This document shows positions 1-64,000 of a DNA stretch of 64,000 nt, piece after piece. The notes under the pieces are model-generated. The model was not told the origin of the DNA, made no database searches, and saw nothing but the letters and a program-made list of their open reading frames with translations. The stretch comes from Dipteris shenzhenensis (taxonomy: Eukaryota): NCBI GenBank assembly GCA_047967505.1, contig CM106538.1; one strand, given 5' to 3'. How positions within the stretch are numbered: the stretch's first letter is position 1; each line of letters starts with the position of its first letter. A program made the position numbers and the translations under genes.

Positions 1-328
1 TACAATACAATATTATCCACTGAAACACCAGAAAATACATAGAAAAGTTATCAAATGTATCTCTCTAAGATGACTTTATTCTGAAATTCAAAACTTCAAA
101 AATAAATGAAATAAGAGTGCCAAACAGGAAAAATTCAAACTAAAAAGGAGATGAGAGCTCTATGAATCCAGAAAGAATCACAAGCTGAAAGATATATAGA
201 ACAAACAGAAACTAGGACCCTGGACAGTATGCCAAATTACTGAAGGAAAGGCTGTCCAAATGCAATGCGCATCATACCCAAACATGCAAACGTTGCATCA
301 TTTGTAAGTTCCTACAGCAATTACTTGC

Positions 329-411
329 CTGTTCCATGGCCAAGAAACACGGGCAGCTCTCTAGCTCGTTCCATTGCTTCAATATTTTCATCTAGGCGGC
401 TTTTTATGTTT
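329..411 (-). CDS. APT1-like exon 7 (NIKSRLDENIEAMERARELPVFLGHGT); the gene continues left of the window
   Basis: Acceptor TTCAG|, LPxxLxHG motif. Ends at a non-canonical CAG|GCAAGT donor. Confidence 0.9.
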
Positions 412-588
412 CTGAATAAAGACAACAACTCTTGAATGGCACAATTGAATGGTACAATTTTCAAATGGAGGACCTGCCCAAGCTAATCATAGCATTTTCC
501 AACATTTCAAGGAATAAATGAAAAGTTGTTCGAACATATTGAGATGAAAGGACAATTTTCTTTAACAATGGATTAAAAGACTACTTAC

Positions 589-739
589 TTTGCACACGGA
601 AGCCAACCACTAATTGCAACAGCAATGCTAAACTTCAAAGGAAAAACAGTTCCATCACTGTACTTCCCAGCAATAGAGCAGGTCGTTGTATACAATGCGG
701 TTGCAGCACCTTGACTAAAACCACCGATTCCTAGCTTTA
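589..739 (-). CDS. APT1-like exon 6 with catalytic nucleophile (KLGIGGFSQGAATALY...SGWLPCA)
   Basis: GxSxG motif GFSQG and SGWLP. Acceptor TGCAG|, donor |GTAAGT; 151 bp. Confidence 0.94.
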
Positions 740-1235
740 CTGCATTTCACATAATCCAGAGAAATCATGAAAACTACGTGAAGCACGTCATAGCATTATC
801 AACATTAATAGCCACAAAACACAGCTTCTGCAAAGAAGATTCCCTTCTCAAGAAAACTCTTGGTTCAACACCAAACCCCACTTTGTCGAGCAATAAAAGC
901 AACCACTCGTGAAAAGCAGAAACGTTAGGTAATCCTGTATAACCACTTGTATGCTGGATCCTTGTTCCTCAGCATAAAATGGCCAACAGTCACATTTTTC
1001 AGAATAAATGCACACATGCCAACATTCCTGATTAAATTTCAGTCTGTAGCTTTATAAATCCAATGCAGCAGTGGCTAATCTATCATTCTTTTCCTTGATG
1101 TGCACATCCCATTATATGGCTTCCTAGAATAGAATAAAGTGCAAATCTTTTTAAATGCATGATTTACTAAATCGCATGATAGGTGCAAGATTTTAAAAAC
1201 ATGAACCTTATTAATGATATTAAGACAATCGAGAC

Positions 1236-1408
1236 ATGAGGGTCAATCCTGGGAAGACCAAGATCATGACCTTCAATACTAGTGATACCTCGCTACAGCA
1301 CAAGTAATTCACTTTTGTGGGTGGACAAATCAACATTCATGTGTACCTGGGATGTGTTTTCACAGGACCCTAGTTCCAGATGAAACTGGCAGCATGAGCC
1401 AGACTACA
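1236..1408 (+). mobile_element. Fragment of LINE RT C-terminal region (MRVNPGKTKIMTFN...YLGCVF)
   Basis: Translation parallels INLGKTKVMIF...TYLKAVF at 22140-22320 but is diverged. Confidence 0.6.
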
Positions 1409-4400
1409 TCAAATTTGCGGCTTTCTTAGGAATGAAATCCCTACGAAGGGTATAACAGAAGACTGATAGAGCGTCCCAGGAATCACACGGGAAAGTGTTT
1501 TCACTCATAAGCCCTTGAAGGGGACTAGGACATACTTGGATGATGACCTCACGCTCTTGCAACAAGAGCACAGAAGAGAAGGGATGACTCGAGTGCTAGC
1601 TGCAAGTCAGGAGGGAAAATTGGCAGTATATCGAGACGGTAAGGTAATCATTCGGGAGAGCGCAGAAAGAGGTGAGAGAGCTGCAGATAGTACATGACGG
1701 TGTTGGGCTCTAAGACAGAGACACACAACTGATTGGGCATGGTTGTTTGAAATTGTAATGGTACCCTCTAGTCCAACCCAGGAGGTTTCTTAGAGACATA
1801 CACAAATAGAGATATTATTTCTAAACACAGACACGTGAGAGCCCAGATTGCCTACTATTACAGGGTACACCTCGGAGTCAGCTTACAAAAAGGAGATGAG
1901 GAGAGATACTGGGACATGAGGCTCTGGAGGCGTGGCTCTCCTTTTCAGACCACACTTTAGACTACTCGTATCCGTTATTCGAAAGGAGGAGCATGCACGG
2001 CACATGTTGGTTCGGATTCAGCCACCTGATGCACAATCGAATTTCTGTTGCGGTCTGCATCTTTCCCCCAGATACGTCATCCTACGCACATGAAGTCACT
2101 GCAAAGGGTGAGAACCCATAAGAGACTATTTATGATGACATCATGGAATTTTACAAACAGGGAGAGGTCCTTCTATTGAGTGACTTCAATGCATGCACTG
2201 GAGATAGACAAGTGGGTTTGTTAGACTTTGAGACGGACGCCCTCAGAGTACCAGAGATGGACCCAACAAATCTCGGGATAGCGAGATATTCATATGATGC
2301 ACCACATGTGACAAGGTATGGGAGACACGAACTCGAGATGGGAGCTATACAACTTGATTATAAACAATGGCCTCCACAGATGGCCATTGTCCAGAGGGCT
2401 TACCCAGTAGCCCAATGGACTACCTTTTGGGCTCCCCAACTTTTTTGATGCAGGTACATGATTTCATAGTTCACCCCCTCCCAATTGGCGCTGACCACTC
2501 CTATTTGGCCTTCAGTATCTCGACTGCACTGCCTGACATAGGACGTGATCCCCTTGCCCATGTCCGAGTCCGAGTACACTTTGACCATGCAGTATACATG
2601 AGCCACCTGTCCCACAGGCTACAGACCCCTTTGGTAATGATGCAGACCTTACTCACTCCCCAAATACACTTGTCTCACTAGTTCAGGATGCAGCCATCAG
2701 AACATTCCCCACGACCGCTCTACAGCTCACTCCCCCACCACGAAGATGCCACAAAACCCATGGTTTCATGATGAGTAACGAGACCTAAGATCCCACCTCA
2801 TACAAGAACAAGCTTAGGGGCACTTGACGCGATCAAGGCACAACAGATCTAGAGGCGTCTGACACAACGTAAGAGACACGCTTTTCTCTTGCATAGGATG
2901 GCTAAGGTGATCCACTTTTTTCAAGGAGGCGACCCCTATCATCCTGCTTCAACAACATGTATCCACTTGCTTGGTAATATTTCTTTTTGTTATTCAATAG
3001 TATGCTTATTAAGAAATGAAATGTTTTCCTACTGTTCAGTTATGGTCAATGGGGACTAGGTCTAGCATTTGAGGGTGGACCCCCTTGCTTGGGGTTATGG
3101 GCATTAGTGACTCACAAGAGTAATGGCCTCTCTTTGAGAGGGACATCTGGAAACCACACCCCACCTGAGTACCCAAACATGGGACCAATCAAATGCACAG
3201 ATTGCATACTGACCTAGGAACCATTCAAGAGAATGTTCCCTGAGCTTTGGGTGTGGGCCTGGCAACATGCCAAGAGTAATCGAGATACAAGATAAGATGA
3301 CAAACAAATGAGCTCAGTATGGCTCAATTAAGACCTTAGAGTACCTCAGTAGATAGTCCAAGCTGTTAGGAACCCGTGGGTGCGATGAGAATTGAATTCT
3401 GACAACTTTGAAATTTTAGGGTTTTTGGGAGCTGACATGTGGCAGACTGCCACATGGAATCTGAGCTGGTAGGTCAGTCCACCTGTCCCACACATGTGGC
3501 AGCATGCATGGCAGGTGGCAGAGCATGCAGGCGAAGTGTCTGGCCCCAAATCTGGTAGATTTGGGGCAGGTTGTGGGCTGTCCTCTTTGGGACTGTAGCC
3601 CACCAAAAATCTGGGACAAGTGTCCACCTTCCACTCTGGATCGGGGGGGGGGGGGGGGGTTGAGCCTATAAAAGAAGGCCTCTCCCCTTCATTCCCTACA
3701 TGAAAAATTCGTCACTTTTCTTATCCCTCCTTTTGGTTGATGCAGGAGAACCTCTCCAACTCCTTGGGTGCAACCATTCTCTCACCTCATTCCCTACATG
3801 AAAAATTCGTCACTTTTCTTCTCCCTCCTTTTGGTTGATGCAACAGAACCTCTCCAGCTCCTTGGGTGCAGCCAGCTTCTCCCCAGGCCATTCTCTCACC
3901 TCAGCAGCACTTTCTCTCTCTACAGCAACACACTCTCTCTCTACAGTTCCAGCCCCTCCTCTCTAGATATCTGCCCCCTCTCAGCTCTTCTGGAACAGCA
4001 GCAGCATCCTCTCCTATCCTCGAACAGCCACAGCCACAACATCTCTCTCCTGCTGCAGTATTTCTCTCTCTACTGCAAAATTTCTCTCTCTACTGTTCCA
4101 GCCCCTTCCCCTTGCACAAATCTGCCTTTCTCTGCACCTCTGGAACAGCAGCAGCTCCTCTCTTACATCCCCTCCATTGGGATCAGCATTGGCACTCTCT
4201 CTCTACAGCCATCACTCCATAAAGACACTCTCTCTCTAGCCTACAGGCTGTTTTTCTGAGCTGTTCTCATTCCAGCCCCATTTCTGTTGGGGTAAAGGGC
4301 AGTGTGCCCACCCACTTGTACAGTGCCCATGTATACTCAATATATATGAAAGAGGAATAAGCTGGAGTAGCTTTTGCTCCACCACTTTTGGTGTCTCCTT

Positions 4401-6515
4401 ATTCCTTTATGTGTGCTCTCCTCTCTCACAACTGGTATCAGAGCCCATGGCGTTCGATCTACGAGGAGCTCAATGAGAGGAGAACGGGCACTGCTTCGAG
4501 AGATCTACCGGGAGCTTTGGAGAGCTTGATTCTCTCATTCACGGAGAGATTTTGGGTAGACATCATCCAAATCTGTTTGCTCTACAATGCAGCTACAAGA
4601 ATCACTTTGGGTTATCTTCCAGCGCTCCAGTGCTCTAGCAACCTAGCGTTGGAAGGAGATCGCTGTCCGTTGGTCTTGACGTTATCTCGTGGGAGCCTAT
4701 CGTTGGCTGTTGATGCATCCTTTGCAGCAAGTGGCTGGCTGTTGTGTGCTTGTTGGAGGCGTTGGTTATCATGGGCAGCTAGTAGATAGGCGTCAAGAGC
4801 AATTGTTGCTGCTATTCTGTGAGCCAGGAGTCGGTTGGTGAGCAACTTCTTTGGCGTAGGAGACCGTGAAGGAGCGCTGGAGAGCTGCATATGCAACTTG
4901 TGGTGGAGTTCGCACAGTCCTCCGATTGCGATTCCATCGACGCCAGGCTTCCTAAAAATTTACAATTGTGCTACCTATAACCTCACATCGAGGTTTCCTC
5001 CCTGCAGATTTGGGTCTTATTTTGGCGCCATAGCCATTCTTGGCACTTGCAGGTTCCAGTCTTGGCATAGTTCTTTGCCATTGTCTCTAGCTCATCTGGG
5101 AGCTGTTGGGGAGCCTCTGGATTGCATGTTTGATGCAATTGTATGCCTGGGAGATAGCCGGTGTTGCATTTGAGGTCTTGGAGCTGAGCATTGGCTGATT
5201 TTGGTCTCTTTGCGGGACATTTTGCAGAAGTACGCCTTGTGGACATTGTGTGGGATATGTGCTTGTGCACTATGCAGCTTCATTTGGTTGCAGTTGAGCT
5301 TTGTTAGCTCGTGTTTTCCCGTGCATTTGGGTCCTCGTACGGACATACTCTGGTGCATCTTAGTCCTTGTGAACATTCCGTTACAGTTAGTCAGTGGGTT
5401 GCATATCTTTTTTGCAGATGCATCACTTTGGCAGTGGCAGTGACACATGCTTTGACAGTGGTACATGCCTGGTTGAGATGCATTGACAGTTTGTTGGATG
5501 CATGGTTATTTGCCTATGTTGGATACATACGGTGGTACGGTGATGTATAGAGATCCTGTCAAATGAGCATTGTTTGGAGCTGTTTTCAGGGCTGATTTGT
5601 TATCATATTCGGGGCTGATTTTATGGCATTGTGTTTGCCATTGGTCAGGACATTACAATTGCTGCTGTTGCTGTTTTTTATGACAAAACAGTCATTTTCA
5701 GGACTGAATATCTCTTTCCTGGTGCGGAATTGCACTTTGTGCCAAACTGGAAAGTTGTAGTTCACAGAACATACTACAACTTTGCTTTTGGAAGCAAGTT
5801 GATCCGGTATAAGCTGCAGGAGTTACAGCCTCTGCAAAACCACAAAAAGTTGCAGTCTGCTGTCTATTTGTGACCAATGTGCAGGAAGCTGTTTTTCAGG
5901 TGAGAATATATGAGAATCCACAAGGATTTTGCTCTTGAGGTCAACTGACAAGTTGTAGATCTTTCTACCAGCTACAACTTTGCTGTTTACAGCTTTGGCA
6001 TCCGGTCCTTCAGTGAAAAGATATCGCTGTTCAAAAACAGGGACAGCGTGTTATTTTGCCCAAAGTGGCTGTGAGGTATTGTTGTAGGGATTTCTCTTGC
6101 ACAACAGTGAATTGGGAACTCACAGTAAATTATATAAAGTGATTGGGATCTCACTTCAGTCCAAGGGCATTATTGGCATTTTGGCAAGTCACTTTGGCAC
6201 ATTTGGCAAGTGGTGAATGCTTGAATTTATTGCCAAAGGATTGCGCACTTGAGGTGATGCATTGGTGATGCAGTAAATGCCATTTCGATGCATTATGGAT
6301 TTGCATTGGTGGATGCCACACTGATGTTTATGGATAGTTGAGCTGGGCTCCTATTGCCATTGGTTGAGCAGGCATTGCTCATTTGGTTCAGTGCATTTCT
6401 TACTTCAATTGCCAGGCATTGGCAGGTTACTGAGCTGCATATATTCTTGTTTATGCCTCTTTATGGCTGAGTGCTTTTGAGCATTGGATCAACCAATTTA
6501 TTTGGAGACCTGATT

Positions 6516-9500
6516 TGTCATCCTGCTTCAACATGTATCCACTTGCTTGGTACTATTTCTTTTTGTTTTTCAATAGTATGCTTATTAAGAAATGAAATGT
6601 TTTCCTTCTGTTCAGTTACGGACAATGGGGACTAGGTCTAGCATTTGAGGGTGGACCCCCTTGCTTGGGGTTATGGGCATTAGTGACCCACAAGAGTGAT
6701 GGCCTCTCTTTGAGAGGGACATCTAGAAACCACACCCCACCTGAGTACCCAAACATGGGACCAATCAAATGCACAGATTGCATACCGACCTAGGAACCAT
6801 TCAAGAGAATGTTCCCTGAGCTTTGGGTGTGGGCCTGGCAGCATGCCAAGAGTAATGGAGATACAAGATAAGACGACAAACAAATGAGCTCAGTATGGCT
6901 CAATTATGACCTTAGAGTACGTCAATAGATAGTCTAAGCTGTTAGGAACCCGTGTGTGCGATCAGAATTAAATTCTGACAACTTTGAAATTTTAGGGTTT
7001 TTGGGAGTGACGTGGCAGCTGACACGTGGCAGACTGCCACTTGGAATCTGGGCTGGCAGGTCAGTCCACCTGTCCCACACATGTGGCAGCATGCATGGCA
7101 AGTGGCAGGGCATGCAGGCCAAGTGTTTGGCCCCAAATCTGGTAGATTTAGGGCAAGTGGTGGGCTGTCCTCTTTGGGACTGCAGCCCACCAAAAATCTG
7201 GGACAAGTGTCCACCTTCCACTCTAGGCCTAGGAGGGGGGCTGAGCCTATAAAAGAAGGCCTCTCCCCTTCATTCCACACATGAAAATTTCGTCACTTTT
7301 CTTCTCCCTCCTTTTAGATGATGCAGCAGAACCTCTCCAGCTCCTTGGGTGCAGCCAGCTTCTCCCCAGGCCATTCTCTCACCTCAGCAGCACTTTCTCT
7401 CTCTACAACAGCACATTCTCTCTCTACAGTTCCAGCCCCTCCTCTCCAGAAATCTGCCCCCCTCTCAGCTCTTTTGGAACAGCAGCAGCATCCTCTCTCC
7501 TTCACCTAGCCTGGAGCAGCCACAGCCCCTTTCTCTCTCCTGCTGCAGTCTTTCTCTCTCTACTACAGAATTTCTCTCTCTACTGTTCCAGCCCATTTCC
7601 CTTGCAGAAATCTGCCTTTCTGTGCACCTCTGGAACAGCAGCAGCTCCTCTCTTACATCTCCTCCCTTGGGATCAGCATAGGCACTCTCTCTCTACAGCT
7701 ATCACTCCATAAAAGCTTTCTCTCTCTAGCCTACAGGCTGTTTTTCTAAGCTGTTCTCATTCCAGCCCCATTTCCACACTCTCCTCACCCAAGGTAGCTT
7801 CAGAGGCATCAAGGACTTCATCTACAAAAGGGCCAAGTCACGAAGGGAGCCTGTATTGTCAAGTTTATCTCATTTACAGCACTATTTCATGTTGTTTCTA
7901 CTATCTTTCTAGAAACTAGTGCTTGTCTCTAATATTGGATGTAAGTGGTGATTGTTGCAGGCTTCTTCCTTGTGGATTGGGCAAGCCAAGAGCTGAAACC
8001 TGAGCTTGGAGTCCTCCTTTTTGTTGTCTACCTTGTACATATGCTCTTGAGTCTTGTATTTAGGTCCTAGGTTTTCACTGAGTTCATCAGTTTGGAAGGT
8101 GCATTGCACCTTGGTCTTGTATCTCCATTTTCAAGAATAAAGTGAGCCTGGATAAGGGGGGGGGCCCGTCTTGGCCCCTCAATCATATTGCATTCTCCAA
8201 TGATGTCACTTTGTGTTTAAGCTGTATAAGTCTTAATTCCAGCTTAATTGCAAACTCTTAAGTTCAAGTATATGTGTTTGGCAACTCGCAATCATCTCAT
8301 TCAAATGCCTCTGCAAAATCCGTTGTTTGAATTGAGAGAAAGCACCGAGTAGTTTACATTGGTATCAGAGCTTAGGCAGTGGTCCTGTACTCTGTGCTTT
8401 CTCTTGTTGAGTCTCTCCTTCATTGAGTTATCTTGTCATCATGGCAGCCAATGGACCTGACCCTCCTCCTAACCTGCATGAGTTGAGTGCTCTCTTGGCA
8501 AACATTGCTCAACAGGTTCAAGTGCTGGGAAGCAGCCTAGCAGGAACTCATGACATAGGGCCCCAATCCCAAGGAAGAGGCCGTGCGGACAACACCAACT
8601 CCAACAAGGAGGGAAGATCATCCTCTTCTTCCCCTCCTCGAGGTAGACGGCGTCATCAGAGTCCATCTCCTTCGAGACGTCCACGGAGACGAAGGTATGC
8701 AAAGCATAAGGTACCTCTTGGAGATAAGCTTTTCAAGTTTACCAAGTACAAGGGAGAGGACAAGCCCGAGGTCTTGCTGGCCTGGATCCGAGACCTCGAG
8801 TATTTCTATGAGGGAGATGCTGATTTTGCTCAGCCATGGGCACATTTGAAAGATGGAGGCACCCATCATGCCTACCACATCAGGGATGGCTATTTATTCA
8901 TGGAGAACAAACTATGTATCACAAAGCAGCTTAGATCTAAAGTGATGGAGGAAAGCCATAACCCACCCTATGCTGGTCATAGGGGTATTGTGGCCACCTT
9001 TTCAGCCATGGATAAATTTTTCTACTGGCCTAACATGAAAAAGGACACTGCTGCCTACATTTTAGCTTGTCTCGCATGTCAAAAAGCTAAGTATGAGAGA
9101 GGAAAACCCAAGGGTTTACTTCAGCCCCTACCCATTCCTGAGAGACCATGGGAACACATCACCATGGACTTCATTACAGGAATTCCCAGGACCAATCAAA
9201 ATCATGACATGATTTGGGTGATAGTAGATCGATTCAGCAAGCAAGCCCACTTCATTCCTTGCAGAAAGAATCTCAAGGCACCTGAAGCTGCCCATTTATT
9301 TATTAGACACATCTTTAGACACCACGGCATGCCCAAGTCTATAGTATCAGATAGAGACTCAAAGTTCACTAGTAACTTCTGGCAGGCTTTGTTTGAGAAC
9401 CTTGGAACTCTTCTAAGTTTCTCCTCAGCTTTTCATCCTCAAACGGATGGCCAAACTGAAGTTACGAATAGTACACTCTTGGATTTGCTGAAATTTTATG

Positions 9501-12080
9501 TGCATGACCAGCAAACCTTTTGGGAGAAATTCCTTCCTCTTGTGGAGTTTGCTTATAACAACAATTCATTCCTCCACTGGAAAAGCTCCTTTCGAAATTG
9601 TATATGGTAGATCTTTACCAACTCCACTCATGCAAACAAAAGAGAAAATCTTTGCCGCTCATCAATTCGTGGAGGATTATGACTCTGCTTATGCCACGGT
9701 TCGAGCAGCCATTCAAAACGCACGGGAGAAACAAAGAGCAGCTGCAAATAAAAGACGGAGGGCGTTTGCAGTGAAAGAAGGCCAATGGGTCTTATTGAAA
9801 TTTGAGAAAGCCCGGTTAAAAACCAAAGTGGGCAAAAAGCGCATCTACTTCAAGCTATCCTTTCGATATTATGGTCCTTTTCAGGTGTTGCAGGTAATAA
9901 ATGATGTCTCGGTCCGATTGAGACTTCCAGAGCATTGGAAGATCCACAATGTCTTCCACGTAAGCTTGGTGAAACCCTTCATTGGGGAACCACCTCAAGA
10001 GCCCACACTGGACGATGCACCTGAAGTAGAGGACACTGAGATCTTGTTGATCCCAGAGTAAATTATTTTGCATAACTTCACTACGGGACGTCGAGGCACG
10101 ACTCGCAACATGTACCTTTTGAAGTTCAGAGGGCTCCCATCCACCGATGCCCAATGGGTGGACAGAGCTACATTTCAGGAGTGTCTTGAAATCCTGGATG
10201 CTTATGAGGAAGCATTTCAATTGCGGACAACCGAATGAAAGACGGAGGGAATGTCATCCTGCTTCAACATGTATCCACTTGCTTGGTACTATTTCTTTTT
10301 GTTTTTCAATAGTATGCTTATTAAGAAATGAAATGTTTTCCTTCTGTTCAGTTACGGACAATGGGGACTAGGTCTAGCATTTGAGGGTGGACCCCCTTGC
10401 TTGGGGTTATGGGCATTAGTGACCCACAAGAGTGATGGCCTCTCTTTGAGAGGGACATCTAGAAACCACACCCCACCTGAGTACCCAAACATGGGACCAA
10501 TCAAATGCACAGATTGCATACCGACCTAGGAACCATTCAAGAGAATGTTCCCTGAGCTTTGGGTGTGGGCCTGGCAGCATGCCAAGAGTAATGGAGATAC
10601 AAGATAAGACGACAAACAAATGAGCTCAGTATGGCTCAATTATGACCTTAGAGTACGTCAATAGATAGTCTAAGCTGTTAGGAACCCGTGTGTGCGATCA
10701 GAATTAAATTCTGACAACTTTGAAATTTTAGGGTTTTTGGGAGTGACGTGGCAGACTGCCACTTGGAATCTGAGCTGGCAGGTCAGTCCACCTGTCCCAC
10801 ACATGTGGCAGCATGCATGGCAAGTGGCAGGGCATGCAGGCCAAGTGTTTGGCCCCAAATCTGGTAGATTTAGGGCAAGTGGTGGGCTGTCCTCTTTGGG
10901 ACTGCAGCCCACCAAAAATCTGGGACAAGTGTCCACCTTCCACTCTAGGCCTAGGAGGGGGGCTGAGCCTATAAAAGAAGGCCTCTCCCCTTCATTCCAC
11001 ACATGAAAATTTCGTCACTTTTCTTCTCCCTCCTTTTAGATGATGCAGCAGAACCTCTCCAGCTCCTTGGGTGCAGCCAGCTTCTCCCCAGGCCATTCTC
11101 TCACCTCAGCAGCACTTTCTCTCTCTACAACAGCACATTCTCTCTCTACAGTTCCAGCCCCTCCTCTCCAGAAATCTGCCCCCCTCTCAGCTCTTTTGGA
11201 ACAGCAGCAGCATCCTCTCTCCTTCACCTAGCCTGGAGCAGCCACAGCCCCTTTCTCTCTCCTGCTGCAGTCTTTCTCTCTCTACTGCAAAATTTCTCTC
11301 TCTACTGTTCCAGCCCATTTCCCTTGCAGAAATCTGCCTTTCTGTGCACCTCTGGAACAGCAGCAGCTCCTCTCTTACATCTCCTCCCTTGGGATCAGCA
11401 TAGGCACTCTCTCTCTACAGCTATCACTCCATAAAAGCTTTCTCTCTCTAGCCTACAGGCTGTTTTTCTAAGCTGTTCTCATTCCAGCCCCATTTCCACA
11501 CTCTCCTCACCCAAGGTAGCTTCAGAGGCATCAAGGACTTCATCTACAAAAGGGCCAAGTCACGAAGGGAGCCTGTATTGTCAAGTTTATCACATTTACA
11601 GCACTATTTCATGTTGTTTCTACTATCTTTCTAGAAACTAGTGCTTGTCTCTAATGTTGGATGTAAGTGGTGATTGTTGCAGGCTTCTTCCTTGTGGATT
11701 GGGCAAGCCAAGAGCTGAAACCTGAGCTTGGAGTCCTCCTTTTTGTTGTCTACCTTGTACATATGCTCTTGAGTCTTGTATTTAGGTCCTAGGTTTTCAC
11801 TGAGTTCATCAGTTTGGAAGGTGCATTGCACCTTGGTCTTGTATCTCCATTTTCAAGAATAAAGTGAGCCTGGATAAGGGGGGGGCCCCGTCTTGGCCCC
11901 TCAATCATATTGCATTCTCCAATGATGTCACTTTGTGTTTAAGCTGTATAAGTCTTAATTCCAACTTAATTGCAAACTCTTAAGTTCAAGTATATGTGTT
12001 TGGCAACTCGCAATCATCTCATTCAAATGCCTCTGCAAAATCCGTTGTTTGAATTGATAGAAAGCACCGAGTAGTTTACA
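6516..12080 (+). mobile_element. Ty3/Gypsy chromovirus-type element A, internally deleted; LTRs 6516-8358 and 10252-12080
   Basis: Near-identical 1.8-kb LTRs, TSD TGATT, PBS TGGTATCAGAGC at 8360-8371, PPT before 10252. Integrase H2C2 plus core, GPF motif, and chromodomain-like YLLKFRGLPSTDAQW. Confidence 0.95.
8441..10237 (+). pseudogene. Gag N-terminus fused to integrase-chromodomain; one frameshift near 9565 and one stop at 10059
   Basis: ORFs 8423-9610 and 9498-10061 show HNPPYAGHRG...CLACQ, ITMDFI, SDRD, GQTE and YYGPFQV. No protease, RT or RNase H motifs. Confidence 0.85.
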
Positions 12081-15000
12081 TGATTGGTCTGGACAACACT
12101 ATATTTTTTGGTCATTTGGGTTGCCTATTGCACTATACTGCTCTTTGGTTGTGACCTATTGTGCCACAGATATGGCATCTACAGCTGGTAGTGCCCTCTT
12201 TGATATTGAGAGGTTGGATGGATCAAACTTTCAGTATTGGAAAGAGCAGATTTATGATGTGTTAGTGCAGAAGAGGCAGCATAAGCCCATTCAATGCAAA
12301 GGTGTCAAGCCTAATAGCATTAAACAAAGTGATTGGGATGACATGGATGAGCAAGCATGCTCTATCATTCAGTCATCACTCTCGAAGTCAGTCTACTTGC
12401 AGATACAGGATGGTGTACAGGGTGTAGACTACCATGCATATGAGTTTTATACTCGTATATGCCAGATGTATGACCATGATAGTGTTATGTTACAGCATGA
12501 TGGGCTGAAATGTCCTGATGGGCTGAAATACAGCCTTGATATGCACTCCAAACGTCGATCAATTGGTAGAAACAAGTCATGTTCAAGGGGGAATTCCAGG
12601 AGCAAGTCTAGCTCTCGGACTTGTGTTAGATGTTTCTATTGTGGAAAGTATTTTGCTCTTGAGGTCAACTGACAAGTTGTAGATCTTTCTACCAGCTACA
12701 ACTTTGCTGTTTACAGCTTTGGCATCCGGTCCTTCAGTGAAAAGATATCGCTGTTCAGAAACAGGGACAGCGTGTTATTTTGCCCAAAGTGGCTGTGAGG
12801 TATTGTTGTAGGGATTTCTCTTGCACAACAGTGAATTGGGAACTCACAGTAAATTATATAAAGTGATTGGGATCTCACTTCAGTCCAAGGGCATTATTGG
12901 CATTTTGGCAAGTCACTTTGGCACATTTGGCAAGTGGTGAATGCTTGAATTTGTTGCCAAAGGATTGCGCACTTGAGGTGATGCATTGGTGATGCAGTAA
13001 ATGCCATTTCGATGCATTATGGATTTGCATTGGTGGATGCCACACTGATGTTTATGGATAGTTGAGCTGGGCTCCTACTGCCATTGGTTGAGCAGGCATT
13101 GCTCATTTGGTTCAGTGCATTTCTTACTTCAATTGCCAGGCATTGGCAGGTTACTGGGCTGCATATATTCTTGTTTATGCCTCTTTATGGCTGAGTGCTT
13201 TTGAGCATTGGATCAGCCAATTTATTTGGAGACCTGATTGGTCTGGACAACACTATATTTTTTGGTCATTTGGGTTGCCTATTGCACTATACTGCTCTTT
13301 GGTTGTGACCTATTGTGCCACAGATATGGCATCTACAGCTGGTAGTGCCCTCTTTGATATTGAGAGGTTGGATGGATCAAACTTTAAGTATTGGAAAGAG
13401 CAGATTTATGATGTGTTAGTGCAGAAGAGGCAGCATAAGCCCATTCAATGCAAAGGTGTCAAGCCTAATAGCATTAAACAAAGTGATTGGGATGACATGG
13501 ATGAGCAAGCATGCTCTATCATTCAGTCATCACTCTCGAAGTCAGTCTACTTGCAGATACAGGATGGTGTACAAGGTGTAGACTACCATGCATATGAGTT
13601 TTATACTCGTATATGCCAGATGTATGACCATGATAGTGTTATGTTACAGCATGATGGGCTGAAATGTCCTGATGGGCTGAAATACAGCCTTGATATGCAC
13701 TCTAAACATCGATCAATTGGTAGAAACAAGTCATGTTCAAGGGGGAATTCCAGGAGCAAGTCTAGCTCTCGGACTTGTGTTAGATGTTTCTATTGTGGAA
13801 AGTATGGCCACATGAAAAAGTATTGCTGGAAATGGCTGAGAAAATACAAGAAGAAGAGCAAGGTTAAGAATGACATGAAGAAGGAAAAGAAGCATGTTGA
13901 GCTTCAAGGCGTGGATGCTAGGGTTTCCACTGACAGTAGCAGTGATGAAGGCATTCTTTTGTCTATGTCTGACACCTCCTTCTTGGCCACTGATGTACCC
14001 ATTCTCGGTGATTGGATGTTAGATCCATGTGCTTCATGTCATATGACCCCTCATAGGTCATGGTTCAATGCATATCAGGAATGCATTGTGGAGAGTGGTT
14101 TGATGGGCATTGATCATTCTATGGATGTCTATGGTTATGGGGATATCCACCTTGTTATGCCTAGTGGCTCTATTCTTGTTCTACAGAGGGTTAAACATAT
14201 ACCAGGACTTGCTACGAGCAAGATCAGTACTGGATAGTTGGTTGAGGCAGGTTATCATGTCTCTTTGGGTGATCATGCATGGAAGATTGCTAGAGGCAAT
14301 CTGGTTATGGCTAGGGGATCACGGGTTGGATTCTTTTATGCATTGCATGTATCAGGTGTCCAGGATAAGATGCTTATGATTAGTAAGCAGCCATCAGCTA
14401 GTTTATGGTATGCCAGACTTGGACATATGTCTACTGCAGGTATGGAAGCCCTTACAATATTGAGATACATTCCTGTTATGGATGTCTCTCAAATTTTATG
14501 TCATGATTGTGATGATGGTCAGCAGTCAGGATCCTCCTTTGTGAGGAAGACAGTCAGTGAGAGGTATCTTGAGCCATTGCAGTTGGTTCATAGTGCAGTT
14601 TGTGGGCCTATGCCTACCGTTTCACTGGGTGGCGCCTCTTACTTTGTGACATTTATTGATGCTGCTACAAAGTACATATGGGTATATCCGATTCGGCAGA
14701 AGCATGATGTATATGATACATTTCAGCGCTTCTTGGGTAATGCTGAAAATCAGTCAGGAAAGAAGCTATTGAGCTTGATGACTGATGGCGATGCATAGTT
14801 TACCTCTTCTAGATTTCAGCATCTATGTGATACACTTGGTATCAGGAGGGTGTTCACCACTCCTCATCTTTCTACTCACGATGCCTTAGCAAAAGGCATA
14901 AATCGGATTCTATTGGACAAGATTGGTAGCATGCTACAGTATGCAGGTCTTACCGAATGCTATTGGGCTGAGGCATGTAAGACAGCTGCATACTTGCTTA

Positions 15001-16859
15001 ACAGGTCACCCACGAGATCTCTGAATGGTAGAGTGCCATTTGACTTCTTGACAGGCAAGGCACCATGTTATGAGCATTTACGTGTGTTTGGCTGCGAGGC
15101 TTATGCTCATGGTTCCCGATCGAGGAGATGTATCTTCCTTGGATACAGTGAGTCCAGTGAGGACTACAGGTTATGGGATTCTTCAACTAGAGAGTTGATA
15201 CGCAGCCATAATGTCTATTTCAGAGAGGATGCTATGTTTAGACAGCCCAGGACTGTGGATAGCAGGAGAGTGGTGTTCCAGGAGGGTGTAAGTGCACTAA
15301 TACCTCCGAATTCTTTGCAGGGGCAGCCCATATCCCTTGGAGTGGGAGGTTTTTCCCACGGTGAGCAGGTTATAAAGTTGGGACAGCCACAATTACTTCC
15401 TGATTTTGGTCAGAGACGGTCAGATGTCTCAAGTATTCCACAGGTTTATACTCCTATGGAGATTGTTGATGCATCTTCTATGGACAGTTACAGTTTACTC
15501 CCAGGATGCGGAGTGCCTCTTGTAGATGAGGATGAGGCTATGCATGGTGAGGAGGATACCTTGGCTAATGATGCCCGGTATGATCCATTGGCTGGTTATG
15601 CCAGGACAGATGTGGTTTCTGCAGTTATTGACTCGGGTCATATTGCGCATGGGCAGGAATCATTGATATGTTTGCTTCGTAAGTGCCTCCATGGCCAGAA
15701 GCAATCCCCTCGAGCTTGGCTTCATAGGTTTGATACCGTTATGAGAGCTCAGGATGTGATGCGCAGTGAGAAGTATTCAGGAGGTTGCTATCCTTCTGAG
15801 GTTACTTGCCATATGGTTCCTTATGGACAGGGATGCTTTGCAGTGGGAGTTGCATGGTCTTGATGATGTTTGTCAGATATTATGGTTGATATGGCAGCCA
15901 TAGTACTTCATGCATCCATGACTGTGTTGAGACTTGGTTCTCACATGTTTGCCATTGGTGCTACACTTCCAGTTCTTGCTTCCGTTGCAGTGGGAGTTGG
16001 TAGCATGATTATGGTAGATTTTGGCAGTAGGGAAGCGGTTGTGGACATCAGGTCCTTATCCTTCCAGGAGCAGCATGCAAGTGATGCAGGTTGGGTAGAC
16101 CAGCAGAGGTCTATTGTAGGGCATGTGCTTATGGTCACAGGTGGTACAGAGACATTTTCTTTACACAGTGACAGTTCAGGTGCTATGGACTTAGCACAGG
16201 AGCACGTGGTGGTGAGAGTTCACTCTCCTAGTGAGATCTGGCATGAGATCTTGGTTGACACGCATCTACAGCTTGTCATTTTCTATCCTGCAAACCTGAT
16301 GTCTGCTAGCAGCTTATCCTCTATGCACTTTGCACATTGTAAAGTGCCGATGGGCATAGGATGATGGTGTGGTCATCTTGTTTTTCAGCCTATGGCTGAT
16401 TGTATTATGTGTACTATACTCCCTTAAAGGCACACTGCCTTTAAGTGGGAGGTTGTTGGGGTAAAGGGCAGTGTGCCCACCCACTTGTACAGTGCCCATG
16501 TACACTCAATATATATGAAAGAGGAATAAGCTGGAGTAGCTTTTGCTCCACCACCTTTGGTGTCTCCTTATTCCTTTATGTGTGCTCTCCTCTCTCACAA
16601 TTTCCACACTCTCCTCACCCAAGGGAGCTTCAGAGGCATCAAGGACTTCATCTACAAAAGGGCCAAGTGTATTGTCAAGTTTATCTCATTTACAGCACTA
16701 TTTCATGTTGTTTCTACTATCTTTCTAGAAACTAGTGCTTGCCTCTAATGTTGGATGTAAGTGGTGATTGTTGCAGGCTTCTTCCTTGTGGATTGGGCAA
16801 GCCAAGAGTTGAAACCTGAGCTTGGAGTCCTCTTTTCTGTTGTCTACCTTGTACATATG

Positions 16860-19800
16860 TGTAGGATCGATAGGCAAAGAGAGAGTACAGGTTGCAAAGA
16901 GTCGATAGAGTCTATCACGTCAAATCTTGGATAATGAAAAATAGAAGTACAAGGTACTTGTACCTAGACCTAGGACTAAGTGTCCTAGGTGTCACATAGG
17001 ACTAAGTGTCCTATGTGGCCTAAAAGACACTCACACTACAAGTGCCTACATTTATGCCTACAAGGCACATACCATGGCCTATAGGGCATTACTAGAACCA
17101 CCAGAAGATGGCCTACAAACCCCCCTCCATGGGATGGGCTGAAGTACTCTGGAAACGTATCAGAATACCTGGTATTTTCTGATCATGGTGGCACATGTTC
17201 ATCGAAAAGAATATAGCCACCTATGAATGTACAAGGGATGTCAGATCATGTAACAAAGGGAACCAAGTGTAAAGCCTGTCGGAAGACTTCGAACTTGGGA
17301 CGAGGAGGTGCCTTTGTAAACATATATGCTATGTTGTCCTCTGTGGGAAGATAGGACAATGCTATGTCTCCTGATGACAACCGCTCCCGAACATAATGAT
17401 AGTGAACTTCAATATGCTTGGTACGTGCATGAAACACTGGGTTACGCGCAATGGCCAAAGCACTCTGGCTGTCAGTGTAGACAATAGTGGAGGATGTCTA
17501 GCAAATACCAAGATCTGTAAGTAACTATCGAAGCCAAACACACTCTACTGTAGCGGTGAAAGCTGCCCTGTACTCAAAAAGCAGCTAGACGTGGCAACTG
17601 TTGGTTGCTTCTTGCTGAGCCAAGAGATACATGAATTGCCAAGCAAAAAACAATTGCCAGTATGTGACACTCTGGTGTCGGAACATCCTACCCAATCACT
17701 ATCCGTGTAAGCATGCATGGTAAGTGAACCCTGATCACCATAGAAGAGGGCTAAATCCTGAGTGCCTCTGAGATATCTGAAGACTCTCTTCACTGCCTAC
17801 CAATGCTGTGAACTAGGCATGTGCATGAATCTGCTGAGCTGAGATACTGCATACTGCAAGTCAGGTCTGGTGTGACATAAATAAATAAGGCATCCAACAG
17901 CCTGCTGATAAAGAGTGATATCACATGGTGGGCTCCCATCATGAGCTGAGAATTTGAAGCCAGGGTCCACTGGAGTAGAGATTGGCTTGCAATCCTCAAA
18001 CTGAAAACGATCAAGTAGCTGTCCAATATACTTGGACTAAGAATAATGGAGCCGTCCCATGTCGGACATGTCAAAAATCTGCTACAAATCAGCCTTGAAA
18101 GCTGCAATTTGCTGAGTATTTGGGCCCGTGATGAGCATATCATCCACATATAAAATCAGCACTAAAAAATCAGATCCACTCCCACGAACATAAAGAGTGG
18201 GTTTTGTGGGACTATTCTGAAAACCAAGGGATAGTAAGTGTGCATGAATTTTGGCATACCATGCCCTGGGTGCCTACTTCAAACCATAAAGGGCTTTTCT
18301 AAGCCGGCATACCTTATTTTCAGAATTAACAACCTCAAAGCCAGGAGGTTGTGTGACATAGACTTCTTCCTGCAGATCCCCATGAAGAAAAGCAGTGTTG
18401 ATGTCAAGTTGGTGCACTTGCCAATGATGATGGGCTGCAATGGCAATGACACATCTAATGGTAGTAATCCTGGATGTGGGAACAAATGTCTCCTCAAAGT
18501 CAATGCCTTGTTGTTGGGCATACCCTTTTGCAACAAAGACGAGCTTTGTATCGATCTATGCTGCCATCAGATTTCCTTTTTAATTTGTAGACCCACCGCG
18601 TTCCAATGGCATGCTTGCCAGGAGGGAGATCTACTAATTTCCATGTGTCATTTTTGGCAATAGATTGTAACTCAGCTCTCATTGCATCCATCCACTCTTT
18701 GCTGTCAAAAGCATCTTTATGGCACAGAGGCTCTTCATTGCAAGCTGTAGCAAGGAGTGCAAACTCAAGAAAGTGACCATGCTGTCTGTTCCCTGATCTT
18801 GTCCGGGCAGCAAAAGGCTGATCTTGTTTGCTATCCCTCAATGTATCAAGAAGCCATCTGAGAACTTGCCTTTGCTGTCTATTGACAGCTCTTTCTTCAA
18901 TGACTGCATCATGAGTAGTGGAATCATTTTGTGCCGGAAGAGAAACCTGCAAATCAGCATGAGGTTGTGGCTGATTATTGCTTAGTGGAGGGCTTGCAGG
19001 AGGCTCATGTTGCTGGTCAAAATCCTCTTCTGATGATGGCAGAGGTAACCAAGATTCAAAGGCATCAAACATGTCAACATCTGGCTTTGCTTTGCAGTCC
19101 ACAAGAGGAGAAGCTGAATGTTCAGCAATAATCTTCCTAGTATTTGGTTGATATAACCGATACCCTCTGCTCTCCTGGCTGTAACCAATAAATATGCATT
19201 TGATTGCCTTGTCATCAAGCTTATGTCTCAGCTGAGATGGTACATGAACATATGCAAGAGACCCAAAAACTCTCATGTGTAAAAGTGAAGGCTTCCTGCC
19301 TTTCCATGCTTCATAAGGTGTAATAGTCTTCAATGCCCGTGTAGGTGATCTATTCAGCACATAGTTGGCACACATTACTGCATCAAGCCAAAGACTTGGC
19401 CCAAAATTTGTTGGGCAAAGACTTGGCCTTAAGCATGCATCTGGCCATCTCCATTGTGGACATGTTTTTCCTTTCAGAAACATGATTTTACTGAGGTGTG
19501 TAAGGAGTAGTGCATGAGTGAATAATGCCCCGTGAAGACAGAAATGCATCAAACTCCTTTGACATATACTCTCCCCCCCTATCTATGTTGAGGGTGACAA
19601 GCTTGCATCCTGATTCATTCTCAACCATATTCAGCCATCTCTGAAAGCATAAGAAAACTTCAGATTTGGCCTTTAAAGGATATATTCAGCAATATCTTGT
19701 GAAATCATCAATGAGAGTCATGAAATACTTATACCCCCCAATGGCATTTGTCCTCATTGGGCCACAGACATCACTGTGTACTAGCTGCAATTTCCTTCGT

Positions 19801-20992
19801 GAGAGTTTTGGACAATTCTTTTGAAAAGGAAATCGATGCATCTTACCCAAAAGACAATCCTCACACACATGTTTGGAAACTGTGTGAGTCTGAGGGCCCC
19901 AAATTTTGCTGAAATTTTTGCAAATGTGAACCAATGTATGCAAATCTGACTCAATGTCCTGCAAAAGTGACTCAATGTCTGAAAATTTGACTCAATGTCC
20001 TACAAATGTGACTCAATGTATAGCCTCAAGGCTTGAAGCTGCAAAAGTATGAGTTACTAAACCAAACACCAGTTGAAATTGAGCTCCCAACACAAAAAAC
20101 CCCAAATTTTGTTGACCTGAGTGATGGCGTGGCACAAAGTGACAGTCCTGAACCAAATCCCGAAGCAAGTACAACGTACGGCGCAAGTACTAAACAGACG
20201 TACGAAACAATACGGAATCCAATGTACGGCTGTATGGATGCGAGATGTACAATTGTACAAAAACACAGCACGGGACAGATATGCTGATTGTACGGAGAGC
20301 AGTATGGACCCCTGTACGGTGACGTACGGAACGGGTACGCTGTACGGACAGCTGCTGTGTACGGTTGTATGAAGCAGCTCCAATGTACGGTGCACATCGT
20401 AGGTACAATGTACGAAATAGTACGGACGATATACGCGCAGTTATGATGTACTTAACTCAGGTACTGAAGTACTGAAGCAAGTACGATACCTTCTGTACAG
20501 CTGTACAAAAGGTGTATGGCGCAGTACTTCTGCCGTGCGGACGTCTGGTGTACGGAAGCACAGGTACGGAGAAGAGCATACGGCTGTAGCAGGTACTTGT
20601 TCCATACGATGGGAGTCCTGATTGCAAGCTTGTTTGTACGTGGGTCCATACAATCGTACGGACTGTACGGGTGGAGCAGGTAGGCTGAAGGGAGCTGGTG
20701 CGAGTCCAGGAGCAGGAAGCAAGTATTAACGTGGCTCTGATACCACTGTAGGATCGATAGGCAAAGAGAGAGTGCAGGTTGCAAAGAGTCGATAGAGTCT
20801 GTCACGTCAAATCTTGGATAATGAAAAATAGAAGTACAAGGTACTTGTACCTAGACCTAGGACTAAGTGTCCTAGGTGTCACATAGGACTAAGTGGCCTA
20901 TGTGGCCTAAAAGGCACTAACACTACAAGTGCCTACAAGGCACATACCATGGCCTATAGGGCATCACTAGAACCACCAGAAGATGGCCTACA
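16860..20992 (-). mobile_element. Ty1/Copia element C lacking gag and protease; LTRs 16860-17117 and 20747-20992
   Basis: TGTAGG..CCTACA LTRs, TSD ATATG, PBS at 20734-20745 (minus), PPT at 17118-17130. Integrase (LVHSDVCGPM), RT (WVYKLK, LIYVDDML region) and RNase H (ARNPVFHARTKHIEV). Confidence 0.93.
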
Positions 20993-23675
20993 ATATGCTC
21001 TTGAGTCTTGTATCTAGGTCCTAGGCTTTCACTGAGTTCAATTTGGAAGGTGCATTGCACCTTGGTCTTGTATCTCCATTTTCAAGTGAGCCTAGATAAG
21101 AGGGGGGCCGTCTTGGCCCCTCAATCATATTGCAATTTCCAATGATGTCACTTTGTGTTTAAGCTATATAAGTCTTAACTCCACCTTAATTGCAATCTCT
21201 TAAGTTCAAGAATATGTGTTTCGCAACTCGCAATCATTTCATTCAAACGCCTCTGCAAAATCCGTTGTATGAATTGACAGAAAGCACCGAGTAGTTTATA
21301 ACCCCACCATTGCATGGGGGCTTCTAACTGAGGGGAAGCCACCGATTCCCATCACAAATCCAAGTAGATGGCACACATACGCGAAATCATTGTATGATGC
21401 TCTGGCTCAAACCCCACTTGATACGTCTTCCATCCCCAAGCCACCACTTGCACTCTGTTTACCACAAATTTTCCCCCACTTCGAGCACTACCACCATTGT
21501 CCCGATACACAAGTCAGGAGACCCCATGGATGCAAGGAATTACCGCACGCTCATGATTGGCCACACACTCGCCAAGATCTATGGATCAATGCTAGAGAGA
21601 GAGATCAATAACTTCACAGAGACACATGGGCAACAAACCTTAGGACAAGCTGGGTTCAGGAGACAACACTCTACTCTAGATCACATCTTCACTCTACAGG
21701 CCATCACTGAGGAGGCAAGATCGAGGTCCAATAAAGTCTACACTTGTTTTTTTGACTTTCGGAAGGCCTTTGATACTATCCCACGGGCTCGCATGATCGA
21801 GAGGCTTCAAGAGATGCAGATCCCTAGAGTCATGATATGGGGTGTGATGAGCTTATATGAGACAGTCAGAGGCAGAGTACACACCCCAGGAGGTCTATGA
21901 GATTGGGTTGAGAGTACGATTGGAGTGAAGCACGGATGCCCCCTCTCACCGACACTTTTTGGACTCTATATCAATGAGATCACTACCTTCATTGATATTT
22001 TAGGAGGTAAGGGATCATTGCTCGCTGATCTGATGGTACGGATACTACTATGGCTGATGACATAGTCTGCATATCCTCCTTCGCGGCAGGTCTCCACAAA
22101 CATCTAGAGGAACTAGAGGTGTTTTGCAGGGAGAGGGACCTGACAATCAACCTTGGCAAGACCAAGGTTATGATTTTCACTGCCTCACAGGCAACGCTTC
22201 ATCAACATAGTTTCACCTACCGATGTGAGCCCGTAGAGATTGTGCAGTCCTGCACATACCTCAAAGCAGTTTTCTCAAGCCCAGTCTTCACGATCCACGC
22301 AACCACAGCACGACTCACACGTGGTCAAGGAGCTCTAGCTCGACTAGAGCGACAATGCTTCAAGCACATTTCCAAGACCCCCATACGAACGGATGGAGCA
22401 CTCTTCTGGGGAGGTGACCTCTCAGCGACAGACTGAAAGAGATTTGAGAGATCGCGGGTGATTATGGATTCCTGGATGATCCAAAGTAAGCCCATCAGAT
22501 TATACAAGCAGAGTTACCCATGACACCTCTCTAGATTGATGCTATCTTTCAGACAATGACATATATTCACAGGGTTTGGGCTCTACCTAGCTGGAGATTG
22601 CCGAGATTGGCACTAGAGTCATCACGACGACTTGCCTAGATGGTTTGATAGCCAAGGGGTCCAAATGGATCAACTCCCGCCCTTTTAATACAGTCTGGAT
22701 GCCCCGTCCTCCCTGATCCCACGAGATGAAATCAACCGTACATATGGTTAGATCTATGACAGCTTGGCACGCACTTGGGGGGGGACCAAGAGTTCCCCAC
22801 CAAGATCCAATTCTATCATAACGATTTTCGAGTATCAAAGGATGAACTGATCATGAGATCCTTGTACCTAGAGGATAGATGCGTCTCACATGCACTGGGT
22901 AAACAAGCTTTGCATACTAGGAGAGGTGGAGACAAAGGAGCACTTTCTATGCATATGTCTGGCATATAATGAGATTCGAGGGCAGTACCATTGCCTATAC
23001 CAAAAATTTGGAACTCTCTCTCGCCTGATCCATTTCCAAGACCAGGTCTGTGTCGGTCTTTATCTGATGGAGATGCGACGACATAGAGAGACTCTTCTGA
23101 GACACATTAGATAGCCTATGCCGAACGTATTACCTGAGCCAGAGACGAATGCAGCCCAGCGACGGGTCACAGATTTCTATGCCTTTGAGTCAGCCCCGAG
23201 ACACAGCAGAGTGGAGGAGGAGGAGATAGATGATATGCGAGCAAAGTGGACTAGTGGGAGGAGACGGCAGGGAGTGGTGGAGCAGAGAGTTGCTGGACCA
23301 CGCACCTTGAAGGTCCAACCTATCACTGCCTTTCTTCGATGTGAACGCCCAAGTCAAGGGGCCACTCTTGACATGGTGCGCAGAATACATAAATCTCGGA
23401 GACCACCTTCCCCCCGCCACTGCGTGAAACGACACGGCAAATGCAGCTCCGAGATATCCTCGCATCTCATAGGAGAGCCAACATGGCACCTGAATATGCT
23501 TTCTAAAGTCTCTAACCTACCTATGTGTACTAGTTCTAAGTTATGTTTTTCTTTGAGGTTTCTTAGTACTCTACAAGGGTCTTAGTGAACCCCTTGCTTC
23601 AGCCCACTACGGCTTGTATGGGTCAGTCTGAGATTGTACTTTGTCTCATAGGCCCATGAGGCCTTCCGAAGACGT

Positions 23676-23722
<47 letters not shown>

Positions 23723-24556
23723 ATTGCTTGGAGATTGTATGGTCAAAGTTTTGGAGATCACATCGTTAAAATTTGATCCATGAAACACAATTGTTCCTCT
23801 TTTAAATAAAAAAGAGCAAGCTACACAACGATACAAAGACAATCCCAAATATAAAGAACGACTAATGATCATTTTGCAAGCAACTTCAATAGGGTAAATG
23901 GAGCACCAAGGAGGATGAATTTCATTCTTCTATAGAAGCAGCATTGCGCGTGCATTAGTCTGTGTGTGTGTGTGTGTGTGTATTTTTTTCAGGGAGGGCT
24001 TTATACGTGCGTGCATGCGTACGTCCGTGTGTATGTGCGTGCGTCTGCGCTTCTTCGGCTTGCCCCACTTGTTCTCATTCACGAAAGATGATCATGCATC
24101 TATTTTGGACATTTCCTCTTGCACGCGATTTCTTTTTCACATTGATGAAAAAACTTCGAGCTCGTTTTCCCTCCTCTTCCTTTGGGAAGTAGTTTTGGTT
24201 GTTTGGAAGATATGCGCCCATCCTGGAGTATGATCATTTCTTCTCCTAGTGTCGATACTGGGCCCTTTAGTCTTTGTATCGTGCTCATACCATTCGATTG
24301 TATGAGCACTCTTTAGTGAATGTCTTTCCATACTTTCGAGCTTATTTTCTTTGCTCTCTACAAGATGCTCATTCCCTTGGAGACCTCTATCAGGCCCAAT
24401 TGGAAGTTTTTTATTACTGTTTTTAGTTTTGACTAGTAGCTGTCCCACCTTGGGACAGTGATGAATGTAAATGTTTTCTTAATGCAAAATTTCTTTTACA
24501 AAAAAAAAAAAGTGTGTGTGTCTATGTGAGAGAGAGAGAGAGAGAGAGAGACTCAC

Positions 24557-24661
24557 TATTTGATGGCTCTTTAGAGAGAAGTTCAGCGACATGGGATGCT
24601 GAGCAGTCCAAGCCTTCTAAATCATCAAGGGCATCTTCAGAAAGTGCTCCTACATCAAACC
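24557..24661 (-). CDS. APT1-like exon 5 (WFDVGALSEDALDDLEGLDCSASHVAELLSKEPSN)
   Basis: Acceptor TTTTAG|, donor |GTGAGT; 105 bp. Conserved WFDV...DDxEGLDxSA. Confidence 0.93.
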
Positions 24662-25339
24662 CTAAAATCCAAATGCAAGCATAATAAATGCACAAATAAC
24701 GAGCGACATTATATCAAACAAAATTAACTACTTGAGCTTTAAAACACAAAATTCTAAAGACAAAGTTTCTTGCACATAAACCTACAACCTACTCAAAATT
24801 AGATGTCCTACATAATGAAAAAAGCAACTCCAAACATACTTGAACATTCCCAAAACTCATAAAAGAGCAGTAAATTATTGCCATCCGACTCTGACTCTCT
24901 ATTAAATTCAATGTACTACTACTAGCTGTAAGAGAGCTATTGTTGAACGAGGGGATTAAATACATATTTGCCTAAATTGCAGCCTTTTCATCAAAATGAA
25001 AAGAGAACATAAAGCATACTTTGGGGTATCAACTTAATGCCAAATACACTAGCTCAACTGGCTTTGAGGCACTCTACCTCCTTTAATCATTTGACGGAAA
25101 TTGTTGAATAGAGAAGCTAACACTGTGCAAGCTTTAACGCATTGAACAAACAACTTTAATTGCTACAAAAGTCTATGTTAAAGTTTCCAATGATGTTAGT
25201 ATTTTTTTGTTTTGTATGTTATGTAGTTCTTGCAAGCATTTAATAATGTTTTGTGTGTGCGAACGTGGATTTTTGTAGACATTAAAAGTTTAAATCATTG
25301 TAGGTGGGCCAATCACTAACATTCAACGCTATCTACAAC

Positions 25340-28330
25340 CATCTTCCGATAGTAATTCTTCCAAGCAAATGTCAAACATAAGGGAGTGGTTCAACACTTT
25401 GAAACCAACAGATCTTGACTTTGAAGCAATGGTGGGTGACGACAAGAAGTGTACGGTCGATGAGATTGGCACGATATCACAATTAGTCAAGGTGAAGAAG
25501 AGGTGATATCCAATCTTCTTTATGTTCCAAACCTTTGCAAGGATATTCTAAAGCATAACGCTACCCAATAGGTTTTCATTCAGTCCACTACAAAGGAAAG
25601 GAAGTAGCACAGGGATTGAGAGCGGCCTTTATAAGATCACAATTAGTCTAGGATCAAACAGAGCATTTGTGGAATGAGAGGTTTGGACACATCAGCAATA
25701 ACAAGCTTTCACAAATGCCAAAGATAGGCTTAGTGTTTGGATTTTTAGTCACAAGCACCTCTTACATGCATTGGCAACATTCGGACGCATCTTCAAGGAT
25801 GGATTCGAGGGCCACAATATTCATGAGAGCCAGGACATCTTGTCATATGCAAAGCAAGGAGTCAAATTCTCATATCCGTGCAGATATAGCAGATTATGAC
25901 TTACACCCTCAAATCAAAGAATCAAGGAGCCTAGGCATTTAATGATGGAACAATGCAGATCATGTTGGATAAATAGGGTCAATGCCATACTTGTAAGCCC
26001 CCAAATGAGGAGAGCACAGGGACTTGATACCACACGATATATAGGGGTAGATGCATCAATAAGGGGATGGGATGAGGCTGTCATGTGGGCAGCACAATGG
26101 CTGCCACATGGACAGCGGACAGAAATGCTCTTTGGTGTTACTTTAGGGCAGCCTCAAGAATCACCTTGGAAAACAGCAAAATTGGCAATTAGATCTTTAG
26201 TACCTTACAAGGTTTGGTATGTTCCTAACTACTGAAGGGGATAACTGGATGAATCTGTTGGTGCCTGCGGATTCTAAAGACTCCAGAGTGTTCGCGACCT
26301 TGACCATAAATTGTACCAGAGCTCCAGACTAGACCCGGTTGTTCGTGAATGATGCGGTGGAGATACTAGAGGTGTTGGATAAAAGACCAAATAAAGAAGA
26401 CATGGATGTAAAGTTAACATTTCTCAATAGTGAACTAGAGAGCAGTTGCAAAGCGAAAGTGTAAAGACTTTGCAAGGCATTGTACAAGCCATAGTATGAG
26501 CCATTTTCCCTGACAACCAAGGTGACCAAATATTAGATGGCCATAGCAATAGCAGAACATTATAGATGGCCCATCTACTAGATGCATGTGCAATCAATTT
26601 TTCTAAAGCCTATGGAGAAGCTGCATAGATTTCTATACCTAAGATCAGAAGAGAGAATTTACCTGCAAATTGCAATTCTACATGCTGAAACAGACTCCCA
26701 AAGACCAATATATTGACGACTGCGTTATGGGGATAGCACTTGTGGTCCATCCAATGCCAGCACGTATCTTTAATCGGAGGAGAACAAGAGGATGGTCATC
26801 ATTATGTACTTGAATAACCAAATGTTCATTATGATGCTCTCTATACATAGGGAAAGAATCTTGAAGCTTAAGGTCTCGTTCAAGAGGAATTTGAGATGAC
26901 AAATTTGGGACTTCATTATTTCCTTGGCATACAGGTGTGGCACAAATTGAATAGGATCTTCATTTCTCAATGGAAATACCGGCTAGAGGTTCTGTGGAGA
27001 TTTCAAATGTAGGGCGGCAATCGTCCTAATGGAAGTTGGAGCCAAGCTAAGGAAAGAGGATGCTTTTCATTTGGTTGACATGACCATGTACCACCAATTG
27101 GTATGTAATTTGATCAATTTTGCAGTGGAGGTGCTCAATCAATTTCAATAAAGCCAAAAATGAGTCGCTAGAGTGCAAACATAAGGATACAGAGGTATCT
27201 CAGAGGTATAGGCAGCGGACCTGATAGAAATTTGAGCCAATCTAAGTAAGGAGGATAGTTCTTAGTTGGTTGACATGACAAAGTACTGGCATGTTCGTCC
27301 TTTCTTCCAAAGAAACCAAGCATCAACGACTTGCAGGTACTTTGATCAGCTTAGCGATAGGGATGCTTAGATGGTTTTCATTAAAGCCAAAGATTAGTCA
27401 TTAGAATGCAAGCATGAGGATATTGAGGTTCACATAGATGCAATTGTGGAATCACCTATCAAGCAAGTAGCAACTGGGATGGATATTGTGATTCATTCTG
27501 GCCTTGTGATCCAAAAACGAGCTCGCCCAATACAAGTGATTGTTCATGCTAGGGGCCATCTCGTCACTTAGCAATAGCAACCAATGGTTTCAATAGAAAC
27601 CATGAACGTAGTGGATTGCACAGCTCATGAGATTGTGTTTCGAATGGATATTGAAGGACTTAGACGTTCTTCAAGAGGATGTAAAGCTAACTCAATAGGG
27701 GCCCCCAGCGAGAGAAAAGCTCGCTATTAATTAAGTTCTTTGTCTAGGGGGGTGCGCAGAGAGGATTAAGCTAAGCCGCGCAGAGAATTAGGCTATTGAG
27801 AATAGAACCTGCCAGCGAACTCGAGAAGGTTCGAAGATCCCAAAGGTTCTTAACGGAGTATGTTAAGGGGAAGGGGAGGGGGGGGGGGGGGGGTAGAGGA
27901 GCGGAGAAGGGGAGCTGTGAAAGCCTCCTAGAGCAGCAGTAAAGGAGGAGGAACGAGGGGGGAGGGCTGAGTGGAGGGAGAGGGAGGGTAGGAGAGGGAG
28001 GGCTGAGCACACTGGAGAGGGAGGAGGGGAGAGTGCAGGAAAGTGAAGGGAGGGCTGAGTGCAGGGCTGCGTAGGGAGGGAGATCAAGAGGGGAGGCAAC
28101 GCAAGGCGAGAAAGAGAGAGAGACAGAGTTGCAAAAATTAGACATAGGTTAATTAGAATTGCATGAATTAGACACTAACTAATTAATGCGAATAGGTAGA
28201 TGCAAGGACTAAACATGCATTGTACTTGCAAAGAACATGGTGTTCATGCTCAAACAGATCACATTGAGATTCAGTACCATTTTAGCGACGACTTGACAAA
28301 GGGCATGTACTACTGCAAACGACCCCTAAA
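25340..28330 (+). mobile_element. Old degenerate Copia relic related to element E, with internal insertions
   Basis: Fragments translate to protease-like SSKQMSNIREWF, LWNERFGH, RT MDVKLTFLN...RLCKALY, and RNase H-like HIEIQYH. Confidence 0.65.
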
Positions 28331-28696
28331 AAGCGTTCATGAAGGTTCTTCTCAAATAAAAAATTAAGCTACTCATCAACGGCGGATGGGCATCGAGCCC
28401 CAACCAAATCACAGGGGCTATTAAAATTGATGTTGCAATGCCCACTTGTGAACTTCCATTATAAGGAGGGAGTTTACAAGTGTTTATTTTTTGCCCATTT
28501 CTTGCTTGGAGCACATAGGCCCAACTAAAATAAATGCATAAAGCATGTTATTGCATATGACACTTTCAAATACCACAATCATTATGGTGAAGTAAAAAAC
28601 TGCATGCACAACAATCTAGCAGCTCCAAAACAGACACCAAATTGGAAAGTCATGTTAGCTTAGTGTGGATCACCTTTTAGGGGTGGTCAGCCAAAT

Positions 28697-29546
28697 AGAG
28701 AGAGAGAGAGAGAGAGAGAGAGTGTGTTTATTATAGTCTTTGAAAGGCCAAAGGGTTATGAGACTGAAAAAACTAGATACAATGAGAAAACCTCAAGGGG
28801 TGTGGCCACAGCCATTAAGCGGGCATCCACACCCAATACTATTACTAATCTATAAAACCCATGAAAAGTATATATAAAGCGTAATGTCACTGAGGGAGAA
28901 AGTACATGGTGTATCATATCATATCATATCATAAATAGCAGTGGAGAGCTCACTACTAGGAGGAGGGAAGCGTAAGGCTGAACAAAAATTGGTTGTTTAC
29001 CTATGCGGCGGATCCTCTGTAGGTTGCTCAAGGGACCAGATCCACTGGTCGGCTAAGACGGACAGGAGGGCCTCGACGCACAGTAGCTTCAACAAAGGTT
29101 GGCATCGCTGAGAAATAACCCGTGATGAAGCGTTGCTTGCAATCTACTTGAGCACTCTTCTATGGCCACCTCGTAGTAGCTCATCGTTGGACAAGTGCCA
29201 CTTCCATCCCAGAAAAATGTCTCGTAGAGAGCAAAGAACATAGAGGGAAAATCTACAGGCCTTGTATGGGTCATGCGCTGGTGGATCTGTTGTGCCACCT
29301 AACTAAAATAATGACTCTCTATTTGGACTCCAACAGGGCTTCATGATCTCATATTTATATCCTAATCTCTATGACATAAGGCATCATGAAAGAAAATCAC
29401 TACTTGTACTAATCCGGATGGATCAAGAGGTAAAAGAGAGGCCTAAATCATTCTCTAAATGAACAATGGTGGCACCTTGGACTCATAGTACACAGGACAT
29501 CTGAAAACAAAGTGCTCCTTCGACTCAACCTCCTACATGTGTGCCT
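28697..29546 (-). mobile_element. 3' fragment of a LINE related to the 1409-23720 element
   Basis: (GA)n tail at 28697-28722. The 3' terminus resembles 23645-23678. Encodes the EVESKEHFVFRCPVYYE zinc-knuckle region. Confidence 0.75.
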
Positions 29547-30975
29547 TGTAGGGCCTAGTTATAGTCAGTTAGGTCAGTTGGTACAATTACTACATGTACC
29601 ACATAGGACTTAGTCCAATTAGGGCACTTTGCCCTAGGGTTTTGTTATATTGGCTCTCTCTTAAGCCTCCACTCAGTTTTTGCAGCAATTCATTACAGCA
29701 ACTCGTTTTTGACTTCTCTCCATCATTTCTTGAGCTTCCATTGCTTGCCCTAGCCTACGGTGGTATCAGAGCAGGTTGGGGATCCATTCCCTCAGCCATT
29801 GGCAGCTTGTTCAAGCTGTTTGGCAACCCCTGGACCTCTCATTCTTGCTAGTTTGCTGGTTTTCTACACACCCGTGAGCATTTGTGGCCTCTCCAAACAA
29901 TTCTGTCGCGAGAACTTTACATTTGGCGCGTGAAGATCGCATTTTGGAGCATCTACCGCGAAGGAATTCCTGTTTCGGTTCATTTCCTGCTGCAGCTGCC
30001 TCACACGTGTGGATTCGTACAGCCGTACGGACTGTATGGACCTGTCAAAATAGCATTTGTTGCTGTACGGAAAATTCACACCAGCGTTTCATGCACTTTC
30101 GAAGCTGTACAGACAGATTCACCTGCATTTATTACCTATGCGGATTTCATGCAGTGCATTTATGATTGTACGGGCCTGACTCGGAGCCGTACGGATCAGC
30201 TGCATCAGCATTTAAGGTTGTACAGTCTTCATTCAAAGCATTTGCAGCAGTTTTGACCTGCCTTGAGGTTCATGCCAGCATTTCAGAGGCATTACATGCT
30301 TTCTCGTGAAGCGTGCTGGTGCTAGAAGACTTTTGGAGCCTGCCGCAATGATCTGGAGGTCACTCCTTGAGCCCATTCCTCTTCAATTGGCTTCCCTTTG
30401 CCTCAGGCTGCAAGTTTCCCTCCTTTGGATCGCCCTCCTCTCATTTTAAAGAGTTCTCCCCCTCGTGGGAGCACTTTCTCTTGCCGTAACTCTCATTTCT
30501 AGCCTTCTCTTCGCATCTCTCACTGCCATTTGCTTACTTTTCACCTCTCCTTCAAGGGTGAATCCCTCTGCTCACATTTGGAGCCTTTTCCCTGCCGTAT
30601 TTTTGGGCTACATCATTGGGTAGGCCCCGTTTGCATTGGTTCTGTCCAATTTCTGCAAAACATTAATTTCTTTGCTTCATTTGCATTTTGGAAAGGCCTC
30701 GTGTTGCCTTGGAAGGCCTTGTGTTTCCTTTTGGAGAATTTTTGCTGTAGGTACACCTTGAGACAGCAGAGTCCTTTGCAGTGAAAAGCTTTGAAGCTTG
30801 AGCAGAATTTTGCCACTTGATTTTGAGAGGTTGCTTTCCTCTCATTTGCCTTGTCAGTTGGTGCATTTGCCTTGAATTTCAGCACCATGACTAGCAGAAA
30901 AAATGATTTGTTTGGGATGCTTGGGGATGAGGACATGCTTGATGGCACTAGTTACCCCATGTGGGCATACATGAT
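29547..30975 (+). mobile_element. Truncated Copia element D: 5' LTR (29547-29759), PBS, leader and start of gag
   Basis: TGTAGG...CCTAC LTR resembling family C. PBS TGGTATCAGAGC at 29761-29772. Gag start MTSRKNDLFGMLGDEDMLDGTSYPMWAYMM. Confidence 0.8.
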
Positions 30976-31299
30976 GGGGCATAAAACAGCAAACTCACAA
31001 AGCAGGAAATGCGAGGGAGGGAGAGATACTTCAACAACCAAAATCAGGAAAAAAAAACTCAGAAAAACCACTCGGTACAAGATGTTGAAAGAGGGTAAGA
31101 GAGGGGCCTATAAATAAGGCCCCAACCCTACAATCGGTCTGCTCAAGCCGATGTAGGTCGACCCATAGGTCGGCCTAACCCGACCCAACACGGTCAGGTC
31201 TAGTCAATTAACCCAACCAATCTTGCCGGCTAACCCAACCAAGTTGGGGACCTGGTTGGCCACCAACCCTACGATGTCCGCAGCTGAGAACATATGCTC

Positions 31300-33908
31300 C
31301 TAAATCATTAGAAAATCCACTGTCCAGCCAACCACTGCCCTTTGCAACTCTTGTCTAAGTATCAAGTACTGTGGCTGACTACGAGCAAAGTTGTGGAGCA
31401 TGTGCACGTTCCAACTCACCATGGTCCAACTCATGGGGAGGGGGAAGCAAGAAACAAGGCTCGCCTGTGAGTGGGAGCCTGCTCAAGGAAAACTGCCTTC
31501 TACGACTTCAATGGGGGTTTGGAAGGCGAATAGTCCGTATCTCTCTGCCGGCGTACTAAAGTGGCAACCAGCTCCACACCTACCTTCCGTGCTCATTGCA
31601 ACATAAAGGAGATGCCCACCCCAAACATCTCAGTAGACATCTAGAGTGGCCAATAGTGCGCTTGATCAAGCTTTGCCTCAGGAGGTAGTCTAATCACTCC
31701 TGCTGCTAGGCCACAGACCGGCTTCTCCTACGCAAAGCCCAGCTGAAAGTTCACTTCTGACCATGGGCTAGCCATAGGTCCAGACCATGCAGACCCATCC
31801 ACTCATCCATCATGCGCGATAATTGATCGCCCAGCATGCTATCAGACATCACTAGAGTCCACTTCTCCACCCGTGTGGAAGCAAACTGGAACCTCCACGC
31901 TGGGGGGGGGGGGTGTGGGAGCCCAGTGTACTGATCGAACCCCTTTTCAAGGCTACAAGACCAAAAGTGTCACCTCCAAAGGCAAGGGATAGGACTCCGG
32001 GATCTCTAGGTAATTCCAAGGCCCCAACCTCCAGAACTCCCTCGAAAGAGGGCACCCGAGCTAAAGCTGGGAAGCTGAGGACTGAGAGGACGAGCCACTC
32101 ATGGTCTGAGATGGAACTTGGGATGCTAAAGGGACGGGAAGGGGGACTGCCGGGTCAGAGGGGGGTGGGGGGCGGGTGGTGAGGGTGATGACAGCTTGAC
32201 AAGTGGGCAAGGGGGGAGGGAGAACAAGGGCGGGAAGAGGGGCGGTTGGTGGTGGCAGAGGGGCCAGGAGGGGGGGTAGTCTCCCCTATCGTGGAAGAAG
32301 AAGCCCGGGGTGAGGACGGAGCCAATCTTTCCACCGAAGCGAGTCGGTCAGTCTATAGAGCGTGGCTCCGCACGCCTCCTGGGCCTTGCGGCTACTGAGT
32401 GGCTACCTGTGTGTCCTGGGTCCCTTTCCCAACGAGACCTACCGGGGGGACAAACTCCTCCTCCATGGTCTGGTCTCCCTTAGGCTGAGAGGCTGCCTCG
32501 CGCTCCGCTTTCGCCTTTGTTGTAAGCCGGGCTCTCCTTCGTCAATTCTTCAAAGTCTCTTTGTTTGGTTTCTTCTTATGCTCCATGATCGTCCATTTCC
32601 CACTAGAGGGCTCCACCCAGGGGGTCTGAGACCGCCTGCGCAGGTGACTCTGCATGTCCACTTGGGGCTCACGCTGACAATCCTACTACTGGGGGGTCGT
32701 CTCTGCCCCGATGGCAATCCCTGGCTAGGTGTCCATGCTCTCTGCATCGAAGGCACTGACCCAGTAATCCTGAGATCTCAATCCTCTGACATAGCTCACC
32801 CCCCTCAAGAGTCTCGAGAAGGATCCACTCCGAGATGGACTCTGGATTCTCTAACACCAATCTGGGTCCAAGAACCCCCTCATCTGTCACCAGCGATGCG
32901 GCTGACTCGGGAGGGATGGGCGTGTACTCCCTCGAAAGTCCTCGAAATCGAAGCGTCACCCAGAAGCAAGGCACATGGTGGGACAAGTCCATGTCCTCTA
33001 TAGTAAAGCCATGGTACCAGGGGAAAAGGAAAACCAGGTGCGGGCCAAGATAGATGGGTCCTTGCTCAACTAGTGCCTCGGTGGTGTCGGGTGAGCGCAA
33101 CTAGAGAAGGAAGACTCCTTGTCCAAAGATGGTGACCCCCTGGATGTGGTCCCCCTCTAATGATAAACTCGCCTGTAACCAGTCGCAGATCTAGCTCCTG
33201 GAAGGGTGAGCCCTACTATTCGGCCTACTACTGCTCTATCTGTGAGGGACTGAATTGCTTGCTTGACCTATTGTTTGTCCTAGGGAGAAAGAATAACCTT
33301 GACACTTGGGGGGATCGAAGGTGCTACCATTTGAGCCCTTCTGGCCAGATTGAAGTCTACACCAAGTTATCTTTCTACGAAGTGTCAACAATTAACCCAA
33401 AGCTCCAGAAAGAAGAAAGAATGCCATGTCGGCACTGTAGATGGGCTGACACTAAGGCTGAGAAATGAGCAAAACTCGAGCAACGTGCCAGCAGCCCGAG
33501 GTGCCACGACACCTCTTGGCTACTCAAGAAGCGCACCTGGCTCAAGTCCCACTCTAAGGCGGCCCAGAAGGAGACCCTCGATACTCAGCCCAGCCCCCAA
33601 CCTAGGCAACGGTCCACCTTACTGCAGCAGCTCCAAACACGGCTAAAAAGGTGGGAAAAGGAAGAAAAAGCCACCGCAAGGGGGGCGGAAAAGTAGCCCT
33701 ACGGGAAGAGGTGGGGGTGAAGGGAAAAAGAGGGGAGCCGGAGAGAATGGGGCAAGAGAGAAGCGCATGGGCGGAGGAGGTAGAAGATGGTCCCGGGGGG
33801 GGGGGGGGGGGAGGGGCAGCAGCCTGTGCACGGGGGGAGAAGACGGGGCTGGTAGGTGAATAGGATGCGGGGTGGGGCAGAGGCGGAGGCGGAGGCGAAG
33901 GCGCAGGG
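31300..33908 (-). mobile_element. L1-clade LINE 5' portion (ORF1 and start of ORF2); its C-rich 5' region probably continues at 39491-39670
   Basis: ORF1 shows GPIYLGPHLVFLFPW (DUF4283-like) and CLRCREHGHLARDC. Endonuclease start MVSWNV near 31423. Confidence 0.72.
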
Positions 33909-36900
33909 TGTTAGAAATGTCACTGCCCCACTTGTGAACCCCCGATTTGAGGGGACAAGGGGGCAGGAGACTATAGGGGATGGGGGGCTGAGAGCACCTT
34001 GCTGTAAGAAGGCAGCACCCTGCGTGGAACACTGCGCCAGCATCACGGGCCCATGCGGGGGCATCTACAGCAGCCATCTTGGCCCTTCTGGGGATCGGTT
34101 TCTACGGACTGGAACCGACTGACAAGTTGGCCAGTTCTAGGGGCTGGCTGCCCAACTATATAAACCCCCTCCCCCCCACACATCTTTTCATCACTTGCAC
34201 TGACCAGCTTGCACCGGCAAGTGCGCAGGGCGAGGAGTTGACTCACAGTTTGATACAGCATCTCCTTGCTGTTTTGTATGCTCACCTCTTGAGCTTTTGT
34301 CAGCCCACTGTTGTGGAATAATATATCTGAGTTTTGCTATCTTTCTCTCCCCTCCTCTTTGAGTGTTGTTTGAGCTGCCATCCGGAGTGTGAGGAGTGAG
34401 TGATTCTATACTCTACTTCCAACATGGTATCAAAGCAAGGTTTCCAGCTCTAGAACAGAGTTCCTGAGCAAGAAGGCGACTCCAATCAACACTCAGGTTT
34501 GCTGCGTGGTCAAGTTCTCTACTGCAAATTCATTTTTCAGTTTGTTGTTCGCTATTACAGCAAGGATGGAGGACAAGGATTCAATTGTTGCCTCTTCAGC
34601 CCCTTCTCTTCCTTCCTCCTCCAAATTTCTCTCATTCACCATCCCGAACTTTGGAGAGTCAGGGAAACTAGATGGGTCGAACTACCCAATCTGGAAGGTG
34701 AAAATCCGGCGTCATTTAGTGGCTCGGAAGTTGTGGAAACTGACAACGGGCATGGAGGCAAAGCCCGAAGATATGCTGGACAGCAAAGGGAAGATTCTCA
34801 TTCCAGTAGATGGAGAAGAGCTTGAAAATTGGGAAGACATAGATGCCCACTCCCTAGCATTAATCATAGGAGCCACGGCGGACTGTTCTTCCGCACATCC
34901 AGATGGCCGAGACGTCTGTAGAGGCATGGGCTATTCTGAAGGATCTGTATGAAACAAACAACACATCTCGTATCTTGCTTCTTCAACATCAACTGTACAA
35001 ATCTGGATATGAATGGGGGGGACAATGTTCATGACCATCTGACAATAGTCAAGGTGGTAAGGGACCGGCTCGCGGCAGATGGTCAAAAGGTAGACTCGAG
35101 TCATCTAGCATTGCTAACGTTACACAAGCTACCTCGCAGTTTCAAGAGTTTCGTGACTACCGCCACTGTAGGACAGAGAACCAAGCCTCTCACCTTCAAG
35201 GAACTTGGCCCTTTACTATTGCAGGAAGAGGCTCGTGAAAAGCTATTTACTCAATCCGACGAGAAGGCTCTCGTGGCAAGGGACAAGCCCGGCAAGGGTA
35301 AGTTCAAAGACTCCAACAACAACAAGACCGAGGATGCAGAGAAAAAGAGGCAGATGAAATGCTTCTATTGTGAGAAGCTTGGTCATTATGCTAAGGAGTG
35401 CCGCAAGAAGAAGGCGGACCTTAAGCGAAAGAAGGAGTCCAAGTCCAAAGAGGAGCCAAAGACCAAATCGGCAAACGTCACAACCGGCGCTCTCTTCATC
35501 ATCACTGAGTACTGCTCAGCCTACGTAGTCAGCGAAGGAGAGGAAGGTTGGGTACATGGACGAGAAGGCTCTCGTGGCAAGGGACAAGCCCGGCAAGGGT
35601 AAGTTCAAAGACTCCAAAAACAACAACAAGACCGAGGATGCAGAGAAAAAGAGGCAGATGAAGTGCTTCTATTGTGAGAAGCTTGGTCATTCTACTAGGG
35701 AGGGCTGCAAGAAGGCGGCGGACCTTAAGCGAAAGGAGGAGTTCGAGTCCAAAGAGGAGCCAAAGACTGAATCGACAAACATCACGACCGGCGCTCTCTT
35801 CATCATCACTGAGTATTACTCAGCCTATGCAGTCAGTGAAGGAAAGGAAGGTTGGTACGTGGACAGTGGAGCTTCAAAACACATGTCCAACAAGGAGTGG
35901 TTCAAATCCATGGAAGGTACGCATCCCGATTCCAAGGTCATTGTGGGGGATAACCGGACATGCCTTGTGAAGGGTGTTGGTAGTATTCCATTCATCACGA
36001 CTGCAGGAAACGAGGAGCTGATTTCTGGTGTACTGTATGTACCGAACTTGTGCAAGAACCTTTTGTCTGTCAGGCAGATGGACAAGCACAATATGTCGGT
36101 CTTATTCGACAACGACATAGTCATTGTCACATTCAAGGCAAATGGAAAGGTGGTGGCTCAAGAAGTCGAGGAGCATGGGCTGTATCAGCTCAATGCTCTA
36201 TTGGTGCACGGGGACCATGGCAGATCCAAATTGTGGCATGAGTGGTTCGGTCACGTCAATTATGGCACTCTCGCTGAGATGCAGAAGTCAAAGATGGTGC
36301 ATGGACTTCCACCAATTGTGTAGGCAATGATCGTGTTTACATGGCTTGCTTGGAGGGCAAGCAACACATGGACAAGTTCCCACAGGAAGCCTCATCACGG
36401 GCCAAGAAGCCGCTCGAGTTGGTTCATGCCCAATGTCAACAAATTCATTCGCAGGTTCGAGTATTCTATTTTATTCGTGGATGATTTCAGTCGCATGACA
36501 TGGGTATGAAGTCTCAGGCTTATGAGAAATTCAAAGACTGGAAGGCCCAGGTAGAGAAGGAGAGCGAGGGGGTAATCAAAGCCTTCCGCACAGACATAGG
36601 GGGAGAGTTCACTTCTACCGCGTTTTTGTAGGAAGCACGGGATCAAGAGACATCTCACTACAACTCGCACATCTCAGCAAAATGGAGTTGCTGAGAGGAA
36701 GCACAAAACCATCACAGAGACAAGTTTGACCATGTTGCGAGGGAGGAATCTCTCAAAAGCTTACTGGGGTAAGACGTGAACACTGCCGTTCACATCCTCA
36801 ACAAAACCAAGACCAAGGTTGTTGATGGCAATACACCATATGAAGCTTACTATGGTAAAAAGCCCACGATATCTCATTTACGAGTTTTCGGTTCTAATGC

Positions 36901-39490
36901 ATTTGTTCATGTGCATAAAGATGAGAGGACGAAGCTTGATTTCCATAGCCGAAGATGTATCTTTGTGGGATACAGTGAAGAATCCAAGGCCTATCACCTT
37001 TTTGACTCGAAAAAGAAGAAGATCCTTATCAACAAGTACGTGATCTTTGAGGAGTCAAAGCCACAGCCTGCAGAAGAGGTTCCTGAACTTCCGTCATTAC
37101 CCCCACTCAAGGTCACCATCCAAGAGGTGGAGACGGCTCAAGACCCCAAGGAGGAGGAGGAGAAGCATACTGTTCTAGAACCTGCTCCCAAGGCCGACTC
37201 TAGCAAAGGCACCTCCATCAGAGAAGAAGCTACCTCAGCGGTATTTGAAGACTTTAGCAGACTCACAAATCACGGACATTCCCGAGAACAATTCCGGTCC
37301 CTGGACTGCGACGGTCTCAATGCAACATGAAGACTCCCTCCATGAACTACGATATGGTGGGTCATCTTGAGAAGCCCCGTTCCTTCCAAGAAGCGAAGGA
37401 TATTCTAGACTGCAGGAAACCATGCAGGCAGAGATGGATGTCATTTTGAAAAATGACACCTGGTTTAGTGCCCAAACCAACGAAGTTGAAGGTCATTGGC
37501 ACTAAGTGGGTGTACAAGCTTAAGTTCAAGTCAGATGGGAGCTTGGACAAGTACAAAGTGAGATTGGTGGTGAAAGGCTATGCACGGTCCGAAGGACTTG
37601 ACTTGACTTCGACGAGACCTTCACCCCCACAACTAGGATGGTGACCATTCAGATAGTCATTGCCTTGGCTGCTCATCACGGTTGGCCTATCTTTCATATG
37701 GACGTCAAGTCTGCATTTTTGAATGGAACCCTGGAGGAGGAGGTATCTGTGGACAGTGGCACAGCCACCAGGATTTTAGATTCCAGGATCCCCATAAAAA
37801 GTTTGCAAACTGAAGAAGGCCTTATACGAGCTGAAACAAGCCCCCAGAGCTTGGAACCAGCGGATAGATGTTTTCTTCAGAAGATTGGACTTCAGCAAAG
37901 AGGCAAACCTTTATCTCAACACAGAGAGCTCAGAGGGATTTGCGGCTGGTATTAATTCTATATGTGGATGACCTCATCATTACAGGGGATTGTACGAAGA
38001 AGATTGCTCAGGTCAAGAGACTTCTCATGGAGGAGTTCAAGATGACTAACTTAGGCATACTTCACTACTTTCTTGGGATTGAAGTGAAGCAGGGAAAGAG
38101 CTGTATCTTTACTTCACACGAGAAATATTACAGGGAACTACTCAAATGCTTTTAGATGGAAAATTGCAAAGTTGCACACTCTCCCATGGAAACTGGTCTG
38201 AGGCTAAGTGTGCGTGATCCATCAGAGCTGGTTGATTCATCACTATATCGACACATGGTGGGGAGTTTGCTTTACCTCACCAATACCAGACCGGATATTT
38301 CCTACGCAGTTGGATTGCTCTGTCAGTTCTCCGCCACACCCAAAAAGGCCCATTGGGACGAGTACCTGCACCTACGGCATCACTTAAAAGAGAGGCATTG
38401 AGTTGGGAGGTTCTGCAATAGTGATTGGGCAGGTGATATTGATACCCGGAGATCGACCTCTGGATACCTTTTCTTACTCTCATCAAGAGCTGTCATGGCT
38501 GAGTAAGAAACAACCTATTTTCGCCCTTTCATCTACAAAGAGGAAGTACAGGGCTGCTTGTACAGCGGGATGCGAAGCATTGTGGCTCAGGTGGATCTTG
38601 GAGGACATGAATGTGGCCCAAGAAGATGCGACGGTGGTTATGTGCGACAACCACGGTTGCATAGCGATAGCCAACAACCTCGAGTTTCATGCACAGATGA
38701 AGCACATCGAGGTCCACTACCACTTTGTTCAAGAACTCATCAACAAAGAAGTCATAGAGTTGATGTACTGCCCGACAGACAGACAACATCTCCGATGTCT
38801 TCACGAAGGCGCTTCCCAGGGAGCAGATGAAACACCTCATTCAACGCATGGGGATCGGTCCACAGTTTTGTCATTGAGAGGGGGTGTTAGAAGTGTCACT
38901 GCCCCACCTGTGAGCCCCCGATTTGAGGGGACAAGGGGGCAGGAGACTATAGGGGATGGGGGGGCTGAGAGCACCTTGCTGTAAGAAGGCAGCACCCTAC
39001 GTGAAACACTGCGCCAGTATCACGGGCCCATGCGGGGGCATCTACAGCACATGAGCATCAGCCAGCGGCAGCCCAAAAGGCCCTGCATATGTGGCCTTAT
39101 ATAGGCCAAAGGGTTGGCCCAGAAACTGACCAGAAGGCAGCCATCTTGGCCCTTCTGGGGGTCGGTTTCTATGGATTGGAACTGACTGAAAAGCCGGCCA
39201 GTTCTAGGGGCTGGCTGCCCACCTATATAAACCCCCTCCCCCCCACACTTCTCTTCATCACTTGCACTGACCAGCCTTGCACCGGCAAGCGCGCAGGGAG
39301 AGGAGTTGACTCACAGTTTGGTACAGCATCTCCTTGCTGTTTTGTATGCTCACCTCTTGAGCTTTTGTCAGCCCATTGTTGTGGAAGAATATATCTGAGT
39401 TTTGCTATCTTTCTCTCCCTTGCTCTTTGAGTGTTGTTTGAGCTGTGATCGGGAGTCCGAGGAGTGAGTGATACTATCCTCTACTTTCCA
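33909..39490 (+). mobile_element. Ty1/Copia element E, full-length but pseudogenised; LTRs 33909-34424 and 38885-39490
   Basis: PBS TGGTATCAAAGC at 34425-34436, PPT GAGAGGGGG. Gag, CCHC, protease WYVDSGASKHM, integrase, RT (LYVDDL) and RNase H in Copia order. No matching TSD. Confidence 0.93.
35258..35862 (+). repeat. ~301-bp tandem duplication of the gag zinc knuckle to protease start in Copia E
   Basis: DEKALVARDKPGKGKFKDS...CFYCEKLGH occurs twice. GAC microhomology at the junction. Confidence 0.9.
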
Positions 39491-39676
39491 GTCGGCGGGT
39501 GCGTGAGGGTGGAGGCAGAGCAGGAGGAGCACGGGGGAGGCGGAGGTGGGCTGGAAGGAAGGGAGGAAGGGAGGGAGGCTATGGCGAGGAGGAGCTTCAA
39601 GAGCAGGGAGCAGCCACCAAGCTGCACAATTTTACTTGGGTCCATCCCCTTCCTATCCTACACTGATCTATCCTCT

Positions 39677-41028
39677 TGTTGGGCAGGCACACCCACAAAG
39701 CAGCCCTCACTCCTACTGTACACCAGGAGATGTCAAACTCTAACAGCATCAGTACAGGGATGGACTCAGGCTACCATGTAGGCAGCAAGATGGCTGCCAC
39801 ATGGGCAGCAGAAAGAGATGCTTCTAGTGCTATTTAATGACAGCCCAATGGGCCACCTGTGTCAGCATTTTGGGCTGGGTGGTTGCCCTGTTTAAGAGGT
39901 AAATGTGGGGGCTGGAAAGAGCCCAGTAATGAGCCCACATGGCGGACCAAAGGGCTGGGAAGACAGGCCCGGATTTGGGGGTTTATAGGCCCCAAGAGCA
40001 GCTCCTGGTCAGCCTGTTCAAGTCGGCCAGTATGGCTGCAAACAGATAGACAGCAGCCAGACCCAGGTTTGATCAAGAGGGCTGGTCGGCCCCTTATAGG
40101 TTGGCTGATCTGGTCAGCCTGCAGACTGCAGGTTGGCATTTATCCCCTATATAAGGAGCACCACTTGGGGCTTATACCTAGATGAATCCAGGAACATTCC
40201 CAAAGTCATCCTCTAAAAACACAACATAGTGCAGTTTCAATCTATCGAGAGTCACTTATAAGATTGAAAACCATAAACTCCATAACGCATAGCAGGGACT
40301 AGCTACTATGACATCCCCACTGATGTCATCAGCGCCCAACAGTGGGTGTAGACCATAGTATAAAAGTATGCTCTCACACATACAAATCCACACACCCACA
40401 CATACTTGAGCATCCATTTATACAAAGTCTTCGTACTAAGTTTCTGTCGGCACTCCGGAGGTGAAGGGCAAACTCAGCCATGACGAAGGCTAGCACTAAA
40501 GGAGAAGGCTAGCACTTGGGGCTTCCAGGGATTCCAGTCTGCAGATCACCTTTTAGGGTGAAGAACAGACGCAGTTCCAGTGATCAGCAATTAGTTCAGT
40601 GTAATGCAGCGGGCAGATTTTGGTGCATGCCTTAAGAAACAAGGGGAACACAAGACACATACTGAAGCCTACCCAGAGAGGCACGTGGCAGTTTGGAGAA
40701 GATTTGCATCAGACACTGCAGCACGCAGAGTTTGAAATGGTGCCCTACCTCAGCAGAACTTGCTGCAGGTGTAGGTACACTGGCGAAGCTTGTTCTATAT
40801 GGTATACATCATCTGTAAGAGATCTATTACTGGCTGTACATATGTGTATTCTTTCTCTCTCCAGTTCTGAAAGTGTTCTCTATCTATCTCTTCTTCTAAG
40901 TTCAAAGTCTCGAGCGAGATACGTGAGTGTTGCAAAATCTTCCATACAGTTGGGGACTGCAAGGACATTCATCTACACATTGCATGAGCTTTGCTCTGTT
41001 CAAACAAGCGTATGTGTATTTTCCAACA
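39677..41028 (+). mobile_element. Probable solo or partial LTR (TGTTGG...CCAACA), related to a fragment starting at 25963
   Basis: Terminal inverted hexamer, internal TATATAA at 40148, and a shared GGCAGCA..ATGGCTGCCACATGG segment with 26088-26110. No TSD found. Confidence 0.45.
40174..40512. repeat. ~335-bp dispersed duplicate of 43731-44056
   Basis: Clear colinear similarity. Flanked by the 12-bp direct repeat CACTTGGGGCTT. Confidence 0.9.
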
Positions 41029-41847
41029 ATCGGTAATTGCAAGGACATTAATCTCTCTACACGTTGTATTAGCTATGCTATGCTATAACAAGTGTAGGTT
41101 TATTTTGCAATCGCAACGATAGCTTTCTGCATATCAAGTCTTTAGTCATATAACGCACACTCGAAAGTAGTTCGTAACCACATGTTTTGAACCTACCCTT
41201 TACAATTCAATATGCAAAGACAGCTGAGTTCCTGCCACTTCCCTCGGAGTTGAACACAACTTTTACAATCCCATTAGACCACAACTGTTGTATAGCTGAC
41301 ACATTTCATCAGTCTAGCATACTCACTCAAATGTCCAAGATATACTTACAGAATATAGCAGATCTGAAAAACATGGATTACTTAATCCCTCCCTCATGTA
41401 ATGAAAGCACTAAGAAGTTGGTTACCATGTTGTTTTGTAGTACTCGACACAGGAAAGGGAAGGGCCATTTGCTTAAAATTTACTATGTGCTGCAAGACAC
41501 ACTGCCTTTCCAAATGTATCAAGGCTACAACTGCAAGCATGTGGATTCAACCGATCCATCTATTGGCCAAACTACATCCTGAGTGCTGGCTTCCTGCGCC
41601 TCGACCTAATTTAGATCCATAGGCCCTCCCCAGCTGATGTTTCCTGTTGCTAATGTCCCTAAATCTGAAAACTTTTTTAAAAACCTGATATCATTGTTAC
41701 TTTTTCCCAGATTAAATAGATGCATGAAAAAATGTCACCTTTTGTATGGTATTTGAGATCTGAGGGTGTTATGTAGGGTGATTTTGTTCAAATTTTACCA
41801 GATAAATTAAGACTTCATATTTTTGGAGCTATAACAGTACAACTTAC

Positions 41848-41917
41848 AAGCAGTGCAGGGAAAGCCTCCCATAACAGCTACAGGCTGAACAGAGGCGGTA
41901 GGGACGATCCACTTTAT
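41848..41917 (-). CDS. APT1-like exon 4 (IKWIVPTASVQPVAVMGGFPCTA)
   Basis: Acceptor CTTACAG|, donor |GTAAGT; 70 bp. Carries the conserved IKWIxPTA...GGFPCTAW motif. Confidence 0.93.
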
Positions 41918-42153
41918 CTGTAAGGTTCACAATAAAATCAGGCCAGACTTTCAACTAAAAGGCATTGCATAATCTACCATGAAAACCACAAACAATCTCA
42001 GCATGGCACTAAATTTGATGCTATGAGGGTCATAACAGATAGTGAATAATCGAACAACCATTCTGTTGACTTTCAATTTTCCTGATACATACTTCAGCCC
42101 TAATTACGGAGCACCACAATATCAAAAAACGAGCCTGATTACTGTAAACTTAC

Positions 42154-42190
42154 ATTGTGAAGCGGAAGTTTCTCTAGTTCTTCAGCCCAG
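42154..42190 (-). CDS. APT1-like exon 3 (SWAEELEKLPLHN)
   Basis: Acceptor TTTTTTGCAG|, donor |GTAAGT; 37 bp. Phase-compatible with both neighbours and matches the SWSQLLExLPLPN segment of plant homologues. Confidence 0.9.
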
Positions 42191-42391
42191 CTGCAAAAAA
42201 GACAGATTTGTCAACAAGCAATAAACCTGCTATGAAAACTTTTGCCAGTTACCCAAACATACGGCATACAGATCGGCAAACAATATGCAACAAGAGAGTT
42301 CTCCCACAAAAATAGCATTGAAATGTGAAAGCTTAAGCAACAAAGTTCCTAAAAAGTAGTATCATTCAAGCGCAGGAGCAGTAGAGGTAGC

Positions 42392-43276
42392 TGTTGGGGT
42401 TTTAGACGAAGGTCGTAGCATAAAAAGAGAAGTACAAATTTCCAATTGTCAGGACCTATGTGCAGGCAGAAAAAGTCTCTCTGGTAATTCGCAGCACATA
42501 AGAGCATGCCCAGATACACACCAGTAGCAGGAAATACTTTACTTTCGAATTCTATAACGTGGGGGGCGGTAGTTGAGGGAGGAGATCTTTGAGGAGGATC
42601 TCCCTTTGCCGATGCATCTCAAGTAAGAACAGCCCAAGGCATCTCTAGTCCGGGAACTCCATGATCCTGAAAAGTGGCCCAAATCCCTCCCTGAAATATA
42701 GTGGAATCTCCCCAGTATCTCATAGTACACGGTGCATCAACATATGTAGTGCTTCTCTGTCTCTACCTCAGCGACGTATTGCTTCTCTATCTCGTAGTAC
42801 ACGGTGCATCAACATATGTAGTGCTTCTCTGTCTCTACCTCAGCGAGGCAAAGCCTGCAGATCCTGTCCGCCCAGTCTATTCCCTCAAACCTCCCAGTCT
42901 CAAATGCAAAGTCTATGTGATAATATGTCCGGATCTTACCGATGGCAATCCTCATGGCATGTGACATGCGGACCTCCATGTATCCAGGTCAAAGCTGTCC
43001 TCTGTAAACCTGAGAAGGTGACCCTGTAGAAGGCCATCTTGGTGCTGAGGCCCTACGCCAGCACCACCCAAGTATGGGCAGTTGCCTCAAAACTGTCTTT
43101 TATCAACATGAGAAGGAGATAAGAATGCTACAGATGGAAGCCATCCATTTAACATCGGTAGCACGACAGGAGAAGATCCTCACAGAGGATGCAAGAGGCC
43201 AAGGTAGAGCTAGTAATTGTCTGAAGAGGTCTAACCGGATGAGCTGGTTGATCTCCACGCGTGCTCTACCTCAACA
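42392..43276. mobile_element. Possible solo LTR (TGTTGGGG...CCTCAACA) with an internal ~72-bp duplication
   Basis: Terminal inverted repeat. Tandem copy at 42715-42846. No TSD. Confidence 0.4.
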
Positions 43277-43730
43277 TTGCTTCTGGCAAAACCCTTGCTA
43301 CTATAAGACTAAAAGATAGAACTATAAGCTCTTATCTTCATGCTCTTTAAAGTCTCTCCAATCCTAGAGAAGGCCTGCACTTCATTCATTGTTGTCATGC
43401 ATTAGTAATGTCAAATTCTTACACTATTCATTACCATTTTACCAGCTACTGCAAAGAATGCAATATTCCATGCTCAAACAAAGCACATAGAGGTCAAGTA
43501 CCAATTTGTTTGAGATCTGGCAATGGCAAATTGGTAAGTACTTTGCAAATGGCATTAAATACCTCATCTATCTAGAGGTCTGATAGGGAGGGATACACTG
43601 GTCATAGCACATTAAAAGCATGAATGCACAAAGCCCTATCCTATGCCAGCCAAAAACACAAGTGCATGAGATGATCACAGCACATAACATAGTATGCTCG
43701 CAAAGCATCAAAGGCACATAAGGAAATCAA

Positions 43731-44056
43731 TATACCTAGATGAATCCAGGAACATTCCCAAACTCATCCTCTAAAACAATTTCAATCTCATGATAGTCAC
43801 TCACAAGGTTGAAAACCATAAACTCCATCATGCATAGCAGGGACTAGCTACTATGACATCCCCACTAACGTCATCAACGCCCAACAGTGGGTGTAGACCA
43901 TAGCATAAAAATATGCTCTCACACATACAAATCCACACACCCACACATACTTGAGCATCCATTTATACAAAGTCTTCGTACTGAGTTTCTGTCGGCGCTC
44001 CAGAGGTGAAGGGCAGACTCAGCCATGATGAAGGCTAGCACTAAAGGAGAAGGCTA
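43731..44056. repeat. Second copy of the ~335-bp segment
   Basis: Matches 40174-40512. Flanked by AATCAA on both sides. Confidence 0.88.
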
Positions 44057-46010
44057 ATCAAAAGGTAGTCCAAAATCTCTTCATTCAAGCTACAACTGCT
44101 TGTGAAGTCTAAACATTTTCATTTTAGTCTCTCCCCAATGAGCATCTAAATCTAAATCTAGAACAAAGCATCTTGCAACAAGAAGCATCGAGTATCCACC
44201 CATTACTACCCATCCATTACATAGGACCCCTTGCAATGAGATGGTTCCTCTTTATAACCACCATAAATCTCCATCATATGATTCCTCTTTGTTGCCTCCT
44301 TGTTTGAGTTTAAAATGTTCTTGGTGAAGCCTTTATTATGTTTTTAACTAGCTTATACTCCATAATACCATAAGAATGCTATCAAGAATATGCATTCCGA
44401 GAGTTTCAACCACCAACATAATGTAGGTATCAGTGCACTCCCTACTTGATACAACTCAATTTACTACTATAGTTCTCAAACCAATCATACCATATTTAAA
44501 ACCACCAAATATAGCCATAGTATGGCTTTTGAACTTTTTAGTGAATCTTCTTCAGTTACCCACCAATTTAGTGAAAGGACCTAGCAAGTTCAGTTGGATC
44601 CTAGCCATTCCAACCATGACGATGTTCATGTTACTTAATGACAAGCAAATGCGATACATGCTAAATAAAGGAGCCCCAAGAGACACAAGGTTTGCTGAGT
44701 TGGGAAATGAAGGGTTGCCCTGTCCATTTCTCTTCTATACAGTTTAGGCCTTTCAACACCGACCCCATTTGTCATAAATAGAAACTCCTGTATGATCACT
44801 GCTTACAGCATACTTTGGCGGCAAGATAAATGCAGTCTGAAGGCCAGCCAGCTGTGATACAAAAGCTGATCCAACAATACAAGAGGTTTCAGCGTTGACT
44901 GTTTATCACGAACCAAGGAATGTGCCTCTCCTTCACAGCCAACAACATAATACCACTGAGAAAAACTTATTGCTACTCATAGCAGCTCTAACAAATTTGC
45001 CTCGTAAACACATGGAAGAACAGGTTATCAGACACTCTGTTGAAATACAAAGGCATGCTTGTACAGTTCCAACGTCAGCTGAAAGCAACATTTCTTCAGG
45101 TTCTAGAGTTCCAGGCTACATGGATGGACAAAAGACCTGCTGCAAATTCGTTTGTGTCTTTATTAATTATTACTAGATAGTTGGGGAATAAATTTCACAT
45201 CTCTCTCATATTGTGCAGAGGAAATTGGCCCACCCATCAGATTGCAGCACCTTGTGATTGTCACAACGCTGATGAACCGGACCCCCAACGCCCTTTTCTT
45301 GGTTAAGTGTAAAAGAGCAAACCCAATACGTAGATCTCGGACTGATATCAGTGTATTTTTCAGGCAATAAAAAAACATTTTCAACTATTTCTTGAAGATG
45401 ATGACGCCCATCATACTAGTGATCATCAATGTTGCTTTTAGGTAATTTGCAGGTTCAACTTTTCTAAACCTTCTCTGTTTTTTGCAAAAAGAATTTAAAA
45501 AAAGCGTTTTATCTTGCCATGAACTATCATCAACCTTGAGAGTTCCTCTTCAAAAAAAGACCACAGCTACTCTTGCAGTTAGATCCAATTATGACGGTGA
45601 CACTTTCGAGGTTGCTGATCCGAAGTGTCACTAGGTTTTGAGTACAGTTTGCGGTGGTCAACATGATAGGTAACAGTTCTAAGCTCCTGTTTGTATGGCC
45701 ACAGCCTGTCATCGACATTGTTTGTCTTCTGTATTCAATCTGAATGTCCCATTGCCCTAATAGACTACAATGCTGCTTCATTAGAAGTTACATCACGGGC
45801 AAGTTCCAAATAGGAGGACAACAGGGCGATACAATGATGCGATAAATGGAATACAAGTGACTAGAAAGGTAAAGGGTATAAAGTATATATGTTCAAGATT
45901 GTTTTGGTCTAACATTCTGACGGTTCGATCTAGATTCTACACGTACGACGCTTAGCAGGTCCGACAACGTAAAAACTCAAAGATTCTAAGAGGAAAAAAG
46001 GTATAGGTAC

Positions 46011-46122
46011 CTCGCACCAACATCCCCAAGACCATGCAGCCAAACGACAGTGGCCTTATGCTCGCCTTTGGGCGGAATTGCATGCGTCTTTCCGAATTGC
46101 AGCTTTTTCCGAGGTTGGAAGC
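46011..46122 (-). CDS. APT1/lysophospholipase-like hydrolase exon 2 (FGKTHAIPPKGEHKATVVWLHGLGDVG)
   Basis: Contains the family N-terminal motif HGLGD. Acceptor TGCAG|, donor AG|GTAC; 112 bp. Confidence 0.93.
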
Positions 46123-46209
46123 CTGCAGGAGCAACAATGAAGAGCCATGAAGTGAAGGAGGCTGGTAAGAAGCGATGGGAAAAGAAGGGGACGAGAAGGA
46201 GAAGCGCAC

Positions 46210-46285
46210 TCATGTTGGGAGGAGCAGCAGATGAACTGATATCGGGAGGGAGACTGGCGAGATCGGTGAGCTCGGTGGAATCCAT
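46210..46285 (-). CDS. Acyl-protein thioesterase/carboxylesterase-like gene, coding exon 1 (MDSTEL...PPNM); a further in-frame ATG lies at 46414
   Basis: ATG at 46285. Donor A|GTGCGC at 46209, followed by an 87-bp GT-AG intron. The phase joins exon 2 to give NM-S-FQPRKKLQFGKTH. Confidence 0.65.
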
Positions 46286-46859
46286 TGGGTGGGGAAGAAA
46301 GGATTGGGAGTGGAGGAGACGAAGGGGAAAGAGGGTGAAGCTATGGTGATGAAAAGAAAAAGAAGAGAGGGTGAGGCTTGCAAAAGGGGAAAGCCCAAAT
46401 GCTCCTGCACTCATTTTGAGACAACCATTTGCTTCATTCAATTTTTTCTACTTCTTTTAATTACATGCCCCTATTCTCCTCAAACTCTTTCATTTGCACA
46501 ACATTTATTTTCTCTCACTTCAATTTCTTTACATTAGGTGCACCTTTTAGGTGTCTCATTCGCCCTTTCCCTTCCTTTATGGGATCTTGGAGTTGCGTTC
46601 TCAATGCTATATAATTCTATTTAAAAATGTGTTCAACATCAAAAAGTGGACTCCAAAGAATTCAGAACAGCAATTCTAGCCCCTAATTAGTTGATTATGT
46701 AACACCAAGTGATTGTAGAACAACAGTCGTAGCCCCTGGTTGGTGAATTGAAGGGTTTGCATTTATTTTATGACTGAGGGGATCATATGATGCGAGTAAT
46801 TCCATATTAAAGAACTATTCATTATTTTTAACCAAGGTTCAAGAATTTGCTAAAAAGCC

Positions 46860-47078
46860 ATATATATATACATATATACATACATATATATATATGTATA
46901 TATATATACACACATACATACATACATACATACATACACACACACATATATATATATAGATCCAGATCTAGATCTAGATATATATGTGTGTGTGTGTGTG
47001 TGTAATATGTTTATGTGTATGTATATGTATATGTATGTATGTATGTATGTATGCATGCATGTATGTATGTATATATAT
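46860..47078. repeat. Compound (TA)n/(TACA)n/(TATG)n microsatellite, roughly self-inverted around AGATCTAGATCT
   Basis: Direct reading of the sequence. Confidence 0.9.
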
Positions 47079-48340
47079 CATTTCCCCCCAGGAGTCAGGT
47101 ACCATGATCATCTTCACCAAGCCAAACCAAATTACATGAATCACCATCTAAAACTCATGACCAAACAGTAGAGCACTTCCAACTCAACCCCAAGCACATA
47201 GAGGACATGGGAAAGGTCTATAGTCTAGTAGGCATTTGTACCCCATAGCACGGGCATCCCATGTGTCAACTAGCTTGTCAGCTTACCATGCCTATGGACA
47301 AGATCCACAATCCAAGGATTGATTCGTGAATGCCCATGGCCCAAGCTCTTACGCCAATATACAACCCAAGCCATGTCTAAATATATCTTGAATCCTTTTT
47401 ACCCCTTATGCCTCTAACTGAAATGGTATTGTATTAACCCTAGCCCCCCTCCTCCATGCCTTGGCACAGGGCCACATGGTTGTATTAACCCTAGCCCTTA
47501 GGCCTTAGCTAACTACCTTATCCTCTAGGACCTCTCTAATCGACAACCCATGGTTAGCTAGGGATGTAACATTCTTCCCTTCTTGAGATATTTATGTTTG
47601 TATAAATGGAGTAGGGAGCCCTTATCTTTGAGCTGGCAATTCTCTCTTTACATAGATCTTACATACATTCCATAATAGAATGAATCTTGTTTTCATTCCA
47701 AAGTCTTGAGACTTCTAGAAGATTGCATAAATAACTCTTAACCAATACTTATACTATCCCATACCACCATAAGTCATCCTTGAGAGGATGATTAGGTTAG
47801 ACATTAACAAGTTTTGGTTCACCTTAGGCCTTTAGTTAATTAAAACATTCTACATCATGTTGCTTAACTCCTAAATTCCTATGCGAAGATGGATGCTAGA
47901 TCTTCCAATTAGTTCTAACTCATCTACAAATATTGACATATTTCTTTCTTCTTACACACAAGTAGATGAATTGTGAAACATGTCAAATATAATCAAAGAG
48001 CAGAGTCGCCATGTCATCAAGGAGATGTGACATCACTCCTTGCCATGTCGCCTTACATTGCCACACGTGCTGCCACATCAACCACATGTGCCACCTCATC
48101 ATTCCACATCATAGGAACTCTTGGAGCCATGTCATCACACCTTGCCAACTTGGCATACCTCGTCAACCTTGCCACATCACCAATCCCTCCACCTCAATTT
48201 GCCATGTCAATCTACCACCTCATGAATGCCAACTCATCATGCCACATCACATTTCCACATCATGGAAGAGACTCATATATTCCACACCATATTGCCACAT
48301 CATGACCATGCATGGTGCCACATCAGCCACATGTATACAC
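47077..48340 (-). mobile_element. Degenerate Gypsy-like 3' LTR (about 47077-47571) plus adjacent internal remnant
   Basis: On the minus strand, PPT AGGGAAGAA is followed directly by TGTTACATCCC. Confidence 0.45.
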
Positions 48341-48365
48341 ATCACGATGTGCGTGAGGCATAGAA

Positions 48366-48545
48366 TACCTCGATCGAGGTTTATGACCTGCATCAGGCAT
48401 AGAATACCTCGATTGAGGTATATGACCGTGGGGCATAGAGTACCTCGATCGAGGGTTATGACGTGCGGCATTGAATACCTCGATCAAGGTATATGACCTA
48501 GGCATAACATACCTCGATCGAGGTTTATGACCACGATCGAGGTAT
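48366..48545. repeat. Left subterminal array of palindrome TACCTCGATCGAGGTA (about 6 copies)
   Basis: Direct reading; 30-40 bp spacing. Confidence 0.92.
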
Positions 48546-48790
48546 TTGGAGGTACAAAACTGGAATAAAATCAAACAATGCAAACATTCAAAATTAACGT
48601 TGGATTCCAGCCAATTAGTTTCAATCTTAGCACCTTCTCCACCAATAATAATCAAGAGCAATCTAAGAGCAATCTAGTGGATGAGTTGAGGCTCTCTATA
48701 AGACACCACGTTTTGGTTCATTTCACCCATTCTTAGCCATTCTTGCCTCCTCATCACTTTGTCACACCTTCCATTGTACTTTCATTAACA

Positions 48791-51774
48791 ATGGGTTCTC
48801 AAAGCCGTAGAGCTAGTAGACGTGAAAGATGTAGGAACCCCCCCCCCAAATCTCATTGACGAGGAGCGCAAGCGGAAGGCTCGTGAGCGCAAGAGAGCCT
48901 CTAGAGCTAGAGCTCGCACTGCAACCACCGATCCACCTCCACCTCTACATCCCACCTCCAACTCCACCTCCACCCCCACCCCCACCCCCACCTCCATTGT
49001 CCCCCCATCCTCATCTGCTCCCCTACCTCTAGCCTCCGCCCTTCCCCTAGCCACCTACATTCTGGCCTCCACCTCTACCTCTTCCCCCTCCACCCTCCCC
49101 CCTCCCCCTCCCCCTCCCCCCCTTCCCCTTGGCGCCTCCCTTCCCCTCTCCACCCTACCATCTCCCATTGATCCCCTTGCCACACCTTGCAGCAGCAGTG
49201 TTGCTTCACGACGTGACTTGCCGAAGTCCACTATCTGTCGTCGTACTAGCAAGACTGTGTAGTCTTTTTTTAGTGACCTCACGCCAGCTTCGCAGTCTGC
49301 TCTTCTCACGTCCCTGATTGATCACCCTGACTTGGTAGAGTGTAGGAGGCTTGCTGGTCTTGGTGCACGTAGAGATAGGGTTGTATGTAGCAAGGTCCTT
49401 AGCAGTGTTCGATGTTCCTATGCTTCTATTAAGCATAGGAACTCCAGTGATGCCTTGGCAGCATGTCATGCTATTGTGGCTGCCATTAGTAGACCTCATA
49501 TGATAGGCCATGTGCATACCGCTTCATGTCTTCTTCGGGTTACACCACGCACATTGCGAGCAGGCATGATTAGGAGGCAGAGTCTAGAGGATAGTGAGAC
49601 TGATGCTCTTTGGGCTTCGAGTGGTCGTGCACCTCGTAGTGATCGATTGTTGGATGATTCCACTAGGTCCTTCATACAACAGGTTTGGGAGGATTGCACC
49701 GCGCACATTGCGAGCAGGCATGATTAGGAGGCAGAGTCTAGAGGATAGTGAGACTGATGCTCTTTGGGCTTCGAGTGGTCGTGCATCTCGCAGTGATCGA
49801 TTGTTGGATGATTCCACTATGTCCTTCATACAACAGTTTTGGGAGGAGCATTGCAGAGCATCCCCGGTGTTCAAGAAGGCATTGCAAAAGAGGGTGTCAC
49901 GCGGTGTGTACATTGAGCATGGTGCATGTTTTTTGGAGTGTACCCAAACTGAGTTGTACACTCAATTTGTAGAGGCACACCCAGAGTTCAGGATTGGGTA
50001 GAGGTCATTTGAGCGATGCAGGCCATGGTTTGTGCGATGCTCTCAGGAGCGTGACACATGCTGTTGTCGCTACCATGTGGATTTTGGATTGATGTATGAC
50101 GTATTCCGTTCCCTTGATGGTCATAGGGGAGTGGTTCCTACTAGCCCTCGTGACTTCATTCATTCCATATTGTGTACACGAGATGGTGATGCTTTATTCC
50201 ACTCCCTTGATTGTGTGGAAGGTAGGTGTACTTTGTGTGGTGACTTTGCTAGAGTGCCACGAGTTGCACTAGATACTTGTGATGTGCACATGGTTCGTTG
50301 GCAGCAGTATGAGTACAGTACCTTGACATTAGATGGTGGTGCACAATCGAGGAGGTTGCAGCTTGTGGGGAAGGAGACACCACGTGTTGTATTCATTGAC
50401 AGTTTTCGAGGGAAGCTATACCACTACATACGCCACTCACACACTGCGAAGTGGGAGGATCGTCAATTCCGTGCATGTTTGAGGACATTTCCTATAGGGG
50501 TGGTTGTCTCAGTGGTGGACTTTGTGGAGAATTATACCTTTGCACCACAGCATGAGATCCAATCGGAGTATTATTTCTCCGAACAGGTGACGTGTGATTG
50601 AGTTATTGGTTTTTTTATGGCCTCATTATATTGAATTATTTCAATAGTCATATTTTTTTTCAATGCCATATTGCAGGTTGCTATATTTGTGCACATTAGC
50701 TATCGTCATGCATAGGCTCATGTGGATGGCATTGATAGCACCATGGACTCACGCATCATTGTGCAAGAGTATCACTTCTACATTAGTGATGATCGATCGC
50801 ATGATGCCCATTTTGTGCAGCATTGCTTCACTTTGCATGATAGTTTCTTGAGGGATCATGGTGTCACATGGCAGCGGCACTGGATCTGGTCAGACGGCTA
50901 TGGTGGTTAGTTCAAATCTGCTAGACAGTTTTATTGGTTTTGCAGATGGCACCGTGAGACAGGCATTCCGATCACATGGAGCTACTTCAAGACAGGGCAC
51001 GGTAAGGGAGGTGCGGTGGTGCAGCCAGCACTTATCCACTAGTGCTATCTCCTCATTTCAGTCGCGTGACGATAGGGTGGTGAGCCGGTATTTTTGGTGC
51101 GTGGACATTGGGAGTCTTGATTGGTCTAGGCCTTTTGATTGTCATTCAGTGTCTGGCACTCCTGATTTCCATTCCATCAGGAGCATAGGTGAGTCTCACC
51201 CCATGGACGGTTTGCATGTTTTTGCTCTGCATGCATTGATGATGATTGGGGAGGGTGCTCCATGATACCATGGGCCGATCCATGGGCACGGCGAGTGCTT
51301 TCTCCCTTCCAGCCTTGGGAGGAGGTACATGATGATCAGGATGCAGGATCCAGTTCCTCTAGAGATTATGACCAGCTTATAGATATGTTGCGTATTGGTG
51401 ATATCTTCGCGGTTATTGCTTCGGAGGGCAATGAGGAGGGTGTGGATTATTACTTGTTGCGATGCTCTATGGTGAAGAGTGTGCTGAATGAGGATACAGT
51501 GGATGGGCATGGGATGCACTTCAATGCTCATAGCATGATTGTAGGTGGCCACTATTTTCAGCAGATAGAGAGGCGTGGTCGCTATATTGAGTTCCAGGAG
51601 TACATGGCGGATCAGGAGGCATACATGTATTCTCATCTTGTTGTTGCGATCAAGATTACTTTGAGTCGTGTTTGCACTCGCAAGGCGACATCCACTCCAC
51701 GATGGCGCCTTGCAGTGGCGGATCATGAGAGCATACTTGCAACTATTGGCATGAGATCTGATCCTGAGGATTAG
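48791..51774 (+). pseudogene. Sola2-like DDD transposase, intron 50587-50676, disabled
   Basis: Motifs TCCCRYH, DFVENY...EIQSEYY, ISDDRSHD, WSDGYGG*FK, GHGKG and CFCSAC. Several TAG stops, a 154-bp duplication at 49543-49850, and an apparent deletion just after GHGKG. TATA box near 48696. Confidence 0.78.
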
Positions 51775-52089
51775 CACATTACATATCATATTTTTTGGGA
51801 TCATCAGTTGATCAGACTGATTTTTATTGGGTATCACTAGTTGATTACATATTTTTGTATTCGATATGTATAGGCTCACTGTGTGACCATACCATTGTAA
51901 TTTTCATGGACTCATATTTTGTATTTCACTATGATGGTTGTATACACATTCATACACATCATTGTATTAGATTCTATTTTATACATGATGTCCGTTGTCT
52001 TCTCAATGGGATTTGTTGTGTTTGTAAAACAAAAAATTGTTTATTAGTAGTAATATTGTAATTGTGTTTTGTGCTTTAGGACATTTTAA

Positions 52090-54645
52090 AAACGTGACTA
52101 AGAAAATTTGCGCACGTACTAATGAAATACGCGTGTGGACTTATCTGTTGGTCCCTACTAGCACGACTACGTATGAAAAATGGTGCACATACTAACGAAA
52201 TATGCATGTGGACTTATCTGTTGGGGATGAAACTTCGCATGGCTCTTAGGCCACCCTAGACATACATCCACACAAGATTTGGTCTCCAACTAATTTGGTA
52301 TGCGCCACATGGAAGATATAATGCGTACATTTTTACAATCCCTACAAGCATGACTACATATAAAAAATGGTGCACGTACTAACCAAATAGGCATGTGGAC
52401 TTATCTGTTGGGGATTAAACTTTGTACGGCTCTTAGGCTACCCTAGACGTACATCCATGCAAGATTTGGTCTCCAACGATTTGGTATACGCCACGTGGAA
52501 GGTATAATGCGTACATTTTTACAATCCCTACTAGCATGACTACGTATGAAAAATGGCACACATACTAACGAAATATGCATGTGGAATTATCTGTTGGGGA
52601 TTAAACTTTGCATGGCTCTTAGGCTATCCTAGACGTACATCCACGCAAGATTTGGTCTCCAACTGATTTGGTATGTGCCACGTGGAAGGTATAATGCGTA
52701 TATTTTTACAATCCCTACTAGCACGACTACGTATGAAAAATGGCGCACGTACTAATGAAATACGCATGTGGACTTATCTGTTGGGGATTAAACTTTGCAC
52801 GGCTCTTAGGCTACCCTAGACGTACATCCACACAAGATTTGGTCTCCAACTGATTTGGTATGCGCCACGTGGAAGGTATAATGTGTACATTTTTACAATC
52901 CCTACTAGCACGACTACGTATGAAAAATGGCGCACGTACTAACGAAATACACATGTGGACTTATCTGTTGGGGATGAAACTTTGCACGGCTCTTAGGCCA
53001 CCCTAGACATACATCCACGCAAGATTTAGTCTCCAATTGATTTGGTATGCGCCACGTGGAAGGTATAATGCATACATTTTTACAATCCCTACTAGCACGA
53101 CTACGTATGAAAAATGGTGCATGTACTAACCAAATAGGCATGTGGACTTATCTGTTGGGGATTAAACTTTGCACAGCTCTTATGCTACCCTAGACGTACA
53201 TCCACGCAAGATTTGGTCTCCAACTGATTTGGTATGTGCCACATGGAAGGTATAATGCGTACATTTTTACAATCCCTATTAGCACGACTACGTATGAAAA
53301 ATGGCACACATACTAACGAAATACGCATGTGGACTTATCTGTTGGGGATTAAACTTTGCATGGCTCTTAGGCTACCCTAGACATACATCCACGCAAGATT
53401 TGGTATGCGCCACGTGGAAGGTATAATGCGTACATTTTTACAATCCCTACTAGCACGACTACGTAAGAAAAATGGCACACGTACTAACGAAATAGGCATG
53501 TGGACTTATCTGTTGGGGATTAAACTTTGCACGGCTCTTAGGCTACCCTAGATGTACATCCACGGAAGATCTGGTCTCCAACTGATTTGGTATGTGCCAT
53601 GTGGAAGGTATAATGCGTACATTTTTACAATCCCTACTAGCATGACTACGTATGAAAAATGGTGCACGTACTAACCAAATAGGCATGTGGACTTATCTAT
53701 TGGCGATTAAACTTTGCACGGCTCTTAGGCTACCCTAGACGTACATCCACGCAAAATTTGGTCTCCAACAGATTTGGTATGCACCACATGGAAGATATAA
53801 TGCGTACATTTTTACAATCCCTACTAGCACGACTACGTATGAAAAATGGCGCACGTACTAACGAAATATGAATGTGGACTTATCTATTGGGGATTAAACT
53901 TTGCATGGCTCTTAGGCTGCCCTAGACGTACATCCACGCAAGATTTGGTCTCCAACTGATTTGGTATGCACCACGTGGAAGGTATAATGCGTAGATTTTT
54001 ACAAATCCCTACTAGCACGACTAAACCCTAAACCCTAAAAAACCCTAAATCCTCAACCCTAAAAAACCTTAAACCCTAAACCCTAAATCCGAAACCCTGT
54101 TGGGGATGAAACTTTGCACGGCTCTTAGGCTACCCTAGACGTACATCCATGTACGATTTGGTCTCCAACTGATTTAGTATGCGCCACGTGGAAGGTATAA
54201 TGCATACATTTTTACAATCCCTACTAGCACGACTAAACCCTAAACAACCCTAAACCCTGTTGGGGATGAAACTTTGCACGGCTCTTAGGCTACCCTAGAC
54301 GTATATCCACGCAAGATTTGGTCTCCAACTAATTTGGAATGTGCCACGTGGAAGGTATAATGCGTACATTTTTGCAAGCACTCCCTACTCGTGACTGCGT
54401 ATGAAAAATGGCGCACGTACTAACCAAATACGCATGTGGACTTATCTGTTGGGGATTAAACTTTGCACAGCTCTTAGGCTACCCTAGACGTACATCCATG
54501 CAAGATTTGGCCTCCAACTGATTTGGTATGCGCCACGTGGAAGGTATAATGCATACATCCACGCAAGATTTGGGTCTCCAACTGATTTCGTATGTGCCAT
54601 GTGGAAGGTATAATCCCTACTAGTGACTACGTATGAAAAATGGCA
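52090..54645. repeat. Tandem satellite, 187-bp unit, about 13-14 copies
   Basis: CCCTAC anchor recurs at 52153, 52340, 52526, 52713, 52900, 53087, 53274, 53445, 53632, 53819, 54007 and 54219. Confidence 0.95.
54021..54258. repeat. Interstitial plant telomere-like repeats (CCCTAAA)n at 54021-54098 and 54233-54258
   Basis: Degenerate AAACCCT units embedded in two satellite monomers. Confidence 0.85.
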
Positions 54646-55137
54646 AGCATTGATATATACGAAATTCAATATGATATTCAAAATGATAAAGTTCATAGCA
54701 CGAGAGAGCTCTAGAAAGAGAGAGATAGAGAGAGAGAGAGACCTTATACTTGAACACCTTTTCAATGCTTAATGTTTACAATTACGACACACGGCATTAT
54801 TTTTAAAATACCTTATGTATTAGATGTGTGAATTGAGATATCTAAAATTCAAAATCATACTCTTAATTTTAAATATGCACGTGGGGATGAAACGTCACAC
54901 GGCTCTTAGGTTTAGTGTAATAATTGCAAGCATTGATATATACAAAATTGAATATGATATTCAAAATGATAAAGTTCATAGCAAGAGAGAGAGAGAAAGG
55001 AAGACCTTATACTTGAACACTTTTTCATGCTTAATGTTTACAATTACTTCACATGGCATTATTTTTAAAATACCTTATGTATTAGATGTGTGAATTGAGA
55101 TATTTGAAATTCAAAATCATACTCCTAATTTTAAATG
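54643..55137. repeat. ~283-bp period duplication following the satellite
   Basis: GCAAGCATTGATATATAC...AAATCATACTC occurs at 54643 and 54926. Confidence 0.85.
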
Positions 55138-55327
55138 TTTATGTTAGATTTGAACAAACTATAAACTGAGATAAACAAAGTAAGAAGAACATCATGAAAG
55201 TACAAAAATGCTCATACATCATAAAAGTAAGAATAATATCATGAAAGTACCAAAATGAATGTGTACATCATCATCATCATCGTGCAGAAGTGCATCCCTA
55301 AACAAGATATGTGTGACGCCTAAACAA

Positions 55328-58300
55328 TCATCCTGAATCAGAATCTGATAACTCCACATATGATCCTCTAGTCATCCTCTGACGTGGCTCCTGTATGACC
55401 CGCTGCCCAACCGTCCGTTGTGTGCCCTCAAGCAAAGCCGGATCAGATGGGCCAGCCTCATCTCTTGCATGAGATGGGCCAGCCTCATCCTGATGAAGAG
55501 GAGGGCATGCTGCATGAGCCACTGCTGCCATCTCTGCCTCCCTCGCCTCCTCTATGTATGCGCATCTCAGCTCCCAAAGTCGTGCATTTGCAAATACTCG
55601 TGCCTCAAATCCAGCGCGAGTAATCGTCTCTACATGTAGAAGACGCTAGTCTCGGCCCCGCCCAAGCTACTGCTCCACCCACTGCTACAATGATATCTGA
55701 AGCTCTGCCTCTCGCTCAATACGGCGTGCCTCCTCTGCTCGTGCCTCGTCACCTGGTATGAAATCACCATATGAAAAGCGTCACGGAACACACGCTGCAA
55801 CCACTAACGTATCAGCACCCTCCTGCTGCAGCAAAGCTCTTTGTGCCTCCTCCTTGTAGTGCTCTGTCAAGACCACACGGGCAAATGGATCAATGGCCTG
55901 ACGATGACCAGGATACAGATCATCCATGCCAAGTCCTCTGTATGTGGCCACATCAATGTCAGCAAAGCATACAGGGCACACTGATCGTGCCACCATGTGG
56001 CGGGTCATGCAATGGAGATGTGCGATGTGGCCGCACCCTAGTCCAAACCACCCTACGGTGTCAAACTCCTCGTGGCAAAGGATGCAAGTGGCAGTAGGAA
56101 GCTGGTGCATCTATGGGTGTCCTAGTTGGCACATCTATAGGAGGAGCGGGGTATAGGGCCACGCTGGGGTCGATCCTATGGTGAGATGGATCACGACTAA
56201 TATGTCTCAACTGCAAAATATAGTGCTCCGCTCGATGGTACGCTATACGTGTCCGAATCCTCTGCTCCTCCAAATCTGCCTCCAACAGTCGTACACGAGA
56301 CTCCATATCCTATCGCAATAGATGTGCCTGCAATGCAAACATGTCGCGTACATGGTGAGAATTAACTAAAAAACTTCAGTTCAAAACACGCAACAAAAAA
56401 ATAAACTAAAATAATCAAAATAACTAACCTCATTCCTAGACGCGGCCAACAATGCCTCCAACTCTGCAATCCGTGCATCTCGAGTCTCCAACTCATGCTG
56501 AGGCAGGCTCCATAGATGTGGGAGGTGGGGGAGGTGGAATCAAAAGTGATCTCGATAGGGTAGAGACCATGTCGTGCAAGGATGATGCCACTGAATGAAC
56601 ATCCCCCCTAATCCATCCTCCAACAGCTCGCAATGCTGGTGTAGGGATAGTGTGCAGCTTTGGTGTCTCGCGTTGATGTCGAACACTTGCAGTCTGATGC
56701 TCTTGATGCCCCATCCTACCATGTCCTGCTCCTCTAGACGGGTACTAAGGTAGTCTATCCGATGACCAAGCACAAACTCGGTGTATAGCTGCATGGCAAA
56801 TGACCTAGCTATCTGATGGTTGTGAGGCAATCGACCACCATTCACAGCGAGATATCTCGGATAAATGTGTGCTACTATGACGGGGTGCCTACAACGTAAA
56901 ATATGAAAGGGCAGCCCTGATCGTGGTTACATCGCCTCAGTGTGACCATCCCAAAACATATCCTCTAAGGCCTGCCTGTGAGGTGACTCACGCTCAAGCA
57001 ACTCTCGAATGGCTCTCCAATCCAAGCCATGACTAGTGATCTCTGCCTCAGCTTGTGCCTGAAAGGTATTCACAATGTCCTCAATTGTGTCCAATCGACC
57101 CAGAGCATCAATGACTGAATCTAGACTCGCAACCAAGTGAGGGGGTGCGCTAGCATCCTGCAGTGCCCTCATCTCAGCTCTCAAAATCACTATCTGCATA
57201 TGAATAGTGGTGCCAGAACTTGTGCGCTGGCTAGCGCATGCACCAAAAAAACACATGGAAATCAATATTCTATTTGGGTAATGAAAATAATATTCTATTC
57301 AATATGACTTATGATCTATTTACGTAATGAAAACTATTTGTATGTACTCCTTGATGAGGTAGGATGTCGTTGGGATCATCCTATGCACCTACCGGTAGAT
57401 GGGCCAAATATGTGGCTATGCCTACAACAGTGCTATGTTGCAAATTCAATTCGTATTTACAATTATTTACAACTTGTTTACTTTAGAAAGTCGGTTTCTT
57501 CAAGCTCATTCTCCTTGTCTATACTACCCACCCTTGCTTTAATTAATAGCAAATAGCTTTTGTTCTAGATGCTCCCTCCATTTTTCGAGGCTCTAGACTA
57601 CTATGGGCTCTACTAGCATGTCAAAGTATGTAGTAGAGGTGTATTTTTGAAAGAGAGATGTAAAGATACTGAGTGATAGAAAGAAAATGTTATGTACAAT
57701 ACATTAAAATGGACAACAAGGAATAGATGCTAACTTGAAAGATATAACCCAAGGCAAGACCTGCATACTAGAATATTCCACATGAAGGTGGACGAATGCA
57801 CCTCTCAATAATTGCAAGTGGAAGTCAAATTGCACCTCTAAACATATGCCAAACTAAAGTAGAATAGCATCTTGAAATGTATAGAATATATAGGAAATGA
57901 CAATATTTATAGGATAGAGAAAGGTTATGGTCATTGAGATAACCCTAGTTATACTGCTTGACTTGGAGCATCTGTTGAATGATTGGTTGGCATGACTGGC
58001 TCCTAGCTAGTTGGGAATAGCTAGCCCTAAAAAACTTTTTGACTAGGCCTTAACTAGATCATCTTGCTCTAGCTTGTTAACTCAGCCTACTTACTCTACC
58101 TAAATTATGAAACAACTCTTAACCAACTATATAATCTATAATATTCCACATAAAGATAGATAAACGCACACCCCAATAATTTCTTTTTTTTAATAGATGA
58201 TTTCTAAAAATAAAATTTAAACGTTATATTTAATTCAAAACTTCACTAATTTAAAAAATAACATGCAAACTACTTTAATCTCTTTTTTTTTAAATAGATG

Positions 58301-60222
58301 ATTTTAAAAAACAAAATATATACTTTTTGACATTTAAATAAAAACTTCACTAACTTAAATAACATAAAAGCTACCTTAGACTCTTATTTTCTTTTTTTTC
58401 TAAAGATGATTTTTAAAACTAAAATTTAAATGTATTTTTATTTAAATAAAAATAGCACTAATTTGAAAAATAACATGAAAACTACTTTAATCTCTCTTTT
58501 TTTAATAGATGATTTTAAAAAATAAAATATATACATTTTCACATTTTAAATAAAAAATTATGTAATTAAAAAAAATAATTTAAAAAAACTTTAAAATGCA
58601 TTTGAAATTTTGAAATATTTTATAATTAAATTAGATATTCCTATAAACTAAAATAATATCAAAGCTACTTTAAACTCTTATTTTCTTTTTTTTAATAGAT
58701 GATTTCTAAAAATAAAATTTAAACGTTATATTTAATTCAAAACTTCACTAATTTAAAAAATAACATGCAAACTACTTTAATCTCTTTTTTTTTTAATAGA
58801 TGAATTTTAAAAACAAAATATATACTTTTTGACATTTAAATAAAAACTTCATTAACTTAAATAACATAAAAGCTACCTTAAACTCTTATTTTCTTTTTTT
58901 TAAAAAAGATGATTTTTAAAACTAAAATTTAAATATTTTTTATTTAAATAAAAATAGCACTAATTTGAAAAATAATATAAAAACTACTTTAATCTCTCTT
59001 TTTTTAAATAGATGATTTTAAAAAACAAAATATATACATTTCACATTTTAAATAAAACATTACGTAATTAAAAAAAATAATTTGAAAAAACTTTAAAATG
59101 CATTTGAAATTTTGAAATATTTTATAATTAAATTATTTTAAACTCTTATTTTCTTTTTTTTAATAGATGATTTCTAAAAACAAAATTTAAACGTTATATT
59201 TAATTCAAAACTTCACTAATTTAAAAAATAACATGCAAACTACTTTAATCTCTTTTTTTTTTAATAGATGATTTTAAAAAATAAAATATATACTTTTGAC
59301 ATTTAAATAAAAACTTCACTAACTTAAATAACATAAAAGCTACCTTAAACTCTTATTTTCTTTTTTTTTAAAAGATGATTTTTAAAACTAAAATTTAAGC
59401 ATTTTTTTATTTAAATAAAAATAGCACTAATTTGAAAAATAACATAAAAACTACTTTAATCTTTCTTTTTTTAAATAGATGATTTTAAAAAATAAAATAT
59501 ATACATATTTACATTTTAAATAAGAAATTATGTAATAAAGAAAAATTATTTAAAAAAACTTTAAAATGCATTTGAAATTTTGAAATATTTTATAATTAAA
59601 TTACATATTCCTATAAACTAAAATAATATAAAAGCTACTTTAAACTCTTATTTTCTTTTTTTAATAGATGATTTCTAAAAATAAAATTTAAACATTATAT
59701 TTAATTCAAAACTTCAATAATTTAAAAAATAACATAAAAACTACTTTAATCTCTTTTTTTTTAATAGATGATTAAAAAAAATAAATTATATACTTTTTGA
59801 GATTTAAATAAAAACTTCACTAACTTAAATAACTTAAATAACATAAAAGCTACCTTAAACTCTTATTTTCTTTTTTTTTAAAAGATGATTTTTAAAAATA
59901 AAATTTAAACGTTTTTTTATTTAAATAAAAATAGCACTAATTTAAAAAATAACTTTAATCTCTTTTTTTTTAAATAGATGATTTTAAAAAACAAAATATA
60001 TACATTTTCACATTTTAAATAAAAAATTACGTAATTCAAAAAATAATTTAAAAAAACTTTAAAATAGATTTGAAATTTAGAAATATTTTATAATTAAATT
60101 AGATATTCCTATAAACTAAAATTTAAATAAATTTTTGAAAAAAAAAAAGCTACATAAAAAAAACCTTACTTGGAATCTCCCGCTCCGTCCATCTCCATCG
60201 TTGTCCATCGGTCGTTCTCCAT
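55328..60222 (-). pseudogene. Transposon-borne accessory gene: unknown N-terminal domain, coiled coil and RING-H2 finger; spliced
   Basis: CILC-x12-CGHIAHLHC-x10-CPVC at about 55965-56090. Intron 56328-56428 (GT-AG). Donor at 60169. ORFs 56927-57265/56540-56845 and 55781-56110/55328-55531 are pairwise in frame across stops. Confidence 0.68.
58180..60140. repeat. AT-rich higher-order tandem repeat (~500-bp units built from ~100-bp subunits, about 4 copies)
   Basis: TAATAGATGATTTCTAAAAA recurs near 58190, 58692, 59160 and 59661. Subunits begin T(n)AATAGATGATT. Confidence 0.9.
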
Positions 60223-60277
60223 CGCTACCGCAATTCTGTCGAGCTCCCGCAAATCTGTCGATTTCGATGATGAGGAG

Positions 60278-60980
60278 CTCGATCGAGGTATGAAGAATGA
60301 GGGGGGTCCCTCTCTTTATATACGAAAATTTAGGGTTTCACTACCTCGATCGAGGTATTTCACATGCCACATACATATCGATCCATCATACCTCGATTGA
60401 GGTATAGACATGCCACGATACCTCGATTAAGGTATTTTACATGCCACATATACATCGCTCCATCATACCTCGATACCTCGATCGAGGTATTCGACATGCC
60501 CCATACACATCGGTCCATCTACCTCGATCGAGGTATGGACGTGCCACGATACCTCGATTAAGGTATGTCAGCTGCCAGCCGGATGCCACATACCTCGATT
60601 GCGGTATCGGACATGCGGCCAAGTCATCGGTCCAGCATACCAGGATCGAGGTTCCTAGACTTGCCATGTTACCTCGATCGAGGTATGTCAACTGCCCTGT
60701 CGGATGGCACATACCTCGATCGAGGTATTTGACACGATCGAAGACATCTATCCACGATACCTCGATCGAGGTATGTGGACTTGCCACAATACCTCGATCG
60801 AGGTATAGTTGGCTTACCACGATACCTCGAACGAGGTATAGGTGGCATGCCACGAGACCTCGATCGAGGTATAGGCTCGGTTCGGTGAAAAAAAGTCCAG
60901 GACCTCGATCGAGGTATTGGCTTGGCTTGGTTGTCCTCGTGTGTGAGTTTCATTGGAGATAATTCCTCGATCGAGGTATT
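60278..60980. repeat. Right subterminal array of palindrome TACCTCGATCGAGGTA (roughly 18-20 copies)
   Basis: Direct reading. Variants are mostly CpG transitions. Confidence 0.92.
60314..60338 (-). promoter_or_regulatory. Putative promoter of the accessory gene: telo-box AAACCCTA plus TATATAAA
   Basis: The minus strand reads AAACCCTA (60338-60331) then TATATAAAG (60322-60314), upstream of the first exon. Confidence 0.45.
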
Positions 60981-61738
60981 GCACACCGAAGCAAAACCTT
61001 TGTATTTTCACTCGAGCGGGTGTCACACTCACTCGAAAGTGGTTCGGAAGTGGACACCCTTAGCTTGCTACCTCCCCAAGATTTAAAGAATCTTCAAGAT
61101 TCTTTTTTGGACCTCATCGAAAGTTTATCTCATGACTCTAGGGATAAGGATTTCCATATGGCCACTTTTAATTCATGACTCTAGGGACAAGGATTGATTT
61201 CCATATGGCCACTTTTAATTCCTATATTTATAGATAGATTTGTGGTGTAGATTTTGAATCCTCCAAGTGGTTTTGGATCATACTATAGCTGCAATAAATA
61301 AGGAGGTTTTAAAAGACTAGGATCCTACTATGAACTTCATACAATCATCATTTATTAGTTCAATAGTATTATTTGTTTGATTAGGCTTAAATTCTAAATA
61401 TAGTAGTATGATCATCATATCTTCTTCTTTTGTGTCATGATCTTTGATTTTGCAACATAATGATAAATACATTTTCACTAAAAGGTCTCCTTGGTCTCAT
61501 TTAGTTATTAGATCTTTATTTTGTTTCAACTAAATAGAGAAATATATATATGTCTAGATGTCTATATAATTCTAAGAAAGAGCGAGCTTATGTGTCAAAC
61601 TATAGTATTCTCTAGATAAATCGTACTTATCACCATATCTTTGTAATAATCCAAAGCCTTGTAATAAATCCTATTACTGGTAAAGGCTTTTCCCATCTTT
61701 TATTATCTGATATTACTGCAATACTCTACCTTCATATT

Positions 61739-61900
61739 GAGGGGGAGTGTTGAGATTAATACATGAAGGTGTCTAGAGGGGTGGAAAGCTACATAAGCTT
61801 GGTTGGTCCATGTAGATCATGGATAGGATTTGGATTGGGTGTTAGATATAAGATAGTTGGTACCTTGTGGATCTAGTGTGGATCACAAGAAGCCTTGTAT
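61739..61900 (+). mobile_element. PPT and start of a Copia-like 3' LTR
   Basis: GAGGGGGAG followed by TGTTGAGA at 61748. Confidence 0.5.
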
Positions 61901-64000
61901 GTGAGGCTGATAGCTAATGCAGATGCTTTGTGCTTTGGCTTTGATCTTGACAAAGTGTGGAACGTACTTAGCCTAATCTATCACTCAATGAGCATAAAGA
62001 TCACGGAGGATCAAACCATAGAAGAAACTTCATGAGAGAGAAAGAAAGTATGAAACACTCAATCTATTCCAATCTATATGATCAACAATACATGATAGGC
62101 TTCTTATATAGAGAGAGCCTTTAGACTAGTCAACACATGTGGGATCCTCTCATCCACATCTCTCCTTGTGGATATCCTCAATCCACATCTCCACATCATG
62201 TAGTCCACATCCTAGGGTGGCTACTTTAATACATTCCTTATCACATACCTTTGGTCTTTAATCTATGTGCTCATGGCACCATATCTCTCAACACCTCCCC
62301 TTGGTGCCATGATCCTTTGGCTACTGCAAGGTGGTCAGATGTGAGTTACATTCCATCACCTCCCCTTAGTGCATGCATTGCTACTTAAGGTGGTAAAGTG
62401 TGGCTTTTACATGTCAATACCTCCCCTGGGTGCTTTCATAGCTACTCTCAGGTGGTCAGGTTTGATTACAAACATATAGGCAAGGTTGGCAAGGTTTTTC
62501 GTTTCTCAATACATTCCATTGATGTCACCATTTGGCTCATGGCTTGATGACGATCTTGTTGTCTTCTTCGCTTGATGCATGATGCTTTGTTTTTCCATGT
62601 GCCTTGATGCTTTGTGTGTGGATGCCATGCTTTCTGCTATGGTCATCTCATGCACTTGTGCTTTTGGCATGCTTTCTACATTCATGCGTTGCTTTTTCAG
62701 TTGTTGCAAAGGTCTTACCAATTGATTTCTTTCAATATTGGCAGTGTCTAATTGCATACAATGATTCTAACTTGACAGGCACATAGAGCTCGAAAAGGCG
62801 ATCACTTTTCCCTTTTGGAGCGTGTTCAAATTCTTCCTGGATTGCAAGTTATGGCTTGTTGAAGATTTTGTGAAGAAGAGGGCCTTTGATGATGTGGCAC
62901 AATGGGCATTCACATGCTGCAATTCCGAACTGCGCTTCGCAGGGGCTATGTGCTTAGGTGGCACTACTGATTGTGCATGCTTATGTGGCAGTTAACCAAT
63001 ATTGAACCAAAACCTAACCCTGGTTCAGTGTGAGTTACTTGACCATTGAGCAAACCTAGGGTCAATGTGACTTCACCTTGGTAATTGGGATAAGGTGCCA
63101 CGTGTCCACTTCTAGACCAACTATTTAACCACAATTCTACTTCGCTTAGCTCGAGTTGAATTTTAACTGCCACATGTCAATGAATGGGAACCGTATGAGA
63201 GAGTGGAGGATAAGGTCGTTTGCTGCTTAGTTTTGATGGAGCAGGCTTCTGGCAATGCAGGAGCTGTGTTTGCCTATGCATAACTCATTGTGAGGCGGCT
63301 GGAGACCGCTCACAGGTGCTGCTCACGGATGTTGCTCATAATCCAGCGTCGCCCTTGGAAGCATGGGCTTGGATGGCGGTGGGATGGCCTTAGCTGCAAG
63401 GCTTGTAAAGCAGGAGGGTGGTCAAGCTGTTGTAGACCCGTTTGCACACCCGGTGAGGCAGAGAACTGGCTGCACAGGCGCTGCAGCTGTGTAAAGACCA
63501 AGAGGGGTTGGAGCCACCTTGAAAGCAACGAAGATAGAAGGCGTTGGTCGAGGAGGGAGGCTAGAGCTTTGGTGTGAACTCTTTTATCACAGCTAGCGCC
63601 TTTCGCATCACTATGGATTACTGCTTGGTCTATGAAGCTGTGAGCCTTGCGTAGGCCCAAGAACTCCATCGTTGAGACTCATGCAAGATATTTCCAAACT
63701 TACAAATTTTGAGCAAAAAACGACCGATGCAGTTGAACAAAATCATCCCTGCTCTTCCCTCTCTATCTTCATCAGAAACTACAACTCAGAGAGCGCGATC
63801 TGAACTCTCCGAAACTGCCTCTTTCAGACGCTCCCCTCTTGTGTTCGTTGATGTGGCCGCGTAGTATGTTGTAAGAGTTGTACCAGACGTTGCTTGATTT
63901 GTTTGAGTCCCGCTGTGCCGATTGGATTTCAAATAGCGTTGGTTTGGGTCATAGAGTTGTGGCACTATCGCTTACTGCAGAAGATCTCGTAGGTCAACGA
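61900..64000 (-). mobile_element. LTR element 3' end (LTR begins at 62293 on minus) with apparently non-coding internal region running off the window
   Basis: On minus, PPT AAGGGGAGG is followed by TGTTGAGAGA, and the LTR contains TATATAAG. No pol motifs seen in the adjacent 1.7 kb. The left boundary is approximate. Confidence 0.5.

Follow-up and report, generated by a model that had tools for sequence, protein, structure and literature searches.

A pseudogenised RING-H2 gene and a transposase relic in a probable two-gene DNA transposon

RING fingers and second genes in DNA transposons

In the accessible parts of the source, the only RING fingers described for DNA transposons are RAG1/Chapaev-type transposase fusions, in which the animal RING of the RAG1/Chapaev group (Transib/Chapaev lineage) is joined to the transposase after the Chapa zinc domain, and the RING of RAG1 is reported to have ubiquitin-ligase activity (PMC4411706). 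Accessible parts of the literature on Sola and DDE transposons do not mention a RING. The locus described here resembles the RAG1/Chapaev systems in that a RING finger appears to be encoded by a cut-and-paste DNA transposon, and differs from them in that the genome is plant-type and the RING-H2 finger belongs to a gene of its own, read from the other strand than the transposase gene. The transposase relic at this locus and the relatives of the relic are without a RING, as Pfam finds none and the RING pattern occurs at none of 18 loci; the fusion that characterises Chapaev/RAG1 is thus absent.

A second comparison is with the accessory genes of plant transposons. MuDR carries two genes that are read convergently from its two arms, and mudrB, the VANDAL accessory proteins, PIF/Harbinger ORF1 and CACTA TnpA are all encoded by a second gene beside the transposase, as is probably the case here. 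There is no sequence relation between any of these and the gene reported here, in which Pfam finds a RING alone, and to our knowledge no RING occurs in mudrB, the VANDAL accessory proteins, PIF/Harbinger ORF1 or TnpA. According to the accessible part of an atlas of plant TIR elements, some accessory proteins bind the transposase or counter silencing, and zf-RING_2 is found among ORFs labelled 'accessory_protein' in 1 of 1846 MULE clusters and 1 of 337 hAT clusters; these RING-bearing ORFs are not taken up in the main text, where 'ring' does not occur (PMC12973397). As far as that part of the atlas goes, they are singletons, and belong to other superfamilies than the element described here.

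We analysed a stretch of 64 kb, hereafter the window, in which an initial reading of the letters by themselves (the sequence-only reading) had proposed a RING-H2 accessory gene inside a transposon. In our analysis, the minus-strand gene at 60222–55328 is probably the pseudogenised second gene of a decayed, ~13-kb two-gene DNA transposon of the cut-and-paste type, whose family is most likely DDE-like and unclassified. The features on which this reading is based are collected in Table 1.

Table 1. Features of the RING-H2 gene and of the surrounding element, in window coordinates.
Feature	Position	Strand	Description
Left palindrome cluster	48366..48544		16-bp palindrome TACCTCGATCGAGGTA, 6 sites
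Transposase-like gene relic	48792..51774	+	Match to P0011 residues 78-923 is spread over three frames and interrupted by in-frame stops
187-bp tandem array	52152..54235		~10 copies, between the two genes
C-terminal tail	55328..55966	-	RING frame; acidic/serine-rich end; final TGA 55330-55328
RING-H2 domain	55967..56086	-	C-x2-C-x13-C-x-H-x2-H-x2-C-x10-C-x2-C; 8/8 zinc ligands kept
Exon 4, first part	56103..56309	-	DMESRVRLLEADLEEQRIR...: second half of coiled-coil-like stretch, then linker
Intron 3	56310..56428	-	GT..AG, phase 0 on both sides; predicted
Exon 3, last part	56429..56503	-	Frame shifted again; PQHELETRDARIAELEALLAASRNE = first half of coiled-coil-like stretch; donor GTTAGT at 56428
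Exon 3, middle part	56505..56744	-	Shifted by one frame; ends in a proline run
Exon 3, first part	56747..57199	-	Helical N-terminal domain specific to the family; homologues P0002/P0003/P0006
Putative exon 2	57347..57421	-	AxPHIWPIYRxVHRMIPTTSYLIKE; stops in three of three frames
Putative intron 1	57422..60169	-	Holds A+T-rich tandem array
Putative exon 1	60170..60222	-	ATG + 17 codons + 2 nt (MENDRWTTMEMDGAGDS.); donor GTAAGG at 60169
Right palindrome cluster	60275..60978		Same 16-bp palindrome TACCTCGATCGAGGTA, 16 sites
TATA-like box TATATAAA	60315..60322	-	~95 nt 5' of the ATG at 60222, inside right palindrome cluster; read from sequence

The transposon-like unit and its transposase

The 22 sites of the 16-bp palindrome in the window, counted with up to two mismatches, are confined to the left and right clusters, and none was seen in 100 shuffles. 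These clusters bracket both the RING-H2 gene and the transposase gene, which are convergent, supporting the earlier placement of the RING gene inside a transposon-like unit and making it most likely the second, accessory gene. The 187-bp array closes with a short run of telomere-like (CCCTAAA)n repeats (54021–54098). We found no terminal inverted repeats and no target-site duplication, nor any inverted match beyond the palindrome itself, and self-comparison of the window revealed no sister copy of the element.

Within the plus-strand transposase relic, a 154-bp tandem duplication is present at 49543–49847. The relatives of the relic are proteins of 600–942 residues with the conserved acidic motifs DFAENY, SDGC and GKGEHDG, and a literature search on these motif strings gave no match. 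A Pfam scan assigned no family to P0009–P0015 at E values up to 0.1, and the relic matches no Pfam transposase family; the Sola superfamily likewise lacks a Pfam model. An AlphaFold model of the transposase, built from 15 sequences, had a mean pLDDT of 50.9, and the order of secondary-structure elements around the conserved D...D... motifs in this low-confidence model fits an RNase H-like core. Foldseek searches with the model returned no match at E values up to 0.001, the weak rows including retroviral integrases and IstA, and a profile search of the PDB gave one row, at E 2.3. When look-alikes of the transposase relative P0012 were retrieved with a language model and structure, these were hypothetical proteins of Rotifera, Cnidaria, Mollusca and Arthropoda; the best rows (0.94–0.95) carry no family, and those with DUF7869 or DDE_Tnp_ISAZ013 scored 0.89, under the line of 0.9.

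We also inspected short contigs (1.0–7.3 kb) carrying more distant relatives of the transposase, and 0 of 18 contained either the N-terminal domain of the RING-H2 gene (best tblastn E 0.25) or the RING pattern. This absence appears to speak against a deep-rooted link between gene and transposase.

Domains, relatives and copies of the RING-H2 gene

On the minus strand, 56086–55967 encodes the C3H2C3 string CILC...CGHIAHLHC...CPVC. The RING-H2 regular expression matched once only in the six frames of the 64 kb window and in 0 of 200 block-wise shuffles, and within the 109-codon open stretch 56110–55781 the Pfam family zf-RING_2 (PF13639) scored 28.4 bits (E 1.9e-6), a narrow pass of its curated cut-off of 27.3 bits, confirming that the pattern noticed in the sequence-only reading is real. 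A second family, zf-RING_5, reached 26.7 bits, under its cut-off of 27.9. The best solved relatives of this stretch are RING-H2 E3 ligases, namely synoviolin (E 9e-5), RNF38 and RLIM. RING-H2 fingers usually have a hydrophobic residue after Cys1, a Trp four residues past the sixth ligand and a Pro after Cys7; at these E2-contact positions, as they are generally given, the finger has the Ile after Cys1 and the Pro after Cys7, with a His at the usual Trp site. It thus shares the zinc-ligand pattern and spacing as well as the Ile-type hydrophobic and Pro positions with synoviolin/HRD1, RNF38, RLIM and plant ATL-type proteins; however, its similarity to cellular RING-H2 E3 ligases amounts to only ~26 bits and is confined to the finger, and the N-terminal domain is not shared.

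Upstream of the finger, the sequence-only reading had pointed to an unrecognised domain (HIYPRYLAVNGG..., situated in the open stretch 56926–56540), which proved to be real, as it matches the unnamed clusters P0002 (E 8.4e-11) and P0003 (E 9.5e-10) among 1.84 billion representatives. These two were the believable ones among four hits in total; P0004 and P0005 were rejected as spurious, being repeat-rich proteins of 820–1677 residues in which 40–50 residues were matched six times over. By tblastn, the domain is 33–43% identical to P0002/P0003 over 105–156 residues. P0002 and P0003 stop short of any RING, so that the N-terminal domain and the RING are seen joined only in the gene of the window. 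The frames of P0002, P0003 and P0006 are open for 208–261 residues at 59% mutual identity, which may be taken as the only hint of selection. A metagenome scan with an alignment of the domain gave 69 pattern matches, of which 0 were confirmed, and an ESM Atlas search with P0006 gave no usable match. The predicted structure of the domain (P0003, six sequences) had a mean pLDDT of 51.3, and a wide fold search with this model retrieved generic helical bundles only, the best Z of 8.3 being within noise for helical models. A partial second copy of the domain, previously suggested at 57347–57421, did not hold up: 5 of 9 residues are shared (E 0.18 in a single comparison), there is no alignment to P0003, and the resemblance is no better than chance. 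Taken with the finger, these matches support a RING-H2 gene whose N-terminal domain is lineage-specific, rather than a chance pattern.

The layout of the gene is that of a predicted multi-exon unit. Putative intron 1 contains the A+T-rich tandem array at 58177–60100 (units of ~100/212/468 bp, GC 0.16), and in exon 4 MESRVRLLEADLEEQRIR is located at 56306–56253. Of the splice sites earlier described as intact, those of introns 1 and 3 show readable GT..AG borders, with phase predicted to be kept from exon 3 to exon 4; the sites are not intact in the sense of a working gene, as the window copy cannot make the protein. Two RNA runs, X15 and X16, gave 0 aligned reads, which does not bear on these predictions. 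Similarly, a promoter in the right arm is borne out to the extent that a TATA-like box can be read in the right repeat cluster, and it is putative.

A gene of this kind might also have come from the host, either as a RING-H2 gene or as a chimera put together from host fragments, which was captured (transduplication, Pack-type) and passively amplified without ever serving the transposon, an origin that we consider quite possible, though unlikely. Plant genomes hold very many RING-H2 genes, host fragments get captured by DNA transposons, the gene decays freely in the window, and the 18 contigs with distant transposase relatives lack such a gene, so that it would have been acquired within this lineage. 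The singleton status of RING-bearing accessory ORFs in the accessible part of the plant transposon atlas (PMC12973397) points the same way, and fits sporadic capture as well as a dedicated regulator. However, the two unnamed clusters apart, the N-terminal domain has no host-like relative among the 1.84 billion representatives; its read-through (P0001) found none among proteins of 479–2000 residues, and the RING stretch found no candidate relative among proteins of 59–191 residues. In these sets, therefore, no ordinary host protein resembling the gene was found, in line with the earlier view that it is not a random captured fragment. In addition, a TATA, an ATG, several introns and a stop give the gene the predicted look of a complete one and not of a fragment, and the relatives of its N-terminal domain keep their frames open despite having diverged to 59% identity.

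The gene is part of repeated DNA, as had been supposed, with copies both close and more remote in two organisms (runs X1 and X2). In X1, 139 of 17,770 records align on 55.0–57.4 kb, 13 of the 139 at 99% identity or more, and X2 contigs over the same interval have a word depth of ~400, a measure that is not equal to copy number. Compared at a threshold of 85%, the contigs of both runs cover 55075–57417 only, and then pass into unlike sequence at both ends; in the adjoining interval 57434–58013, depth is zero in X1 and X2 at this threshold. The usual arrangement elsewhere may differ from that in the window, and linkage of the RING gene to the transposase was observed in one element only, that of the window.

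These borders would also be expected if the 2.3-kb gene-bearing unit were another repeat family, nested in or joined to the transposon and adjacent to the transposase by accident, which we hold to be improbable. Contigs ending near 55075 and 57417, the interval without depth in both runs, and two arms that are not tied by inverted termini all favour such a nested repeat, but putative exon 1 and the TATA-like box sit in the right palindrome cluster, so that the modelled gene begins in the element's arm. Moreover, the non-coding flanks may have diverged past the 85% threshold, and self-comparison of the window shows no repeats or duplications flanking 55075–57417.

Breaks in the reading path and the predicted role of intact copies

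The sole reading path that fits the relatives contains seven premature in-frame stops and three frameshifts. The stops are TAG 57418, TAG 57391, TAA 56929 (56929–56927), TGA 55783, TAG 55687, TAG 55669 and TAG 55648, the last four lying past the RING in the C-terminal tail. TAA 56929 falls inside the conserved N-terminal domain, and the tblastn match runs through it; a 42-nt GT..AG intron that would contain this stop was considered and rejected, because the relatives align straight across. The frameshifts are located near 56745, 56505 and 56101. Past the first of these, the match to the relatives changes frame but stays colinear (E 1e-4 and 9e-4), the middle part of exon 3 prolonging it to residues 169–235 of P0003 and 171–236 of P0006.

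Related contigs have indels matching the frameshift sites, namely +4 nt at 56732/3 in X2, +32 nt at 56504/5 in X2, where X1 has loose ends that match, and +11 nt at 56101, where the window has an 11-nt deletion, at full depth of both X1 (22.3/22.3) and X2 (400.6/400.6). Codon-phase arithmetic shows that the +4, +32 and +11 nt each join two frames seen in the window. A further +2 nt in the X2 contig, at 56442, would disrupt a frame that the window keeps there, and this contig may be defective in its turn; no intact copy was seen. In the window, the gene is broken: this copy is a dead pseudogene within a decayed transposon, and should be annotated as such and not as a gene. That it is itself an intact, working accessory gene, as the sequence-only reading implied, is scarcely conceivable, for although GT..AG borders can be read and the RING exon is open over 109 codons, exon 2 is stopped in all frames, a stop lies within the conserved N-terminal domain, three frameshifts have matching indels in relatives and four stops follow the RING, so that the reading frames refute it and a rescue would need very different, unsupported splicing.

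For a decayed second gene of a transposon, as we read this locus, a role as a helper protein can be tested on intact sister copies only, as this copy is riddled with stops and frameshifts. The ancestral intact protein would have had ~550–600 residues, with the predicted order of a short N-terminus, the helical domain, which only a few unnamed relatives share, a proline-rich linker, an intron-split coiled-coil-like stretch of ~60 residues, the RING-H2 finger and an acidic tail. In intact copies, the RING-H2 would be expected to recruit a ubiquitin-charged E2, with two chains pairing through the coiled coil. Choice of the target, either the element's transposase or a host protein, would fall to the N-terminal domain, and the gene would serve the element as an accessory factor, like other second genes of plant transposons.

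It is a tentative and rather doubtful proposal that the product of intact sisters is a free-standing RING-H2 ligase of the transposon, with a new domain for choosing substrates, and that it marks either the transposase or a silencing or chromatin factor of the host. If true, it would make this the first case of a cut-and-paste transposon of eukaryotes with an accessory gene dedicated to an E3 ligase, the family being DDE-like, without a Pfam match and present in many copies in at least two organisms. In plant transposons second genes are few, anti-silencing and transposase-binding factors among them, and each is informative on the conflict between element and host; a repeated family with a whole RING-H2 gene and a new domain would be a concrete candidate for an element that draws on the ubiquitin system of its host.

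The differences between X2 and the window are skewed, T>C (54) and A>G (33) outnumbering C>T (18) and G>A (14). This surplus of T/A in the window where the relatives have C/G fits the decay of a methylated, silenced element.

Architecture of the proposed element and the RING gene

The 16-bp perfect palindrome TACCTCGATCGAGGTA, allowing up to two mismatches, occurs at 22 sites in the window and at none in each of 100 shuffles. These sites are confined to two clusters, 48366–48544 (6 sites) and 60275–60978 (16 sites), with a spacing of roughly 30–75 bp, and may be an array of binding sites for a protein that the element encodes. The sequence GCCAC(A/G) lies beside the palindrome in the same, not inverted, orientation in the two clusters. 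Between the clusters lie, in turn, a transposase-like gene on the plus strand, a tandem array of 187-bp units, a RING-H2 gene on the minus strand (RING gene) and an A+T-rich array. Partial, diverged 187-bp units recur at 54382–54645, and about ten units of the plant-telomere-like (CCCTAAA)n (54021–54098) close the 187-bp array inside the element. Terminal inverted repeats and a target duplication were looked for at the element ends and none were found; the label ‘transposon’ is based on the transposase-like gene, on the repeat clusters at either side and on the DNA being repeated.

The window resembles plant nuclear DNA that is rich in repeats, containing the telomere-like run and LTR-retrotransposon pol fragments across much of 8–38 kb, with integrase, RVT_1, RVT_2, copia-type gag and SH3-like domains among the LTR fragments. 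Just left of the element, a minus-strand open stretch (45986–46447) ending ...ATVVWLHGLGD... gave no Pfam match at E up to 1e-5; it resembles the opening exon of a regular hydrolase gene of the host.

The sequence-only reading had described a RING-H2 accessory gene with intact splice sites inside the transposon, and the three-frame translation of the minus strand from 60222 to 55328 contains the strings it quoted. Its RING-H2 pattern is present at 56086–55967 on the minus strand (C-x2-C-x13-C-x-H-x2-H-x2-C-x10-C-x2-C), as the single match across six frames of the 64 kb, with 0 of 200 block-wise shuffles giving a match. The 109-codon open stretch around it narrowly passes zf-RING_2 in Pfam (28.4 bits, cut-off 27.3). 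Among solved structures it comes closest to synoviolin/HRD1, RNF38 and RLIM, whose RING-H2 fingers match at E 1e-4 to 1e-3; the similarity is limited to the finger. Judged by sequence, the product belongs to the RING-H2 fold family and is a putative E3. The modelled start of the gene falls within the right palindrome cluster, and the array in the putative first intron (58177–60100) is a nested tandem of GC 0.16 that repeats at roughly 100, 212 and 468 bp. At the exon 3–4 junction, ...LLAASRNE runs into DMESRVRLLEADLEEQ... in phase 0.

Features of the RING gene, the element and the flanking DNA
Feature	Position	Strand	Remark
TATATAAA	60322-60315	minus	read from sequence
ATG + 17 codons + 2 nt	ATG at 60222	minus	read from sequence
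Donor GTAAGG	60169	minus	read from sequence
First intron, ~2.7 kb		minus	putative; occupied by A+T-rich tandem array
Exon 2, short	57421-57347	minus	read from sequence
Intron 2, A+T-rich	after exon 2	minus	read from sequence
Exon 3, donor GTTAGT	ends 56429	minus	read from sequence
Intron 3	acceptor at 56310	minus	phase 0 at either side
Premature stop TAG	57418	minus	exon 2
Premature stop TAG	57391	minus	exon 2
Premature stop TAA	56929	minus	reading path
Premature stop TGA	55783	minus	reading path
Premature stops TAG	55687, 55669, 55648	minus	reading path
154-bp tandem duplication, 2 copies, 96%	49543-49847		inside transposase coding region; equivalent to P0011 204-250
187-bp tandem array, ~10 copies, 90% matches	52152-54235		also scored as 374-bp period
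LTR-retrotransposon pol + gag fragments	8411-10061, 13092-15863, 18500-19582, 21328-21900, 34404-37330

The window copy is broken

The readable splice signals are sound, as that reading had it, but the coding sequence is broken by stops and frameshifts. Seven premature stops lie on the reading path, and no frame of exon 2 is free of stops. The in-frame TAA at 56929–56927 is crossed directly by tblastn alignments of P0002, P0003 and P0006, relatives of the domain ahead of the RING (N-domain); a 42-nt intron over this TAA was rejected, as the relatives have no intron there. Beyond ...GHRIDY, the colinear match resumes in another frame, with window 56744–56493 aligning to residues 169–235 of P0003 (E 9e-4) and likewise to residues 171–236 of P0006 (E 1e-4), and the coiled-coil-like stretch and the RING come into frame after two more changes, near 56505 and 56101. 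The RING gene copy in the window is dead.

Independent support for these breaks is provided by extra letters in public DNA runs from two coded organisms, X1 and X2. At 56101, 11 letters are added in both X1 (22.3 of 22.3 contig depth) and X2 (400.6 of 400.6); at 56504/5, 32 are added in X2, with matching loose ends in X1; and at 56732/3, 4 are added in X2, where X1 has no cover. By codon-phase arithmetic, each of these connects exactly the two frames present in the window. An X2 contig also has 2 added letters at 56442, where the frame is kept by the window and X1, and may be defective too; none of the copies seen is intact. Changes between the window and X2 are skewed (T>C 54 and A>G 33, versus C>T 18 and G>A 14), which we infer to reflect T and A gained by the window copy, fitting a methylated, silenced repeat.

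Relatives of the N-domain and the transposase

The window read-through of the N-domain (P0001; frame 57199 to 56381, breaks read as X), scored against 1.84 billion representative proteins, gave four matches, two of which, P0002 (E 8.4e-11) and P0003 (E 9.5e-10), were accepted as true relatives. The other two, repeat-rich, bacterial-looking proteins in which a short stretch matched several times, were rejected. The P0002 and P0003 clusters have 2 and 3 members, none named, which lie on 0.8–3.2-kb contigs of ENA and Logan assemblies, and a Pfam scan found no family for the N-domain relatives. Window and relatives have a common core, ...C.HP...AH.Y.RY.A..GG.P...Q....F..QL..EF.LG...DY. What had been called an unrecognised domain is a real but rare protein family. 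Its claimed partial second copy did not hold: HIWPIYR.V and HIYPRYLAV have 5 of 9 residues in common (E 0.18), with no alignment to P0003, and we treat the likeness as chance. All the relatives stop short of any RING, with ends that look like read-through into an intron; the N-domain joined to a RING is seen in the window alone, the relatives’ known sequences ending before it.

The transposase relic (49173–51771) aligns with residues 78–923 of its relative P0011 in three frames, with in-frame stops. Seven matches of 556–942 residues (E 1e-30 to 1e-79) share the invariant motifs RDTCCCRYHV, DFAENYTF, WSDGC..QFKS and GHGKGEHDGAG, and a Pfam scan assigned them no family. More relatives, alike in their exon layout, are encoded on 18 metagenome contigs; L001–L012 have open frames of about 570–670 codons and shared downstream exons (RFFW..DVNRS.P...IPGTR.LHS; GDVFAVVAP.DN.E.V.YYLMRC). 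A transposase family widespread in eukaryotes is suggested by these distant relatives, without a Pfam match in the scans run. Its atlas look-alikes are ‘hypothetical proteins’ from rotifers, cnidarians, molluscs and arthropods; rows at 0.89, below the 0.9 line, name DUF7869, and a DDE family in a minority of members, and are leads only. Predicted models of the N-domain protein and the transposase were poor (pLDDT ~51), and fold searches with them gave nothing usable.

Origin of the RING gene

That the RING gene belongs to the element is favoured by its modelled start in the right cluster and by its place inside the palindrome bracket, convergent with the transposase. It is also part of repeated DNA in both coded organisms: 139 of 17,770 records of X1, a small run, fall on 55.0–57.4 kb (13 at ≥99%, 66 at 95–99%), as do X2 contigs with a word depth of ~400, which is not equal to copy number. 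We think it rather probable that the window holds a copy, now a pseudogene, of a RING-H2 gene carried by the transposon. The sequence-only observation holds in part, and its interpretation, a gene for a possible TE-encoded regulator, is supported in part. The 18 contigs that encode distant relatives of the transposase, just 1.0–7.3 kb long, yielded neither the N-domain (best E 0.25) nor a RING pattern, indicating that the gene was gained within this element lineage.

This absence counts against the gene being part of the element, as do two other observations: X1 and X2 contigs span 55075–57417 alone and then enter unlike sequence, and 57434–58013 is without depth in either run. Passive capture of a host gene is a less likely origin, and accidental nesting within the bracket is more improbable still.

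In the passages covered here, Kapitonov and Koonin 2015 (PMC4411706) describe RING fingers as fused to the transposase in RAG1 and the Chapaev group, and as absent from every other transposable element known at the time. In a 2025 plant TIR transposon atlas, 1 of 1846 MULE clusters and 1 of 337 hAT clusters have ‘accessory_protein’ ORFs assigned to zf-RING_2; RING is unmentioned in the main text, and the 3-Mb supplementary table may have other RING rows (PMC12973397). The literature searched held nothing closer among transposon-borne RING/E3 proteins, and we therefore place the RING gene among the second genes of DNA transposons, accessory or captured, a kind already known. Though the window copy is dead, the family merits a census in the source genome.

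The uncovered 580 bp at 57434–58013 lie directly upstream of exon 2, with either flank covered in X1 and X2, and are possibly a private insertion or rearrangement of the window copy. A ~45-bp motif (AATATTCCACAT.AAG...) is repeated at ~57770 and ~58140.
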